Assembly: GCA_021852275.1 (NCBI GenBank)
Contig: JAJZNX010000124.1
Span: 1 to 63,885 of the forward strand
Reading direction: 5' to 3'
From: Planctomycetota bacterium
GTDB lineage: Bacteria; Planctomycetota; Phycisphaerae; WQYP01
DNA: 63,885 bases
The position numbers and the translations under genes were made by a program. Under the pieces are notes generated by a model. It was not told where the DNA came from. It did not search any database and saw only the letters and a list, made by a program, of their open reading frames with translations. This document shows positions 1 through 63,885 of the stretch, piece by piece (positions within the stretch are counted from its first letter, which is position 1; every line of letters begins with the position of its first letter).

Positions 1-1174
1 CCCAGCCATTGCTGCCGTACGCTCCAGACAAGCCACTGATGACAATTTGCGTGTTGGTCCAGGATGTTACATTGGCCACCACCGCATCGCCGGTATTAGC
101 AGCGGCCACTACGCCCGGATCCACTATCGATAGATACGGGCTGTCGCCATAATATGGACTTTGGCTGCCAAAATTATTGCCACTGATAAACATCTGCCAA
201 TTGTTGGTCCCGGATATGGGCTGCATCGACACGCCGGTGATGGTGGGGGCAGTGCCAGTAGTGCCTGATCCGGAAACTGCTATGCTTTCAGGGCCATTCA
301 GCCGCGTGACTAAAGAGGCGTTTACCGTCGCGCCCGAGGTAGTGTACTCGCCAACCGAGTCTGTGCCGAAGTTTACAACAAAAATATCCGAGCCGGAAAT
401 GGCGATACCATCTGGTTCATTAAGCCCTGTGACCAGCGCAGCGTTTACCGTCGCGCCCGAAGTGGTGTACTCACTGATGCTTCCGGTGTAAGCACTGCCT
501 GTATCGAGCTGAGCGACAAAAATATCTGAGCCGGAGACTGCGATGCCGTAAGGGGCATCCAGCCCTGTGACCAATGACGCGTTTACCGTTGCGCCGGAGG
601 TGGTGTATTCACCAATGGTGCCCGCAGAGTTATCTGTAACAAAAATATCCGAGCCAGAAACCGTCAAGCCTGCGGGAGCTTCCAGTCCTGTGACCAGCGC
701 GGTGTTGACGGTGGCACCCGATGTGGTGTACTCGGCGATGTTGTATGTGGCAGTGGCCTCAAAGTTTGTGACAAAAATATCCGAGCCGGAAATGGCGATA
801 CTATCCGGGGCATCCAGCCCTGTGATCAGCGTCGCGTTTACCGTCGCGCCCGAGGAAGTGTACTCGCCGATACTGTAGGTGTTATTGGATGGGTTGTAGT
901 TTGGAGCAAAAACATCTGCACCAGAGACTGCGACACCCCCAAAACTATCCAGCCCTGGGACCAGCGAGGCGCTGACCGTGGCGCCCGACGCGGTGAACTC
1001 GCTAATTCCTGCTACTTGGCTGCCCACAAACAGATTTCCACTCAAGAGCAGCCGCGGCTCGAGCACCTCAAACAACATCCGACGACCATGCCGGTACCTT
1101 CTGCTGGCCCGGCGGCACTTTTGCTCAGCCAATGCTGTTTTGAATAATGTGGATGCCAATTGAAAAAGTCCCAC
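1..1174 (-). CDS. LEPR-XLL leader secreted protein (paralogue 1): six ~42-aa beta-propeller repeats followed by an IPT/TIG-like module; 3' end runs off the window
   Basis: Hand translation of the minus strand. GTG at 1174 follows AAGGAG and gives MGLFQLASTLFKTALAEQKCRRASRRYRHGRRMLFEVLEPRLLLSGNLFV..., then six repeats of the type IGEYTTSGATVNASLVTGLDAPYGIAVSGSDIFV, then PTITGVSMQPISGTNNWQMFISGNNFG... The frame is open to base 1. It is missing from the ORF track because no stop lies in the window. Confidence 0.9.
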   Translation of the reverse strand, partial: MGLFQLASTLFKTALAEQKCRRASRRYRHGRRMLFEVLEPRLLLSGNLFVGSQVAGISEFTASGATVSASLVPGLDSFGGVAVSGADVFAPNYNPSNNTYSIGEYTSSGATVNATLITGLDAPDSIAISGSDIFVTNFEATATYNIAEYTTSGATVNTALVTGLEAPAGLTVSGSDIFVTDNSAGTIGEYTTSGATVNASLVTGLDAPYGIAVSGSDIFVAQLDTGSAYTGSISEYTTSGATVNAALVTGLNEPDGIAISGSDIFVVNFGTDSVGEYTTSGATVNASLVTRLNGPESIAVSGSGTTGTAPTITGVSMQPISGTNNWQMFISGNNFGSQSPYYGDSPYLSIVDPGVVAAANTGDAVVANVTSWTNTQIVISGLSGAYGSNGW

Positions 1175-1247
1175 GAGAACTCTCCTTGTTGGTAGCCGTT
1201 CACGGAGTTCAACCTGTCAGGCTCACCAACGGACCTGACCACAAAAA

Positions 1248-1276
1248 AATATACCCCGACCGCAGAATTAAAGCAA
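1248..1276 (-). promoter_or_regulatory. sigma70-like promoter for paralogue 1 (TTGCTT-17-TATATT)
   Basis: Minus strand TTGCTT (1276-1271), 17-bp spacer, TATATT (1253-1248), about 70 bp upstream of the GTG. Confidence 0.5.
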
Positions 1277-1711
1277 ATATGTTTATAAGGAGAGATAGCA
1301 ATAAACTTTGACTGTTGTGCACCGTCCGTCCGATAAAACGATCGGATCAAGCAAGTAATAAAAAGAACACAACGTATCTACCAGCGACGCATCACTGATG
1401 CTGACCAGATATTAGCAAAATGGCCCGCAATGATTGTCGATCTTTGTCCGCAGGTGGCCGAACTGTCGTGCGACGAGCTGCCAGATGGATTGCTGTTCGG
1501 ATTGCAACTACCGAGTGCGACGGCCGTTACCTGGCCGCGTCCATTATTTGGCTCCATGATATGCGGGTCTTCAGTGATAGCCTCTTCACGGCACTCAACC
1601 CTGACGTGTGGGTTTGCCCGATTCGGAAAAATGGCAGCCTTCGCTATCGAGCGTGTCTCACGAACAGTTCAATTCGCGCGAAGCAGTACATGTTTTTGCC
1701 ACATCTCCTTT

Positions 1712-4700
1712 TTACGCCGCCACCTCAAACACGCCGGAACTAACGCCGCTTTGCGGATTGGTTATTTCAAAGAGCACATTGTTGCCGGGGGCAATCACCC
1801 AGCCGTTGCTGCCATACGCCCCGGCCAAGCCGCTGATCACAATTTGCGTGTTACTCCACGAAGTAACATTGGCGTACGCAGCATCGCCCGTATGACCCGC
1901 CGCCACCACACCGGGGTCCACAATCACCAGATCCGGGCTGTCTCCCCAGAAGGCCGCCTGTGTGCCAAAGTTATTGCCGCTGATGAATATCTGCCAATTG
2001 TTGGTGCCGGAAATTTGCTGCATGGAAACGCTGGTAATCTGCGGAGTGCCCGATGAAAGTTGTACCATATCCGGTACCAACACGTTGGCCACCGGCGAGC
2101 CTAGACCTGTAACCAAATTATAGCCGGGTCCGGCCGAGTAGCCGCCATTGCTGCCGGTGGTAATGTTGTGAAAAGCGCTGCTGGGCAAGGAGTAAAGGTC
2201 CGGCAGAGTTTGGGTGGCACCATTGAGGGAACCTAAGCCTTGAGATGCACGCCCCTGATCCACCAGCGCAATTACTGCCGCCCACATCGGACATGCCAAA
2301 CTGGTACCGCCGATGACATTCCAAGGCGAACTGGTGCCAAAGTCGTAGGTATCGTATACGGATGCACCAGTCTGGGGATCGGCGTCCATGGCCACATCCG
2401 GAGCAGCCCGCATGGTGGAAGTAAGCCCATTAACTTTACCGGCCTGGTACGGTGGCTGCGGTTCATATTGACTGATGCCGCCTCCGCTGCCGCTCCATCC
2501 GGCCTCACCGCCATAGCTGTAACCACCGCCGCTGTTGGTAACAACAGTAAGCGTGGTTCCACCCACGGCAATCACATTTGGGGAAAGGGCCGGGTATTCG
2601 GCCGGAGATCCGGAATCGCCGGTGCTGGCCAGAAAGGTCACACCGATGTGGCCTGAAGGTGTAACAAATATGCCATCCGTAGAAGTTTCACTGGCGGCCT
2701 CCGCCCCGCCCCAACTCATGGACACCACCACCACGCCCGGCAAATTGGCAGCAGTTTGCACCGCGGTGTACAAATCGCCACTGGCGCTGTTGGCCTCCAC
2801 CAGATCAATATTGGCGTCGGGGGCAATGACATGCGCCCATTGCACATCGAGCGATTCTTCCATGCCCCAAGTACCGTTAGCGGGAAGGTTGGAGGTCTGG
2901 CCCTGTTGATTAAAAATCGTCAAGGTGGGACCGCCGGAAGTATTAAACTGCGGCAAGCCAAACTCGGAACTAAAGGCGTTGGCATCGGACATGATACTCG
3001 GGTCATTGCCGACATCCACAATGGCGATGGTTTCACCCTGTCCATACGCCGGCGTAGTACCAAAATCTATGCCGGCGGCACCGTAAGCCCCCAGCCCATA
3101 AGCCTCCCGCATTTGGGTGGGCGAGAGCCCGGTTGGAGTGTTGGTGCCGGCTGGAGCGGCTGGCAGCACCAAAGAATAGGTATTGGACGTTGCACCGCTG
3201 GCGGAATTGGTCACGATGATTTGCACCGTGTCTCCGGGATGTGCGCCGTAGACATAACCGTAAGACGCACCGGTAAATGAGCCAATGGTAATTTGCGTGT
3301 TGGTCCAATCGGTAACATCCAATGTTACCGAAGATCCTGGAGCACCGGCACTAAAGCCTTGTGTTACGTCGTAAACGCTCAGGTCGGAACTGGCTCCATT
3401 GTACGGACTTTGGAAGCCAAAACCAAGACCATTGATGGTAAAGCCGGCGTTATAAAACACGCCCGTCAGCGGCTCTGGCGTGACCCCGGTAATTTTCGTA
3501 GTTCCAGGAATCGCTTCGGCAAAGGGAGCTGACGCCTGATGGCTTTGTGGATTGATGACGACCACGTCCAACGTGTCGCCCGGGCTCACGACCCAACCAT
3601 TGAGTCCGTAGGCCCCGGTCATACCACTGATCACGATTTGGTTATTCGTCCAGGAAGTTACATTAGTGGTGACGGCATCGCCGACATAGCCGGCCGCAAC
3701 AATTCCCGGATCAAGAAGTTCCAGATTGCTGCTGTCGCCATTGTAGGCTGCTTGCGTACCAAAACCGGTGCCGTTAATCGTAAGGGTCCAATTGTTTTGA
3801 CCGCCGGGGCTGGCCGTTACACTGCTGATATTGGTGCCGGCAGTTTGGCCAAAGGTCACAACAGCATTGCTGTAGCTGTCGCCCATGGCGGTAAGTCCAC
3901 CGGCAAAAATTGCCTGCCCCTTCACCGTGGTAGCGGCCATGCCCATGCCGTCTATAGCCTGTGGCATGGTCGAAACGGACCACGTACCGGTACTGGTGTT
4001 GTAGATTTGTATGGTCCGGCTGGCCACCCAGTTTCCGCTGGAATACGCAGCTCCGCCAACAAAAATCGCCTCATCGCCGACACTGGTGGCCGCCATACCG
4101 GTAAGGCTATCGGGCATGGTACTGGTAGACCAGCTTCCCGTAGTGGCATTATAAATATCCACGGCCCTGCTGGTGTGCCAAGTACTGTTGGAATAATAAG
4201 CCCCGCCCGCAAATATCGCCAGATTCCCCGCAATTGTGGCCCCGCCGATATACCGCGGCTGCGAAAGCTGGGCGGTGGTCCACAGACCGGTGGAGGCGTT
4301 GTAAATGTCCACGACATTGCTGGCGACCCAGCCATTGGAATAATAGCCCCCGCCGGCAAATATCGCCGTGTTTCCAACAGCCAATCCGCTGGTTTCCCGA
4401 GCCTGCGAAAGTGCTGCAGTTGACCACAGACCGGTGGAAGTATTGTAAATTTGCACAGCGCTGCTGTAGCCACCGTCGGAAGCGTAATTGTTATAAAGCC
4501 CGCCAGCAAAAATGGCATCGCTGCCAATGCTGACCGCCGCCATGTTATCCAGTCCCTGCGGCAAAGCAGTTGTGCTCCAGGTACCGGTGGTGGCATCGTA
4601 GATCTGCATTAAGTTGCTTGCAGCTACCTGGCGCTGGACGGTTCCGTTGCCAAACTGCAAAGTCGTGGAGCTGTATGCGGCTCCGCCTGCGAAAATGGCT

Positions 4701-5821
4701 TCCTGCCCCACGCTGGTCGCGGCCATGCCCGCCAACCCTTGCGGCAGTGTACTCGTTGACCATCGGCCTGTGGCAGCGTTGTAAATATCCACCGCGCTGC
4801 TGCCGGAGGCATAGGAGCCGTACGCACCCCCGGCAAAAATTGCCAGGTTTCCAACCGAAGTTGCAGCCGGGCCAAAACGCGCCTGCGATAGTGTAGCGGT
4901 GGACCAACTGCCCATGGGTGCCGCCAATTCAAAATCATTGGACCGCCGGCCGCTCTCCGGGTTGGCCACGGATATGGCGACCGTATCACCGGGATTGATG
5001 ACCCAACCGCTAAGACCGTAGGCCCCGGTCAGGCCACTGATCACGATTTGTGAATCAGTCCATGATGTAACATTAACGGTAACGGCGTCGCCGGTATATC
5101 CGGCGGCCACGACTCCCGCGTCAACAATCTGCAAATTACTGCTGTCGCCGTTGAAAGGGCTTTGTGTACCAAACCCGCTGCCACTTACAAAGATTTGCCA
5201 ATTATTGCTGCCGGCTGCTAGCGGCTGCATAAACACACCGTCGATAACTGGATTGGCAGGTGGTGTGCCTGGCGCGACAGCACCAAAAGTAGCCGACGTC
5301 TGACCATCCTGCGGATTGGCAAGTGAAAAAAGAACCGTATCTCCGGGGCTGATCACCCACCCATTGCTGCCATAGGCTCCGGATAAACCACTAATCACAA
5401 TTTGCGTATTGGTCCAGGAAGTAACATTGGTCACCACCGCGTCGCCAGTATTGCCAGCGGCTACCACACCGGGGTCTACAATGGAAAGGTCCGGGCTATC
5501 CCCATAATAGGGGCTTTGCGTGCCGAAGCCGCTGCCGCTGATGAATATCTGCCAGTTGTTGGTACTGGAAATGGGTTGTATAGAAACGCCTGTGATTACC
5601 GGCACCGTAGAAGCGTTAGCAGCAATCGACGGTACAGATCCAGGTGCGCTGGTAAGCTCCATACCGGCAAACGTGGGAACACTGCTAAGTAAAATTCTCG
5701 GCTCAAGAGCTTCGAAAAGCACGCGACGCGATCTGTGCACACAAGGGTTCCGATTGCCTGCGACAACGGTGGTTTCCATCTTACAACCAACACGGGCTGA
5801 CAGTTTGGCAAACAATCCCAT
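1712..5821 (-). CDS. LEPR-XLL leader secreted protein (paralogue 2): 2 IPT-like, 7 Kelch repeats, 2 IPT-like, S53 sedolisin catalytic domain, C-terminal IPT-like
   Basis: ATG at 5821 after AGGAG (MGLFAKL..., matching the paralogue 1 start) and LFEALEPRILLS. Seven 'W.T..L...R..+AATSVG..AIFAGG...V.IYN' Kelch repeats. S53 motifs MEESLDVQW (Glu/Asp), STGDSG (oxyanion Asp), GGTSLACPMWAA (Ser) and GYNLVTGLGSP. Confidence 0.92.
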   Translation of the reverse strand: MGLFAKLSARVGCKMETTVVAGNRNPCVHRSRRVLFEALEPRILLSSVPTFAGMELTSAPGSVPSIAANASTVPVITGVSIQPISSTNNWQIFISGSGFGTQSPYYGDSPDLSIVDPGVVAAGNTGDAVVTNVTSWTNTQIVISGLSGAYGSNGWVISPGDTVLFSLANPQDGQTSATFGAVAPGTPPANPVIDGVFMQPLAAGSNNWQIFVSGSGFGTQSPFNGDSSNLQIVDAGVVAAGYTGDAVTVNVTSWTDSQIVISGLTGAYGLSGWVINPGDTVAISVANPESGRRSNDFELAAPMGSWSTATLSQARFGPAATSVGNLAIFAGGAYGSYASGSSAVDIYNAATGRWSTSTLPQGLAGMAATSVGQEAIFAGGAAYSSTTLQFGNGTVQRQVAASNLMQIYDATTGTWSTTALPQGLDNMAAVSIGSDAIFAGGLYNNYASDGGYSSAVQIYNTSTGLWSTAALSQARETSGLAVGNTAIFAGGGYYSNGWVASNVVDIYNASTGLWTTAQLSQPRYIGGATIAGNLAIFAGGAYYSNSTWHTSRAVDIYNATTGSWSTSTMPDSLTGMAATSVGDEAIFVGGAAYSSGNWVASRTIQIYNTSTGTWSVSTMPQAIDGMGMAATTVKGQAIFAGGLTAMGDSYSNAVVTFGQTAGTNISSVTASPGGQNNWTLTINGTGFGTQAAYNGDSSNLELLDPGIVAAGYVGDAVTTNVTSWTNNQIVISGMTGAYGLNGWVVSPGDTLDVVVINPQSHQASAPFAEAIPGTTKITGVTPEPLTGVFYNAGFTINGLGFGFQSPYNGASSDLSVYDVTQGFSAGAPGSSVTLDVTDWTNTQITIGSFTGASYGYVYGAHPGDTVQIIVTNSASGATSNTYSLVLPAAPAGTNTPTGLSPTQMREAYGLGAYGAAGIDFGTTPAYGQGETIAIVDVGNDPSIMSDANAFSSEFGLPQFNTSGGPTLTIFNQQGQTSNLPANGTWGMEESLDVQWAHVIAPDANIDLVEANSASGDLYTAVQTAANLPGVVVVSMSWGGAEAASETSTDGIFVTPSGHIGVTFLASTGDSGSPAEYPALSPNVIAVGGTTLTVVTNSGGGYSYGGEAGWSGSGGGISQYEPQPPYQAGKVNGLTSTMRAAPDVAMDADPQTGASVYDTYDFGTSSPWNVIGGTSLACPMWAAVIALVDQGRASQGLGSLNGATQTLPDLYSLPSSAFHNITTGSNGGYSAGPGYNLVTGLGSPVANVLVPDMVQLSSGTPQITSVSMQQISGTNNWQIFISGNNFGTQAAFWGDSPDLVIVDPGVVAAGHTGDAAYANVTSWSNTQIVISGLAGAYGSNGWVIAPGNNVLFEITNPQSGVSSGVFEVAA

Positions 5822-5878
5822 GGAACGCTCCTGCAACGTGCCTACCATCCTGACGGTAAGTACATTCGCACCACAGCT

Positions 5879-5907
5879 ATTATCCTGCCAAACTTCGGTC
5901 AGGTAAA
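5879..5907 (-). promoter_or_regulatory. putative promoter for paralogue 2 (TTTACC-17-GATAAT), overlapping the stop of paralogue 3
   Basis: Correct 17-bp spacing; sequence blocks shared with the promoter upstream of paralogue 3. Confidence 0.4.
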
Positions 5908-8235
5908 GGTCTTGCTGAATACCGCCGAGCTAACACCGTCTTGTGCATTGGCAACTTGGAAGAGCACATTGTTGCCGGGGGCGATCACCCAGCCGTTAGT
6001 ACCATACGCCCCGGCCAAGCCACTGATCACAATTTGCGTGTTGCTCCACGAAGTAACATTGGCATACGCTGCATCACCCGTATGGCCCGCCGCCACCACG
6101 CCCGGGTCCACAATCACCAGATCCGGGCTGTCGCCCCAGAAGGCCGCCTGCGTGCCAAAGTTATTGCCGCTGATGAATATCTGCCAATTGTTGGTGCCCG
6201 ATATCTGCTGGGCGGAAACCGCGGTGATTACCGGCACCACCGGTGCAGTGGTCGAAAAAACCGCTGATTGCCGACCAGTCTGAGGATTCACCACATCCAT
6301 GAGCACACTTTGACCGGAGCTTATCACCCACCCATTGCTCCCATACGCCCCGGATAAACCGCTGATCACAATTTGCGTATTGCTCCAGGAAGTAACATTG
6401 GTGCTGGCACCATCGCCCGTATGCCCTGCCGCCAATACTCCGGGATCCACTATGGAAATATCCGGCGAATCTCCATAAAACGCGCTCTGCGTGCCAAAGT
6501 TATTGCCGCTGATGAAGATCTGCCAGTTATCACTGCCGGGATACGTGGGCTGCATGAATACCCCGCTGATCACCGGGGCCGGCGTGCCGGGAGCGGTAGT
6601 GGAAAATGTGGCCGCCGCCAAACCGCTCTGTGGATTGCTCACTCCAAACAGCACGGTGTTGCCGGGGCTTATCACCCAGCCATTGCTGCCGTACGCTCCA
6701 GACAAGCCACTGATGACAATTTGCGTGTTGGTCCAGGATGTTACATTGGCCACCACCGCATCGCCGGTATTAGCAGCGGCCACTACGCCCGGATCCACTA
6801 TGGATAGATACGGGCTGTCGCCATAATATGGACTTTGGCTGCCAAAATTATTGCCACTGATAAACATCTGCCAATTGTTGGTCCCGGATATGGGCTGCAT
6901 CGACACGCCGGTGATGGTGGGACGCACCGCCGCAGGCGGTACAAGCTCAAAAATGCCACCAGATACATTCGTGCCGCCTCCACTGGCGTCCGCGTAAATG
7001 TTGCCGTTGCTGCTGATATAAGGCGTACCAAGGGGATTAAACACGGCAGAAAATTGTGAGAAGTTATAAAGGACGCTAAAGGTCCCCCCGGAACTTATTT
7101 CGTAGACGGTTCCGTCACCGTAGGCACCGCCGCTCGATGTCACCCCGTAAAGATTGCCGGCGCTATCCATCGCCAACCCAGCCTGCGGGTTGGTACCGTT
7201 GGTGCCGTTAAAGTTAACCAATGTCGTCAGCGTGCCATTGGACGAAAGCTTAAAGACGGTACCATACCCGCTGCTACCGCCATATTCGGTAACACCGTAA
7301 AGATTGCCGGAGCTATCACGCAACAAGCTGCCCATCGGGTTAGAACCGTCGGTGCCGTTAAAGGTGAACAACGTCGAGATCGCTCCATTGGATGCGACCT
7401 TGTAGACGCCGCCGTTTTGCACCACCACCCCACCCGCCTCCGAAGAGCCGGTGACTCCGTAAAGGTTGCCCGATCCATCTATGATGAGGCCGCCGTCAGG
7501 TAGTCCGGGGATCGTGCTGAAATCACTGGTTAACGTGCCATTAGATGCGTACTTAAAAATGCCCGGTTGATTGGCGTAGCCCACATTGTTAACGGCACCA
7601 TAGATGTTGCCGGAACTATCCATAACCACTCCGCCAACCGGTGCGTTGGCTGTGCCTGCAGCGGGGTCAAAATTCTCCAGCGTGGTATACGCACCACTGG
7701 AAGTAATACGAAAAAGCGTGCCAGACCCGTAATTTCCACCATTCGTGGTGGTGCCATAAAAATAGCCATTTCCAGCCAGATATAACGCATTTGGACCGTC
7801 CCCGGTGTCGTCAATGAAAGCCAACGGTGTCTGTTGCCCGCCCGGTGCAAGTGCAAATACCGCACTGGCATTATTGCCCACCAGGGTTCCGTTACTCTCC
7901 ATGGTCAAACTAGTGTCGGCAATCGTTCCATTGACTCCACGAAAATACCCCGCAGATCCTGACACGGAGGCCAACACCGTCAGTTGGTAGCCCGTCTGGG
8001 CATTGGCAGTTGCGGCCGCAGTCGATGTTAAGGCTGCCTGCCTGCTTATGGGTAGCGACGCCATACCCCCCGAGAAGGTGGCAGCGGCGCTGAGCATCAG
8101 TCGCGGTTCCAAGGCTTCAAACAGGCAACGGGCCGCGCGATGGCGGATAACTTTCCGAGATTCGCCGGCAACGGAGAATGACACGGGCAACTTCTGCGAC
8201 CGACGCAACCGCAATACTTTGGTGAACATATTCAT
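5899..8235 (-). CDS. LEPR-XLL leader secreted protein (paralogue 3): GloVer (Gloeo_Verruco, TIGR03803-type) repeats plus 3 IPT-like modules
   Basis: AGGAG RBS; LFEALEPRLMLS; about 7 repeats of the type NP.AGL..DS.GNLYG.T..GG..G.GTVF.+; three NNWQIFISGNNFG modules. Confidence 0.9.
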   Translation of the reverse strand: MNMFTKVLRLRRSQKLPVSFSVAGESRKVIRHRAARCLFEALEPRLMLSAAATFSGGMASLPISRQAALTSTAAATANAQTGYQLTVLASVSGSAGYFRGVNGTIADTSLTMESNGTLVGNNASAVFALAPGGQQTPLAFIDDTGDGPNALYLAGNGYFYGTTTNGGNYGSGTLFRITSSGAYTTLENFDPAAGTANAPVGGVVMDSSGNIYGAVNNVGYANQPGIFKYASNGTLTSDFSTIPGLPDGGLIIDGSGNLYGVTGSSEAGGVVVQNGGVYKVASNGAISTLFTFNGTDGSNPMGSLLRDSSGNLYGVTEYGGSSGYGTVFKLSSNGTLTTLVNFNGTNGTNPQAGLAMDSAGNLYGVTSSGGAYGDGTVYEISSGGTFSVLYNFSQFSAVFNPLGTPYISSNGNIYADASGGGTNVSGGIFELVPPAAVRPTITGVSMQPISGTNNWQMFISGNNFGSQSPYYGDSPYLSIVDPGVVAAANTGDAVVANVTSWTNTQIVISGLSGAYGSNGWVISPGNTVLFGVSNPQSGLAAATFSTTAPGTPAPVISGVFMQPTYPGSDNWQIFISGNNFGTQSAFYGDSPDISIVDPGVLAAGHTGDGASTNVTSWSNTQIVISGLSGAYGSNGWVISSGQSVLMDVVNPQTGRQSAVFSTTAPVVPVITAVSAQQISGTNNWQIFISGNNFGTQAAFWGDSPDLVIVDPGVVAAGHTGDAAYANVTSWSNTQIVISGLAGAYGTNGWVIAPGNNVLFQVANAQDGVSSAVFSKTFT

Positions 8236-8356
8236 GTTATTGCTCCTGGTACAAAAAACATTGCCTAATAACCCAGCTTGGCGACTATATCGCTTTGTGG
8301 TACTTCAACAATGATGATCCCGGAGATCGACGCACTCAAGACCCATCACAGCAATT

Positions 8357-8385
8357 ATTGTGCCGTTTTACAGGCTTCAGGTCAA
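8357..8385 (-). promoter_or_regulatory. putative sigma70 promoter for paralogue 3 (TTGACC-17-CACAAT)
   Basis: Near-consensus -35 with a 17-bp spacer, about 120 bp upstream of the ATG. Confidence 0.45.
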
Positions 8386-8743
8386 GTAAATTGCGTTAGC
8401 TGACGCTGACAGTCAAGGATCCTATGGGCAGAGCATTTGGCAAGAACCCTACCAACGATTCGCTGGTTCCCAGCGGACTGCTGTATACCAATCATCGACA
8501 GGTTTTTTGGAAAGAGTTTTAATGTATGCAATGAGCCGGATCAGCACGCATAAAGCTTTATCCGTTCTACAGGCAGATTTGACCGATAGCCCCGATCACC
8601 ATGCTACTGCCCCCTGCCGCCACGAGCGTCTGATCGGCAGTCGATTCCACGCTGATGGATCCAGCATTGACGGCTTTATTCTGTAAATAAAGACTTCCGT
8701 TGGGCTAAGCGCCAATCGTTACCGCCGGCCCAATCAGCTTGTG

Positions 8744-9910
8744 TTAAGTGGTTGCGCTGAACACTGCCGATGTGATGCCGCTTTGTGGATTCGTCACTTC
8801 AAAGAGCACCGTGCTACCAGATCCCAACACCCAACCATTGGAACCGTAGGCACCGCTTAGTCCACTGATAACGATTTGGGTATTGGTCCAGGATGTTACA
8901 TTGACAGTTACTGCATCACCCGTATAACCAGCCGCCACAACTCCAGGATCAACAATCACCAAATCGCTGCTGTCACCGTTAAAGGCGGCTTGCGTTCCAA
9001 AATTATTGCCGCTGATGAAGATTTGCCAGTTATTGCCGCCGGATATCGGCTGTGCAAAAACACCGGAAATAGATGGGGTAACATTTGCCCCTGGCACAGT
9101 GTAACTGAAGGTGGAGGCACCTAAACTATCTTGCGGATTGCTGATGTTGAAATCAAGGGTATTCCCGGCGCTGATGGTCCAGCCATTCTGGCCGTATGCG
9201 CCATTGAACCCGTTAATGACGATTTGATCATTATTCCACAAACCCACATTGGCCGTTACGGCATCACCGTTAAAACCAGCCTGCACAATTCCCGGATCCA
9301 AAACGCTTATATCGGCGTTGTTACCAAGGTATGCCGCCTGATCGCCCAACCCGTGGCCGCTGATGAATACCTGCCAGTTATTGCCGCCGGATATCGGCTG
9401 CATAAACACGCCGTCAACCTGCGGCGTGCCGGGAACCGTGAGATTGGTTACCGCGGAAACATTTGTTTGCGGATTCATAACCGCAATCACCAACGAATCC
9501 GCCGGGCTGATAACCCAGCCATTGGTGCCATAGGCACCAGAAAGTCCGTCAATGGTAATTGAGCTTACACCCGTGGTGGAATTGGTGGTCCAGGACGTAA
9601 CATTCAAAGTCACTGCGTCACCAGTCTGACCGCCGGTGAACACGCCAAAATCCACCACGGTAATATCGCCACCGCCAGTCGGTGACGTACTGCTGCCCAA
9701 ATTACTCCCATTGATCGTGATGGAATAATTGTTTGTACTGCCCGAGAGAGCGGAAATACTGGCTGATGTTATCACCGGTGCAGCACTAAGCATCACCCGC
9801 GGTTCCAAGGCTTCAAACAGTCGCCGTGGCTGACGCCGCTTCTGCTGCTCGTCGATCCTGTCGCTAAACACACCATTATTACGATTAAAGATTCGGGCTA
9901 AAATACTCAT
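8744..9910 (-). CDS. LEPR-XLL leader secreted protein (paralogue 4): three IPT/TIG-like modules only
   Basis: GGAG RBS; RRLFEALEPRVMLS; three copies of the shared module and no other domain. Confidence 0.9.
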   Translation of the reverse strand: MSILARIFNRNNGVFSDRIDEQQKRRQPRRLFEALEPRVMLSAAPVITSASISALSGSTNNYSITINGSNLGSSTSPTGGGDITVVDFGVFTGGQTGDAVTLNVTSWTTNSTTGVSSITIDGLSGAYGTNGWVISPADSLVIAVMNPQTNVSAVTNLTVPGTPQVDGVFMQPISGGNNWQVFISGHGLGDQAAYLGNNADISVLDPGIVQAGFNGDAVTANVGLWNNDQIVINGFNGAYGQNGWTISAGNTLDFNISNPQDSLGASTFSYTVPGANVTPSISGVFAQPISGGNNWQIFISGNNFGTQAAFNGDSSDLVIVDPGVVAAGYTGDAVTVNVTSWTNTQIVISGLSGAYGSNGWVLGSGSTVLFEVTNPQSGITSAVFSATT

Positions 9911-9969
9911 CAGGTTACTCCATATTAACAGGACTACACGGAATCGTTAAAAACCACCACTTACACATT

Positions 9970-9998
9970 AGTATACGCAATAATCGGCCACATAGCAA
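9970..9998 (-). promoter_or_regulatory. sigma70-like promoter for paralogue 4 (TTGCTA-17-TATACT)
   Basis: Minus strand TTGCTA 9998-9993, 17 bp, TATACT 9975-9970. Confidence 0.55.
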
Positions 9999-10021
9999 AA
10001 AAAAGCCCACGAAAAGTGGGC
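9997..10021 (-). terminator. Rho-independent terminator insulating the LEPR-XLL array from the upstream oxidoreductase
   Basis: GCCCAC-TTTTC-GTGGGC followed by 8 T on the minus strand. Confidence 0.75.
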
Positions 10022-10231
10022 ATAACGTTGGCTGCAAATTTACAATTAACGCATAACGTCCGATAACTTTTCGGGCGGAGCGACACAGAATCGCTATTTC
10101 CGCAACTGCAAAACATCATCCGTTATCGCAGTCGATGCTTATGAGCAGCCCGGCGCAAAACAATCTATGTTCGTCCGATGCCAATCATCCCAACCCAACT
10201 CATTGCTTTTGCCATCCGAACTTCTGGCAAA

Positions 10232-11341
10232 TTACGCGATTAACACTTCCTTGCCGGCCTCGCCGGAACGGTACACGCCGTCAATAATCTTTTGTACTGC
10301 AATGCCCGCTTCCCCCGGAGCTTCCAGAGGCGTGTTGTGTATAATCGCATGGATAAAGTTCCGCTGTTTTTCCACAAAGAGCGAGCTAAAATCGGAATTT
10401 TCCAGAAACGCCGGCTGGGAATTAATCATCGTTCCAGCGCGATCGGTGAACAGACCCGGCGGATCCCAGTTGGCACCACCTTTGTCGCCGATCAGGCTGA
10501 AATTCCATACATCTTTTTCGATATGGGCCGCGAATGACGCTTCAATCTGCATGATCGCACCATTGGCAAAACGAATATGGCCGATGGCCAGGTCTTCCAC
10601 GGTATACGTCTTCCAGTCCCACTGCGGCCAGGCTGAAACTATATTACTCGGCTTGTTGCCCATATAAGTCCAGAAATTGCCGGTAGCCGCCACCGGCTTG
10701 GGAGATCCCATGATGTAGTGGGCCATCTCAATAACATGCACACCAATGTCAATCATGGGGCCACCACCCTGCAACTTCTTCTGGCCGAACACCCCCCAGT
10801 TGGGTATGCCCCGGCGGCGCAACGCCCGGCATTTCACATACATGATGTTGCCGAACTGCCCTTCATCCCGGGCCCGCTTGATCATCTGAGTGGTGGGATG
10901 ATAGCGGTATTGAAAACCAACGGCCAGTTTGCGCTTGTTCTTCTTAGCCGCGTCAATCATGGCCTGACATTCCTTCGGACTCATGGCCATCGGTTTTTCC
11001 GTCATCACGTGCGCTCCGGCATTCAAAGCAGCAATCGCGGCCGGTGCGTGCACCCCATTGGGGGTACAAACATCCACGACATCCGGCTTGACTTCCTTAA
11101 GCATCTTTTTGTAATCCAGGTATACGCCCTGAACGCCGTGCTCATCGCGAATCCAATCCAGCCGGTCCGGCTTGATGTCCGCTCCGGCGACCACTTCCAC
11201 CTCGGGAATTTTTTTGTAAGCCGCCAGATGCGTTCCGGAAATTCCGCCACATCCGATAAACGCCACACGAACTTTCTTACCTTTGAATTCCTGTTTTTTT
11301 TCGCCGCCCAATGATTCCGTTGAAACACCTGAGTTAGCCAT
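10232..11341 (-). CDS. Gfo/Idh/MocA family NAD(P)-dependent oxidoreductase
   Basis: VAFIGCGGIS Rossmann motif, CTPNGVH, EKPMA, GGGPMIDIGVH. Confidence 0.93.
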   Translation of the reverse strand: MANSGVSTESLGGEKKQEFKGKKVRVAFIGCGGISGTHLAAYKKIPEVEVVAGADIKPDRLDWIRDEHGVQGVYLDYKKMLKEVKPDVVDVCTPNGVHAPAAIAALNAGAHVMTEKPMAMSPKECQAMIDAAKKNKRKLAVGFQYRYHPTTQMIKRARDEGQFGNIMYVKCRALRRRGIPNWGVFGQKKLQGGGPMIDIGVHVIEMAHYIMGSPKPVAATGNFWTYMGNKPSNIVSAWPQWDWKTYTVEDLAIGHIRFANGAIMQIEASFAAHIEKDVWNFSLIGDKGGANWDPPGLFTDRAGTMINSQPAFLENSDFSSLFVEKQRNFIHAIIHNTPLEAPGEAGIAVQKIIDGVYRSGEAGKEVLIA

Positions 11342-11476
11342 TCCAAGATTCCTTTAAATAAAACCGCTTAAGCCAATCTTAAGTCATAGTCGGCCATTGT
11401 CTGAACTTCATAAGAATTTGCAAGTAACCCATCCTGGCACCCCCATACCGCCCCGCCGAATTTTCCCTTGCCGGAA

Positions 11477-11890
11477 TCACTGCGAAACATGATTCAGATA
11501 TTCCTGCAATATGCCTGCCGCAGCAACCGCGTCTATCCGCTGTCGCTTCTGCCGGCGCGTGAAGTGGCCCGCCAGGCGGGCTTGGGCTTCATGGCTGGTC
11601 AGCCTCTCATCCACTCTGGCTACCGCAATTCCGGTCGCCTGCTCCACCTGCAGGATAAATTGCTCCACCTTCTGGGCCTGCGGACCGGCACTGCCATCCA
11701 TATTCAGTGGAATTCCGCATACAATCAACTCTACCCCTTCCATTTTGGCCAAACGCCCAATCTCCACCACCAGGGCGGCATCCGAAAAATTTTCCAGCAG
11801 CTTCAGCGGCGTAGCCAGTCGCGATTGCGTTTCACCCAAAGCCACTCCGGTACGTTTGCCACCGTAATCAATGCCAAGCACTCGAGCCAT
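11477..11890 (-). CDS. ruvX: Holliday junction resolvase RuvX / pre-16S rRNA nuclease YqgF
   Basis: VLGIDYGGKRTGVA, GIPLNMDG, VDERLTS, IDAVAAAGILQ; start placed at MARVLG. Confidence 0.93.
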   Translation of the reverse strand: MARVLGIDYGGKRTGVALGETQSRLATPLKLLENFSDAALVVEIGRLAKMEGVELIVCGIPLNMDGSAGPQAQKVEQFILQVEQATGIAVARVDERLTSHEAQARLAGHFTRRQKRQRIDAVAAAGILQEYLNHVSQ

Positions 11891-11913
11891 TGGTCTAACC
11901 GCTGCTCCCCAGA

Positions 11914-12990
11914 TCACACATACCGTTCCCCAAACTCGCTTTGCAGTTTACTCACCATCTGTTTAATATTTTCCGCCTGCTGCGTAGGACAGATCAACGT
12001 CGCCTCCGGCGTATGCACAATGGTAAGATCCTGCACACCTATCGTGGCGATAAGATGATTCTCCTGCGATACCGCCACCACGCCATGAGAATTGAGCGCC
12101 GCAAGTTGACACCCGGCAGATTTATTTCCCGCGGCGTCGGCGGTCAGTGTTGCGGCAAAGCTGCCCCAACTGCCTACATCCAGCCATTGCACCGGCATTG
12201 GAATCACCGCCACATCCGGGGATTTTTCCATCACCGCATAATCAATACTTACCTTGGGCAACGAAGGATAAATTTCCACCAGTTTGGCCTGATAATCCGG
12301 CAACTGCCAGCACCTGGCAATTTCCATCACTCCGGCGTAGGTGGCCGGGGCATACCGCCGGATTTCTTCCAATATGGTCTGCGCCTTCCATACAAACATA
12401 CCGCTGTTCCACAAATACTCACCGGATGAAACGTATTGCTGGGCAGTTTGGCGATCAGGCTTTTCCTTAAAGGCCTGTACCCGCAGGGCCTGGCTGCCGG
12501 CGGCCAGCGGCTGCCCCTTGTGTACGTAGCCAAACCCGGTAGCCGCATGCGTAGGCGTTATGCCAAATGTCACCAGCGTCTGTGGATGGCGTTCCACTGT
12601 ATCAAAACCCGCTTCCAGACAGCGCGTAAATGTGTCCAGCGGTTCAATTAAATGATCGGCCGTCAGCACCGCCATGGTAGCATCCGCATCGACCCGGCTC
12701 AGAATGGCCGCCGAAAAGCCGACCGCGTTGACCGTATCCCGGCCACACGGTTCCCCAAGAATTTGGGCGGCAGAAAATCCGGGCATTTCTTTTTGGATCT
12801 TCTCAACGTAATCCGCCCCGGTGCAGATATACACGCGCGACGCATCCACCACCCCAACCGGCCGCCGTACCGCAATTTCCAGTAAACATCGACCATCAAT
12901 CAACGGCAGCAACTGCTTGGGCCTGGCACGTGTGGACATGGGCCAAAGCCGGGTTCCCGCTCCGCCCGCCATGATCACTGCATAACGCAT
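11914..12990 (-). CDS. manC: mannose-1-phosphate guanylyltransferase
   Basis: VIMAGGAGTRLWPMS..PKQLL, EPCGRDT, FKEKPD, WNSGMF, SIDYAVMEK, WLDVGSW. Confidence 0.92.
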   Translation of the reverse strand: MRYAVIMAGGAGTRLWPMSTRARPKQLLPLIDGRCLLEIAVRRPVGVVDASRVYICTGADYVEKIQKEMPGFSAAQILGEPCGRDTVNAVGFSAAILSRVDADATMAVLTADHLIEPLDTFTRCLEAGFDTVERHPQTLVTFGITPTHAATGFGYVHKGQPLAAGSQALRVQAFKEKPDRQTAQQYVSSGEYLWNSGMFVWKAQTILEEIRRYAPATYAGVMEIARCWQLPDYQAKLVEIYPSLPKVSIDYAVMEKSPDVAVIPMPVQWLDVGSWGSFAATLTADAAGNKSAGCQLAALNSHGVVAVSQENHLIATIGVQDLTIVHTPEATLICPTQQAENIKQMVSKLQSEFGERYV

Positions 12991-13237
12991 AATTTTCTCC
13001 GCAACACCATGCCCAGACCGGACCGATCATTTTTTTTCATGGAGCATCTCACCTTTTCACCCGGGCTGCGACGGCTCGCTGACAACAGGTTCAACCGCAA
13101 TACCATTTCAGCCCGCCCTCATTGCCCCTATAATGCTCTGTGGCGATGATAATGCCAAGCGCCCAAGGGGATCTGCGAAGGAAGACATGGTCGCCAAGAG
13201 TCGCCGGGTAACTTGCAGATCCGAAAGGAATTCCAGG

Positions 13238-14851
13238 ATGCCATGTATTATTTCACGGTCCATCGGCGCTGCCACGGCGGCCTTGCTGTTGACGATTTGC
13301 GCAAACATCCCGCCAGTGGCCGCTAAAAGCCCCGCCACCAATCTGGTGCGACTGGCGGCTCCACATTTCAATGCGGCCAAAAATAGCTTCTCCATTCCCG
13401 CCGCCTTCTGGAACGAACATCTCACCAATTGGCTGGATGTGGCCATCTGCGGTCGACCCAGTAACTTTCTCCACGAAACCATTTTAAGCATCCAGACCAC
13501 ACGCACCATCATCCGCCAAGCCATGCAGACCATCGGCTTTGTTAATGCCGATGCCTGGGCTCCCGATTTTCACGATTTTGTGCAGGTTCGCGGCCAACCT
13601 TTGCTGATTCTGGTACGCTTTCGCCAGCACGGAAAGCTGCGCACCTATCCACTGGAAGAACTGATCTCTCTGGAACAGTGGAATATCTCCATCGGCCCCA
13701 TCGGCTGGCTATACCTGGGCACTCCCGAAACTCATGCCCCCACCCTGCATGCCCAGAACTACCAGCCTGGGCAACGGGCCAATCCCAATGCCATTCTCGT
13801 TGACGATCCACAGGTGGCCATGCAGTTCCGAGGTATTCAATCCACCTCGCAGGCGCTGGTGGATAATCCGCTGTGTTTTGACGGCTGGATTTATCCCAAT
13901 ATCCGCTATTTCCGCAATACTTCCCTCATCCCCTGGAAAGTTTACAACAGCAACGGAGCGATCCCAACCACTCTTATATTTCGCCGCGTATCCGAAGTGG
14001 ATTACCTGCAGCAGTGTGCGCGATACTGGCATGACGCCGCCTTTGCCAAATACATACTGACTCATTTACCCATCGCCCGAAAAATTGATCACTTCCGAAA
14101 AATGCTTTGGCAACTTACCCATGCCCAGCACAAAACATGGAATAATTCAACCACCGTACAATATGCCGCCGCCAATCTGCAAGCCGGCTATGCCGCCCTT
14201 GATGCGGCATGGATCAACTGGGATTTCCACCACGCCCGATTTGGCCCCGGCTCGCCGGCCATTGTCGCCGCCATTAAAGCTCGAGCCACACTTTTCGACC
14301 AATACATGCACCAGCGCCAAGAGCGCTGGGCACAATGGCTTATTGCCGCCGGAGCGGCACGCGAACTCTCTGCATTACGAAAAAAAACGCCTGCTCCAGC
14401 ACCAGCAACTTTAGCCCGGCTGCAGGCCCGGGAGTTGGCCGCCCGTTCCCGCGCCATGCTGCTCAAAAATGCCCAGGCGCTGCAAATGTGGACCCAAAAA
14501 TTGAAAAGTCTCTCCCCCAACGACCCACGCAAACAATGGATCAAAGATGTCCATGCCGAATTTCACTTAGCCCGCGCCCGCCAACGACTCGGCAATGTCG
14601 GAATCGCCTATGCTCACGCCCTGCGTTTGCATTCGCCAAAACAACTCGCCGCCGCCCAAAAAGAGTACATTCTAGCTATTTTGCGGACCACTCTGGCCGG
14701 AGCCATCGTTCGCCGGGTGAATATCGAGTTTGAAATTTCCACCCAGCGTGGGTTCGCATCTAAAAGCCACATGAGCCGGTTACAAGCCGCCAAGGCCGCG
14801 TTACTCCAGGAAATCAAAACCATCCGCAGCCACATCGCCCAGATGCGCTGA
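13238..14851 (+). CDS. exported hypothetical protein, possible YdjY-like N-terminal domain plus long helical C-terminus
   Basis: ATG 13238 after AAAGGA; Sec-like signal (GAATAALLLTICANIPPVAA); ICGRPSNFLHETILS resembles YdjY-family motifs as recalled; very basic composition. Confidence 0.6.
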   Translation: MPCIISRSIGAATAALLLTICANIPPVAAKSPATNLVRLAAPHFNAAKNSFSIPAAFWNEHLTNWLDVAICGRPSNFLHETILSIQTTRTIIRQAMQTIGFVNADAWAPDFHDFVQVRGQPLLILVRFRQHGKLRTYPLEELISLEQWNISIGPIGWLYLGTPETHAPTLHAQNYQPGQRANPNAILVDDPQVAMQFRGIQSTSQALVDNPLCFDGWIYPNIRYFRNTSLIPWKVYNSNGAIPTTLIFRRVSEVDYLQQCARYWHDAAFAKYILTHLPIARKIDHFRKMLWQLTHAQHKTWNNSTTVQYAAANLQAGYAALDAAWINWDFHHARFGPGSPAIVAAIKARATLFDQYMHQRQERWAQWLIAAGAARELSALRKKTPAPAPATLARLQARELAARSRAMLLKNAQALQMWTQKLKSLSPNDPRKQWIKDVHAEFHLARARQRLGNVGIAYAHALRLHSPKQLAAAQKEYILAILRTTLAGAIVRRVNIEFEISTQRGFASKSHMSRLQAAKAALLQEIKTIRSHIAQMR

Positions 14852-14886
14852 TACCATCCAGCATCACGCCACACGCCGACAGACCA

Positions 14887-15768
14887 TTACGAGGCCTCGC
14901 AAAACTTGCGAGTCCGCATCCACTTTGCACAGGCCGCCGGCCACTGTGACAGGACGGGGTCGTTGCCGCCCAGACCATAGCCGTGACCACCATGATCATA
15001 CGTAACCACATCATTGGGAATTTGGTGGCGGGTCAAGGCATCGGCCATCATAATGGAATTGTCCACCGGCACGGCTTTATCATCCGTAGAATGTACAAAA
15101 AAGCACGGTGGCGTAGCGGCGGTTACCTGTAAATGGCTGGACAGTTTCTTCCGGAGTTCGATGGAAGCATCCGGCCCCAGTAAATTCGCACAAGAACCTT
15201 CATGGCACATCGGCCCCGTAAAGGTAATCACCGGATATACCAGAATGGCCAGATCCGGCCGCGAACTAACACGATCCACCGGATCCTTGCGCCCCGCGTC
15301 GGCAGGTTCAAACTGCGTGGCGGCGGTGGAAGCCAGATGGCCGCCGGCGGAAAATCCCAAAATACCCACTCGGCCCGCATCAAGTTGCCACGGCCCCGCC
15401 ATCGCCCGAACCGTGCGTATGGCCCGCGCTGCATCCATCAGCATGGCCGGGTGCCGGTAATTATTTGCTCCCAGGCGATAACGCAACACAAAAGCGGCAA
15501 TCCCAATAGAATTTAACCATTGAGCCACGGGGTCTGCTTCGTGCTCTGCCAGTCCCCAATAGCCTCCACCGGGACATACCACAACGGTGGCACACTTGGC
15601 CGGTAAATTGGGCGGCGTAAACGCAATCATCGCCGGAATGTCGGCTGGTCCGTCACCGTGACTTAGCGGTGCAGCCTGATCCCACAAACGAATAAACGTT
15701 CCCACGACAGGTCTGGATTTTAGCGATAAAACGCTTTGGTAACCGGTACGCTGTGTTAATGGCGTCAT
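14887..15768 (-). CDS. alpha/beta hydrolase (acetyl esterase / BD-FAE-like)
   Basis: CPGGGY, GILGFSAGGHL nucleophile elbow, DKAVP Asp, HGGHGYG His; GAGGAG RBS before ATG 15768. Confidence 0.88.
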   Translation of the reverse strand: MTPLTQRTGYQSVLSLKSRPVVGTFIRLWDQAAPLSHGDGPADIPAMIAFTPPNLPAKCATVVVCPGGGYWGLAEHEADPVAQWLNSIGIAAFVLRYRLGANNYRHPAMLMDAARAIRTVRAMAGPWQLDAGRVGILGFSAGGHLASTAATQFEPADAGRKDPVDRVSSRPDLAILVYPVITFTGPMCHEGSCANLLGPDASIELRKKLSSHLQVTAATPPCFFVHSTDDKAVPVDNSIMMADALTRHQIPNDVVTYDHGGHGYGLGGNDPVLSQWPAACAKWMRTRKFCEAS

Positions 15769-15996
15769 ACGGTTCTCCTCTTCTGGCCGGTTATTGTTCA
15801 CCATTTGTGGTTGAATTTCAACCTCGGATATGCGGGGAACATTTCTATTCCGGCTAAGGGATGGCAATTTTACTTCAGTACAACACGCTGGCATCTCATA
15901 AATAGAACGGGTATACTATTTGGGTTAGTTGGCCGGAATAGGCAGTAAAGGCTTATTCAAGTGATGCCACGGGATTTAGTTAGTTAGAGGTTTATC

Positions 15997-16263
15997 ATGG
16001 CTCATAAGAAGGGACAAGGTTCCACCCATAATGGTCGCGACAGCAATCCAAAATACCTGGGAATTAAGGCCTACGCAGGGGAATTGGTTACTACCGGATC
16101 GATCATTGTCCGGCAGCGCGGAACCAGGTTCAAGGCCGGTAAAAATGTCGGTTTAGCGCGAGATGATTCGCTGTTTGCTCTTGCCGGAGGTCGGGTGAGG
16201 TTTGCCTCTAACCGTAAGGTCTCAGTGGATCCGGAGCCTGCTGCCGCTCCCGTTGCCGGATAA
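15997..16263 (+). CDS. rpmA: 50S ribosomal protein L27
   Basis: [24 protein letters not shown]...[12 protein letters not shown]. Confidence 0.98.
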
Positions 16264-16323
16264 CCGGTTCTGCCAGCCGGAAGCATGCCTTCACGTGAAC
16301 ATTATTACAACCATCAAGGGCAG

Positions 16324-16351
16324 CTTCGCGCTGCAGCGGGAAGTATTTTTT
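16324..16351 (+). terminator. possible terminator after rpmA
   Basis: CTTCGCGC-TGCA-GCGGGAAG imperfect stem followed by TATTTTTT. Confidence 0.4.
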
Positions 16352-16427
16352 ATAAAGTGTTGGTACTCTGGTGCCGGGTAAGTGTGGGTGCCTTAATTCG
16401 CATAGCCTCTGAAAGGCCGTATAATCG

Positions 16428-17165
16428 ATGGAAGATAAACTTCTTGACCATGTATCCTGGACATCGCAAGATTTTCTCGGACGTCCCATCCGCGGCATAA
16501 TCCTGCGTTTTGGAGGTCTGGGAAACATGGATATGCGGGCGGGTGGGGGCGACCCGATGGAGTTGGAGTGGTCCGAGCTTGGCGGCTTGGTGGTGCAGCC
16601 GTTTCACGAACCTTGGGCATGGATGAATCCATCTACTCAGCGATTTGTCGATGAGCTTATAGATGCCCTGCTGGTCCGGCACCAACTGCCGGCAAGCACA
16701 CCGATAATTGCCACCGGTGGATCGATGGGTGGACATGGCGCACTGGTATATAGCCGCTACAGTCGCCACCGGGTGACAGCGTGTTTGGCCCTCTGGCCAG
16801 TCTGCGACGCTCTATTTCATTATAGCGAACGGGTGGATCTTCCACGCACCATGCATCACGCATTTGGCAGTTACGGAAATATCGAACCTGCACTGCTGCG
16901 GCATTCTCCGCTGCACTTAGCGGATCAAATGCCGGACATCCCTTATTTGATCGTACATGGTGCGCAGGATAAGGCCGTCAGCAAAAGCAGCCATTCCGAT
17001 AAGTTCGTCGCCGCGATGCGGGTCCTGGGACGGCGGATAGAGTATGTGGAAGTGGCGAATCTCGGGCATGGTGGCCCGATGGATTACCGCACCTATCGCC
17101 GAATCGTAGATTTCGTTGCGGCGATGCTAACTGCGGCCGACGAAAAATGCCGCGTGCCATCGTGA
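16428..17165 (+). CDS. prolyl oligopeptidase-family (S9-like) alpha/beta hydrolase
   Basis: GGSMGGHGAL, VHGAQDKAV, NLGHGG catalytic triad motifs. Confidence 0.82.
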   Translation: MEDKLLDHVSWTSQDFLGRPIRGIILRFGGLGNMDMRAGGGDPMELEWSELGGLVVQPFHEPWAWMNPSTQRFVDELIDALLVRHQLPASTPIIATGGSMGGHGALVYSRYSRHRVTACLALWPVCDALFHYSERVDLPRTMHHAFGSYGNIEPALLRHSPLHLADQMPDIPYLIVHGAQDKAVSKSSHSDKFVAAMRVLGRRIEYVEVANLGHGGPMDYRTYRRIVDFVAAMLTAADEKCRVPS

Positions 17166-17332
17166 AAAGCCGGCCCGGCTACTCTGGTGCTGTCAGCGGA
17201 CTGGGCACTCGAGGCCGATCTTGCCAAGTTCTGGTGGCCTCAATGACGCGTGAGGCCACTGACAAAATTGCCGGTCACGTACGTTCCACCGTACTGGAAT
17301 AAACGCCGTCAAGCGGTCCAGGTGAAGGTAAA

Positions 17333-18409
17333 ATGCCCAAATTTGTTCTGCTGGCAGATCCGAACCATTATTCCCCCTGTACACAAAACATGCTCGTAGA
17401 CCTGGAGTTCCGCGACTATTGGCTGGATCATTTCCTGAGTCATTTTGATCTCATTGCCCGCCTGGCCATCGAAACCTATGGCGAGCAGGCCCGCCCCGCT
17501 GCCGCTGCAGCCAAACAGGCTTTGGCCCATGAATTACGACAATTCCGCGATAATCCTGTCCGGTTCGGCGAATTGGACTTGGAAGTGCTGGGACGCATTC
17601 GCCAGGATATTCTGCAAGCCCACAATATTCCCGATCCATTTAAATCCATGAAAGACCGGGAAAACACCGCCATGCTGAGCGTTTACCCGCAGGTGATTGG
17701 CGAGCTTGATCGGCACTACCGCACGGATGTAGAAATGCTGCTGCTGCTGATTGAGGGGGTTTTTGCCGGCAATATATTTGATCTGGGGGCCAGTGCTACC
17801 GCGGGAAAATTTTCCAGGGAATCGCCGGATTTTGTAAAAATCCGGGCGGATCTGGCTCATTCGCGGCCTTGGCTGGTGGACGATTTTGCGCAATTTTCCA
17901 GCCGGTTGTTGCACGGTCCAAAATATAAAAAATCGCTGTTTTTCCTGGATAACGCCGGCAGCGATGCGATCTTGGGAGTTATACCGCTGGTTCGCTGGCT
18001 GGCAAGCCGTGGAATTCAGACCTGCCTGCTGGCCAATGAAGAGCCGGCTCTTAATGATTTGACTTACAGCGAATTGTGCGTTCTTTTGCCGCGACTTGCA
18101 GCGATTGATGCGGTTTTGCGGGATTTGCTTCGTGCAGGCATGATTGTACCGGCCAGTTCCGGCGGTCGAACACCGCTGATCGATCTGCGTCATGTTTCTG
18201 CAGGTTGCAATGCCGTTGCCGCTGGCGCGGATTTATTGTTTCTGGAGGGTATGGGCCGCGGATTGGAAAGCAACTTTAACGCCCCGTTTACAGTTGATAC
18301 CGTCAAGCTCTGCATGATTAAAGAACCGATCATCGCCCAGCGCCACCATGGCAAAGTATTCGACGTGGTCTTGCGTTTCGATCCCGCACCTACAGCACCG
18401 GTTCACTGA
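17333..18409 (+). CDS. DUF89/ARMT1-like damage-control phosphatase, PANK4-C-terminal type
   Basis: DPFKSMKDRENT, GVFAGNIFDLG, FFLDNAGSDAILGVIP, FLEGMGRGLESN. Confidence 0.85.
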   Translation: MPKFVLLADPNHYSPCTQNMLVDLEFRDYWLDHFLSHFDLIARLAIETYGEQARPAAAAAKQALAHELRQFRDNPVRFGELDLEVLGRIRQDILQAHNIPDPFKSMKDRENTAMLSVYPQVIGELDRHYRTDVEMLLLLIEGVFAGNIFDLGASATAGKFSRESPDFVKIRADLAHSRPWLVDDFAQFSSRLLHGPKYKKSLFFLDNAGSDAILGVIPLVRWLASRGIQTCLLANEEPALNDLTYSELCVLLPRLAAIDAVLRDLLRAGMIVPASSGGRTPLIDLRHVSAGCNAVAAGADLLFLEGMGRGLESNFNAPFTVDTVKLCMIKEPIIAQRHHGKVFDVVLRFDPAPTAPVH

Positions 18410-19907
18410 CCTGGGAAATGTTATTCGACGGCAATGGCGCTACGTAATTTTCGTCGCCGCCATGACGCTTCCATTGCCGGTAAAACCCTATGAAAAAGAG
18501 AAACGCCGGAACGTTAAAAGCTGCCATCCAGATCGGGCTGTAAAAGTACGCCCGGTTGTGTCCGACCACCGCAGCGAGTCTATCCAGAAAAAAGCCGGCC
18601 AAAATGCCACCAACCATTCCGCCCACTGACCTCCAAATGGCATTAACGGAACAGAATTGTCCATAATTGGACCGCGGCAACATACGCATCAGCATGGCTG
18701 GATCCCACATTGCCACCATGGCGGTGATGGGTGCCGCCAGTCCAACATAAATCAGCAGGCATACCAGATATACTTTGGTTATGTGGATGGTGGCGTATGC
18801 ACGTAACCATCCGATGTGACTCACCAGCGGCAAGTGCAGGGCTACTGTGGCCTTGGGCGAAGGCAGCCAGAATAACCAGATCATACCCGCGGCCAGCAAC
18901 AGCCAATTGAGAATCTGACCGGCAAACACCACGCGAATAGGATGATACCGATCCGCCAGCCAGCCGGCACCCAGTATCAGCACGGCGACAAATATCTGCA
19001 GCGTACCATTGATCTGGCCGATCTGATCTAAATTCAGACCGATCGCCTGTTGGTAGTATAGACTAAACAGGCCAATGCCGGCACCGATACCTCCTATGAA
19101 CGTACACAGCCACAGGTACCAATAGATGCGGTGGACATGGCATTCCCGCGCGTAGGTAAAGACCAGGCCCAATACTCCGGCGGTGTTATGGCGGTGTGGC
19201 GTGGGAGGCGGGTACTCACCCTCTCGAACGTTGAAGCACATAAGGCCAAAACCACACAAATAAAGCGCCGCCGCGCCCAGAAAAATTTCCGTTCCATGGT
19301 TGGCCGAATACGGAAAGATATAGAAATTGTACACCGCTCCACACAAAATACCTACAAACCTGAACCAGGACATAAAACGCGCCAGCAGATGCGGCGGTAT
19401 CACATCATTAAAAAGGTACCAGAAGGTGGTGTTCACAAACGTATTAAAAAAACTGAAGCCCAGCAGAATAATGCCCAAGGTCCACAGTATCGCCTGTATC
19501 CGTGCGCCTGCGGACAGATGCAACAGGCCAAAAACCAAGCTCCCCAGTCGATCGCCAAAGGCCAGTCCTACCAGCCCCAATACCAACATCGGCAACGAAA
19601 ACAAAATGAAAGGAATACGCCGCCCCCAGCGACTGCGGAAGCGGTCACTGCTGATGCTGATGATCGGATTGAAAATCGAGTAGACTGTGGTGGGAATGGT
19701 AGACAACAGCAGGGCCACTTCCCAGTTCGGTGCCCCCAACGCCTTGAACTTCAACAACATGATCGGACCAGTCACACTTTCCATCAGCGTGTAACAGATG
19801 TCCCCCCAGATCAACCAGAAAAACAGCAGCGATAAAGCCACCCGGGTATATGTCAATGTACCGCATGTCCATATTTTTTCCTGGTTATCTGCACTTGCAT
19901 TCGACAT
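18390..19907 (-). CDS. MFS transporter (sugar/oligosaccharide type)
   Basis: About 12 hydrophobic segments; SDRFRSRWGRRIPF motif A and GWLADRYHPIRV second repeat. Confidence 0.88.
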   Translation of the reverse strand: MSNASADNQEKIWTCGTLTYTRVALSLLFFWLIWGDICYTLMESVTGPIMLLKFKALGAPNWEVALLLSTIPTTVYSIFNPIISISSDRFRSRWGRRIPFILFSLPMLVLGLVGLAFGDRLGSLVFGLLHLSAGARIQAILWTLGIILLGFSFFNTFVNTTFWYLFNDVIPPHLLARFMSWFRFVGILCGAVYNFYIFPYSANHGTEIFLGAAALYLCGFGLMCFNVREGEYPPPTPHRHNTAGVLGLVFTYARECHVHRIYWYLWLCTFIGGIGAGIGLFSLYYQQAIGLNLDQIGQINGTLQIFVAVLILGAGWLADRYHPIRVVFAGQILNWLLLAAGMIWLFWLPSPKATVALHLPLVSHIGWLRAYATIHITKVYLVCLLIYVGLAAPITAMVAMWDPAMLMRMLPRSNYGQFCSVNAIWRSVGGMVGGILAGFFLDRLAAVVGHNRAYFYSPIWMAAFNVPAFLFFIGFYRQWKRHGGDENYVAPLPSNNISQVSEPVL

Positions 19908-20000
19908 CAGCAACTACCTTCACGTTCGTTATGATGAGCTGGCAAGATAACAGATTCCAGTGCAAGTTACAATATTATTTTACCACAAACCATTATATTA

Positions 20001-20018
20001 TTTTATAAATTTACCATA
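20001..20018 (-). promoter_or_regulatory. operator-like motif TATGGTAAATTTAT upstream of the MFS gene
   Basis: The reverse complement has a 14-bp exact match to 20491-20504. Confidence 0.5.
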
Positions 20019-20490
20019 TTTAATTCACTCATGACGTTACTGCGGTCTTGCCGTCTGACCGACTGCGTATGGAACGCCCCCTGTGGCTGGCGGAGGAACA
20101 CCCGCAAGGTCCGCGTTCCCGCAAGCTCCAGTGAATCAGCAGTTGCCTTCCAGGATGTTCCCGTCTTCGCGTCTGCATTTCCGGACTTGCAATTAAAGCA
20201 TTTCCACGACTAATTTTCTGGCATGACACTACTATTTAGACATAACAAAGACACACATTGTGCATCTGTGAACCAGTCAGCCCCGCCCAATTAGCAGCTT
20301 TCCACATCCAACCTTAACGCAAACCACCGGTACTTGAGTTACACCCCAGCCGATATCCAGCACCAACGTTACCCTGCAAAAATGGTATCCGTGGTATCGT
20401 CGGCCATTGGATCAACCATCACAGCACACCTTTATGTCCATCACGGTGCCAGACCGCCCCACACCATAGCCGATCTTTAGAGCTTATTTT

Positions 20491-20509
20491 TATGGTAAAT
20501 TTATTAAAA
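20491..20509 (+). promoter_or_regulatory. operator-like motif TATGGTAAATTTAT upstream of the glycoside hydrolase promoter
   Basis: Second copy of the motif, about 20 bp upstream of the TTGACA -35 box. Confidence 0.5.
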
Positions 20510-20527
20510 ATATCTGGCTTATGCCTA

Positions 20528-20556
20528 TTGACATGAATAAAACCGGAATCTATGGT
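20528..20556 (+). promoter_or_regulatory. sigma70 promoter (TTGACA-17-TATGGT) for the glycoside hydrolase
   Basis: Perfect -35, 17-bp spacer, near-consensus -10. Confidence 0.65.
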
Positions 20557-20673
20557 GGCTCAGGCGTGGGTAAACGCGGACCTGGCCGACAGAATCCTGG
20601 CGTGTATGCCATAAGGCCTGATCATCTATTGTGTAAGACTTGTAATTTCCCCAATTGATAAGGATTATTAGCC

Positions 20674-22272
20674 ATGCAGCAGCCAAAACGCATCAACATC
20701 GGATGGCATTGGGAACGCGACTATTCCCGGGAGTCCCATGACTACCTTAAAAGTATTGGTGCCACCACGGTGGAAACCTACGTGAAATGGATTGATATCG
20801 AGCCGGAGCCTGGCCAGGTAACCTTTAAAAGCTTTGATCGGGCACTGGACCATTTTGTCCGGTATGGGGTGAAATGGCAGCCCTTTTTAATCTGCGGACC
20901 TTGGTACGCTACCCCGTATTGGTTCCGCGAATCCAGGGACAGCCATTTTTTTCGCTGCCTGGAACACGATAAAAATTCCGGTATTCAGTCCATCTGGAAT
21001 CGGAAGTTTCAGGCACCAACGCGGCATTTTCTCAAACTCTTTCACGACCATTACCTCCACCGGATGGATCAGATAGATTCGCTATTGCTGGGTATCAGCG
21101 GCGATTATGGCGAGGCCATTTTTCCCTGCATCGGCAACTTTGACGGACAGTATCACACCCACCGCGGGTTCTGGTGCAACGATACCGCCGCCATTGACGA
21201 TTTTCGCCGACATTGCCAAAGACTGTGGAAAAACATCCGGACGCTCAATGCCCGCTGGGGTACCACATACCGGGATTTTGGCCAGGTTCGGCCATTCCTC
21301 AAACAAAAGGCCCCGTCCCGCCGGGCCATGGTGGATCAGGTGTATTGGTATCGTGGGGCGATGCTCAACCACGCGGAATTCTGGATTCGAGAAGCCCGCA
21401 AGCTTTGGCCGACCAAGGATATGTATCTGTGCATGGGCGGCGACGGCTCTGCCCAAGAAGGTCAACATTACGCCGCCGCCGCCGAGCTTTGCGCCAAATA
21501 TCACGTGGGCATTCGCGACACCAATGCCCGCGACCATTTCCGTTTTCTTAACACCTATCAATGTTCAACCGCCGTCGGCACCAATTTTCACCGCACCTAC
21601 TGCGGATTTGAATCTTCCCACGGCTCCACGCCTGAATTCATCGTGGCCCGGATGTTTGCCTTCATCATCAGCAATGCCCGCGAATTCCACGAATACAGCT
21701 TTCTGGGCAAGAAGAAAGTCATCGGCAACTTCCGCCGCTTTCGCCAATGGATGGAACTGCGCTTCCAGCGGAAGGTGGATGTGGCAGTGTTGTCGTCGGA
21801 AGCCTACGTAAACTGGGTGCATGAACATGCCACGGCCTGGGATATCAAGGAATTTCCATGGGGTTTACCAAAGCCGCCTCATGATTTATGTAACACCCTG
21901 CGCTACTATTTTGATTTTGATCTGGTCAACGACACCCTGGTGCGTGCCGGTATTTTAAAGAAATACAAGGTCCTTCTGGTGCCCGCATTCACCATCATTG
22001 AGCAGGACATCGTCAATGCCCTTGACAAGTATGCGGCGGCGGGCGGCCAGGTGATTGTGTATGGCGGCGAAACACCCCAAACCGTCGAAGGACGGCCTGC
22101 GACCGTGGATGGGGCACTGGCCATCTCCACCCTGCCGGCACTGCTGCGGCAGCTACGCACGATGGCCATCCGCGTCAAACTCAAAAAAGACAGTATTTTT
22201 GAGGCCATGAATCACGATGGCAAAATCCTCTGTTACGACGAAAAACACCACCAAATTTACTGGAAGCGATGA
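20674..22272 (+). CDS. glycoside hydrolase, GH14/GH42-like TIM barrel with beta-galactosidase trimerisation-like C-terminal domain
   Basis: ETYVKWIDIEPEPG, GPWYATPYWF, GISGDYGEAIFP, CGFESS, KKYKVLLVP; no signal peptide. Confidence 0.72.
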   Translation: MQQPKRINIGWHWERDYSRESHDYLKSIGATTVETYVKWIDIEPEPGQVTFKSFDRALDHFVRYGVKWQPFLICGPWYATPYWFRESRDSHFFRCLEHDKNSGIQSIWNRKFQAPTRHFLKLFHDHYLHRMDQIDSLLLGISGDYGEAIFPCIGNFDGQYHTHRGFWCNDTAAIDDFRRHCQRLWKNIRTLNARWGTTYRDFGQVRPFLKQKAPSRRAMVDQVYWYRGAMLNHAEFWIREARKLWPTKDMYLCMGGDGSAQEGQHYAAAAELCAKYHVGIRDTNARDHFRFLNTYQCSTAVGTNFHRTYCGFESSHGSTPEFIVARMFAFIISNAREFHEYSFLGKKKVIGNFRRFRQWMELRFQRKVDVAVLSSEAYVNWVHEHATAWDIKEFPWGLPKPPHDLCNTLRYYFDFDLVNDTLVRAGILKKYKVLLVPAFTIIEQDIVNALDKYAAAGGQVIVYGGETPQTVEGRPATVDGALAISTLPALLRQLRTMAIRVKLKKDSIFEAMNHDGKILCYDEKHHQIYWKR

Positions 22273-22499
22273 ACCCATGCATTTCCCGGACGAAGCTCAT
22301 TCGCTCTGCGAAGTAACCTGAAAGGATATCAACGCCGGCCTTATTTTTCTGAAACTGTGCCAGGCACGTGTGAACAGGCACTGCAGTTATTCACCGCCAT
22401 ACAACTCGGAATCCGGCGGAGCCGATGATGACCGGAGATATCGCCACTGTGCCAAATCATTGGCATTCCGGCTCACTCATACAAATGTGCATGGCAAAT

Positions 22500-22573
22500 T
22501 GGGCGTTGAGGGGCTCGAACCCCCGACCTTACGGGTGTGATCCGTACGCTCTAACCAACTGAGCTAAACGCCC
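22500..22573 (-). tRNA. tRNA-Val (anticodon CAC), CCA not encoded
   Basis: GGGCGTT acceptor stem, TAGCTCAGTTGGTTAGAGC D arm, TACGG-ATCACAC-CCGTA anticodon arm, GGTTCGAGCC T arm, discriminator A. Confidence 0.95.
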
Positions 22574-22831
22574 GATCACCAAAGTTTTATTTTACCCCAT
22601 GGAAAAACTACGATCAACTCAACGCCAAACACGCGAAAAAATTGGCAATGTGGAATTCCATGTGCCATCAGAGCCGGGCTATAGTGAAACTGCCATTGGA
22701 AGATCGGGTAATGTGGCTACGGTTCAAAGACCAGCCAAGCCAGGAATCACATAACGCTGCTTGCGGCAGACGGGGCATCGCATACAATCCATGGCTGTTG
22801 GCAACGTTGCCGTAGAAAACAGGAGTTGGGC

Positions 22832-24235
22832 GTGTCGAACGCAAAATTTGATCTGGTGATTGTCGGTTCCGGTCCGGGAGGGTATGTGGCTGCGGTGCGT
22901 GCGGCACAATTAGGAAAGTCTGTAGCCTGTGTGGAACGGGCTGAACTGGGCGGCATTTGTCTGAACTGGGGCTGCATTCCAACCAAGGCCTTGATCCAGG
23001 ATGCCCATCTTTTCAGTTCGCTCCAGCATGCCGCACCGATGTACGGCATAGCCGTGGAAACCGCTAAACTGCAATGGGACAAAATTGTGCAGCGTAGCCG
23101 CGGCTGCGCAGACACGCTTAGCAAGGGTATCGAATTCTTATTCAAAAAGAATAAGGTTACTCGCTACACCGGTAGCGGCTTTGTAGCTGCCCCTGGCACC
23201 GTGGAGGTGCGGTCGGCCAGCGGCAAGGTTTCAGAAACAATTTCCGCCGGTAAAATTCTTATTTGCACCGGTGCCCGCAGCCGCGAATTGCCGGGAATCA
23301 AAGCTGACGGTAAATGTATTATCACCAGTCGCGAAGCGATGACGTTGCCGGTCATTCCCAAACGTATGGCCATCATCGGAGCGGGGGCTATCGGTGTGGA
23401 ATTTGCATACATTTATAACGCCTTTGGCACCCAGGTGACTCTGATTGAAATGTTGCCGGCGATTTTGCCCATTGAAGATGCGGATGTGAGTTCGCGTCTG
23501 CAGACCATTTTCACTAAGCGCGGTATTGACATTAAAACTAATACGCGAACAGAAAAAGTGGATATCACGGACAAAGAGGCACGGCTGACGATTGTAGATC
23601 AGGCAACCCACAAAACCAGCACGGTGGAAGCGGATGTGGTACTGGTGGCGGTGGGTGTTACCGGCAATGTGGAAAATCTTTTTGCTCCTGCGACCACACC
23701 ACGCATTGAAAAAGGTGCAATCAAGGTTGATAAGGCCTTTCAGACTTCCGTGCCAGACATTTATGCCGCCGGTGATGTCATTGGGCCGCCCTGGCTGGCT
23801 CATGTGGCAAGCCTGGAATCCACCATTGCCGTGGAACGGATGTTTAACGTGGGCCGGCGCGAGATGGACTACAGCCTGATTCCCGGATGTACGTACTGTT
23901 ATCCCCAGGTGGCCAGCGTGGGTTTGACGGAGAAGCAGTGCCAGGAAAAGGGAATTGATTATGAAGTTGGCCGGTATAATTTCGCCAACAATGGCAAAGC
24001 GGCAGCACTGGGAGAAACCGAGGGGTTTGTGAAATTGATTTTCGACAAAAAATATGGCGAACTGCTGGGCGGCCATATTCTCGGCGCGGAGGCTACGGAA
24101 ATGCTGCAAGAATTGGTTTTGGCCAAGCGCCTGGAGGCCACCAGGGATGAAATTGCGCAAACCATTCATGCGCATCCCACGATGTCCGAAGCGGTCATGG
24201 ATGCGGCGATGGCCGCGTCAGGCCAGGGCCATTAA
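22832..24235 (+). CDS. lpdA: dihydrolipoyl dehydrogenase
   Basis: GSGPGGYVAA, GGICLNWGCIPTK redox dithiol, IIGAGAIGVE, HAHPTMSE; AGGAG before GTG 22832. Confidence 0.96.
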   Translation: MSNAKFDLVIVGSGPGGYVAAVRAAQLGKSVACVERAELGGICLNWGCIPTKALIQDAHLFSSLQHAAPMYGIAVETAKLQWDKIVQRSRGCADTLSKGIEFLFKKNKVTRYTGSGFVAAPGTVEVRSASGKVSETISAGKILICTGARSRELPGIKADGKCIITSREAMTLPVIPKRMAIIGAGAIGVEFAYIYNAFGTQVTLIEMLPAILPIEDADVSSRLQTIFTKRGIDIKTNTRTEKVDITDKEARLTIVDQATHKTSTVEADVVLVAVGVTGNVENLFAPATTPRIEKGAIKVDKAFQTSVPDIYAAGDVIGPPWLAHVASLESTIAVERMFNVGRREMDYSLIPGCTYCYPQVASVGLTEKQCQEKGIDYEVGRYNFANNGKAAALGETEGFVKLIFDKKYGELLGGHILGAEATEMLQELVLAKRLEATRDEIAQTIHAHPTMSEAVMDAAMAASGQGH

Positions 24236-24258
24236 AATGCGCACACAAGGAGCGTTTA

Positions 24259-26049
24259 GTGCCATCCGAAGATAATCCATTGCTGAATCGTCCGCAAAGC
24301 ACTTCCGGCAATACCGGAGGGCCTGTTGCGTCCGTTCCGCCAATCGCGGCCAACGTCGGCGAAACATCTGCAAGTCGCACAATCGTCCCAACAACGCCTG
24401 GTGCAAACATTCGCCACCAGCAGGGTACCACCAACTCCGGCTCGGCCCGCGATATTCTGGAAGCGGTCATCCTGGCGCTTATTTTGGCCTTTACCTTCCG
24501 TACTTTTATGGTTGAGGCGTATGTTATCCCGACCGGATCTATGGCCCCCACACTCAACGGTGCCCACTTTCGGGTGATATGCCCACAGTGCGGATGGGTA
24601 TTCGATGCCAATGCCAATGTCGACCAGCAGTGGGTGCGGCACTACGGCATGGCCAACATTTCTAATGGAGAGCTGACCAATCCATACGCCATTAATAGCC
24701 CGCCTTATATTACCTGCCCCAACTGCCATTTTCCGATTCCGGTTACCAGCCTGCCGGACCAGCCCGTTATTCGCCGCCGGGCACAGGTACAAAATGGTTA
24801 TGAAAACCTGTATTTTCCGTATGCCCGCAATGGCGACCGAATATTGGTTATGAAATACCTTTACTGGTTTGACCCGCCCAAACGGTGGGATATTGTGGTG
24901 TTCAAGGAACCGCTCAACGGTCAACAAAACTATATCAAGCGGCTGGTCGGGTTGCCACACAATACCGTCGAGATTGTCGGCGGAAACGTATACATAAACG
25001 GCGTCATTGCTCACAAACCGCCCACGGTCGAAAAGGCCATGCTGCAATTAGTGTACAATAACGACTTTTACCCGCGGGATGCCGGCAAAACTCGCCGTAA
25101 CGGTCGTGTGTGGACTAATCCATGGGTTGCTGTGCGGCAGGGACCCTACGGCGGCCATTGGAATACTGGCGGGCCGGTGATACGGTTTGCCACGGCGAAT
25201 CCGGCCGGGCGTGGCCAACTTTCATTTCAGCAACGCGGTCATTATCTGTTAAATGGAGAAGGCTACGACGCCACGTTTCCCCGACATCAGGAAAATCATC
25301 TGGTTGGGGATTTGTACGTTTCGACAATCTGGCAATCAACAAGTCCTGCGAGTGCCATCAGCCTGGTGCTTGGTACAAGATCTAACCGTTATAAGGTGTC
25401 TCTCCAGCATGATGGCAAAATCGGCCTGTACCGTTGGATTTCCACCCAAAAGAGCTTCGTACCGGTAAGCCCGGCCCGGCTGGATTTTATGAAGAAAATC
25501 ACACCCCTGCATCCTGGAATCCCTTACACCGTCAGCATGAGCAACCTCGATCACCAGGTTCGTTTTTGGTTCAATCATCATCTGGTGCTGCAGTACACGC
25601 CGCTGTGGACGGTTGGCCAGGCTTTGAAGTTCCGTGATTATCAAATTGAATATGGCCGGGAGATTCCCAGAATATTTGTGAATGTTACAGGTGTATGTAC
25701 CCTGCGGCATCTGAACCTGATGCGCGATATTTACTACACTCAAACCCATGTTGAAAATTCGCAAGGCAGCGATCTGGGACCGGGAACTGCTACCGCAGGC
25801 CATCCGCTGAAGCTCCACGCAGGTGAGTATTTTATGCTCGGTGATAATTCCGCTTACAGCGCGGATGGCCGCGTGTGGGATCGGGTGGATCCAGCCTTGG
25901 CCGACCTGCACTTGCACATAGGCGTGGTGCCGCAGCGCTATATTCTGGGTAAGGCGTTTATGGTCTATTGGCCAGCAGGTTTCCGGCTCTTTGATGGCCA
26001 CGGCTGGCCCCTTATTCCAAATGTCGGAAAAATGCGTCTGATACGCTGA
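24259..26049 (+). CDS. lepB: signal peptidase I, planctomycete long form with CxxC/CxxC insert
   Basis: YVIPTGSMAPTL (Ser), GDRILVMK, YIKRLVGLP (Lys), YFMLGDNSAYSADGRVW; CPQCG and CPNC. Confidence 0.93.
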   Translation: MPSEDNPLLNRPQSTSGNTGGPVASVPPIAANVGETSASRTIVPTTPGANIRHQQGTTNSGSARDILEAVILALILAFTFRTFMVEAYVIPTGSMAPTLNGAHFRVICPQCGWVFDANANVDQQWVRHYGMANISNGELTNPYAINSPPYITCPNCHFPIPVTSLPDQPVIRRRAQVQNGYENLYFPYARNGDRILVMKYLYWFDPPKRWDIVVFKEPLNGQQNYIKRLVGLPHNTVEIVGGNVYINGVIAHKPPTVEKAMLQLVYNNDFYPRDAGKTRRNGRVWTNPWVAVRQGPYGGHWNTGGPVIRFATANPAGRGQLSFQQRGHYLLNGEGYDATFPRHQENHLVGDLYVSTIWQSTSPASAISLVLGTRSNRYKVSLQHDGKIGLYRWISTQKSFVPVSPARLDFMKKITPLHPGIPYTVSMSNLDHQVRFWFNHHLVLQYTPLWTVGQALKFRDYQIEYGREIPRIFVNVTGVCTLRHLNLMRDIYYTQTHVENSQGSDLGPGTATAGHPLKLHAGEYFMLGDNSAYSADGRVWDRVDPALADLHLHIGVVPQRYILGKAFMVYWPAGFRLFDGHGWPLIPNVGKMRLIR

Positions 26050-26151
26050 TAGCCGCATAAAAAGACGGTGCCTATTGCAGATTCCTGCCTTGCCATTTTC
26101 TCAGGTTGTAGATCCGTGCTAAAACCGCCAAGCGGTCCTGCAGCACTGGCA

Positions 26152-26991
26152 CTACGCCAGCACCTTGCGCAAATGGGCAATGCTCTTTCTGGCGGCGTAT
26201 TCCGGCTGATCTGGATACGTGTACAGTTCTACCGTTACAAAGCGTTCATAACCGGTGGCGTCCAGGGAACGGTTTAAGGCAGCAAAATCAAACGTGCCCA
26301 GGCCGGGAATCAGGTGATAATGCTTTCGGCCGGGCAGATCTTCAATATGGCAGTTCCAGATGCGCCCGCGCAACAGCTTTAGTGCGGACGGAACATCTTC
26401 ACCAAGCACCACGCTATGGCCGATATCCAGGTTCGCTCCAAGCATGGGACTGCCCAACGTATCAATTAGATCGCGCAGTTCAGTCGCCCATTCCACCAGC
26501 AAACCCGGTTCACATTCAATACCAATGCGTATATTGAGCTTTTGTGCTGTATCCAGAACAGGCCGGAGATTTTCTTTCAACATTTTCAGCGCTTTCTCCG
26601 GCGGCATCGTGGGCAACGCCTTGCCGCTGGTAATACTGATGTTGTCGGCTCCGATGGCCTGGGCAAATTTCAGGGTATTACGGATCATGCGGGCACGATC
26701 ACGACGCAGTTTTGGCAACGGAGATACCAGCGACGGCTCAAAAAAAGGCTCGGGCGGAGCATCCTTCCAGTAACCAAATGTACAGTTGGCGTTGATATTG
26801 CTCACCGCCAGGCCGTGCTTGTCCAGAAGTTTGCGGATTTTCGCTGCCACGGCCGCATCAAAGCGATCCGGATACCAATGCGGCTTGTCGGCCAAAATCT
26901 CAACGCCGGTGTAGCCGCAGCGGGCAATACCGGCCATGGCCGTGGCCAGACTCTGATGAGCAAACGCATTGGTGGAAAAAGCCAGTTTCAT
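26152..26991 (-). CDS. sugar phosphate isomerase/epimerase (xylose isomerase-like TIM barrel)
   Basis: GVEILAD, IGIECEPG, NLDIGH, HIED...HYHLIPGLG, VTVELY metal-ligand pattern. Confidence 0.88.
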   Translation of the reverse strand: MKLAFSTNAFAHQSLATAMAGIARCGYTGVEILADKPHWYPDRFDAAVAAKIRKLLDKHGLAVSNINANCTFGYWKDAPPEPFFEPSLVSPLPKLRRDRARMIRNTLKFAQAIGADNISITSGKALPTMPPEKALKMLKENLRPVLDTAQKLNIRIGIECEPGLLVEWATELRDLIDTLGSPMLGANLDIGHSVVLGEDVPSALKLLRGRIWNCHIEDLPGRKHYHLIPGLGTFDFAALNRSLDATGYERFVTVELYTYPDQPEYAARKSIAHLRKVLA

Positions 26992-27057
26992 TTCATCCTC
27001 GTGTTCACTTTCGCGCGGATCAGACCAACCCTGATCCGATCCCGCACCGAAACAATT

Positions 27058-27366
27058 TTATCCTAAAAAGTTAAGCTCTTCGCTCATCTCCGCAGCGGCG
27101 TGAGAATCACCAATTTCACGGGCCTTGGCAATACCTTGTATCCACATCTGGCGGGCTGCTGGTGTATCCCCGCTGTCACGCAAGACCCGACCACACATAA
27201 AATACGCCGCCACATACGCAGCATCATCGTCTATAAGCCGACGAAATTCTACAATGGCCTGATTTAAATTGCCGCTCTTGACGTATTCCATCGCCATGGC
27301 ATAACGCAAAAAGGCATCCGCTGGATCAGCCGCCAGCATCTTCCGCAATTCCTCAAGTCGATTCAT
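27058..27366 (-). CDS. small TPR protein
   Basis: DPADAFLRYAMAMEY...YVAAYFMCG TPR pattern. Confidence 0.82.
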   Translation of the reverse strand: MNRLEELRKMLAADPADAFLRYAMAMEYVKSGNLNQAIVEFRRLIDDDAAYVAAYFMCGRVLRDSGDTPAARQMWIQGIAKAREIGDSHAAAEMSEELNFLG

Positions 27367-27395
27367 ATTGCCACCTTAAACAACATCCGGGCTGG

Positions 27396-27965
27396 TTATG
27401 CCCGGTCCTGACCGGTTGCCGCTACGGCCTGGTCGGTGATCGAATCTGCCAACGCCCGCCGCAGCAGTGAAAGTCCGTGCCGCCATTCGACATAGCCGTA
27501 ATCTATACCGAACCTGGCATGCATTGCCGTGAATTGTTGATGCCAGTATTCATACACAGGCCCCTGCCAACCGCGGCTGCCGGCATCACAAAAATATATC
27601 CGGCAACCCAATGGACGCGCATTACGCGCGGTACACATGCCCTGCACTTGCCACGGACATCCAGCCGAAAATTCGCCATCGTCCTTATATAACGGCAACG
27701 GAAAACCGCTTGTGCGCAGCAAGGCGGCTCCATCAGCCTCGTGATCCTGGCCTGACGGGTCAATACCGGCCCGCAGATATGTGGCGTAAAAGTAAATCAG
27801 TTCTGCATGCGTAACGTACAAACGGTGGCCATATTCTTCAAACCTGCAGCAACGGCCACTGGCCATGCAAACGCCCTGCCGACCGGCCACATCCGCATCC
27901 ACCCTGCCATACAGATCGGCCATGGCCGAGCGAAATTCATGTTGAAAAGCCGGCCGCAAATTCAT
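27396..27965 (-). CDS. YkgJ-family cysteine-cluster (putative Zn/Fe-chelating) protein
   Basis: CMASGRCCRF, CPWQVQGMCTARNARPLGCRIYFC; start placed at MNLRP downstream of the dapF stop. Confidence 0.8.
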   Translation of the reverse strand: MNLRPAFQHEFRSAMADLYGRVDADVAGRQGVCMASGRCCRFEEYGHRLYVTHAELIYFYATYLRAGIDPSGQDHEADGAALLRTSGFPLPLYKDDGEFSAGCPWQVQGMCTARNARPLGCRIYFCDAGSRGWQGPVYEYWHQQFTAMHARFGIDYGYVEWRHGLSLLRRALADSITDQAVAATGQDRA

Positions 27966-27981
27966 CTGGCACCATGTTTCC

Positions 27982-28890
27982 TTATGCCGGATCCGGCCAG
28001 TCTCCACTGAACACTTCCACCGCCGGTCCGGTAAGGTACACACACCCGTCAACTTCATTCCACTTGAGTGCCAGCCGCCCACCCGGCAAATTAGCCAGGA
28101 CAATGCGATTGGTCTTGCCCGCAAGTACGCCAGCCACGCAGACCGCCCCGGCTCCTGTACCGCAGGCCAGCGTAATGCCGCTGCCGCGTTCCCAGGTGCG
28201 CATGGTAATCTCGCCGGCATTGTGCACCTGTACAAAATGTACATTCACACGCCGCGGAAATATGGCGTGCTTTTCGATCAACGGACCAATCTGTTCCAAC
28301 GGTACGCGTGCGGCATGTTTACAATACAGCACCACGTGCGGATTACCCAGCGATACGCAGGTCATGGCGTCTTCCAATCCGGCGGCTTTGATCCAGTCCG
28401 ATCCAGACGGCATACGGCTAAGTCCCAGGGCGGCCTCCGCCGGATGCCCCACCAGCCGCTCAAACCCCTTGATTAAAACCGGAATCTCACTGGGTTTCAG
28501 AATCGGCTGGCCCATATTCACCGTCACCTGGTTAACCCGGTTGTACTGAATCCACAGGTCCAGTGTCAGCACGCCCCGCCCGGTTTCCACTTTCATCGGA
28601 TTGGCCCGTGAAATGTGATGATCGTACGCATATTTTGCCAGGCACCGCACCCCATTGCCGCACATTTCGGATTCGCTGCCGTCGGCATTAAACATGCGCA
28701 TGCGTACATGCGCATTTTGCAAGAGTCCTTCCGGCGTAGGAGGTCCAATGAGAATCAGGCCATCACCGCCAACACCAAAATGGCGGTCCGATATTTTCAC
28801 GGCCAATTTTTCCGGCTCCGGCACTTCGTTTTCGAATACGTCCACGTAGACGTAATCATTGCCGATTCCGTGCATCTTCGTAAAGCGCAT
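27982..28890 (-). CDS. dapF: diaminopimelate epimerase
   Basis: FTKMHGIGNDY, NADGSESEMCGNG, GNPH, WERGSGITLACGTGA. Confidence 0.96.
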   Translation of the reverse strand: MRFTKMHGIGNDYVYVDVFENEVPEPEKLAVKISDRHFGVGGDGLILIGPPTPEGLLQNAHVRMRMFNADGSESEMCGNGVRCLAKYAYDHHISRANPMKVETGRGVLTLDLWIQYNRVNQVTVNMGQPILKPSEIPVLIKGFERLVGHPAEAALGLSRMPSGSDWIKAAGLEDAMTCVSLGNPHVVLYCKHAARVPLEQIGPLIEKHAIFPRRVNVHFVQVHNAGEITMRTWERGSGITLACGTGAGAVCVAGVLAGKTNRIVLANLPGGRLALKWNEVDGCVYLTGPAVEVFSGDWPDPA

Positions 28891-28969
28891 TGCCAACTCC
28901 AGTACAATTCTTTCCTACGGGATCCGCACGGTTGGCCGCACCACCACCAACCTCGCGTGCGGCTTAATA

Positions 28970-29791
28970 TTATGCACCAACTGCCTGATTCTTCCAGATC
29001 ACTGCGGACATGCGATCCTGCTGGTCCCGCTGCACCACCACGTCCACCACCGACCGCGTGGCTTCCACCAGCCGCGCATTGGGCAAATCCACCCGCTTCA
29101 CCCAGTCCTTGGCGGCCTCCATGGACCGTCCGCCCAGAATGTGCCGCTCCATCAGATTACCCATGATCGACGGCGCCGGCGCTTCCACATAAATTTTGAG
29201 GTCAAAAAATTCACCGATTCCCTTGAAAGGTGCCCGGTCCAGAAATAAATAGTTTCCCTCCACCAGCACCAGATTGACCGCCGCCGGAATTCGATGCTCT
29301 TCCGGCACCACGTCATGAATCTGCCGGTCATATCCGGGCCAGGTCATGATGGGCGGCACCTCGCGAAGCTGTTGCAGGTGTTGCCGCAGGCTCACCACAT
29401 CATACGTGAAGGGCGAACCTTTACATTCCTGCAAGGTAATGGAATCTCCGGATGACAGCCGCTGGTGATGGCTTTCAAGATATTCCCGGTTGTGGTGAAA
29501 GCCATCCATGGGCAGTGCTATCGCCATAGCTCCTGGAATGCATCCACGCGAGGCCAACCAGGCGATTTGCTCCGCCAGAAAAGATTTACCCGATCCGGGC
29601 GGTCCCACAATACCCACAACCAGCCGCTGCTCCGGAGATTTACGTAAATCCACCAGCCTCCCCAAAAATGGACGCCAGGAATCAGTCCATTCTTTGGACG
29701 TAATATGCATGGTGCCGGGCAGGTGATTGATCACCAACGGAATCTCTTTATGCAGGAACCAGGGATAGGGATCAATCGCGTCTTGTGACAT
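28970..29791 (-). CDS. P-loop kinase, FrcK/YggC (pantothenate/fructose kinase-like) family
   Basis: GIVGPPGSGKS, PMDGFH, KGSPFTYD, LVEGNYLFLD. Confidence 0.82.
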   Translation of the reverse strand: MSQDAIDPYPWFLHKEIPLVINHLPGTMHITSKEWTDSWRPFLGRLVDLRKSPEQRLVVGIVGPPGSGKSFLAEQIAWLASRGCIPGAMAIALPMDGFHHNREYLESHHQRLSSGDSITLQECKGSPFTYDVVSLRQHLQQLREVPPIMTWPGYDRQIHDVVPEEHRIPAAVNLVLVEGNYLFLDRAPFKGIGEFFDLKIYVEAPAPSIMGNLMERHILGGRSMEAAKDWVKRVDLPNARLVEATRSVVDVVVQRDQQDRMSAVIWKNQAVGA

Positions 29792-29806
29792 CCGTCACTC
29801 CAAAAG

Positions 29807-30391
29807 TCACTGCGTCGGCACCGATGTCAAAGGCCGCACACGCAGATAGCGCCAGTAAGTACGGCCAATCACCATTTTCGGCATCACCCGGCCGCCACAC
29901 GGCAGCATACCATTGTAGACCTTCTGCGGCACTCGAAGCGGTGATTGGCATACCTGGAGAGGTGGATGCACGGCCATCAGCCCCGGCGTGATGGCCAGGT
30001 TCACGTAAAACCATGGTATATTCAGCACATTGATCGTTATTGCATTCCACGACGCCGGTCGATCATCAAACTTCGAGTTATCATCCAAATCATGTATGTA
30101 CACGGGATTATGCCGCATGGGCGCAGCGCAGTAAACCGCGTGCATGATCGGCCATGGCCGATGGGTGGCGCAAGCCGGCACTTCTAAAGTTCCCCAGGTA
30201 GCACCAATACCCATACCCGTGCCGGGAACCACCAGCAAACCTGTGGATCTGCGAGCCTGGCCCGGTTTGGATGTCGTCATAGTTTTTGCGGCCGCAACGG
30301 ACTTACCGGCAGGATGGTTAACCAGACCGCACCCCCCCAGCGCGGTATTGAGCGCCACTGCTCCGATGACCACCCCCATGAAACGTATCAT
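29807..30391 (-). CDS. hypothetical lipoprotein
   Basis: GGAG RBS, hydrophobic N-terminus with lipobox LGGC; fills the gap between co-oriented genes. Confidence 0.6.
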   Translation of the reverse strand: MIRFMGVVIGAVALNTALGGCGLVNHPAGKSVAAAKTMTTSKPGQARRSTGLLVVPGTGMGIGATWGTLEVPACATHRPWPIMHAVYCAAPMRHNPVYIHDLDDNSKFDDRPASWNAITINVLNIPWFYVNLAITPGLMAVHPPLQVCQSPLRVPQKVYNGMLPCGGRVMPKMVIGRTYWRYLRVRPLTSVPTQ

Positions 30392-30461
30392 TGCGAATAC
30401 TCCATGATTTACGCACCAGTCCGTCATCACCATTATCGCTGGCAGCCGACTCCCACCTGTA

Positions 30462-32195
30462 TCAACGTTTGGCCATTCGGGCTTCTGTGATTTCAGATGT
30501 TCTGCTCGCCGCCCATGGATTTTTCAAAATTGCGCCGGTATCGGCACTCGTAACCATGCTGGCATAGCGACCCAAATACCCATGCTGAATTTTCGCCGCT
30601 GGCCGTTGCCATTTCGCCTTTCGCGAAGCGAGTTCTTCTGCGGAAATACGAATATCCAGCTTGCGATTGGGAATATCAATATCAATTATATCACCGCTGT
30701 GCACCAACGCTATCGGCCCACCGGCGGAGGCCTCCGGCGAAACGTGGCCGATGCACGCACCGCGAGTGCCCCCCGAAAATCGCCCATCGGTAACCAGCGC
30801 CACCGATTCACCCAGGCCGCGGCCCATGATATTAGCGGTGGGAGCCAGCATTTCCTGCATCCCGGGGCCACCCTGTGGGCCTTCATAACGGATAATCACC
30901 ACATCTCCGGATTTCACCTTGCCGGCTAGAATTCCCGCCGACGCCGATTCCTCCGATTCAAAAATTACCGCTGGACCTGAGAACTTTAACATGCTCGCGG
31001 CCACCCCACCCGCCTTCACCACAGATCCATTCGGTGCCAGGTTGCCAAAAAGAATCGCCAGCCCCCCCTGCTGGGAATAGGCCTTGTCCAATGGTCGGAT
31101 TACATCCGCATCCAGCACTCTGGCAGAAGCGATATTTTCTCCCAGGCTCCGGCCCGTAACGGTGATACAATCTGTATGCAGCGTACCAGGTTTAGTACTG
31201 ATCGTTTTAAGAATAGCGCTGATGCCCCCCGCCCGGTCCACATCCTCCATGTGGTGCACACCGGCCGGCGCTACTTTACATACATGCGGTACCCGGGCCG
31301 CAATTTCATTGAGCGCTTCAAGCTCAAACGGCGTGCCCGCCTCCTGTGCCACGGCCAGGGTATGCAGTACCGTATTGGTGGATCCGCCCATAGCCATGTC
31401 CAGGGCAAATGCGTTTTCGAAAGCGTGCCGCTTTAAAATATCCCGCGGCCGAATATTCCGCCGCACCAGTTCCACCACAGCCTTGCCCGCTTCCCGGAAT
31501 AATTCATCGCGCCGCGGATCTGTGGCCAGAAGCGTTCCATTACCCGGCAAGGCCAGACCCAAGGCCTCGCAAAGGCAGTTCATGCTGTTGGCTGTAAACA
31601 TGCCGGAACATGAACCGCACGTTGGACAGGCATGCATTTCAATTTCTTTTAACTCTTTGGAGCTTACCTTTCCCGCAGACAGTTGCCCCACACCCTCAAA
31701 CACACTGATCAAATCGATGACCCGTCCTGTGGAAGGCTGCACTCCCGCCTTCATAGGCCCTCCCGAAACAAACACGGTGGGAATGTTCACACGAGCCGTT
31801 GCCATCATCATGCCGGGAACAATTTTGTCGCAGTTGGGTATACATACCATTCCGTCAAAACAATGGGCTCGCAGCATGGTTTCAACACAATCGGCAATCA
31901 ACTCGCGACTGGGCAGAGAGTATTTCATGCCTCCGTGCCCCATGGCGATGCCGTCATCCACCCCGATCGTATTGAATTCAAAAGGAACTCCACCCGCATC
32001 ACGCACCGCCTGACGCACTTTTCGTCCAACCACATCCAGATGGGCATGACCGGGAATAATCTGCACAAAACTGTTGGCTATCGCAATAAAGGGCTTATCC
32101 CAATCCGATTCATCGCGAATGACTCCCGTGGCCCGCAACAAGCTCCGGTGCGGGGCCCGAATATCTCCTCGTTTTATAGTATCACTGATTGCCAA
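30462..32195 (-). CDS. ilvD: dihydroxy-acid dehydratase
   Basis: [59 protein letters not shown]. Confidence 0.97.
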
Positions 32196-32309
32196 ATTTA
32201 TACCCTTTTACCGAACCATGTGCATCTTGCGACAACGTAAACCGTAAAAACACCACTAATAATTATACCGTTATTGCCAGACGATGTCTGCCGACACGGC
32301 GCAAACAAT

Positions 32310-32402
32310 GCGCATACCCTGATAATGGGTCTGCATGAAGCGAACAACCACGCCTACGGCAAAAAGAACCTGCCGGAAAGTGCCAAGTTATTTTTGCCCG
32401 GC
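32310..32402 (+). mobile_element. partial (right-half) copy of MITE family A
   Basis: GCGCATACCC...TGGGTCTG...GCGAACAAC...CCGGAAAGTG..AAGTTATTTTTGCCCGG matches 40209-40301; left TIR not found. Confidence 0.65.
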
Positions 32403-32490
32403 ATCCAAGGTCACGCCGCCACCAAGGCGGTTTCCCGATCATTCTGGGAAACCGCCTGTAATCGGGTCATGAAAACTTCCCTCCCAGTTT

Positions 32491-34425
32491 TTATGACTTC
32501 AAAAATTGCCGCTCGCGCAGCAGTTCCACAATCCGATCCACACTTTGATCGACCGTCAGAACATGGGTTGGCAATTCCAGATCGGGTGCAGTGGGTGGTT
32601 CGTATTGGGTGCTCATGCCCGCCACACCTTTCACCTGTCCGCGCTCCGCCAGCCGATAAATCCCGCTGGTATCGCGTGCCCGGCACACCTCCAGCGGCGC
32701 AGACAGATATATCTCCAGAAAGCGCTCCGGCCCTATCAGTCGCCGCACCTTTTCCCGTACCGCTGCATGTGGTGCCACCAAAGCACACACACAAATCAGG
32801 CCGGCTTCGTTAATGATGCGTGCCATTTCCGCGGTACGGCGGAGATTTTCCGACCGGTCATCCGCAGTGAAGCCCAGGTCACTGGTAATCCCACGGCGCA
32901 ATTCCTGGCCATGCAGCACCGTTACCAGGTGCCCGCGATCAAAAAGTTTTTCCTCCAAGGCATAGGCAATGGTAGCCTTTCCCGAGCCGGTTAAACCGGT
33001 AAGCAGAACGGTCACCGGGGTTTGGCCCAACCGGCTTTCCCGCTGGTGCAGGGCAATGTGGCTGTGTGGGCGATCCGCGGGCATGCTCGGCGGTGGCGAC
33101 CACGGATCCGTCCGTCCGCGGGAATCGTCCGGTTCAATAATCATGCCCGCTCCCACCGTGGTGCTGCTCTGGCGATCAATAATAATAAATGCACCAGTAG
33201 CTCGATTACGGCGGTACGCATCAAAGGCAATGGGCTGAGTGACGGATACCGAACATCGCCCCACCTCATTAAGATGCAAAGTTTCCAGCGGCTTTTCTTC
33301 CAGCGTGTTGATATCTATTCCGGCAAGAATATTAATATCTCCCGGAACGGTGCGGGTGGTTTGTTTTATCAAGTAACTGGCGGTCAAATCCATAGGCTTT
33401 TCGCTTAGCCATACCACATGCGCTGTGAAATCATGGCCAAAATGCGGCTGGCTTTCCGGCTGAACCAGCATATCCCCCCGGCTTATGTCAATTTCATCCT
33501 CCAGGGTCACGCTGACCGCCATGGGGCATTGGGCTTCTTCCAGATCACCGTCGCGTGTTACTATGGATTTGATCCGGCTTCGCCGGCCTGACGGCAAAAC
33601 CATGACCTGGTCGCCACGGCGCATTACCCCGGAGGCAATGCCTCCGCTGAATCCACGAAAATCCAGGTTGGGACGCAATACCAACTGTACCGGAAATCGC
33701 AGATCAGTCAGGTTTCGATCCGCGGCAATATGCACGGTTTCCAGATGGTTAAGCAGTGCTCCGCCCTTGTACCATGGCATCCTGTCGCTGCGTTCTACTA
33801 CGTTATCGCCGTGCAAAGCGGAAATCGGAATAAAGTGCACGTCGCGAATATCCAGTTTACCTGCGAATTCCGCATATTCCGCCTTGATCTTGTTAAAACG
33901 CTCCTCGGAAAATTCCACCATGTCCATTTTGTTAATGGCCACCACCAAATGAGCAATGCCCAACAGCGAACAGATAAAACTGTGCCGGCGCGTCTGCGGC
34001 AACACTCCATGACGGGCATCCACCAGAATAATCGCCAGTTGACACGTTGATGCGCCGGTAGCCATGTTGCGTGTGTATTGTTCGTGGCCGGGGGTGTCGG
34101 CAATGATGAATTTGCGCTTATCTGTGGAAAAATAGCGATAGGCCACATCAATGGTAATGCCCTGTTCACGTTCAGCCTTAAGGCCATCAGTCAGCAGCGC
34201 CAGGTCAATCTGGCCGCCCGTAGTGCCATGCTTGATACTGTCTTTGCGGATGGCCGCCAGTTGATCCTCGTATATCATTTTGGTGTCGTGCAGCAGCCGC
34301 CCGATCAGTGTGCTTTTTCCGTCGTCCACGCTGCCGCAGGTTAAAAACCTCAGTAATTCCTTTTCCTGATGGCGGGCGAGGTAGGCGTGAATATCTTCCC
34401 GTACAGCGGCAGTTGAGCAGGTCAT
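32491..34425 (-). CDS. cysNC: bifunctional sulfate adenylyltransferase subunit 1 / adenylylsulfate kinase
   Basis: [39 protein letters not shown]; C-terminal [11 protein letters not shown] kinase domain. Confidence 0.96.
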
Positions 34426-34481
34426 GTTGGTGTTCCTATTTCAAGTTGTCCCGGCGCGCATAATCCAAAAACGCCGTGCGG

Positions 34482-35387
34482 TCAGAAATATCCTTCCCGT
34501 TTTTTTTGTTCCATGGAGCCTTGTTCATCATGATCAATAGCACGGCCCGCGCGTTCGGAATTCTTAAACAGCAGCATTTCCTCAATGATTTTGGGCAACG
34601 TATCGGCAGTAGATTCAATGGCCCCGGTCAGCGGATAACAACCCAGCGTGCGAAACCGCACAGTTTTCGTTTCCGGTTTTTCACCGGCCCCAAGCGGATA
34701 GCGATTGTCGTTAACATTAATCCATAAGCCATCGCGTTTGACCACGGGTCTGGGCTGGGCAAAATAGAGCGGCACCAGGGGCACTTTTTCCAGATACAAA
34801 TACTGCCAGATATCCAGTTCCGTCCAGTTGGAAAGAGGAAACACACGAATGCTCTCCCCCTTGTTGATGCGGGCGTTGTAGAGGTTCCACATCTCCGGGC
34901 GCTGATTCTTGGGATCCCACTGATAAAATTTATCCCGGAAGGAAAAAATGCGTTCCTTGGCCCGCGACTTCTCTTCTTCGCGCCTGGCTCCACCAAAAGC
35001 CGCGTCAAACTGGTACTTTTTTAACGCCTGCAGCAGGCCCTGAAGATTCATGTTGTGGGTGTATTTGACGCTGCCGGAATCAAAGGGGTTAATGCCATTG
35101 CGAATGGCTTCCTGATTGGTATGCACGATGATTTGCAGATTATTTTCGCGGGCAATGCGGTCGCGAAATTCGTACACTTCCTTGAAATCCCAGGTGGTAT
35201 CGATATGCAGTAGCGGAAACGGTATGCGCCCCGGATAAAAGGCTTTTTGGGCCAAACGCAGCATCAGACACGAATCTTTGCCGCTGGAAAAAAGCATGAC
35301 CGGATTTTGAAATTCCGCCACCACTTCGCGGAAAATGAAAATGCTTTCCGCCTCAAGTTCTTTTAAGTGGGTCAGTCGGTGCGTCAT
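34482..35387 (-). CDS. cysD: sulfate adenylyltransferase subunit 2
   Basis: [49 protein letters not shown]. Confidence 0.97.
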
Positions 35388-35620
35388 CAAATCTCTTTCA
35401 TCACTGAAACATTATTTTTTTTCACCTACTATTCCCATAAGCCTACTAGGGAATTTCATATTTGGCAAGTCATCATCGGCACTTATATTCTATCGACCAC
35501 TTTTTACACGGCCACCAATGGCGCGGTAATTCGGGATAATTGCTGCGCCCGCAGCTATCGGTTAATTTATCATAAGACTCTGGCGTGGACTCAATGTATC
35601 ATAAAATGATGGATGCCAAC

Positions 35621-36643
35621 ATGACCAACCCTGAACCTGAATCCGGCAGCCCCATCATTGAACCGATCACGCCCGTCGATCATCGCATAGCCATCGAATC
35701 ACCCCGGCAGGTACCCCTCCTGCCATCCATGGCGGTCGTCGAAACACCGCGGTTCCACATTGTCGGCTATAGTGTGGCCGGCGAGGAAAGCGCCGTGCAA
35801 ATCCCGGAATTAAATGTGGTTTTTGACATTGGCAAGTGTCCGCGACCTTTCCTGGTCAGCGACTTTTGCCTGCTCAGCCATGGCCACATTGACCATAGTG
35901 CCGGCATTCCCTATTACCTTTCGCAGCGCATTTTTCAAGGCATGAGTCCCGGCACCATTCTTTGCCCGGCCAAAATCGCCGATGGTGTTGCCGGCATTGT
36001 CCACGCCTGGGCGGCTTTGGAAGGCAAAGTCGCCCCGCATCGCATCGTGCCGATGGAAGTCGGCGACGAATTTGAAGTGCGTAAAGGGTTGATCGCCAGG
36101 GCTTTCGCCACCTGCCACACAGTTCCCTCTCTCGGTTATACCCTGGTGGACCGGCGGGAAAAGCTTCGCCCCGACCTGCTCGAACAGCGACTTCCGGGCC
36201 ATATTCTCCGGGAGATGAAAGACCGTGGCGAAAAGATTACCTACACCGTTGATGTTCCCATGGTAGCCTATACCGGCGATACCGCTCTGGGAGAAACCCT
36301 GCTGCAGGATGGTGTGCGTGATGCTCAAGTGCTCATCACCGAGTGTACATTTTTTGACCCCGGCCACAAACGTCGGGCCGCCGTCGGCCGGCATCTGCAT
36401 CTGGATGACCTGCTTGAAGCTTTACCCCAACTACACAATGATCTGATCCTGATTTCCCATGTATCGCGTCGTACTGGTTTGCGCCGGGCCGCCGGTGCGC
36501 TCAAACGCGCATTGAGCAAAACCGGCATGCAACCGCGGGTGGAATTCTTGATGGATCATGCCCAGCATTTGCACGTGCGCGCTGGCAAGGCCGCCGCTTT
36601 TGTACCGCTTGAACCACCCATCATCGACGAAAACGATGGCTGA
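35621..36643 (+). CDS. MBL-fold hydrolase, short/TM-type tRNase Z-like
   Basis: SHGHIDH (HxHxDH), CHTVPSLGY, YTGDT, TECTF, GRHLH, SHVSRR; start uncertain (35585-35621). Confidence 0.78.
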   Translation: MTNPEPESGSPIIEPITPVDHRIAIESPRQVPLLPSMAVVETPRFHIVGYSVAGEESAVQIPELNVVFDIGKCPRPFLVSDFCLLSHGHIDHSAGIPYYLSQRIFQGMSPGTILCPAKIADGVAGIVHAWAALEGKVAPHRIVPMEVGDEFEVRKGLIARAFATCHTVPSLGYTLVDRREKLRPDLLEQRLPGHILREMKDRGEKITYTVDVPMVAYTGDTALGETLLQDGVRDAQVLITECTFFDPGHKRRAAVGRHLHLDDLLEALPQLHNDLILISHVSRRTGLRRAAGALKRALSKTGMQPRVEFLMDHAQHLHVRAGKAAAFVPLEPPIIDENDG

Positions 36644-36667
36644 TGTCCGCCGTGGCAGGAGATTGTC

Positions 36668-37501
36668 ATGAAACGCAAGACGACGGCTGTATTCCTGTTG
36701 ATCATAGCGTGTCTGGGCATCCCAGCGGCAAAAAAGCCCGCCCCCGCAGTCAGCGTTGTGCCCATCTGTATTATCCAGACCAAGTCTATTTTTTTGGGTG
36801 GAGATAGACGCACTATCGGCCCCTATTTGGCTCGGCGACAACTGCTGCAAGTGCGGCTGCAGGTTATTTCCCGGGCCATCCACCATCCACATCGCTGTTT
36901 ATCCCTGCATATTAGCTCCGCCATGCTTAGCAACGGCGTGGCACTTAAACTTATTCCTCGTCAATTTGCCAAGGCGGTGGAAATTCCAGCTCAGATGCGT
37001 TACACCATGCAGGCCGCCGGGGATCTGGGGTTTCCCGTGGCACTGAACTTTCTACCCCCGGCCAACCATGTGCTGCGCATTGCCAGTCTGAAAGGATCTT
37101 TTGTAGTAATCGCCGCCGGCACCCGTAAAACCTTTACCATTGCCGGGGTGAAAAGTCTGTTGGGCCATGATGTGCCAGCCACGGCTCTGCCGGGCACCCA
37201 CATTCGCATACGAGTGGAACCACAGCGGCTGCGGTCCAACGGCAGACCGGAAAAATTGCTGCGGCTGCACGTCTTTGGCCGACCCGATATTCTCCGTGCA
37301 GTGGTAACCATGGCTGCCTCCACCCCAAAATCGCCCTCGGCCCCGTCAGATATTTTCATGAACATACCGCACGGCATATTGGTGGGCATCCCTTTGGCAC
37401 AGCCCTTAAACGCGGAATCATCCCTGCAATTGACACTGCAAATCCATGAAAAATTGTTTCGAGTTCCGTTTGATTTCAAGAATCTTCCGCTACCGCGATG
37501 A
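36668..37501 (+). CDS. exported hypothetical protein
   Basis: Signal-peptide-like MKRKTTAVFLLIIACLGIPAA; co-oriented 24 bp after the previous gene; very basic. Confidence 0.6.
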   Translation: MKRKTTAVFLLIIACLGIPAAKKPAPAVSVVPICIIQTKSIFLGGDRRTIGPYLARRQLLQVRLQVISRAIHHPHRCLSLHISSAMLSNGVALKLIPRQFAKAVEIPAQMRYTMQAAGDLGFPVALNFLPPANHVLRIASLKGSFVVIAAGTRKTFTIAGVKSLLGHDVPATALPGTHIRIRVEPQRLRSNGRPEKLLRLHVFGRPDILRAVVTMAASTPKSPSAPSDIFMNIPHGILVGIPLAQPLNAESSLQLTLQIHEKLFRVPFDFKNLPLPR

Positions 37502-39013
37502 CGGCGGATCATTTCCACTATCACCAGCTTCCTCACCGGTGATGACGCGGCCGCAGGCAGTGGATCTGGAATAACCGGCAAATAAAATTACCAGCACCAG
37601 GCCAATACCGGCAAAAAGGCTGGGGTCCAGGGTACGGCCCCAATTGCTGGCATGGGGACCAAATATCTTCACCGCATCTGAGGTGAAAAACATCAGAACT
37701 GCCGCGACCCACAGTGCCAGCCACGCCCGCCTGGAGGCGCGCCGTGGGGCCTGGCTATCCACCGCGATCATCCCTGCAGCGGCGATGGTCAAAACCAGCG
37801 TGACATAATGTGGAACCCAGCACCATTCCTCAGCCCACAGCATGAACGCCGCCACTGCGCCAATTTCCATAATGTAGCGGCGGCATTGCAGTGTGGGTAG
37901 ACGGCGGTACATCCACAGCAGCCCGGTAAGGCCAATGGCCACCAGCACCACACGCACCACCAGCCGCGCTGTAGCAGGCTGCAAGTTCACCACGTTGACA
38001 TACCACAATTTTTGCCCGCCGTGATGCGACGTAATAAAGGCCGGCACATGGGTCAGCAGGCGGTATAAAAAACTTGGAATGGATTCGCCGCTGTAAACAC
38101 TCACCGCCCCCTTGAGCACGTAAGGCGTAATCATGATGTGGGTCCACTGGGTCCACCAGATTAAATTTTGATGCCAGCCGAAGACCAGTGCACCGACCGG
38201 AAAAATCCAGAACAACGTCCCCAGCACGATAGCCGCGGCCACACGCCATCGCCGCCGCCATAGCATATAAATAAGAAATATGATCGGCGTGACTTTGATA
38301 CATACCGCCAGCCCAATCAACAAGCCGGCCAGCCAGTCGGTTCCGGGCTTTTCCAGTTGCGCACAGAAAAGCCCCGCGACCATTGGCGTGAGCATGAACA
38401 AATTCATCTGGCCTTCCTGCATGTCGCCGATGATGGGCCAAAACCAGATCGCCGCCAGCAGAGCAATGGCCGTAGCCGACAGCCGCACTCCCGCACGGCG
38501 AACCATCGCCACGACCATGTAAAAAATCGCCGCAACCATAAACGGCTTGCAGCAAATCCAGATAAACTGTGCATTGGCCGGAGAAAACAGGGATAGGGGC
38601 GAAAGCAGATACAAAGTCGACGGCGGCATCGGCCAAAGATCGTTGACAAAATTTGCATGATGCAACAAAAAACCCGGAAACATGTGCATCCAGCGGTCGA
38701 AATCGTTGACATCCACCCGTGGGTGCTGATGGCTGTTGCGAACCACCCGGTCCCGCATCTGAAAAGCGGTAATCACCGTCAAAATACCCATGATCGACCA
38801 GACGACGCCCGTGATAACGCGCCCCACTGCCCCGGGCAGACGATCCGGTAATTGGCGATGCAAAACTTTGTCAGACAAAATATTCTCCAGCCCGGGCGGC
38901 CTTACGACAGGCTGCCACCCCAAGGCAATATTGGATGCCTTGCGCGGAGCGGGAGTGCCGCAGCGATCCTCTATCGCTGTAACAAAGATACGCGAGGATT
39001 GCCACGCAGGCAA
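37490..39013 (-). CDS. GT87/DUF2029 GT-C membrane glycosyltransferase
   Basis: Polytopic; NDFDRW, WPMPP, GDMQEGQMNLF, GLAVCIKVTP motifs; start uncertain. Confidence 0.8.
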   Translation of the reverse strand: MPAWQSSRIFVTAIEDRCGTPAPRKASNIALGWQPVVRPPGLENILSDKVLHRQLPDRLPGAVGRVITGVVWSIMGILTVITAFQMRDRVVRNSHQHPRVDVNDFDRWMHMFPGFLLHHANFVNDLWPMPPSTLYLLSPLSLFSPANAQFIWICCKPFMVAAIFYMVVAMVRRAGVRLSATAIALLAAIWFWPIIGDMQEGQMNLFMLTPMVAGLFCAQLEKPGTDWLAGLLIGLAVCIKVTPIIFLIYMLWRRRWRVAAAIVLGTLFWIFPVGALVFGWHQNLIWWTQWTHIMITPYVLKGAVSVYSGESIPSFLYRLLTHVPAFITSHHGGQKLWYVNVVNLQPATARLVVRVVLVAIGLTGLLWMYRRLPTLQCRRYIMEIGAVAAFMLWAEEWCWVPHYVTLVLTIAAAGMIAVDSQAPRRASRRAWLALWVAAVLMFFTSDAVKIFGPHASNWGRTLDPSLFAGIGLVLVILFAGYSRSTACGRVITGEEAGDSGNDPPSSR

Positions 39014-39034
39014 TTATGCGATACAACTCCTGCC

Positions 39035-40090
39035 ATGAAAACCACATGCACAACTTTTGGAAAAATGCCGGACGGCCGCAGCGTTGATCTTTTTACACTG
39101 ACCAGTCCATCCGGTTTAGTCGCCAGGGTAACCTCTTACGGCGCAACACTGACCGAACTACACACGCCCGATCACTCCGGAAAAATGGCTGATGTTGTGT
39201 TGGGATTTTCCACGCTCACCGGCTACCTCGCTAAACATCCTCATTTGGGAACCACAGTCGGAAGGGTCGCCAACCGCATCGCCGGTGGCGGATTTTTTCT
39301 CGATGATATCGCGTATAAACTTACGGCCAACGACGGCCCGAACACCATCCATGGCGGCCCGCAGGGATTTGGTTCCCGCCTGTGGAACGCGGAAATCTGC
39401 GATGACCAGCACGGTTGCGGCGTAATATTTTCCTACTTCAGCCCGGACATGGAAGAGGGCTTTCCCGGTAACGTACAAGCCAAGGTTGTTTATCGCCTTG
39501 TGGAGAAAGACCTGATCATTGAGTTTCATGCCACAACGGATAAAACCACCCCCATCAACATGACCAACCATGCCTATTTTAACCTGCGTGGAGCCGGCCA
39601 GGGAGATGTCCTGGGCCATGAAGTCTTTATCGCCGCTGATTTCTACACCCCTTCCGACACAACACTGTTGCCGACGGGTGAAATTTTGCGCGTCCACGGC
39701 ACTCCCTTGGACTTCACCAAACCCGCCACCATCGGATCCCGCATTGCACAAGTAGCCCCCGGCTATGACCACAATTTTGTGGTGCGCCCCCAGCCCCAAC
39801 ACCTTCGCCTCGCCGCCCGCGTAAAAGAACCCCACACCGGACGGGTGATGGAGGTGCTCACTACGCAACCGGGAATTCAGTTTTATACCGGTAATTTTCT
39901 TGATGGCACCGTTTCTGGCATCGGCGGGCCTTACCTGAAGCATTATGGCTTTTGCCTGGAAACTCAGCATTTTGCCGATTCCGTCCATCACAGTCATTTT
40001 CCCTCCATTCTGGTACATCCCGAACGGGCCTACCATGAAACAGCAGTTTATCGATTTTGCACCGATAACCAGGGCTTGGACCGAAAATAA
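39035..40090 (+). CDS. galM: aldose 1-epimerase (galactose mutarotase)
   Basis: YGATL, GRVANRI, HGG, NMTNHAYFNL, QFYTGN, CLETQHF; start at MKTTCTTFGK. Confidence 0.95.
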   Translation: MKTTCTTFGKMPDGRSVDLFTLTSPSGLVARVTSYGATLTELHTPDHSGKMADVVLGFSTLTGYLAKHPHLGTTVGRVANRIAGGGFFLDDIAYKLTANDGPNTIHGGPQGFGSRLWNAEICDDQHGCGVIFSYFSPDMEEGFPGNVQAKVVYRLVEKDLIIEFHATTDKTTPINMTNHAYFNLRGAGQGDVLGHEVFIAADFYTPSDTTLLPTGEILRVHGTPLDFTKPATIGSRIAQVAPGYDHNFVVRPQPQHLRLAARVKEPHTGRVMEVLTTQPGIQFYTGNFLDGTVSGIGGPYLKHYGFCLETQHFADSVHHSHFPSILVHPERAYHETAVYRFCTDNQGLDRK

Positions 40091-40137
40091 CTTCTGATAA
40101 TTCAGGCAGTACCCATCCTGTTCCAGCCGCCGTCATG

Positions 40138-40308
40138 TTAGGGACCGCGCAAAAATAAATTCGTGTTTTACGGCGCAGAAATTTTGGCCGCCAGCGAGGC
40201 GTGAGTGAGGCGCATACCCCGGCAGTGGGTCTGAAACGAGCGAACAACGAAGCTGGAGGCCAAAAGGACCAGCCGGAAAGTGCGAAGTTATTTTTGCCCG
40301 GTTCCTTA
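40138..40308 (+). mobile_element. MITE family A, full copy (165 bp plus TTA duplication)
   Basis: TIRs GGGACCGCGCAAAAATAAATTC / GAAGTTATTTTTGCCCGGTTCC, TTA on both sides (40138-40140, 40306-40308); inverted homologue at 62276-62446. Confidence 0.8.
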
Positions 40309-40471
40309 CGTCCGGGTGCCGTGAAGCATACCCGCAGTTCCGCCCTTGGCTCGGGAAATGTCAGAAATGGCTGCGCCACAGGGCAGCGCTTTTATTTAAG
40401 TCTGAGATTACCTACAATCCATACGGTATACAGCGCATCGACACGAATGATGCCTTTGGAGGCCCAATTTC

Positions 40472-41482
40472 ATGTTTCTTCGCAATGGTGCTTTACGGAT
40501 TTTTCGCCTCTTCGGCATCGATGTGTTCATCCATTGGAGTTGGCTGATTATCGTTTACATCGATTACCAATCTCCCTGGGCCAATTTCACCAACCCGATA
40601 TGGAACCTCTTTGTTATTCTGGGTCTTTTCGCTATCGTGCTCACCCATGAATTTGGTCATCAACTGGCCTGCCGCTCCGTCGGCGGTACCGCCAACACCA
40701 TCATCCTCTGGCCCTTTGGCGGCATTGCCTTCGGTCAACCGCCATGGAAAGCTCCAGCCATGCTTTGGACCGTGGTAGCCGGACCACTGGTCAATGTGGT
40801 GTTGTGGCCCATTCTTTTCCTGCTTAACCACATGGCCGTCACAAGCCACTTGCCCGTTTCCACCGATGTCGTGGTTTTCATCCATCAGATGTACTTCATC
40901 AATTTTATTCTGCTGGTGTTTAATATCTTGCCGATTTATCCGCTGGATGGCGGAAAGATTCTCTGGTCGCTTTTGTGGTTTGTGCTTGGTGACGGGCTTT
41001 CCCTCCAAATCGCATCCGGCATTGGTATGGCGGCAACGGCGGTCGGAATGCTCTGGTATGGCAGTTTGCTGATGCATGGCCATAGCGCCTTTGGCGGCAT
41101 TTACATGTTGTTCATGGGCGTTTTCCTGCTCATGAATGCCTGGCAGGGATTTCAACTCGGTGCACGGCTGCGCCTGGAACGCCGCGGCAAAATTCACCCC
41201 TCCGATGTCTCCACCGACACCCACACTCACGCCCATTGCCCATCCTGCAACCTGGAACCGCCGGTCGGAGAATTTTTCCAATGCGGCAAATGCGGGCAGA
41301 AATTTGATCTCTTCGCCGACCACGGGGTTTGCCCCCATTGCGGCCAGAACTATCTGGCCGCATCCATCACCTGCCCGAAGTGCCGCACCTCCAATACCAT
41401 CGCCGCCTGGCTCGGTGAAGATTATGTCCGTAGTGTATCAACCGTCGCCGTCGGCCCACCGGGCAGCCAGACCGACCGCTGA
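40472..41482 (+). CDS. site-2 protease (M50) with C-terminal double zinc ribbon
   Basis: HEFGH, AGPLVN, NILPIYPLDGG; CPSC..CGKC..CPHC..CPKC. Confidence 0.9.
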   Translation: MFLRNGALRIFRLFGIDVFIHWSWLIIVYIDYQSPWANFTNPIWNLFVILGLFAIVLTHEFGHQLACRSVGGTANTIILWPFGGIAFGQPPWKAPAMLWTVVAGPLVNVVLWPILFLLNHMAVTSHLPVSTDVVVFIHQMYFINFILLVFNILPIYPLDGGKILWSLLWFVLGDGLSLQIASGIGMAATAVGMLWYGSLLMHGHSAFGGIYMLFMGVFLLMNAWQGFQLGARLRLERRGKIHPSDVSTDTHTHAHCPSCNLEPPVGEFFQCGKCGQKFDLFADHGVCPHCGQNYLAASITCPKCRTSNTIAAWLGEDYVRSVSTVAVGPPGSQTDR

Positions 41483-41524
41483 AATATCGGCCACCGGCCA
41501 ACACCACAAAGCCTGGAGAATGCT

Positions 41525-41941
41525 ATGTCCCGCCATCTGCTTTTCATCACCATACTAATCTACCCGCTGTGCCTGCCCATCGTTGGCTGCAAGTCCAAAA
41601 ACGCCGGCAGTTCCGTCAAGCAGGGCATCACTTATGTTTACCACCTTAAGGGAATTGTCAGATCCCTGCCCGTCCCCATGCAGGGACCACCCAGCATGAT
41701 GATCAAGATGCAGGCTAGCCCCCATTGGATAGGTATCAACGGCAAGGTCACGCCAATGGAGGCCATGACCATGCCCTGCCAACTGGCCAAAAACGTTTCT
41801 GTAGCGGATCTGGCCGTGGGCGATAAAATTGCGTTCACTTATAAAGTCAACTGGGTGCAAGACACCATGTTGATCACCCGTATTGCAAGGCTGCCCCCAA
41901 CAACAGTCATCAACTTTAACCTTTCCATAAATAAACCATAA
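41525..41941 (+). CDS. CusF-like copper-binding lipoprotein
   Basis: Lipobox IVGC; YHLKGIV, MEAMTMP, LAVGDKIAF OB-fold pattern. Confidence 0.72.
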   Translation: MSRHLLFITILIYPLCLPIVGCKSKNAGSSVKQGITYVYHLKGIVRSLPVPMQGPPSMMIKMQASPHWIGINGKVTPMEAMTMPCQLAKNVSVADLAVGDKIAFTYKVNWVQDTMLITRIARLPPTTVINFNLSINKP

Positions 41942-41992
41942 CTGTAACCCGCCTGGTTTTCAGGCCCGTCTCCATTGGTTACAATTCAGTCT

Positions 41993-44014
41993 ATGTGGAA
42001 GCGTACCAAATTTATGAAATTCCTGGCACGGCTGGTATCGGTTGGCGGCCCCGTGCTTGCCGTGCTTAGCGCTTTGGCGGCCGCGCATCTGGCGTTTGGC
42101 CGGGCCGGTGGTGGTGAGGGTTTCAGTGGAGGAGGAGGTGGTGGTGGTGGTGGAGGAGGAGGCGGCGGGGGATTGATGTACCTGCTGGTTTACCTGGTGG
42201 TACAACAACCTGAAATCGGTATCCCCCTGCTCATCGGCTGTGGTATCTTTTACTATTTCACCCATCGCAGCGTGGCTGGTTACGTGCGGACCCAACGCAC
42301 ACAAAATGGCCTCGAAGCCATTGACGGCAATGCGGAGATGGCCGCGCTCAATGCCCTGAAGTTGCGCGATCCGGCATTTTCTCCAGATCTTTTCTACAAA
42401 CGTGTCGGCACCGCGTTTCTTAAAATTCAGGATGCCTGGAGTGCCCAAAACGTGGCCACGGTCCGGGCCTTTATTTCTGACGGCGTCCATGAACGCTTTC
42501 AGATTCAATTTGCCCAGCAGAAGGCCGAAGGTTACCGCGATCGCATGGAACGCGTGAATCTGGACCACATCGCCTTGATGCATTTGACCAGTGACAACGT
42601 GTTTGATTCCGCCACGGTTCGCATTGATGCCAGTGCCCTGGACCAGCACGTTTCACTCACGGACGGCTCAGTGATTTCCGGCGGCTTCAGCAACACTACT
42701 TTTGCAGAGTATTGGACCTTTCTGCGCCGGCGAGGTACGAAAACTACCAACAAGGACGGACTCATTGAAGGCTGCTGTCCCAACTGTGGTGCCCCTATTG
42801 AAATCAATGCCGAAGCTCGTTGCCGTAATTGCCAGGCTCTTCTACGCAGCGGCCAATATGACTGGGTACTGGTAGATATCGCCCAGGAATCCCAATGGCA
42901 ACCGGAATACCCGCGAAACCTCCCCGGTGTGAACCAGCTTCAGCAAACCGATCCGAATTTTAACCTGCCGGATATTGAAGATCGCGTCTCCGTCATGTTT
43001 TGGCGAAAAACTCTCGCCGATCGTCTTGGAAGGGTGGATCCGCTGCGCAAAAATGCCAGCCCCGAATTCTGCAACGCCTACGAAAAATTGCTGCACCCTC
43101 CACTGGAACCGAACCGCAAGCGCACTTTTTGGGGCGACTGCGCTGTGGGCGCGGTGGAAGCGCTGGGGTTGATTCCCGGACCACCCTTTGACCGCATGCT
43201 GGTGGAGGTCCACGCTTCCGCCAGGCTCTATGAAGATGCCGGCAACGGCAAGATTCTTCGCATGATGCAAAGCAATGTGGCTCTTTATTTATTTGTGTTG
43301 CAGCGGGCCAGTGGAGTCCAAACCTCCATGGCCTCCACCATTTCTGCAGCCCATTGTCCGAGTTGCGGCGCTCCGGAATCTGATGATACCTCCAGCACAT
43401 GCTCCTTTTGCGGCGCTGTACTTAATGACGGTTCCAACGGTTGGGTACTCACGGATATTTTGCCCATGTCCAGCACCCCGGCCCAGGTGCTCCTTGCCCA
43501 ATTGGATAAGGTTCCCTCCATGGCCGACCTGACGGATCCTTTTATGCGGGACCAAGCCATGGTAACCGCCAATCTTCCGCAGCGTCCTCCGCCGCAAATT
43601 GCCGGACTGGTTGCCTGGGCGGTTAAGACCACCACCGGTGGCGGTGCGCTGGACCCCGCCGAGCGGGAAATGCTGACTCAAGTTGCCCGCCGTCAAAATG
43701 TCCCCCAGGAACAACTGCAGCGATTGCTGGATGCCGCCCAACGCGGCCAATTGCAGACACGCGAGCCGGCATCCGGTGAAGAAGTGCGGCTGTGGCTGGG
43801 TTCCCTCATTCGGGCCGCTCTATCCAACGGTCCACTCACGCCATCCGAGCTGCAACTGTTCAACACCATTGGAGCTAACTACTCTCTGGGTGCCTACGAT
43901 GTGCGAACCCTCATCAAACAACAGCAGGGAGCTCTTTATGCCAACGCCGTCGCAGCACTCCGCCAGCAAAAAGTCAATCGCGCAAGCGGCACACTCCCAT
44001 CGGCTGCGGCGTAA
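41993..44014 (+). CDS. membrane protein with poly-Gly, two Tim44-like domains with zinc ribbons and a degenerate TerB-like C-terminus
   Basis: RDPAFSPDLF..IQDAWS, FAEYWTFLRR, CPNCGAP..CRNC, CPSCGAP..CSFCG, LDPAEREML, GPLTPSE; start uncertain (41993/42014). Confidence 0.78.
   Translation: MWKRTKFMKFLARLVSVGGPVLAVLSALAAAHLAFGRAGGGEGFSGGGGGGGGGGGGGGGLMYLLVYLVVQQPEIGIPLLIGCGIFYYFTHRSVAGYVRTQRTQNGLEAIDGNAEMAALNALKLRDPAFSPDLFYKRVGTAFLKIQDAWSAQNVATVRAFISDGVHERFQIQFAQQKAEGYRDRMERVNLDHIALMHLTSDNVFDSATVRIDASALDQHVSLTDGSVISGGFSNTTFAEYWTFLRRRGTKTTNKDGLIEGCCPNCGAPIEINAEARCRNCQALLRSGQYDWVLVDIAQESQWQPEYPRNLPGVNQLQQTDPNFNLPDIEDRVSVMFWRKTLADRLGRVDPLRKNASPEFCNAYEKLLHPPLEPNRKRTFWGDCAVGAVEALGLIPGPPFDRMLVEVHASARLYEDAGNGKILRMMQSNVALYLFVLQRASGVQTSMASTISAAHCPSCGAPESDDTSSTCSFCGAVLNDGSNGWVLTDILPMSSTPAQVLLAQLDKVPSMADLTDPFMRDQAMVTANLPQRPPPQIAGLVAWAVKTTTGGGALDPAEREMLTQVARRQNVPQEQLQRLLDAAQRGQLQTREPASGEEVRLWLGSLIRAALSNGPLTPSELQLFNTIGANYSLGAYDVRTLIKQQQGALYANAVAALRQQKVNRASGTLPSAAA
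42128..42172 (+). repeat. GGN trinucleotide tract encoding 15 consecutive Gly
   Basis: gga x3, ggt x5, gga x3, ggc x2, ggg, gga. Confidence 0.9.
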
Positions 44015-44030
44015 AAGCCGATAGCCCCTA

Positions 44031-46172
44031 TCAACAACTGTCCATCGACCGCCCATGTGACTGCGTGATAAAAATGCCGGCCTTATGCAACATGCGGGTG
44101 ATTTCCGCAATACTTGGCGATCCAGGCAGTTCCACCATGTGTCCGGACAAAATTCTCGCTCCAGACTCCGTCCGCGCATAACAGGCCAGCACCCGGTCGG
44201 CCGTCGCCGCATCCGGACACGTAATCAGCACACAATGATGCGCCTGTACATGACGCACTCCGTCGAACCACCCCCGGATCTCATGCACAACGTTGGCGGG
44301 CAACGGCTTACTGGAGGCATTGGTCAGGGTTTCCAACACCCGTTCGACCGTCCAGCCGGCACTGGCCGCGCGAACAATGGACTTTTTGGTTATTTTCAGC
44401 AAGTTGCCAACAGCACCCTTTCCACTGCGCTCACAAAACTGTCCACACAGCACGTGCACCGCCGGTGCTGCAGCCACAAATACCAGATCAAAATTAGGCT
44501 GTACCAGCAACGGCTTTTCCGACACTATTTGCGGTTGGTCATACACAAATTCTTCGGTTAGCCCCAGCAGGTAACGGCCGATGGCATTCACCTGAAAATA
44601 AACCACATCCTGGCCGTCGCGATCATGGCCAAATGTCACCCCTCCCATTCCGGCTACATGGTGAAATAACACGGACCGCAGGCTTTTTATCCATAAATTC
44701 TCCCACACTTCCGGCTGCGTTGCCGGCATGCCGATTGATCGATAGGTATAGTTGAGTTCATTCCAGATCACTGTATCTTTAGCTTCTGCAATGTACGGAT
44801 TTTCTTTCGTCGCCTGGTACCAGAGGAACTGATCCGCAGGTATGTAGCTTGGCGACGGATACGCATCCACCGCCTGTGCAATCACCGGCCGCAAGTCACC
44901 AAGCCGAGATTTTTTTCCCTTGGGTAGTGTTAATCCCCCAAAAGGCTTCCTGAAAAGATCATTAACTTTGAATGCTCCCCGAACTTGGCTGGCGATCATC
45001 GCATCGGCCAGATGCCGCACACGCTGCTGCGGAGAAAGGCGCAGGAATTCCTGGCCTTCTGCCGTCGGTTGAAGATCACGCCATGCGTCGTCCACTCCGT
45101 GGTCTATAAACTTCGACCGCAAGGCCAGCCCAACCGCAAACTCCGCTCGCCTAAGGTCCCGCGGAACATAAGAAGGGCGATCAGCAAAGTAAGACTCTGC
45201 ACTGCGCAACCATTCCGGCAGCGGCATGAGTGCGGCTGCCAAATTGGACATATCCTGCGAATAAATCTCCCCATCTGTTCGCATCCGCAGGGGCTTCAAC
45301 GCCGTTTGCGTCAGCACCACCAGCAGATCTTCCACCATCCATGGACAACTAAACATTTCTGCCGCCGCCGCCGCCGGCACGGGTCGCACGACCGCCGGAC
45401 GTCGCAAGGACTCATAAGCTGATGGCTCAATCATCACCAGCAAGTCCCGGGTTTTCGAATCCAGAAAGGGAATCAGTAAAAGGTGCTCCACTGCCAGCCC
45501 CAGCAGCCGATAGAATGCCTCGCGGCCACCAAAATCCATATGCTCCGCCATTGGCTCCACACGAAGCGTACGACTCTGTTCCAGGCATATCTTGACCAGC
45601 TTCTGCACGTTGCCAAAAACATCCGGGTTGTCCATCGGTGAACGCAACGGACCTCGAAGATGCATTTGTTTCATCCATGTGGCTTTGTCCGTTGCCGCCA
45701 GAAAACCACCCACCCAGATACGCGAGCGTGCGCTTGATTCAACTTCCTGGTCCCGCAGATGATGGCCACCTATCATGTCCAGTTGCGCCACCTGATCCGA
45801 AGTAAAAAGCCGGGACAGCAAATGGTTGATGTAAATATCGTTCGGCAAGCGATCATTAAAGTCCATTGCCTTTAGCATGTCCCAGACCGGGCCGCCCGCC
45901 TTGCCTTGGCGAATTTCCGACTTCTTCCAGTCGGCATCCAGCCACTTGGCCGCTACCAGCGCTTCCACCCCGGGTACCGTACCACGAGCCACCACGCTGG
46001 CCGGATAAATCAGGTTCCGCAGCAAAGTCTGCCGCGTGCCGACAGGAGTTTTCTCCCACGGCGGCATCATCTGCCCCAGCACCATGAACATTTCGTGCAC
46101 CGGCATCCCGTCACTGGTCGGTCTCACTTTATGCATACCCGGGAGGTACTCACCGGTATTGAACCACGCCAT
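44031..46172 (-). CDS. helicase-associated domain protein (XPB N-terminal-like / Helicase_C_3), XPB partner
   Basis: C-terminal LLVQPNFDLV...LLKITKKSIVRAASAGWTVERVLETL...LPANVVHEIRGW; 22 bp downstream of XPB. Confidence 0.78.
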   Translation of the reverse strand: MAWFNTGEYLPGMHKVRPTSDGMPVHEMFMVLGQMMPPWEKTPVGTRQTLLRNLIYPASVVARGTVPGVEALVAAKWLDADWKKSEIRQGKAGGPVWDMLKAMDFNDRLPNDIYINHLLSRLFTSDQVAQLDMIGGHHLRDQEVESSARSRIWVGGFLAATDKATWMKQMHLRGPLRSPMDNPDVFGNVQKLVKICLEQSRTLRVEPMAEHMDFGGREAFYRLLGLAVEHLLLIPFLDSKTRDLLVMIEPSAYESLRRPAVVRPVPAAAAAEMFSCPWMVEDLLVVLTQTALKPLRMRTDGEIYSQDMSNLAAALMPLPEWLRSAESYFADRPSYVPRDLRRAEFAVGLALRSKFIDHGVDDAWRDLQPTAEGQEFLRLSPQQRVRHLADAMIASQVRGAFKVNDLFRKPFGGLTLPKGKKSRLGDLRPVIAQAVDAYPSPSYIPADQFLWYQATKENPYIAEAKDTVIWNELNYTYRSIGMPATQPEVWENLWIKSLRSVLFHHVAGMGGVTFGHDRDGQDVVYFQVNAIGRYLLGLTEEFVYDQPQIVSEKPLLVQPNFDLVFVAAAPAVHVLCGQFCERSGKGAVGNLLKITKKSIVRAASAGWTVERVLETLTNASSKPLPANVVHEIRGWFDGVRHVQAHHCVLITCPDAATADRVLACYARTESGARILSGHMVELPGSPSIAEITRMLHKAGIFITQSHGRSMDSC

Positions 46173-46194
46173 CTTGCTATTCCCTTATTTCACC

Positions 46195-47898
46195 TTAAAC
46201 CGGGACGGCCTTTTCCGTAGCCGCCCATTCTGTTGCATGAATAATTCTATACTCATATCCTTGTTCACATAAAAATAACTGTCGCTTCATGGCAAACTCC
46301 TGCTCCACCGTATCATGGGAGACCAGTGAATAAAAATGGGCCTGATTGGCACCCTTTTTGGGCCTTATAATACGTCCCAATCGCTGTGCCTCCTCCTGCC
46401 GCGAACCAAAAGTTCCCGATATCTGAATCGCCACCGACGCCTCCGGCAGATCCAATGCGAAATTCGCTACCTTCGAAACTGCCAGGACCCCCACCTTACC
46501 AGCCTTAAAATCACCATAAACCTGGTCCCGCCGTCGTTGCGGTGTCGCACCCGTAAGCACCGGCGCTCCAATCAGCTTCGCCAGCGCCTCAATCTGCTCT
46601 ACATACGTGCCGATCACCAGCGCCGGCTCACCGGAATGCCGCTTGAGAATCTCCAGCACCATCGCCAACTTATCCGGATTTTCCGCCGCGATCCGAAACT
46701 TGTTGCGATTCTCGGCCAGTGCATAGGTCATCCGTAACGATTCCGACATTTTCAGCCGAACCTCCGTACATACCGCAGTGGCAATCCAGCCCTGGTGCTC
46801 CAGATCCTTCCACGGCACATCCGCCTTCTTCGGGCCGATCAGGGCAAAGACTTCATCTTCCCGCCCATCTTCCCTTACCAGTGTAGCCGTTAGGCCCAGA
46901 CGTCTCCGGGCCTGTAAGTCTGCGGTAATCTGAAATACCGGAGCAGGCAGCAGATGAACTTCATCGTAGATGATCAGCCCCCAGTTTCGGCCATCAAAAA
47001 CCGCCATATGCGGAAACCCGCCCGATTTGTTCTTGCGATGCGTCAGCACCTGGTATGTTACCACCGTCACCGGACGAATTTCCTTGCTCTGCCCCGTGTA
47101 TTCCCCAATTTGCTCCGGCGCCAGGCTCGTTTTGTCCAGCAATTCCGTTATCCATTGTCGCACCGCCGTCACGCTGGAGGTCAAAATCATCGTGGAGCAC
47201 TGCAACTGCGCCATCGCCGCCATCCCCACAATCGTTTTCCCCGCACCACAGGGCAACACAATCACGCCAGATCCGCCTCGATCACTGCCACCGGCATGAA
47301 ATACCTCCGCCGCCTCCCGCTGATAATGCCGCAATTCAAACGCCTTGCCGCTCAGGCTTTCCGGTATCCGCAGCCCGATCGCCAGATTTTCTCCACCCAC
47401 ATACCCCGCCAGATCCTCCGCCGGATAACCAATCTTGACCAACGCTTGTTTGATCTGCCCGCGGGCTGACAATGGCACAAGAAAAGTAGTCGGCGAAAGA
47501 CGCCGCAGCAGATGTGGTTTTACCTGCTCCTGCCTTGATATTTCCTCCGCCAGCGTAACATCCGTGGCGGACAATATCATGTCCGCCTCATGCCGATTCA
47601 GACGCAATTTTCCATACCGACCCGCCAGATCCCGCACCTGCACCCGCACATGATCCGGCACAGGATATTTCGCATACGCTTCCAGCGATTCAATGATCCA
47701 CACCGGCGTACACCCAGCAGCACACGCATTCCACACCGACAGCGGCGTAATCCGATAGGTGTGAATATGCTCAGGCGATTTCACCAGCTCCGCAAACCGC
47801 GCCAGCACATCGCGCGCTGCCCCATAATGCGGACTGTACACTTCCACCAGCACGGTTAAATCGCCCTGGACAATTAATGGATTTTCAGCAGCAACCAT
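46195..47898 (-). CDS. bacterial XPB/Ssl2/Rad25-like DNA helicase
   Basis: NPLIVQGD, ELVKSPEHIHTYRITPLSVWNA, LPCGAGKT, YDEVH, LGLTAT, GSRQEEAQRLGR. Confidence 0.94.
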   Translation of the reverse strand: MVAAENPLIVQGDLTVLVEVYSPHYGAARDVLARFAELVKSPEHIHTYRITPLSVWNACAAGCTPVWIIESLEAYAKYPVPDHVRVQVRDLAGRYGKLRLNRHEADMILSATDVTLAEEISRQEQVKPHLLRRLSPTTFLVPLSARGQIKQALVKIGYPAEDLAGYVGGENLAIGLRIPESLSGKAFELRHYQREAAEVFHAGGSDRGGSGVIVLPCGAGKTIVGMAAMAQLQCSTMILTSSVTAVRQWITELLDKTSLAPEQIGEYTGQSKEIRPVTVVTYQVLTHRKNKSGGFPHMAVFDGRNWGLIIYDEVHLLPAPVFQITADLQARRRLGLTATLVREDGREDEVFALIGPKKADVPWKDLEHQGWIATAVCTEVRLKMSESLRMTYALAENRNKFRIAAENPDKLAMVLEILKRHSGEPALVIGTYVEQIEALAKLIGAPVLTGATPQRRRDQVYGDFKAGKVGVLAVSKVANFALDLPEASVAIQISGTFGSRQEEAQRLGRIIRPKKGANQAHFYSLVSHDTVEQEFAMKRQLFLCEQGYEYRIIHATEWAATEKAVPV

Positions 47899-48321
47899 CA
47901 GGACTCCCGGCCTCGGCCAAACCATCGCCATGTTACCGTATTATTGCCAAATTGCATCCGAGTTTTTATGGGTCTTGGGGTGTGGTTCTTCGTGGCCGGC
48001 ACCCCTTCATTTTATCATCCCTGCATGGATGTTGAGGGCTGGAATCGTCAACGTTCTCCCTCACTGCTGAGCGCAGATATCCTGGGTCCAACAACATCAT
48101 GATTGCATCTCCAATATTCCCATCGGCGTGATTGGCAGGCCAAAACACCGTAAATGGATACGATTGAGTGCAACGTTTCATGGATTTCCTTTGCTTGGCG
48201 GCCGCCGGCAAGGTAGTGATCGGCTTGCTGCGCAATTGCCAATATTGCTATAAGAGCTGATTCGTAACGGCAATAACGATCTGCCAAATTGCCACAGACC
48301 AACCACCTCCGTGGTTGATGA

Positions 48322-49551
48322 TTAACGGTGGGGCGCAAGCGGCACCTTCATGAATGTGATCTGTCGAGATTCTTTTGCCCTAACCAGTGCGGCAATATCG
48401 AGGTGAGAATGTATAATCAGTTGCTTGGTGTTCTTTTCCAGAATCAGCGGCCCTGGGCCGAAAGGATCGCGGATTTTATCGAACGCCGCCCTGCCGCCAA
48501 GCAAGTACGCAATCGCCGCCCGGCAGATCGCCCGATGAATCATGACATCGGCACGAATAATCCAGACCCATCCGGGCTTGGTTTGTGCACACTCCCGCAG
48601 TATGAAGCTTCCCCGCGTTTGCCACCTCGCGGCCCGTTGGTTGAGCGATTTCAGGCTGTTGATGACCTGCGGGTAAGGTTCTCCCAACGTTGCCGCGATA
48701 GACCGGTCGCGCCTTTCCAACACTGGAAGGGCCGCACGCAGTTCCGCAGGAAATCCAATTGGCATGCGTGGAACACTCGGAGCTTTGCTTTGCCTGTTGG
48801 GATGTTTGTAAAATTGCGCCTTCCACGTTTGCCGCCATATTCTTCGGATCAGGGTTTGTTTCCTCGTGCGAAGGGCTTGCCGCATAAATGAGTGGGCTAT
48901 GTGCGATTTGGACCGCCATACCGTAGCCGAATTTTCCAACCTCCGCATATTGCTTAAGACCATTTGCAGAGGGCGTAGGCCCGCATTCGGCAAAGTGCCA
49001 ATGTGCGCAGCGATCGCCCTGAAAATAATGCCGTCCATGCTCCAGGAGACGAATGGACCGATCATTGATCTTTCCTGACCGATGCGCTGTGTCAAAATCA
49101 ACACGTCGTTGATTATTTGTGACGCTTTATTCCAATGTCTTTTGCGCCATTCCAGACGTACTTCCAGTATAGCTGTGTCCATAAGCACCCGGGACTGCTG
49201 TTGCGCTGCCGTCGGTGCTGCTGTACCCCAACGGCCGTAGAGGGCCGCATCTCCCCAGTTGCAATAGGGCATTTTGCCCGCGAAGTGCAGCAGCGCCAAT
49301 GCCTTCCGACTGGCCTGCATATCCCGGATAATCTGCTTATTGATTGGAAGATTCCATATCGTATATGTCGGCTCGTAAGCGGAGCGAACCTCTATGTCTG
49401 CGCCTCCAGAATTATCTGCAAATGCCTGATAATAATACAATGCGGCGTTCTCAGAAAGCGCCGCTTTGGCCGGTCGCGAGTCGTTGGCATTTAGTGCGGC
49501 ACTCTTAATGACAAGCACTGCGCCCAGCAGATAAGTCACCCAGTTTTTCAT
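48322..49551 (-). CDS. exported planctomycete-type hypothetical protein (NAALYYYQAF family), paralogue A
   Basis: Signal peptide; ENAALYYYQAF, MPYCNWG, AYLLGGRAAFDKIRDPFGPGPLILEKN. Confidence 0.75.
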   Translation of the reverse strand: MKNWVTYLLGAVLVIKSAALNANDSRPAKAALSENAALYYYQAFADNSGGADIEVRSAYEPTYTIWNLPINKQIIRDMQASRKALALLHFAGKMPYCNWGDAALYGRWGTAAPTAAQQQSRVLMDTAILEVRLEWRKRHWNKASQIINDVLILTQRIGQERSMIGPFVSWSMDGIIFRAIAAHIGTLPNAGLRPLQMVLSNMRRLENSATVWRSKSHIAHSFMRQALRTRKQTLIRRIWRQTWKAQFYKHPNRQSKAPSVPRMPIGFPAELRAALPVLERRDRSIAATLGEPYPQVINSLKSLNQRAARWQTRGSFILRECAQTKPGWVWIIRADVMIHRAICRAAIAYLLGGRAAFDKIRDPFGPGPLILEKNTKQLIIHSHLDIAALVRAKESRQITFMKVPLAPHR

Positions 49552-49671
49552 GCCAATATATCCGTCATTTTCCCATATCCTTCATATAGCATGCCCCCCC
49601 TTCATCCATGGTACCGCAGTGGCAGACCATAAACCGCGGTCGGTCATGACCATTGTGATCATTTCTCGGCC

Positions 49672-50925
49672 TCAATGCAGTGGCACCGTCAGCGAGGCCT
49701 CCAGTTTTGCGGTCGCCGATCCTACCAGATATGATGTATCCAAATGGGAGCGGATGAGCAGCCGATCGGCGTTCTTTTCCAGAATTAGTGGTCCCGGGCC
49801 GAATGGATCGTGGATTTTATCGAACGCCTCCCTGCCGCCAAGCAAGTAGGCCAACGCCGCCCGCAGTTCCGTGCGATGGGCCTCTGTACCGCATTGGGCT
49901 GCATAATAGGATGGTTCCCACCATGGCATTGCCAGCGTACGTAATACCGGATTACCACTGGCAGAATCCTGCATTTTGATGTGGCGACAAGCCCTTTTCA
50001 CAGCCAACATGCCTCGTGGATATGGGGTGGCCATCGCTTCCTCCAATTCCTTATCATGCCGCTCCATGGCGGAAATGGCGGCCCGAACTTGCGCGGCAAA
50101 GTCGGCCGGTACCGGCGGTAGAGGCTTGGAGCGCTGTCGGACTTGCCCATTTTTCTCCTGCTTGCCCATCGTCACTACCCACTGCCAGATGGACGCTTCG
50201 AGATGTCGTTTGAGAAGTTGCCGCATGACAATACGTAGAGGCTCGGGGCTACCGGGCTGCAGAGCCGCCGTCATGGGGGTTAACGGCGGCAGGTTATCAA
50301 CCAACGGTTGGAGCGCCCGCAATTCCGCCTTTGGCAGCAAGGCGCTATTCCTCGCCAGCGTGCCAATGTAAATATCGTTCATCACGTCCTCGGTGAATAT
50401 GCCCAGCGGCATGTGACCCTCGCCTACATCGTGGGCCATGACAAAGGCCGCCGCCACCAGGCTATTGGCTATTTTCCAATGCTTTTTGCCCCAATCCCGC
50501 CGCGCCTCCAGCAAGGCAATCTCACCTAGCACGCGCGCCGGCCCCAGAACCTTCAGCGGTGGTACGAAGTTAAATTGGCCGAAGATGGGCTTAACACCCC
50601 AGTTGCACGCGGGCATTTTGCTGCCCAGTCGCAGCAGCCGTAGTGACCATTTGGCCGCTTGAAGCTGGCGCAGTGTGGTTTTGTCAAGCGGATAGTCGCT
50701 TACGCGGGGAAAAGCTCCGTTGATGGTGCGTACGGGTATCCGTGGCATGGCCTGAAATGCTTGATAGTAATATAAAGCTGCATTTGCCCCCGGCCGCAAT
50801 TCCACAGGTGGTAAGGCCGCGGCTGCCGTCGCCCAGCCGTAGGAAACCAAGATAACGACACTCACATATACGACAAAATAAACGCTTAACTGATGGCTGG
50901 CACGCGATACTCGCAATATATTCAT
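49672..50925 (-). CDS. exported planctomycete-type hypothetical protein (NAALYYYQAF family), paralogue B
   Basis: ANAALYYYQAF, MPACNWG, AYLLGGREAFDKIHDPFGPGPLILEKN; start uncertain. Confidence 0.75.
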   Translation of the reverse strand: MNILRVSRASHQLSVYFVVYVSVVILVSYGWATAAAALPPVELRPGANAALYYYQAFQAMPRIPVRTINGAFPRVSDYPLDKTTLRQLQAAKWSLRLLRLGSKMPACNWGVKPIFGQFNFVPPLKVLGPARVLGEIALLEARRDWGKKHWKIANSLVAAAFVMAHDVGEGHMPLGIFTEDVMNDIYIGTLARNSALLPKAELRALQPLVDNLPPLTPMTAALQPGSPEPLRIVMRQLLKRHLEASIWQWVVTMGKQEKNGQVRQRSKPLPPVPADFAAQVRAAISAMERHDKELEEAMATPYPRGMLAVKRACRHIKMQDSASGNPVLRTLAMPWWEPSYYAAQCGTEAHRTELRAALAYLLGGREAFDKIHDPFGPGPLILEKNADRLLIRSHLDTSYLVGSATAKLEASLTVPLH

Positions 50926-51073
50926 GGCTTGCAACCCCTGCAGGACCAATTGCCGCCTTTTTAGAATCAATAAATGTTATCACCTCTGCGGCAGTATTGT
51001 CAAGAAAAATTGGTCGCGAGCCTTGTCAACAGTTTGGGGTGCGTTAACCTGAACGTCAGCAAAAACAACGCTG

Positions 51074-51255
51074 TAAGCTCGACTTTTGCCGATTTTGGAG
51101 GCACCCCAAGGCGTGATTGCACAGGAATTTTAAGATGGTTTGGCGTTTCTGCACACCCGTACAAAACACGGGATGTGCAAAGGCTCCGGGCCACCTTCAA
51201 ATGCCTGTGAAATCAGGCTTTTCAGCTCCACCCAAAATGGCAAAAGTCGGGCTAA
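51074..51255. mobile_element. MITE family B (176 bp plus TAA duplication)
   Basis: TIR GCTCGACTTTTGCCGATTTTGG vs reverse complement GCCCGACTTTTGCCATTTTGG; TAA at 51074-51076 and 51253-51255; internal hairpin GCACACCCGT..ACGGGATGTGC. Confidence 0.7.
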
Positions 51256-51360
51256 GCCACGCGCCTGTTTTTTGCAGAGTATTACCATGCCACCAATTAT
51301 GGCCGCACCCCCACCATGCGCTTCTTTGTTTACCCGCCGGTCGTGGCTATGATAATCAAC

Positions 51361-51894
51361 ATGCTCAAACGATTCGACCAACCCGATTTATCCTGCCTCA
51401 GCGATAACAAAGCACTGGCCATTGCCGCGTTTGGACAATCAGTCGCCGCCTACCGCTATATGGTCCTGGCGGAAAAGGCCGCCGATCCGCGTCTGCGCAC
51501 CGGCCTGCAGGAGATGGCTGCCCGCGAAAACAACCGCCGAACTCAACTCCAGACGCTGCAGGAAAAGCTATTTTCGTCCACCTGTTTTTTTCTCGACAGC
51601 CATGAAAAAAACATGGTATGTGTCGGTCCGCGCATTCTTGACGCCCGTGATCAGGCTCATTTCGATGAAGCTTTGAAGTTGCTCATCGCCAGCGAAAAAC
51701 GCATCGCCGGGTTTTATGCACGTTATGCCGCGCAGACTGGCCGGTCGGAAATTAAGGAAACATTTTCCACCTTCGCAGATGAGAGCCTGCATCGCGTGAG
51801 CCTTTTGCGCCGCATGGGCCAGGATATCGGGCGGCAAATCAACGAACCCTGCCCTTTGCAGTTTCTGCGCCCCACCACCACCCACCGCCAGTAA
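51361..51894 (+). CDS. ferritin-like/rubrerythrin-fold protein with degenerate di-iron ligands
   Basis: Two helix-pair repeats (AAYRYMVLAEKA..DPRLR..LQEMAAREN; SEKRIAGFYARYA..EIKETFSTFADESLH); start uncertain. Confidence 0.65.
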   Translation: MLKRFDQPDLSCLSDNKALAIAAFGQSVAAYRYMVLAEKAADPRLRTGLQEMAARENNRRTQLQTLQEKLFSSTCFFLDSHEKNMVCVGPRILDARDQAHFDEALKLLIASEKRIAGFYARYAAQTGRSEIKETFSTFADESLHRVSLLRRMGQDIGRQINEPCPLQFLRPTTTHRQ

Positions 51895-51972
51895 GTTGCC
51901 AGTTCCACGACGCCAAATTTCCAACCGGGTGGACTTGCCCTGTCACCTGCTTTGCGCTTACCATAGTCGCTG

Positions 51973-52461
51973 ATGAATAACTCTTTAACAGCCAACGGTT
52001 CCTCCCGTCCGCCACGATCCCATGCCGCGCTCTGGTTGATCGGCATTGCCCTGCTGATAAATGCCGTCGTACTGGCCTGGCCGAAAGGCGATCAGACCAA
52101 TTTGTTCTCGGACAGTGCCTTAAGGGCCGCCTTTCAGGCTCCATTGGTATCGAATCATGGTAATTATGTGCTGCCGCTTCGTCTGGGAGCTAAATCCTGG
52201 GGGTTGGCATTGGTAAATCCTCGCCGGCGGGTGTTTTGCGTTTACCGCTTTCTCGAAAATGCCTCGCGATTACGGCTCGTTGCCGCCCGCGATTATCGCT
52301 ATGACATGCGGCTGCGCGATTACAATAACACCTCGCCGACGCCGGCGCAGGTAAAAGCCATGGTCGAAATGATGATACCGCCCCACCGTGTGAACAAACT
52401 TCCACCGGGAAATCCCGCAGGCAATAAATCCGCCACGCACCATGGCGTGCCACGGCCATGA
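51973..52461 (+). CDS. small bitopic membrane protein
   Basis: One N-terminal TM (ALWLIGIALLINAVVLAW); RLRLVAARDYRYD motif. Confidence 0.68.
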   Translation: MNNSLTANGSSRPPRSHAALWLIGIALLINAVVLAWPKGDQTNLFSDSALRAAFQAPLVSNHGNYVLPLRLGAKSWGLALVNPRRRVFCVYRFLENASRLRLVAARDYRYDMRLRDYNNTSPTPAQVKAMVEMMIPPHRVNKLPPGNPAGNKSATHHGVPRP

Positions 52462-52491
52462 ACATAGACGCTCGGCGAGGTGCGGTTTAAC

Positions 52492-52520
52492 TTGCAAATT
52501 CGCCGGCGACCCGGTAAAGT
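52492..52520 (+). promoter_or_regulatory. putative promoter (TTGCAA-17-TAAAGT)
   Basis: Correct spacing, about 35 bp upstream of the AGGAG/ATG of the HTH gene. Confidence 0.45.
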
Positions 52521-52554
52521 CTAGTGTATACACCGTGCAATTTAGGAGTTGCCT

Positions 52555-53478
52555 ATGGCTAAAATGTTTTATAGTCTCGACGAAACAACCGCCAAACTCA
52601 ACGTGGCAGCGGACAAGCTCAAAGAGCTTGTCGAACAGGGTAAGCTCCGGGAGTTTCGCGACGGCGCCAAGGTTATGTACAAGGTCGATCAAGTGGATCT
52701 GCTCTTACGCGACATGTCCGGTGGAACCGGTGCCGGGTCTGGTGTGTTAAACTTGGCTTCTTCCGCCGGCGACAGCGGTATCGCCCTGGCGGGAGATTCG
52801 TCTGCGGGAACCAAGGCCCCGTTATCAGGCGGAACTAAAACTCCGGCCGCCGCGGGAACCGGTGCGGGAATCAAACCGCCTCCCATTAAAGTTTCTCCGG
52901 CCACCGGGCCTATGAAGGTGTTTGATGAACGTGAAGTCAAGCCCATTGATGCCAGTGCTCAAACCCAGATTACCTCACCGGTTTATGATGCAATTTCCCC
53001 ATCCGGTCTGGATTCCGTCGGCAGCGGCTCGGGGCTGTTGGATTTAACCCGTGAAAGTGACAATACCAGCCTGGGAGCCGAACTGCTCGATGAAATTTAC
53101 CCCGGCGAAGGTTCCAAAGCCGGTCAAACCGGAATTGGGTCCGCTTCGTCCGGCGTGTTTGATCATGCCGCACAGACCAGTGCCGGCGCTGCCGCGGTTG
53201 CCACGGGGGCCGAACCCACCGGGCCTATGGTCAGCAGCTATTCACCGGTGGTGGAAGCTCCGGATCCGACCGCGGGAATCTTCGGTGGCTTTGCCCTGGC
53301 GGCAATTTTAGCGATGGCTTTGACCATTATTGTCAGTGCCGCCGGTGTACAAGGCTTTGAACCAGGCTGGCTGCACACACTCGCTTCAAACTTGCTTCTC
53401 TTCGCCGGCTTGCTGGTCTTGGTTGCCCTGCTGTTTGGTTTTGTTGGATTTTTCGCCGGAAGAGCGGCTTCGCGGTAA
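52555..53478 (+). CDS. N-terminal excisionase/MerR-type HTH, low-complexity linker, two C-terminal TM helices
   Basis: MAKMFYSLDETTAKL...GKLREFRDGAKVMYKVDQVD HTH_17-like; Gly/Ser/Ala/Pro-rich linker; two hydrophobic C-terminal helices; AGGAG RBS. Confidence 0.8.
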   Translation: MAKMFYSLDETTAKLNVAADKLKELVEQGKLREFRDGAKVMYKVDQVDLLLRDMSGGTGAGSGVLNLASSAGDSGIALAGDSSAGTKAPLSGGTKTPAAAGTGAGIKPPPIKVSPATGPMKVFDEREVKPIDASAQTQITSPVYDAISPSGLDSVGSGSGLLDLTRESDNTSLGAELLDEIYPGEGSKAGQTGIGSASSGVFDHAAQTSAGAAAVATGAEPTGPMVSSYSPVVEAPDPTAGIFGGFALAAILAMALTIIVSAAGVQGFEPGWLHTLASNLLLFAGLLVLVALLFGFVGFFAGRAASR

Positions 53479-53598
53479 TCACCGGCCACAAATTCAACCC
53501 GGTGGCTTGGGGGTCCAAGCAGTTGTTTCCTGAAACATGATCCCGGCACATGATCAAAGCCAGGATGGCATTTTAATTTTGAAAATGGAGATTCTTTC

Positions 53599-54534
53599 AT
53601 GACTCGCTTGGTATTTCCCAAAGTTCTTCGCGTGGCCCTTATGGCTGGACTTTTGACCACCTTAGTCGGCACCACCGGATGTGTCTCCCAGGAACAATAC
53701 AAACAATTGGAAACCGCATTTAACCAGATGCGATCACAATTGGCCGCCGCGGACCATCAACTTAGCACACTCCGCGGTGAAATTGCCGACTTGCAGGCCC
53801 AGATCGCTGAAAAAGACCGCCTGCTGAATGCCCAGGGTGGTGGAACGGCTGCCCTGCTCAATGAAGTCAAAGCCCTCAAGGCCCGCTTGGCTCGCTTGCA
53901 GGCCCGGTATAACAAACTGCTGGCTTTGGCCGGCAGTGCTCCCCAGCTTCCGGCAGCCGTTAACGATGCCTTGGCCCGTCTGGCCGCCGAGTATCCCAAC
54001 TTACTGGAATACAATCCCAAGCTGGGCCTGATTCGCTTCAAGAGCGATTTGCTTTTCGATCTCGGTTCCACCGTGGTGCGCCCGGCTGCCCGCTCCGCAC
54101 TCAAGAAGTTCGCTGCCATCCTGGACATGAATTCCATTTCTGATAACGAAATCCGCATCGTCGGAAACACCGATAACGTACCGATTCGTCGCAACCGCGC
54201 CAGCGTTATGAACCCCACCAACTGGTATTTGTCTACCAATCGCGCCATTTCCGTCATGTACGTCCTGCGTCATGACGGCGTACTCGACCGCCGTATGCAA
54301 GTCGCTGGCTGGGGCAAAACCCATCCCATCGCCCCCAACGCCCCCCATCATCGCGGCAATCAGTTGAATCGGCGGGTGGATATTTTCATCCTCCCCATCA
54401 AGCTTAAATACAATCCCTATGTCCCTGCCGCGGATCAGCCTGCCGCCTCGCAGAATCCCACGAACCTGGCACCGGCCACCTCCACACCGGCCATGACCGG
54501 TGGCGAAACCGTGCCGCCCGCCGCCGGACAGTAA
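53599..54534 (+). CDS. OmpA/MotB-family peptidoglycan-binding lipoprotein with N-terminal coiled coil
   Basis: Lipobox TTGC; LLFDLGS, VGNTDN, NWYLSTNRAISV, NRRVDI. Confidence 0.88.
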   Translation: MTRLVFPKVLRVALMAGLLTTLVGTTGCVSQEQYKQLETAFNQMRSQLAAADHQLSTLRGEIADLQAQIAEKDRLLNAQGGGTAALLNEVKALKARLARLQARYNKLLALAGSAPQLPAAVNDALARLAAEYPNLLEYNPKLGLIRFKSDLLFDLGSTVVRPAARSALKKFAAILDMNSISDNEIRIVGNTDNVPIRRNRASVMNPTNWYLSTNRAISVMYVLRHDGVLDRRMQVAGWGKTHPIAPNAPHHRGNQLNRRVDIFILPIKLKYNPYVPAADQPAASQNPTNLAPATSTPAMTGGETVPPAAGQ

Positions 54535-54558
54535 TATCTTAAAAAAACGCCACCGGAA

Positions 54559-55473
54559 TTATTTGGCGATGCTATTGGTAGATGCCTTCAGTGGTTCAAC
54601 ATCCACCGTCCATCCGCTGCCGCTCGTTGGGGCCGCCACATGAAAATTGTGCCGCATCGAATGATTCACCTTAATCTTTGAAAGCACCGCCACCGTGGGT
54701 GTGCCATCTGGATCAATACGCTCGATTTTTACTGGTAGCGATAGAACCGGATTGATCCAAAAATCCATTTGAATAAAAGCAAACGCCCGTTTATCCCGCG
54801 GTACCAGCCGTAGATGAATGAACTGAGGCTTCGCGGCCTCTCCTGCCGCATGGGCCTGGTTCGGTACAACGCTCACATGAAATTCCCGCAGCACCATGGC
54901 GGAGCTTTGACCTATGGGAATGGGAATCGGACCTTGGCCAAGCCGCAATGGATTGAATTTTTGCCCTCTCCCCACCAGTTGAATTTTGCGGTATATTTTC
55001 GCCGCGCCGTTACGATCAATCAGCCAGCGGCCATCAAAAATAATATCATGATCCGCATGATGGCGGGCAATAGCCCCATCCACCACCAGCATGTTAAAAC
55101 GAATATCAAACTCTGTAGTGCCCCCTTTGCGCAAGTACCATATCTTCCCGATATTCATATCCTTTTCATCCGTTCGCAGATGATGCACCGTAACCTTCAG
55201 GTCCGCACTGAAATTATGCAGAGTTTGGCCACGGGCCTGCAGCATCTTCAACGCCGCCAATACCGCCGCCGACGGCCCCAAATGCCCCGGCTTGGGTGGC
55301 GCCACCGTTACCCCCGCTCGAGCCGTGCCAACTGCTGCCCCGCCAATCGCGATCATCATCCAGAGCAGCAAAGGAATAATCCGTCGCCATTTCCATTTCC
55401 TGTTTCGCAATGGCTTATCCTTTCTCAACACCATTCTGCCCGTAACCATCTTCGGCCAAACCATTGAACTCAT
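54559..55473 (-). CDS. LolA-like periplasmic protein
   Basis: Hydrophobic signal; NFSADL, GKIWY, IIFDGRWL, LRLVPR, WINPVLSLPVKI all-beta pattern; start uncertain. Confidence 0.6.
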   Translation of the reverse strand: MSSMVWPKMVTGRMVLRKDKPLRNRKWKWRRIIPLLLWMMIAIGGAAVGTARAGVTVAPPKPGHLGPSAAVLAALKMLQARGQTLHNFSADLKVTVHHLRTDEKDMNIGKIWYLRKGGTTEFDIRFNMLVVDGAIARHHADHDIIFDGRWLIDRNGAAKIYRKIQLVGRGQKFNPLRLGQGPIPIPIGQSSAMVLREFHVSVVPNQAHAAGEAAKPQFIHLRLVPRDKRAFAFIQMDFWINPVLSLPVKIERIDPDGTPTVAVLSKIKVNHSMRHNFHVAAPTSGSGWTVDVEPLKASTNSIAK

Positions 55474-56074
55474 TGCGAAACCTTTCCGGCTCGTCGAGCA
55501 ACTTCACAATATCGCTAATATCACTGATACAATAATCCGCCCGGCCCGCAAATGACGGACGCGGCAGCACCCCGTCAACCAGCAGCACGCTGGCCACGTG
55601 CGACGCCTGCGCAACCTGTATGTCAAATATATTATCCCCAACCATCAATGTGGCATCCGGGCCAACCCCGTAATGGTGTAAAATACGCTGTAAACTTGCC
55701 GGATGAGGCTTAAACGGCGGCTCATCCCGTGTTACCAGCATTTCAAATGATAAACGATGCCGGCCGATAATACTCCGCACGCTTGACCGGCTGTTCCGCG
55801 TCAGTAAGGCTCTGTTCACTCTGCGACTGTCAAGCTCCCCCAGCATATCTACCACGCCGGCGCGAACGGAACACCGCTCCGCCGCTCGCCGTTCATGTTG
55901 TTCCAGAATTTTGGCAGCATCATCACGCTCCGATTCCGGCAGGCCGGCAATCCACTCTAATATCGGCCGCCGCTCGCTCAATCCCAATTCCACCCGCAAT
56001 GACTCAAAATCCATTGCATCGTGCGTAAGGGTCCCATCCATATCGAATACAATAAAGCGGTAATCATGCGCCAT
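55415..56074 (-). CDS. HAD-family hydrolase
   Basis: FDMDGTL, LTRNS, KPHP, MVGDNIFD. Confidence 0.9.
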   Translation of the reverse strand: MAHDYRFIVFDMDGTLTHDAMDFESLRVELGLSERRPILEWIAGLPESERDDAAKILEQHERRAAERCSVRAGVVDMLGELDSRRVNRALLTRNSRSSVRSIIGRHRLSFEMLVTRDEPPFKPHPASLQRILHHYGVGPDATLMVGDNIFDIQVAQASHVASVLLVDGVLPRPSFAGRADYCISDISDIVKLLDEPERFRNEFNGLAEDGYGQNGVEKG

Positions 56075-56144
56075 CGCGGAGCCTCTTGATTCATTATATC
56101 CACAGGACCGCGCAAACGACAAAATCTGCCTCGCTCTATCGCCG

Positions 56145-57059
56145 TCAGATCTCACTGCTGCGCCCGTTTTGCTCCAGCCACAGCATCAATTGTTGGTACA
56201 CCGGTGCTGGATGGGCCGATTCCGGTGGCAGCAAATTCGCCCTTTTGGCAGCCTGTGCCAGGCGCAGCATAACATCACCAACACCGGATTCCGGTATTAT
56301 CACCTTGGCCCCGCGGTAATTGGTCAGCAACGATTGTATCGCCTTGGGCAGGCGTTTTTCATCAATATCTCCATTCCCCTTCAGGTACGGCAATTTCCAC
56401 GTGCTGGGCTTGTTGGCATCCCCTACCCAGGCAAAACACCATGCTGGAAGCCGGTGCGTTCGGTGCAGCAAAACGGCCAGCCCCTGATCAAGTTGGTTCG
56501 GGCCTGTTGTCGGATACGACTCATCAGCAAACAGCGCTTCTGCGGGCCGAGGATCATCCATCGGACGATAAACTCCATGCACGCTTATCCACCACAGCGC
56601 CACGGGAGGGTGTGCATCCGCCAGATTCACCACCACGCGATGCCGCAATCCACCAGGCAAAATGTCTGCGGCATAGAAAACGCAACCGTCACTGACCGCC
56701 ACCTGTCCAATGTGCTGGGCATGGGCATAGCGCACCGCCTGGTCCAGCGCCAACGCCAGAGATTGCTGTCCGAGGCGTAAAGTACCCGGCTTTTTCACCT
56801 CAATCACCAGATATTTTTGCAGATTGCGACTCAAGACAATATCCGCAAAATCAATCTGATACGTAATATCTCCCTTGGTCCAGTCCAGTACCCCGGTAAG
56901 CAAATCCTCCACGATGCCCTCTGCAACTTTTTCCGCCTCTTCGCCGTGGCGCAGGCGATCCAGCCGAGTGGCCGCAAAGGTTTCCCATGCCCCTTGCAGC
57001 TTTTGAATGCATGTTTGGTAGCTCGTCAGAGTCATATAATTTGGTGTTGTTACCGTCAT
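56145..57059 (-). CDS. orphan PD-(D/E)xK restriction-endonuclease-like protein (HsdR-N/Mrr-like) with unknown C-terminal domain
   Basis: FADIVL...LVIEVKKP and DQAVRYA (QxxxY) motifs; AVSDG; no methylase nearby. Confidence 0.68.
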   Translation of the reverse strand: MTVTTPNYMTLTSYQTCIQKLQGAWETFAATRLDRLRHGEEAEKVAEGIVEDLLTGVLDWTKGDITYQIDFADIVLSRNLQKYLVIEVKKPGTLRLGQQSLALALDQAVRYAHAQHIGQVAVSDGCVFYAADILPGGLRHRVVVNLADAHPPVALWWISVHGVYRPMDDPRPAEALFADESYPTTGPNQLDQGLAVLLHRTHRLPAWCFAWVGDANKPSTWKLPYLKGNGDIDEKRLPKAIQSLLTNYRGAKVIIPESGVGDVMLRLAQAAKRANLLPPESAHPAPVYQQLMLWLEQNGRSSEI

Positions 57060-57122
57060 ATCACCCTTATAAACGCTCCAGATTTATATGGCCGAGACCT
57101 CACAAGCCTGCCAGCTACACCC

Positions 57123-58661
57123 TTAACCTGCTTCGCCCGCCAGCATTGGAAACACATTTTGCAGGGCTGGATACAACGCCGCATACGTGCGATAAAGCTT
57201 CGCGTACTGCGCCGCACGGATTTTGTGCGGCATACTGCGATGCTGAATCTTAATGATGGCCGTCGTCGCCTGGGCCACCGTCTTCCACACCCCCGTACCC
57301 ACCCCCGCCAATATGGCCGCACCCAATGCGGCACCCTCGCTCACGTTCACGGTAACCACTGGCGCCTCGTACATATCTGCCTGCAGTTGCCGCCAAAATG
57401 AACTGCGCGCACCGCCGCCGCTGGCACGTACCTGATCCACATTAAGCCCCATGGATCTCATAATGACTACCTGTTCACGCATGCCGTAGGTAATGCCTTC
57501 CAGCACACTGCGAATCAGATGCGATTGCTGATGACGCGGCGTTAAACCAATAAAAGCTCCGCGTGCATACGGGTCCGGATGTGGACAGCGCTCACCGGTC
57601 AGATACGGCAGAAAAAACAGATGCTCTACCCCGGCCGGGGCCTGCTGCGCCTGCTCAAGGAGCCGTTCATACAGCACCCCCGGGTCTTTCTTTCGCCGCA
57701 CCAGTTGCTCCACTTCACGCGATAAAAGCATATTTCGCAGCCATTGCAGCGATCCGCCCGCACTAAGCATACATCCAAAAACACACCAGGTTTCCGGAAC
57801 CGCATGGCACATCGTATGTACACGCCCCTGCGGATCCGTCTGTGGCACACTCGATGCCGCGAAAATAACTCCGCTGGTGCCCATGCTGGCCGATAACAGC
57901 CCCGCCGACACCACGCCCGTGCCCACCGCACCGGCCGCCTGATCACCCGCTCCACCCACTACCGGTGTACCCTTGCGCAGCGGTATGAATTCCGCAGCCG
58001 CCGCCGAAAGTTGACCGGTAATTTCCTGCGATTCGCTGATCCGGGGCAACCAGGATGAATCAATACCCAGGCGATCAATCAGCTCCTTGCTCCACCGCCT
58101 GTTCTTCACATCAAACAATAACGTCCCCGACGCATCCGACACCTCTCCGGCATATTCATCCGTTAATCGGTATCGGATGTAATCCTTGGGCAACAGCACA
58201 TGTCGGCATTTTTCATATCGCGCCGGCTCGTTGGCACGTAACCATAAAATCTTCGGTGCCGTAAAGCCGGTCAGCGCCGGATTGCCCACCATGTTGATCA
58301 GGCTTTCGCGCCCGCCCGCCAGCGTTTCAATTTCCCGGCACTCTTTGGCCGTGCGTTGGTCATTCCAAAGCAAAGCCGGACGCAATGGCCTGGGACCATC
58401 CCCCAAAAATACACTGCCATGCATCTGTCCCGACAATCCTATCGCGGTAATTTCAGAACCATGGATTCCGGCTTTTTTCAGAACAGAACCAGTAGCTAAT
58501 ACCACCGCCCGCCACCAGCCTTCAGGATCCTGTTCGCTCCAGCCCGGACGTGGCGTTTTTAATACATGTGCCGATTCCGCGGTCGCTACCACCTTGCCCT
58601 GTGGGGTAAGCACCAAAGCCTTGGTAGCGGATGTGCCGATGTCCAATCCTAATAACGCCAT
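57123..58661 (-). CDS. xylB: xylulokinase
   Basis: LGLDIGTS, SGQMHG, LLWNDQR, SDASGT, GAGDQAAG, PYLTGERCP, GGGARS. Confidence 0.94.
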   Translation of the reverse strand: MALLGLDIGTSATKALVLTPQGKVVATAESAHVLKTPRPGWSEQDPEGWWRAVVLATGSVLKKAGIHGSEITAIGLSGQMHGSVFLGDGPRPLRPALLWNDQRTAKECREIETLAGGRESLINMVGNPALTGFTAPKILWLRANEPARYEKCRHVLLPKDYIRYRLTDEYAGEVSDASGTLLFDVKNRRWSKELIDRLGIDSSWLPRISESQEITGQLSAAAAEFIPLRKGTPVVGGAGDQAAGAVGTGVVSAGLLSASMGTSGVIFAASSVPQTDPQGRVHTMCHAVPETWCVFGCMLSAGGSLQWLRNMLLSREVEQLVRRKKDPGVLYERLLEQAQQAPAGVEHLFFLPYLTGERCPHPDPYARGAFIGLTPRHQQSHLIRSVLEGITYGMREQVVIMRSMGLNVDQVRASGGGARSSFWRQLQADMYEAPVVTVNVSEGAALGAAILAGVGTGVWKTVAQATTAIIKIQHRSMPHKIRAAQYAKLYRTYAALYPALQNVFPMLAGEAG

Positions 58662-58826
58662 CAATAATACCCCTGTGTTAAAGCTGTTTTCATGTAGGCC
58701 ATGGTTGAATGGCGTTTAACCACACACCATTGACCATCAAGATCAGGATATAACATCCCGATATGCAACACCATCCCTTTTTTTCCTCTCTCTTGCCTGG
58801 CCAGGCACAGTTGATCCCCCGGCTGC

Positions 58827-59696
58827 TTAATGCTTCAGCAAGATCACCATGGCGATGGCCCCGATCACCACACAATAAATCGCAAAGGGCGTGAGCCGAC
58901 GGGTTTCAAAATAAATCATCAAAAACTTGATGCTCAGGTAAGCCGTTATTCCCGCCGCCAACGCCGCCGGAACGGTAATACCGAGTATAGCCCGGGCCTC
59001 CGGCTTAAAAAGCGCCGGCAGCTTCAATAACCCCGCCGCCCCAATCACCGGCGTGGCCAGCATAAACGCAAATCGGCACGCCTCTTCATAACTAAGCCCG
59101 GCCAAAATGCCCCCCACAATAGCCACCCCGCTGCGCGATATGCCCGGAAACAGCGCCAACGTCTGCGACGCTCCTACCAGCGTCGCCGCCGGAAAGGTCA
59201 AATCTTCCGCCCGCTTTTGCTGCCCTTTCTCCGCCTTGCGTACCGCCAGCTTTTTCATAAAATCTCCCAGAAACATCACCCCGCCGTTGATTATCAAAAA
59301 TAGCGCTACCATCCAATAATAATGCGCATCATCAAAAAACAAAGTAAACTTTTTCTTAAATGCAAAACCTACCGCCCCCACCACCAGTGTGCCCGCCACC
59401 AATAGCCACGCAAACTTGCTTGGCTCGTCATACACCAGGCGGCGCCGTTTCAGGCTGCCCCAGTACGCCACCAGCACAATTTTCCACTGTTTCCAGAAAT
59501 AAATAACCAGTGCCAATGCCGTAGCCAGATGCAGTGCCACCACAAACGACAAAAAATGTTTGTTATGGGCATTAAAATGCCAGTGCAGCAGGGCTTTGGC
59601 TACAATAATCTGTCCCAGGCTGCTGACCGGAAAAAGCTCCGATACCCCCTGCAGTATCCCCAGCAAAATCGCTTGCCATAATGCCAGATGCGTCAT
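58827..59696 (-). CDS. uppP: undecaprenyl-diphosphate phosphatase
   Basis: GILQGVSELFPVSSLG, LHLATALA, QTLALFPGISRSG, FAFMLATPVI. Confidence 0.93.
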   Translation of the reverse strand: MTHLALWQAILLGILQGVSELFPVSSLGQIIVAKALLHWHFNAHNKHFLSFVVALHLATALALVIYFWKQWKIVLVAYWGSLKRRRLVYDEPSKFAWLLVAGTLVVGAVGFAFKKKFTLFFDDAHYYWMVALFLIINGGVMFLGDFMKKLAVRKAEKGQQKRAEDLTFPAATLVGASQTLALFPGISRSGVAIVGGILAGLSYEEACRFAFMLATPVIGAAGLLKLPALFKPEARAILGITVPAALAAGITAYLSIKFLMIYFETRRLTPFAIYCVVIGAIAMVILLKH

Positions 59697-59960
59697 GCTA
59701 TACTCCTTTACTTATGCACCATTGTCGCAGCATTTCATTCGCTGCCGCTTCGCATTGCCAGCACCCGCCGGTGTCATCGGCAATGGATGACGTTATCATG
59801 CAGATCGCGGCGCTGATGGCAAGCCTCCATCGCCGGATTATTTTTGTATGCCCGGGCTGCATTTGTGCCCGGCTTCCGACCGCCGCCTACAATACGACAG
59901 CAGGCCAGGACGTTGGCTGCCGCCTGCCGCGGCAATTAAAATATCCGGCTGTCCAGCAAG

Positions 59961-61919
59961 GTGTTAGAAATGACCCAATATCGACGTTTATTTTCCTTAC
60001 CATCCCTCCGGCTATACCTGTATGCTGCGTTGCTTATCATGGCCGGGTCGCCCTTGTACATCCAACGCACCTGGGCCCAGCAGCCGCCTGCTGCAACCAC
60101 AACTGAAATCTCTACGCGCCGCATCCACCCCATGACCGATATCGCCGCCCTGAACCGTATGGTCAATGCTGCCAGACTCCAACATCAGCCGGCCGAGGCC
60201 TTCCATAATCTGGTGCTGGCTGCCACCACCGGAAAAGTTCCTCCCGCTCAACTCCGCAAACTCATCATGGCCCTCATCGGACCCGATCGTAACCCCGGCA
60301 TCCTGCACAAACTGGCTCTGGAGCACGCCCCTTCCATTAACATTCATTCTCTCTCTTATGCCACCTGGCAATATACACTCCTGGGAATGGCCGCCCAACG
60401 GGTGCGCCAAACCTCCGTCGCGACCAGGTTTTATCGCCTGGCAGCTAAGCAAAACCCCTCCTTCTGGCCCGCCCGCCGCAATCTGGTGCAAACTCTGCTT
60501 CAGGAAGATCACTTTGCCGCCGCCACCACTCACGCGGCGCTTTATGTGCATGAGCAGCATTTCCAATCAGACGCCGCTCGCCTCCTGGTGCGTACTTACG
60601 CACGGCAGGACCGGCTCGCTCATGCCCTTCATCTGGCTTTGACTTTCCAGCGCCAATACCCGCAAAATTACCAAATCGCCCTCCAGATCGCTTCGCTATT
60701 TGCACAGCGCGGCCAACGCCAGCATCAGTTGCGGCAGCTTGTACGAATCATTCACAAGTTCCCCAGCCAACCCCACCCGTACAGACTGCTCATTGATCTG
60801 GCCGAAAACCTGGACAACTGGCCGCTTGCCGCCCAGTACCGCCATCTATTTATCCAACGGTTTCCCACCGCTACCCTGACTACGGTTTTCCGCGCTTCAC
60901 GTTACGCCCGCCATGGCCATATCCACCAGACCGAAAAGATTTTCCTGGCCAAAGTGCGGGCGCATCCCAACAATGCCCAATTCCGTCAGGCCCTCATTGG
61001 CGTGGAATCTCTCCTTCACCAGCCGGCAAAGGCCGCCAGCGCCATTGCCGCCGCCTTGCTCCGCAACCACCGGCAATCCCTCGACGCCGTTCAGGACTTA
61101 TGCGCGTGTTATCTCGCCGCCGGCAACAAAATCTCCGCCGTCCACTCCGCCGCACTCTTTGCCCACCACCATCCGCACTCGCCGCGTTGGCAAATCTTTT
61201 ACGCACAGATATTGCAAGCAGCCGGACAAACCAGCCAGGCTGGCCGCGTGTTGAAAATCGCAGCTCTTCGCCACCCGCGTTCCGAGCTTGCCACCGAGGC
61301 TTGGGCTACTTTTCTCGCTGGCAGTACCAAACCCACCTTTCGCCGCCAGGCTCTAACCGTCATGCAGTCTTTTATGCACGACCACGGGGCGACAACATCA
61401 CGCCTTAGCTTTCTGGCGGACCTGCAAATCACCATCGGCGACGATGCCGCCATGGTGCAAACCTATCAGCAAATCCTCACCCTCATGCCCGCCAATGGCA
61501 CTGCCAATAATGATCTGGGCTACTATTGGGTCGGAAAACGCCTGCATTTGCGCACCGCCCATAAAATGATTACCCTCGCCTTAAAAAATTTTCCCGGTCA
61601 ATCAGCATTTCGTGACAGCTTGGGATGGCTGTTGTATCAGCAGCACCGCTATCACCGGGCATTAGATCAGTTTGCCCGCGCCATCGCTTTGCCGGGCGGC
61701 CAGAATCCCGTGGGCCTCGAACATTATGCCGACGCCCTTTATCAGCTCAACCACAGCGTCGCGGCTATTTCCTATTGGCAAAAGGCCCTGCGACTTCTGC
61801 CGTCCGCTGCCCATTCATCAGCCCATGCCCGGATGGTCCGCATACGCATCCTGCGCCAGCTTCATCGCGCCAAAGTTCTCCGTAACTTATCCCACAGCCA
61901 CGCTTCACAGCAACTATAA
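59961..61919 (+). CDS. exported TPR-repeat protein, His/Arg/Gln-rich
   Basis: Signal-like N-terminus; TPRs including ANNDLGYYW and FRDSLGWLLY. Confidence 0.82.
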   Translation: MLEMTQYRRLFSLPSLRLYLYAALLIMAGSPLYIQRTWAQQPPAATTTEISTRRIHPMTDIAALNRMVNAARLQHQPAEAFHNLVLAATTGKVPPAQLRKLIMALIGPDRNPGILHKLALEHAPSINIHSLSYATWQYTLLGMAAQRVRQTSVATRFYRLAAKQNPSFWPARRNLVQTLLQEDHFAAATTHAALYVHEQHFQSDAARLLVRTYARQDRLAHALHLALTFQRQYPQNYQIALQIASLFAQRGQRQHQLRQLVRIIHKFPSQPHPYRLLIDLAENLDNWPLAAQYRHLFIQRFPTATLTTVFRASRYARHGHIHQTEKIFLAKVRAHPNNAQFRQALIGVESLLHQPAKAASAIAAALLRNHRQSLDAVQDLCACYLAAGNKISAVHSAALFAHHHPHSPRWQIFYAQILQAAGQTSQAGRVLKIAALRHPRSELATEAWATFLAGSTKPTFRRQALTVMQSFMHDHGATTSRLSFLADLQITIGDDAAMVQTYQQILTLMPANGTANNDLGYYWVGKRLHLRTAHKMITLALKNFPGQSAFRDSLGWLLYQQHRYHRALDQFARAIALPGGQNPVGLEHYADALYQLNHSVAAISYWQKALRLLPSAAHSSAHARMVRIRILRQLHRAKVLRNLSHSHASQQL

Positions 61920-61974
61920 GTGGCATCTCATATATATGTTTATATTTTACAACGCCGGATCCGCCCTCCAGCCG

Positions 61975-62039
61975 CAACCCGCGTCCGGACCGCAGGCATC
62001 CCGCCTGCATTTTGTGCCGACAAGATGTCGGCGGGGTTG
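61975..62039. repeat. REP-like palindromic cluster
   Basis: GCAGGC-ATCCC-GCCTGC and GCCGACA-AGA-TGTCGGC hairpins within CAACCCGC...GCGGGGTTG. Confidence 0.5.
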
Positions 62040-62275
62040 GTGGTCCAAAGCGGAGCGGGAGCCTTGCGCACCAGAATATGTTTGAGTTCCAGAGACTGGC
62101 CGGAGCGATCCTGGAGAAGTTTTTTTCGTCAGCTGCATTTCCGTCACAGCGGTGCCCACGGTCCCGCAACCCAGCAGAGCCAACCAGGTTTTCATTACAC
62201 GCTCCGTACCAATGGCGTTTCCGTGGCCGTGGTTGCAAATCACCATGGCCCGGCGGTGCCAAGCGCCTAACACGG

Positions 62276-62446
62276 TTAGGGGCCGCGCACAAATAACTTC
62301 ACACTTTCCGACTGGTTCTTTTGACCGCGGGCGTCGTTGTTCGCTCCTTACAGACCCATTGGCAGGGTATGCGCGTCGCTCACGCCTCGCCGGCGGCCAA
62401 AACTCCTGCGCCGTAAAACATGAATTTATTTTTGCGCGGCCCCTTA
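62276..62446 (-). mobile_element. MITE family A, full copy in inverted orientation (165 bp plus TTA duplication)
   Basis: TIRs GGGGCCGCGCACAAATAACTTC / GAATTTATTTTTGCGCGGCCCC, TTA at 62276-62278 and 62444-62446; same length as and colinear with 40138-40308. Confidence 0.82.
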
Positions 62447-62833
62447 CATGACCGCCCACGGCTGAAAAGCCTCAAGGGTCGGTGCGGGCAGGGCCAAACC
62501 GAAATTCGGGTACTGCCTGCTGGTGGAACATAATCGCAAAAGGCGTGAGCGTCGCAACGTCCGTCGGGACTTTGGCACCCCACGAGAACGGCCACCGCGG
62601 CTCGCAGGCCCGGCGATCAGCGATCATCCTCGAAAAAAAGAACCTGTTGACGGCTATTGCCGCGCTGGGTAATTTGTAGAGTATCTTGGATCGCCGGGAA
62701 CAACGTGAGTGGTTCGAGGCCTGCCAAATATTGTGCCAAAGCCTGGTCTGGAAATGAATAAACAGGCGACTGTTCCAGTTGTTTAGTTGTTTTAGTTGTC
62801 TCTGGAACATGAGAACCTCATCGCTGGCCGTAA

Positions 62834-63478
62834 ATGAAGACCTACTGGACAAGACTATGGATCGATGCAGCATTGGCTGGCGCTCTGGTCGGCGGTATCG
62901 TCTGGTTTCTTTACTCGCAGCACTCGCTGGAATTTCAGGATGGCGTCGTCAACAGCGGAGAGTGGATTTCCGAAGGCCTCATACCAATGTTTTGGCTGGC
63001 AATGGCGACCATCCTGGAACTACTGCTGGCCGTGGCGCGGGTGTATTATTTGGCACGGCGGGATGGTTGGTTCCTGACAATGGCTCGACTCGGTCTTTAT
63101 GCCGCGCTGCTTTCGGTGCTATTTCTTTTCCTGGCCAGTCATCGCTTTTCCGCAAACTCGGGTTTTCGCGGAGGCCTGCGCCAATGGGCACGGGTACATG
63201 TCGACGCGCCGGCGATACGTTCCTGGCTGCGGACGGTGCCCCAGGCTGACGTCGATAAAGAGGGATTCCTGCGTCAAAAAGCGATGCCGGTTTTACTCGG
63301 GAAACTCCAGCCCGAATTTGTCGTGATCCGTCCCGATCATTGCAGCGTCTGGTACGGCGGCGGGTTCATGCATTGGGGGTTTACCATCGAAAAATCCGCA
63401 GCCAAGGACGCGCCGTATACCGGCCAAATGGGGCCGCCGAGCCGCTTCGCCCCCGGATCATACGTATGGTATCATTAG
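62834..63478 (+). CDS. hypothetical membrane protein
   Basis: Three TM segments; C-terminal WYGGGFMHWG motif. Confidence 0.6.
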   Translation: MKTYWTRLWIDAALAGALVGGIVWFLYSQHSLEFQDGVVNSGEWISEGLIPMFWLAMATILELLLAVARVYYLARRDGWFLTMARLGLYAALLSVLFLFLASHRFSANSGFRGGLRQWARVHVDAPAIRSWLRTVPQADVDKEGFLRQKAMPVLLGKLQPEFVVIRPDHCSVWYGGGFMHWGFTIEKSAAKDAPYTGQMGPPSRFAPGSYVWYH

Positions 63479-63647
63479 CCTGTCACCGGCCGGACTGTTC
63501 CGTCAATATCAAACTCGCGACAGCCGGCTATTCAATATGAGGGTACGAAGGTTCGGGATCCGTTGATCCTGGTGGTGTTGTGTTTCGTGGCCGTCCGGGG
63601 GGCAGCGCCCGCGGTCCCCTGAAAGCTTTTTTGTGGCCATGGATAAA

Positions 63648-63885
63648 TATACATTAGCGTTTAATTAAAGGGACATGATGTGGTCACAAAAATGGATGAA
63701 GGTAGGGGCGGATTATCTCCGGTGTGGATTGCATATCATGGAATACGCGCGTGAGCGCGTGGTTCAATTCATCGATGGTCAGGAAGGATCGATTGTGAGT
63801 TCCATTTTTGCGTGTATGTTGCCACAGCCGTTCGGTGGGATTGAATTGCGGGGAATAGGGCGGCAGTGGCACAACTTCCATCCAA
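63648..63885 (-). mobile_element. 3' end of an IS630-family element (DDE transposase C-terminus, CDS 63684->63885)
   Basis: LPPYSPQFNPTERLW with the catalytic Glu; frame open to the window edge; TATA at 63648-63651 is the likely TA-target end. Confidence 0.85.

Follow-up and report, generated by a model that had tools for sequence, protein, structure and literature searches.

The four-gene array at the start of the window (the whole stretch of 63,885 nucleotides of DNA that was analysed, whose position 1 is also position 1 of the contig) is probably a lineage-specific, fast-evolving cluster of paralogues for exported multidomain proteins in an uncultured Phycisphaerae-type planctomycete, in which a shared module would serve as a general spacer or stalk. 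The region has the look of a rapidly evolving locus for surface or secreted proteins rather than of a new dedicated system.

According to the explanation that we favour, on each protein a LEPR-XLL (Planc_extracel) leader would stand in for a classical signal peptide, and it would most likely feed an exporter made of a short SecA-like ATPase and a PqqD/M50-fusion membrane protein, both encoded on contig C18. The payloads (beta-propellers of three kinds, presumably ligand-binding, together with an S53 acid peptidase) would represent the working parts, separated and projected by the divergent IPT/TIG-like module, while gene conversion and unequal recombination would continually homogenise and reshuffle the tandem copies. 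The module would thus be common to the paralogues because its copies are homogenised and reshuffled, rather than as the hallmark of a special assembly system.

Four co-oriented genes with different payloads

The array consists of four co-oriented genes, g1 to g4, all on the minus strand between positions 2 and 9910. As an earlier note on this DNA had indicated, each of them starts with a LEPR-XLL leader, and the payloads which it had assigned (a six-repeat propeller in g1, Kelch plus S53 in g2, GloVer in g3 and none in g4) were all recovered.

Specifically, g4 (8744-9910, minus strand, 388 amino acids) opens the array and is composed of the leader followed by three modules, other domains being absent. 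It is also the sole array member kept in all the genus relatives examined, where it carries 3, 4 or 5 modules. Upstream of g4, the terminator-like hairpin of the preceding Gfo/Idh/MocA gene (10005-10021, minus strand) is followed by a promoter-like site (9970-9998, minus strand), and a GGAG sequence precedes the ATG; all three elements are consensus matches only. In g3 (5899-8235, minus strand, 778 amino acids), the leader is followed by a payload region (6922-8079, minus strand) with GloVer (TIGR03803) tandem repeats, scoring 209.5 bits over 6 stretches against a cut-off of 44 bits, and then by three modules.

The longest gene, g2 (1712-5848, minus strand, 1378 amino acids), encodes in order the leader, two modules, a Kelch propeller, two modules, an S53 peptidase and one module; its start is ambiguous, an alternative Met at codon 10 giving a paralogue-like MGLFAKL N-terminus. 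The Kelch-repeat propeller (3836-4915, minus strand) exceeds the cut-offs of both Kelch_4 (40.9 bits) and Kelch_6 (37.5 bits). The S53 catalytic domain, of the sedolisin/kumamolisin type (2045-3160, minus strand), gives a Peptidase_S8 clan match, and kumamolisins are its top matches in the PDB (2.7e-26), the E/D/D/S positions being aligned; the motifs EESLD, GDSGS and GGTSLACP of g2 correspond to EVELD, GDSGS and GGTSAVAP of kumamolisin. A Pfam search of g2 found no match to a pro-kumamolisin domain, the alignment with pro-kumamolisin (1t1e) begins only at residue 210 of the latter, and two modules lie directly before the catalytic domain. Finally, g1 (2-1174, minus strand), which is cut by the contig end, comprises the leader, an NHL/Vgb-lyase-like propeller (248-1039, minus strand) of six repeats of about 43 amino acids, matching Vgb_lyase/NHL below threshold, and the first 82 residues of a truncated module (2-247, minus strand).

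The LEPR-XLL leader and a candidate export route

The leaders of g1, g2, g3 and g4 read MLFEVLEPRLLLS, VLFEALEPRILLS, CLFEALEPRLMLS and RLFEALEPRVMLS, respectively. Against the 24-position NCBIfam model LEPR-8K / NF012209 they score 25, 19, 23.7 and 30 bits, all above the curated cut-off of 17 bits. The gathering threshold of Pfam PF07595, Planc_extracel (25.5 bits), is not reached, g1 alone giving a match (15.8 bits, E 0.012). The LEPR motif starts at residues 31-47 of the four ORFs and is preceded by Arg/Lys-rich segments. In the g4 leader (residues 1-44; 9779-9910, minus strand), a short MSILARIF element at the N-terminus is followed by a basic stretch and then by RRLFEALEPRVMLSAA, and the full-length model predicts disorder for residues 1-41 (pLDDT <50). 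By a crude count, the best 10-residue window without charges among the first ~50 residues of g1-g4 contains 0-7 hydrophobic residues, and the same count gives 8-10 in many homologues with ordinary-looking leaders.

At the opposite end, the stop codon lies 0 residues past the last module in g2, g3 and g4, so that the module is C-terminal in the three complete genes, as previously claimed. Inspection of these three C-termini revealed neither a hydrophobic nor a PEP-CTERM tail, the latter in agreement with the earlier description, and no cell anchor of any recognised kind could be seen there.

LEPR-type leaders have been proposed as a novel export signal of cell-envelope proteins with proteases and Ig-like domains, the combination of this leader with varied payloads has already been described, and export of such proteins is regarded as likely but unproven (PMC8567305). 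With regard to a possible route, the genome encodes on C18 a short SecA-like gene adjacent to a PqqD/M50 fusion gene, a cassette which is not adjacent to the array. Among 41 relatives, the fusion is present in 17 of the 18 LEPR-positive genomes versus 12 of the 23 LEPR-negative genomes (Fisher p=0.005, with no correction for phylogeny), and three relatives have a LEPR gene on the same contig as the cassette, at a distance of 3.5-22 kb. Twelve genomes have the cassette with no leader detected by the 24-position model, which is insensitive. These data suggest a link, correlative in nature, between the leader and this candidate exporter.

A divergent IPT/TIG-like module

The module HMM recovers exactly 12 copies, one (truncated) in g1, five in g2 and three each in g3 and g4, with domain E-values from 1e-36 to 1e-55, in line with the count of at least 12 (1+, 5, 3, 3) given previously. 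The module is about 111 amino acids long, and the complete copies share 40-75% identity with the final g4 module, far beyond chance. On the minus strand, they map to 5270-5602, 4916-5251, 3506-3835, 3161-3499 and 1715-2044 in g2 (span 1715-5602), to 6589-6921, 6241-6576 and 5902-6234 in g3 (modules 1-3, span 5902-6921) and to 9431-9778, 9092-9424 and 8747-9076 in g4 (modules 1-3).

The AF2 model of g4 module 3, the C-terminal one, is an all-beta sandwich of nine strands (pLDDT 94). Searching the PDB with this model through Foldseek gave no match at E<=1e-3 or TM>=0.5, and the top matches were Ig-like sandwiches, albeit weak (E>=0.03, TM 0.3-0.49). The Pfam TIG model (PF01833) did not match the window's own copies even at E<=1; it weakly matched 15 of the 31 related modules (best 6.9e-5), as well as 26 out of a set of 100 full-length proteins that are distant homologues (best 2.1e-11), so far as sequence comparison goes a transitive relation only. 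The module is thus probably a divergent IPT/TIG-like Ig-fold beta-sandwich, without a close PDB fold. In the full-length g4 model (monomer, pTM 0.46), three separate beta modules are predicted, arranged as beads on a string. Throughout the family, Gly and aromatic positions are conserved (GxGFG, W-AG, SW, GF-G-YG, WN-Q-G), and in the window copies several of these aromatics are replaced, for instance the W of W-AG and that of VWN.

Distribution and placement of the module

The module family comprises 924 representative clusters at 50% identity, found in at least Planctomycetota, Acidobacteriota, Eremiobacterota and Binatota. Just 5 of the 146 top representatives carry a LEPR leader, and most of the others have N-termini of the signal-peptide or lipoprotein type, as judged by a crude measure of hydrophobicity. 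Partner domains are very diverse (glycosidases, peptidases and kinases, and including GH5, GH16, trypsin, M23, PKD and ABC-2), and in a sister genus the module also occurs in a Ser/Thr kinase and in an FHA protein. Within this genome it is confined to LEPR proteins: the six-frame search with the LEPR model retrieved g1-g4 and one further ORF on C74, and four of these five carry the module. This wide distribution, with few LEPR leaders and varied partners, argues against the undescribed dedicated system put forward in the earlier note, which had itself named a widespread IPT/TIG module not co-occurring with the leader as evidence to the contrary; such is, to a large extent, the situation observed. 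The Pfam and NCBIfam models mostly miss the family, and module proteins are sometimes mis-annotated as IF-1 or as SLBB/polysaccharide-export proteins.

Concerning placement, only the last of the five copies in g2 is terminal, the other four being internal; a 1926-amino-acid LEPR protein of a related genome (G013) is arranged as module-Kelch-2 modules-S53-module-S53, and two further loci (L021 and L022) encode giant LEPR proteins with internal modules. Because copies sit between other domains both in g2 and in these related planctomycete proteins, the module would behave as a general spacer or stalk unit, as suggested by its placement and by analogy. Of the design of leader, swappable payloads and shared IPT-like module previously proposed, the modular organisation stands, while the idea of a common anchoring or polymerising module finds no support in g2 and the larger LEPR proteins, in which most copies are found between domains. 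Nevertheless, the presence of a module at the very C-terminus in the three complete genes and in 73 of the 146 distant homologues exceeds what a pure spacer predicts and would be compatible with a role of the terminal copy in binding or retention; nor does a spacer role account for g4, which is module-only yet kept across the genus.

We therefore weighed other functions of the module. It is conceivable, though unlikely, that the terminal module is a CBM-like binding or retention domain for a cell-surface glycan or a polymeric substrate, the internal copies being duplicates. The half of the distant homologues with a module at the extreme C-terminus are of secreted type, glycosidases and peptidases included, the conserved Gly and aromatic positions could line a binding site, and the modules of g3 occupy the anchor position behind the GloVer 'choice-of-anchor' repeats. 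In addition, sugar-nucleotide and glycan genes surround the array, with ManC and Gfo/Idh/MocA upstream and, in a variant assembly, an acyltransferase, an epimerase and a GT2 downstream. However, several of the family-wide aromatics are lost in the window copies, family and fold searches returned no CBM or lectin match, and the frequent internal placement is at odds with a purely terminal function.

We regard it as improbable that the module is dedicated to polymerisation or anchoring, with g4 building a surface lattice or fibre on which the other paralogues dock by homotypic contacts and display propellers and protease. S-layer and fibre proteins often contain Ig-like arrays. The position of g4 as first gene, behind a terminator and equipped with a promoter-like site and a Shine-Dalgarno sequence, its being alone found in all the genus relatives examined, with module 1 orthologous in four genomes, the C-terminal module of the three complete genes and the restriction of the module to LEPR proteins within this genome all speak for such a lattice. 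On the other hand, the module occurs widely, alongside leaders that look ordinary and partners that are unrelated, and its copies are mostly internal in g2 and in related LEPR proteins. Moreover, no Pfam or NCBIfam match to an S-layer, SLH, pilin or fibre family was obtained, no PDB fold was retrieved at E<=1e-3, archaellin and archaeal pilin matches staying at TM <0.5, and the freely variable number of modules (3-5) suits a stalk better than a lattice. Slighter still is the chance that g4 is an exported structural subunit, loaded through the LEPR route, and that the module is a homotypic dock recruiting the propeller and protease paralogues onto a g4 extracellular scaffold; if true, this would be a cellulosome-like display in which one Ig-fold domain acts as both 'cohesin' and 'dockerin'.

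Variation of the locus and concerted evolution

Returning to the fast-evolving paralogue cluster that we favour, the array occupies the same chromosomal position across the genus, whereas its content, module number (3-5) and far boundary vary. In three genus relatives an array follows the same Gfo/ManC flank, with 83-99.7% amino acid identity, and despite this common flank the gene set and the module numbers differ. In the module tree, copies group by genome and not by gene or position. The exception is module 1 of g4, which alone has clear position-specific orthologues, present in four genomes (clade support 100/100). Furthermore, positions 1-247 (no strand assigned) are identical at 246 of 247 nt to 6675-6921, within g3 module 1, the identity ending at the module boundary. 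In conclusion, the modules evolve in concert, including one converted cassette.

That the array is partly or wholly an assembly artefact, produced by repeat-induced chimeric joins especially at the g2-g1 junction and the terminal cassette, is very improbable: the contig does end within a repeat, the g2-g1 junction is supported by this contig alone, a 99.98%-identical contig of another sample departs inside the last five codons of g2 into different genes without g1, and one assembly (L026) has an inverted self-join in g2, but the identical g4 protein is found in five other, independent assemblies (99.8-100% DNA identity, four of them running into g3 and two on into g2), three other genomes have syntenic arrays, the g1 cassette differs by one base from its g3 twin and the two are therefore distinct copies, a g1 orthologue (P0013) with the g1 architecture and at least two modules directly follows a g4-type gene in a relative, and a g1 remnant lies inside the array of another genome (G004).

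Comparison with known systems

Among known proteins, the kumamolisins/sedolisins (MEROPS S53) can be aligned with g2 along the full catalytic domain, and the motif positions of the Glu/Asp, the oxyanion Asp and the Ser are retained; unlike kumamolisin, the g2 peptidase has no recognisable pro-kumamolisin activation domain, is flanked by TIG-like modules and follows a Kelch propeller and a LEPR leader. Similarly, g3 shares six strong repeats with the GloVer proteins (TIGR03803). As their family name indicates, these 'choice-of-anchor' repeats usually precede varied C-terminal sorting signals, whereas in g3 they are followed by three TIG-like modules, the sorting signal being absent. The module itself resembles IPT/TIG (PF01833) in size (~100 amino acids), in its predicted all-beta sandwich and in an opening of the type P-x-I-T-x-V-S-P ... 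G-G-T-x-V-T-I-x-G-x-x-F, but between its B and S-W strands it has an additional beta-meander (Y-x-G-D-S ... D ... A-G-x-T-G-D).

With fibrillar adhesin-like proteins, a survey of which lists PF07595 among signal peptides (PMC10952558), the array has in common tandem, near-identical repeats with a predicted Ig fold, strain-variable in number and evolving in concert, attached binding domains (here putative, the propellers) and a possible non-classical leader. Unlike them, it shows no cell anchor of a known type, its payload is N-terminal of the stalk, its stalks are short (1-5 repeats), and one member bears an enzyme while another is tipless.

A further comparison is with planctomycete surface proteins carrying an N-terminal RRLxxExLExRxLLA / LEPR-XLL leader (Studholme et al. 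2004, as cited in PMC8567305), of which 20 out of 52 were detected in Tuwongella immobilis, 8 solely in the SDS (envelope) fraction (PMC8567305). Judged by sequence, the array proteins have a like leader (PF07595; NF012209), N-terminal and apparently in place of a classical signal peptide, and likewise combine it with varied payloads including proteases and Ig-like repeats. The best-known members are giant, whereas those of the array are small (388-1378 amino acids) and tandem-clustered, and additionally share an uncatalogued TIG-like module. All together, the array does not reveal a new kind of system. It defines an uncatalogued yet widespread Ig-like domain family and provides an example, from an uncultured Phycisphaerae lineage, of a hypervariable, surface-type locus under concerted evolution. 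As a compact and well-delimited example of the poorly understood class of LEPR-XLL-leader proteins, it offers small substrates, far easier to express and track than the giants, which would be convenient reporters for leader cleavage and for the proposed SecA-like/M50 route.

An array of four LEPR-leader genes with a shared module and differing payloads

The window corresponds to an entire contig, C96, of a metagenome-assembled genome (3.58 Mb, 82% complete), and its position 1 coincides with the end of the contig. The minus strand carries four long ORFs in head-to-tail order: g4 (8744-9910, 388 aa), g3 (5899-8235, 778 aa), g2 (1712-5848, 1378 aa) and g1 (2-1174), the last being truncated by the contig end. 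All four products start with the same kind of leader, in which a basic stretch is followed by the consensus (M/V/C/R)LFE(A/V)LEPRxxLS, and all four leaders exceed the cut-off of the NCBIfam LEPR-XLL model NF012209 (19-30 bits, cut-off 17); in a Pfam search, the array proteins did not reach the threshold of PF07595. The leaders appear bipartite, with a short hydrophobic or amphipathic N-terminal element, a basic linker of 20-30 residues and the LEPR box. On the minus strand, this element reads MSILARIF in the g4 leader (9779-9910), MNMFTKVL in that of g3 (8080-8235), MGLFAKL in that of g2 (5684-5848) and (M)GLFQLAS in that of g1 (1040-1174). It falls outside the 20-24-residue Pfam and NCBIfam models, and is also found in orthologues and in distant LEPR proteins.

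Searching with an HMM of the module, an IPT/TIG-like repeat of about 111 aa, revealed 12 copies in the array (one partial copy in g1, five in g2, three in g3 and three in g4, with domain E-values from 1e-36 to 1e-55), and no further match anywhere in the genome. The accompanying payloads differ from gene to gene. Specifically, g1 encodes six repeats of about 43 aa, whose similarity to Vgb-lyase/NHL is sub-threshold; g2 combines Kelch repeats above the cut-off with an S53 peptidase that can be aligned to kumamolisin from end to end (2.7e-26) and keeps the S53 Glu/Asp/Asp/Ser motifs; g3 carries six GloVer repeats (209.5 bits), and g4 is made of modules only, with no payload. Two Ig-like modules stand in front of the S53 catalytic domain of g2 (2045-3160), which lacks the pro-kumamolisin activation domain usual for such enzymes. 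The final module of g2, g3 and g4 reaches the stop codon in each case, and no hydrophobic tail is present. The leaders, the module copies, the payloads (a six-repeat propeller, Kelch plus S53, GloVer, none) and the C-terminal modules of the three complete genes were thus all found as the earlier note had described them from four co-oriented genes with module counts of 1+, 5, 3 and 3, and its observation is confirmed.

No regulatory element common to the four genes emerged when their upstream regions were aligned, promoter and terminator scans gave only background levels, and an Rfam search of window 1-12000 returned no match. The upstream flank of the array (10232-12990) holds genes for a Gfo/Idh/MocA oxidoreductase and a mannose-1-phosphate guanylyltransferase, between which a RuvX gene is called in L024, a homologous locus from another sample.

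Nature of the module

The module copies of the window matched no Pfam or NCBIfam family. Among 31 related modules, 15 weakly matched IPT/TIG and nine weakly touched a 'choice-of-anchor Z' repeat model; IPT/TIG was also matched by 26 of 100 distant full-length homologues (best 2.1e-11). The AlphaFold2 model of the module, obtained from a 31-row alignment, is all-beta, with nine strands (pLDDT 94, pTM 0.87). When this model was compared to the PDB with Foldseek, only generic Ig-like sandwiches were retrieved (E>=0.03, TM 0.3-0.49), and the PDB sequences yielded no match to a profile of the module (best E 0.27). On the basis of the weak TIG matches in relatives, the all-beta model and the generic PDB matches, we regard the module as a probable divergent branch of the IPT/TIG-like Ig fold, so far uncatalogued and with an extra beta-meander. 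The label 'IPT-like' given to it in the earlier note is a fair name, although the window copies fall short of formal PF01833 membership.

Foldseek matches of the module to archaellins and pilins, with TM below 0.5, were rejected as homology, and matches of the module family to Poly_export (PF02563) were judged to be a short-motif coincidence (GD-L-V-VWN) that does not constitute evidence of polysaccharide export. In public records, labels of the distant homologues P0014 and the P0021 cluster include 'translation initiation factor IF-1' and 'polysaccharide export with SLBB domain'; for such module proteins, both labels appear to be motif-level mis-annotations of an uncatalogued domain.

Variability of the locus and homogenisation of the modules

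In three genus relatives (G002, G003 and G004) the array follows directly after the same Gfo/Idh/MocA-ManC flank, with 83-99.7% protein identity, and its content is different in each of them. The G004 array comprises g4 with five modules, a decayed g1-like remnant and g3 with four modules, with no g2; that of G003 consists of a split LEPR-S53-module gene, a 188-aa module ORF and g4 with five modules; on G002-type contigs, g4 with four modules is directly followed by a g1-type gene. The module of the G004 remnant is internally deleted (L016, G004:C83, 5814-6920), and the split gene of G003 extends over two overlapping frames (L017, G003:C138, 11596-13204).

In a maximum-likelihood tree of 31 modules, the first g4 module of four genomes formed one clade (100/100 support), and most other modules clustered by genome rather than by gene or position, which is the signature of intragenomic homogenisation. 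Within the window, segments 1-247 and 6675-6921 differ by a single base in 247 and their identity stops exactly at the module boundary, whereas the remaining module pairs are 60-84% identical. This near-identity is the most recent homogenisation event visible in the array.

The far boundary of the array was compared with other assemblies, five of which contain an identical g4. One of the five, the L024 contig (ERZ27237454), is 99.98% identical to window 1726-19910 over 18.2 kb and departs from the window inside the last five g2 codons (1712-1726; …GVFGETFA* against …GVFEVAA*), continuing with acyltransferase-3, epimerase and GT2 genes (L024:18185-21167) in place of g1. The window's own genome lacks this tail; either strains differ in where the array ends, or a repeat has led to a wrong join in one of the contigs. 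The g2-g1 junction is supported by the window contig alone, and the arrays of relatives include g1-type genes. At positions 7340-8312 of a further contig, L026 (ERZ27237063 k141_169841), window 2736 is connected to a copy of window 1782-2754 in inverted orientation, which is a hairpin-type assembly artefact inside g2.

Distribution and role of the module

When 1.84 billion representative proteins were searched with a profile of the module, 924 clusters passed E<=1e-3 and 554 passed E<=1e-10. The cluster names carry almost no taxonomy; the source taxa named include Terracidiphilus (Acidobacteriota), Eremiobacterota and Candidatus Binatus. Among the best 146 representatives outside close relatives, five carry a LEPR-type leader, with the module internal in all five, and most of the others have ordinary-looking N-termini of signal-peptide or lipoprotein type, as judged by a crude hydrophobicity measure. 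The module lies at the extreme C-terminus in 73 of the 146, near the N-terminus in 29 and internally in 44, and its partners are highly diverse (PKD, Big_1, GH5, GH16, chitobiase C-terminal, trypsin, M23, ABC-2 permeases, TIR and others).

Closer to the window, all 5 genomes of its genus contain the module, as do 2 of 16 further genera in the family; the 16 genomes taken from other families of the class lack it. These family-level copies are mostly in LEPR proteins; in the sister genus G013, a Ser/Thr kinase and an FHA/zinc-ribbon protein, neither of which has the leader, contain them too (L023, G013:C126, 1485-5192 and 15812-19915), presumably in their extracytoplasmic parts. The earlier note had named a widespread, stand-alone IPT/TIG domain with no tie to the leader as the finding that would speak against its proposal. 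Globally this is largely what we observe, whereas locally the co-occurrence is real, with 12 of 12 modules in LEPR proteins and modules in four of the genome's five LEPR ORFs.

As regards placement, four of the five g2 modules flank the Kelch and S53 domains, one 1926-aa LEPR protein of G013 reads module-Kelch-module-module-S53-module-S53, and five to seven modules lie internally in LEPR proteins of G003 (2614 aa) and G002 (2753 aa). Module number also varies, being 3, 4 or 5 in g4 orthologues and 3 or 4 in g3 orthologues. In the full-length g4 model, leader residues 1-41 are disordered (pLDDT below 50) and are followed by three independent beta modules; with a pTM of 0.46, the model carries no information on inter-module packing. 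The internal placement, the variable number and the independence of the modules in this model argue that the modules behave like the stalks or spacers of surface proteins, so that the propellers and the S53 peptidase would be carried on Ig-like spacers behind the LEPR leader.

A terminal binding or retention role is a live rival to the spacer role. The earlier note proposed a common anchoring or polymerising module, for example in an S-layer or fibre scaffold. This proposal has a low probability, and three observations speak for it: g4 is conserved across the genus and made of modules alone, the module is terminal in every complete array gene, and it occupies the anchor position after the GloVer repeats. 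The claim of an undescribed dedicated system is not borne out, since the module is widespread, mostly without the LEPR leader, has diverse partners and is placed like a spacer. The best-supported reading of the array is a cluster of exported multidomain proteins that is specific to this lineage and undergoes rapid reshuffling.

Probable export route and comparison with known systems

Elsewhere in the same genome (C18:11854-16095), the gene for a SecA-like protein of 661 aa (SecA_DEAD, PP_bind and P-loop domains) adjoins that of a 734-aa membrane protein, which has an HExxH motif and matches M50 and PqqD below threshold; a second, partial copy of this cassette lies at C137:1681-3219. Of 41 related genomes, 18 are LEPR-positive and 23 LEPR-negative; the PqqD/M50 fusion gene occurs in 17 of the former and 12 of the latter (Fisher p=0.005, uncorrected for phylogeny and obtained with an insensitive leader model). 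A LEPR gene lies 3.5-22 kb from the cassette, on the same contig, in three relatives (G009, G016 and G013); the cassette is not adjacent to the window array. These data are consistent with, and are not proof of, the cassette being a LEPR exporter, and the array proteins would then leave the cell by means of the LEPR leader and the SecA-like/M50 cassette.

This type of leader, written RRLxxExLExRxLLA, has been described as a putative novel planctomycete export signal (PMC8567305). In Tuwongella immobilis it is found on 52 genes, 20 products of which were detected, eight of them solely in the SDS (envelope) fraction; proteases and Ig-like domains are among the payloads, and the signal is borne by 8 of the 10 longest proteins (PMC8567305). 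The combination of a leader with varied payloads is therefore already known. In conclusion, the array is not a new kind of system; what is new is a domain family within a known fold class, together with a compact set of LEPR-leader substrates.
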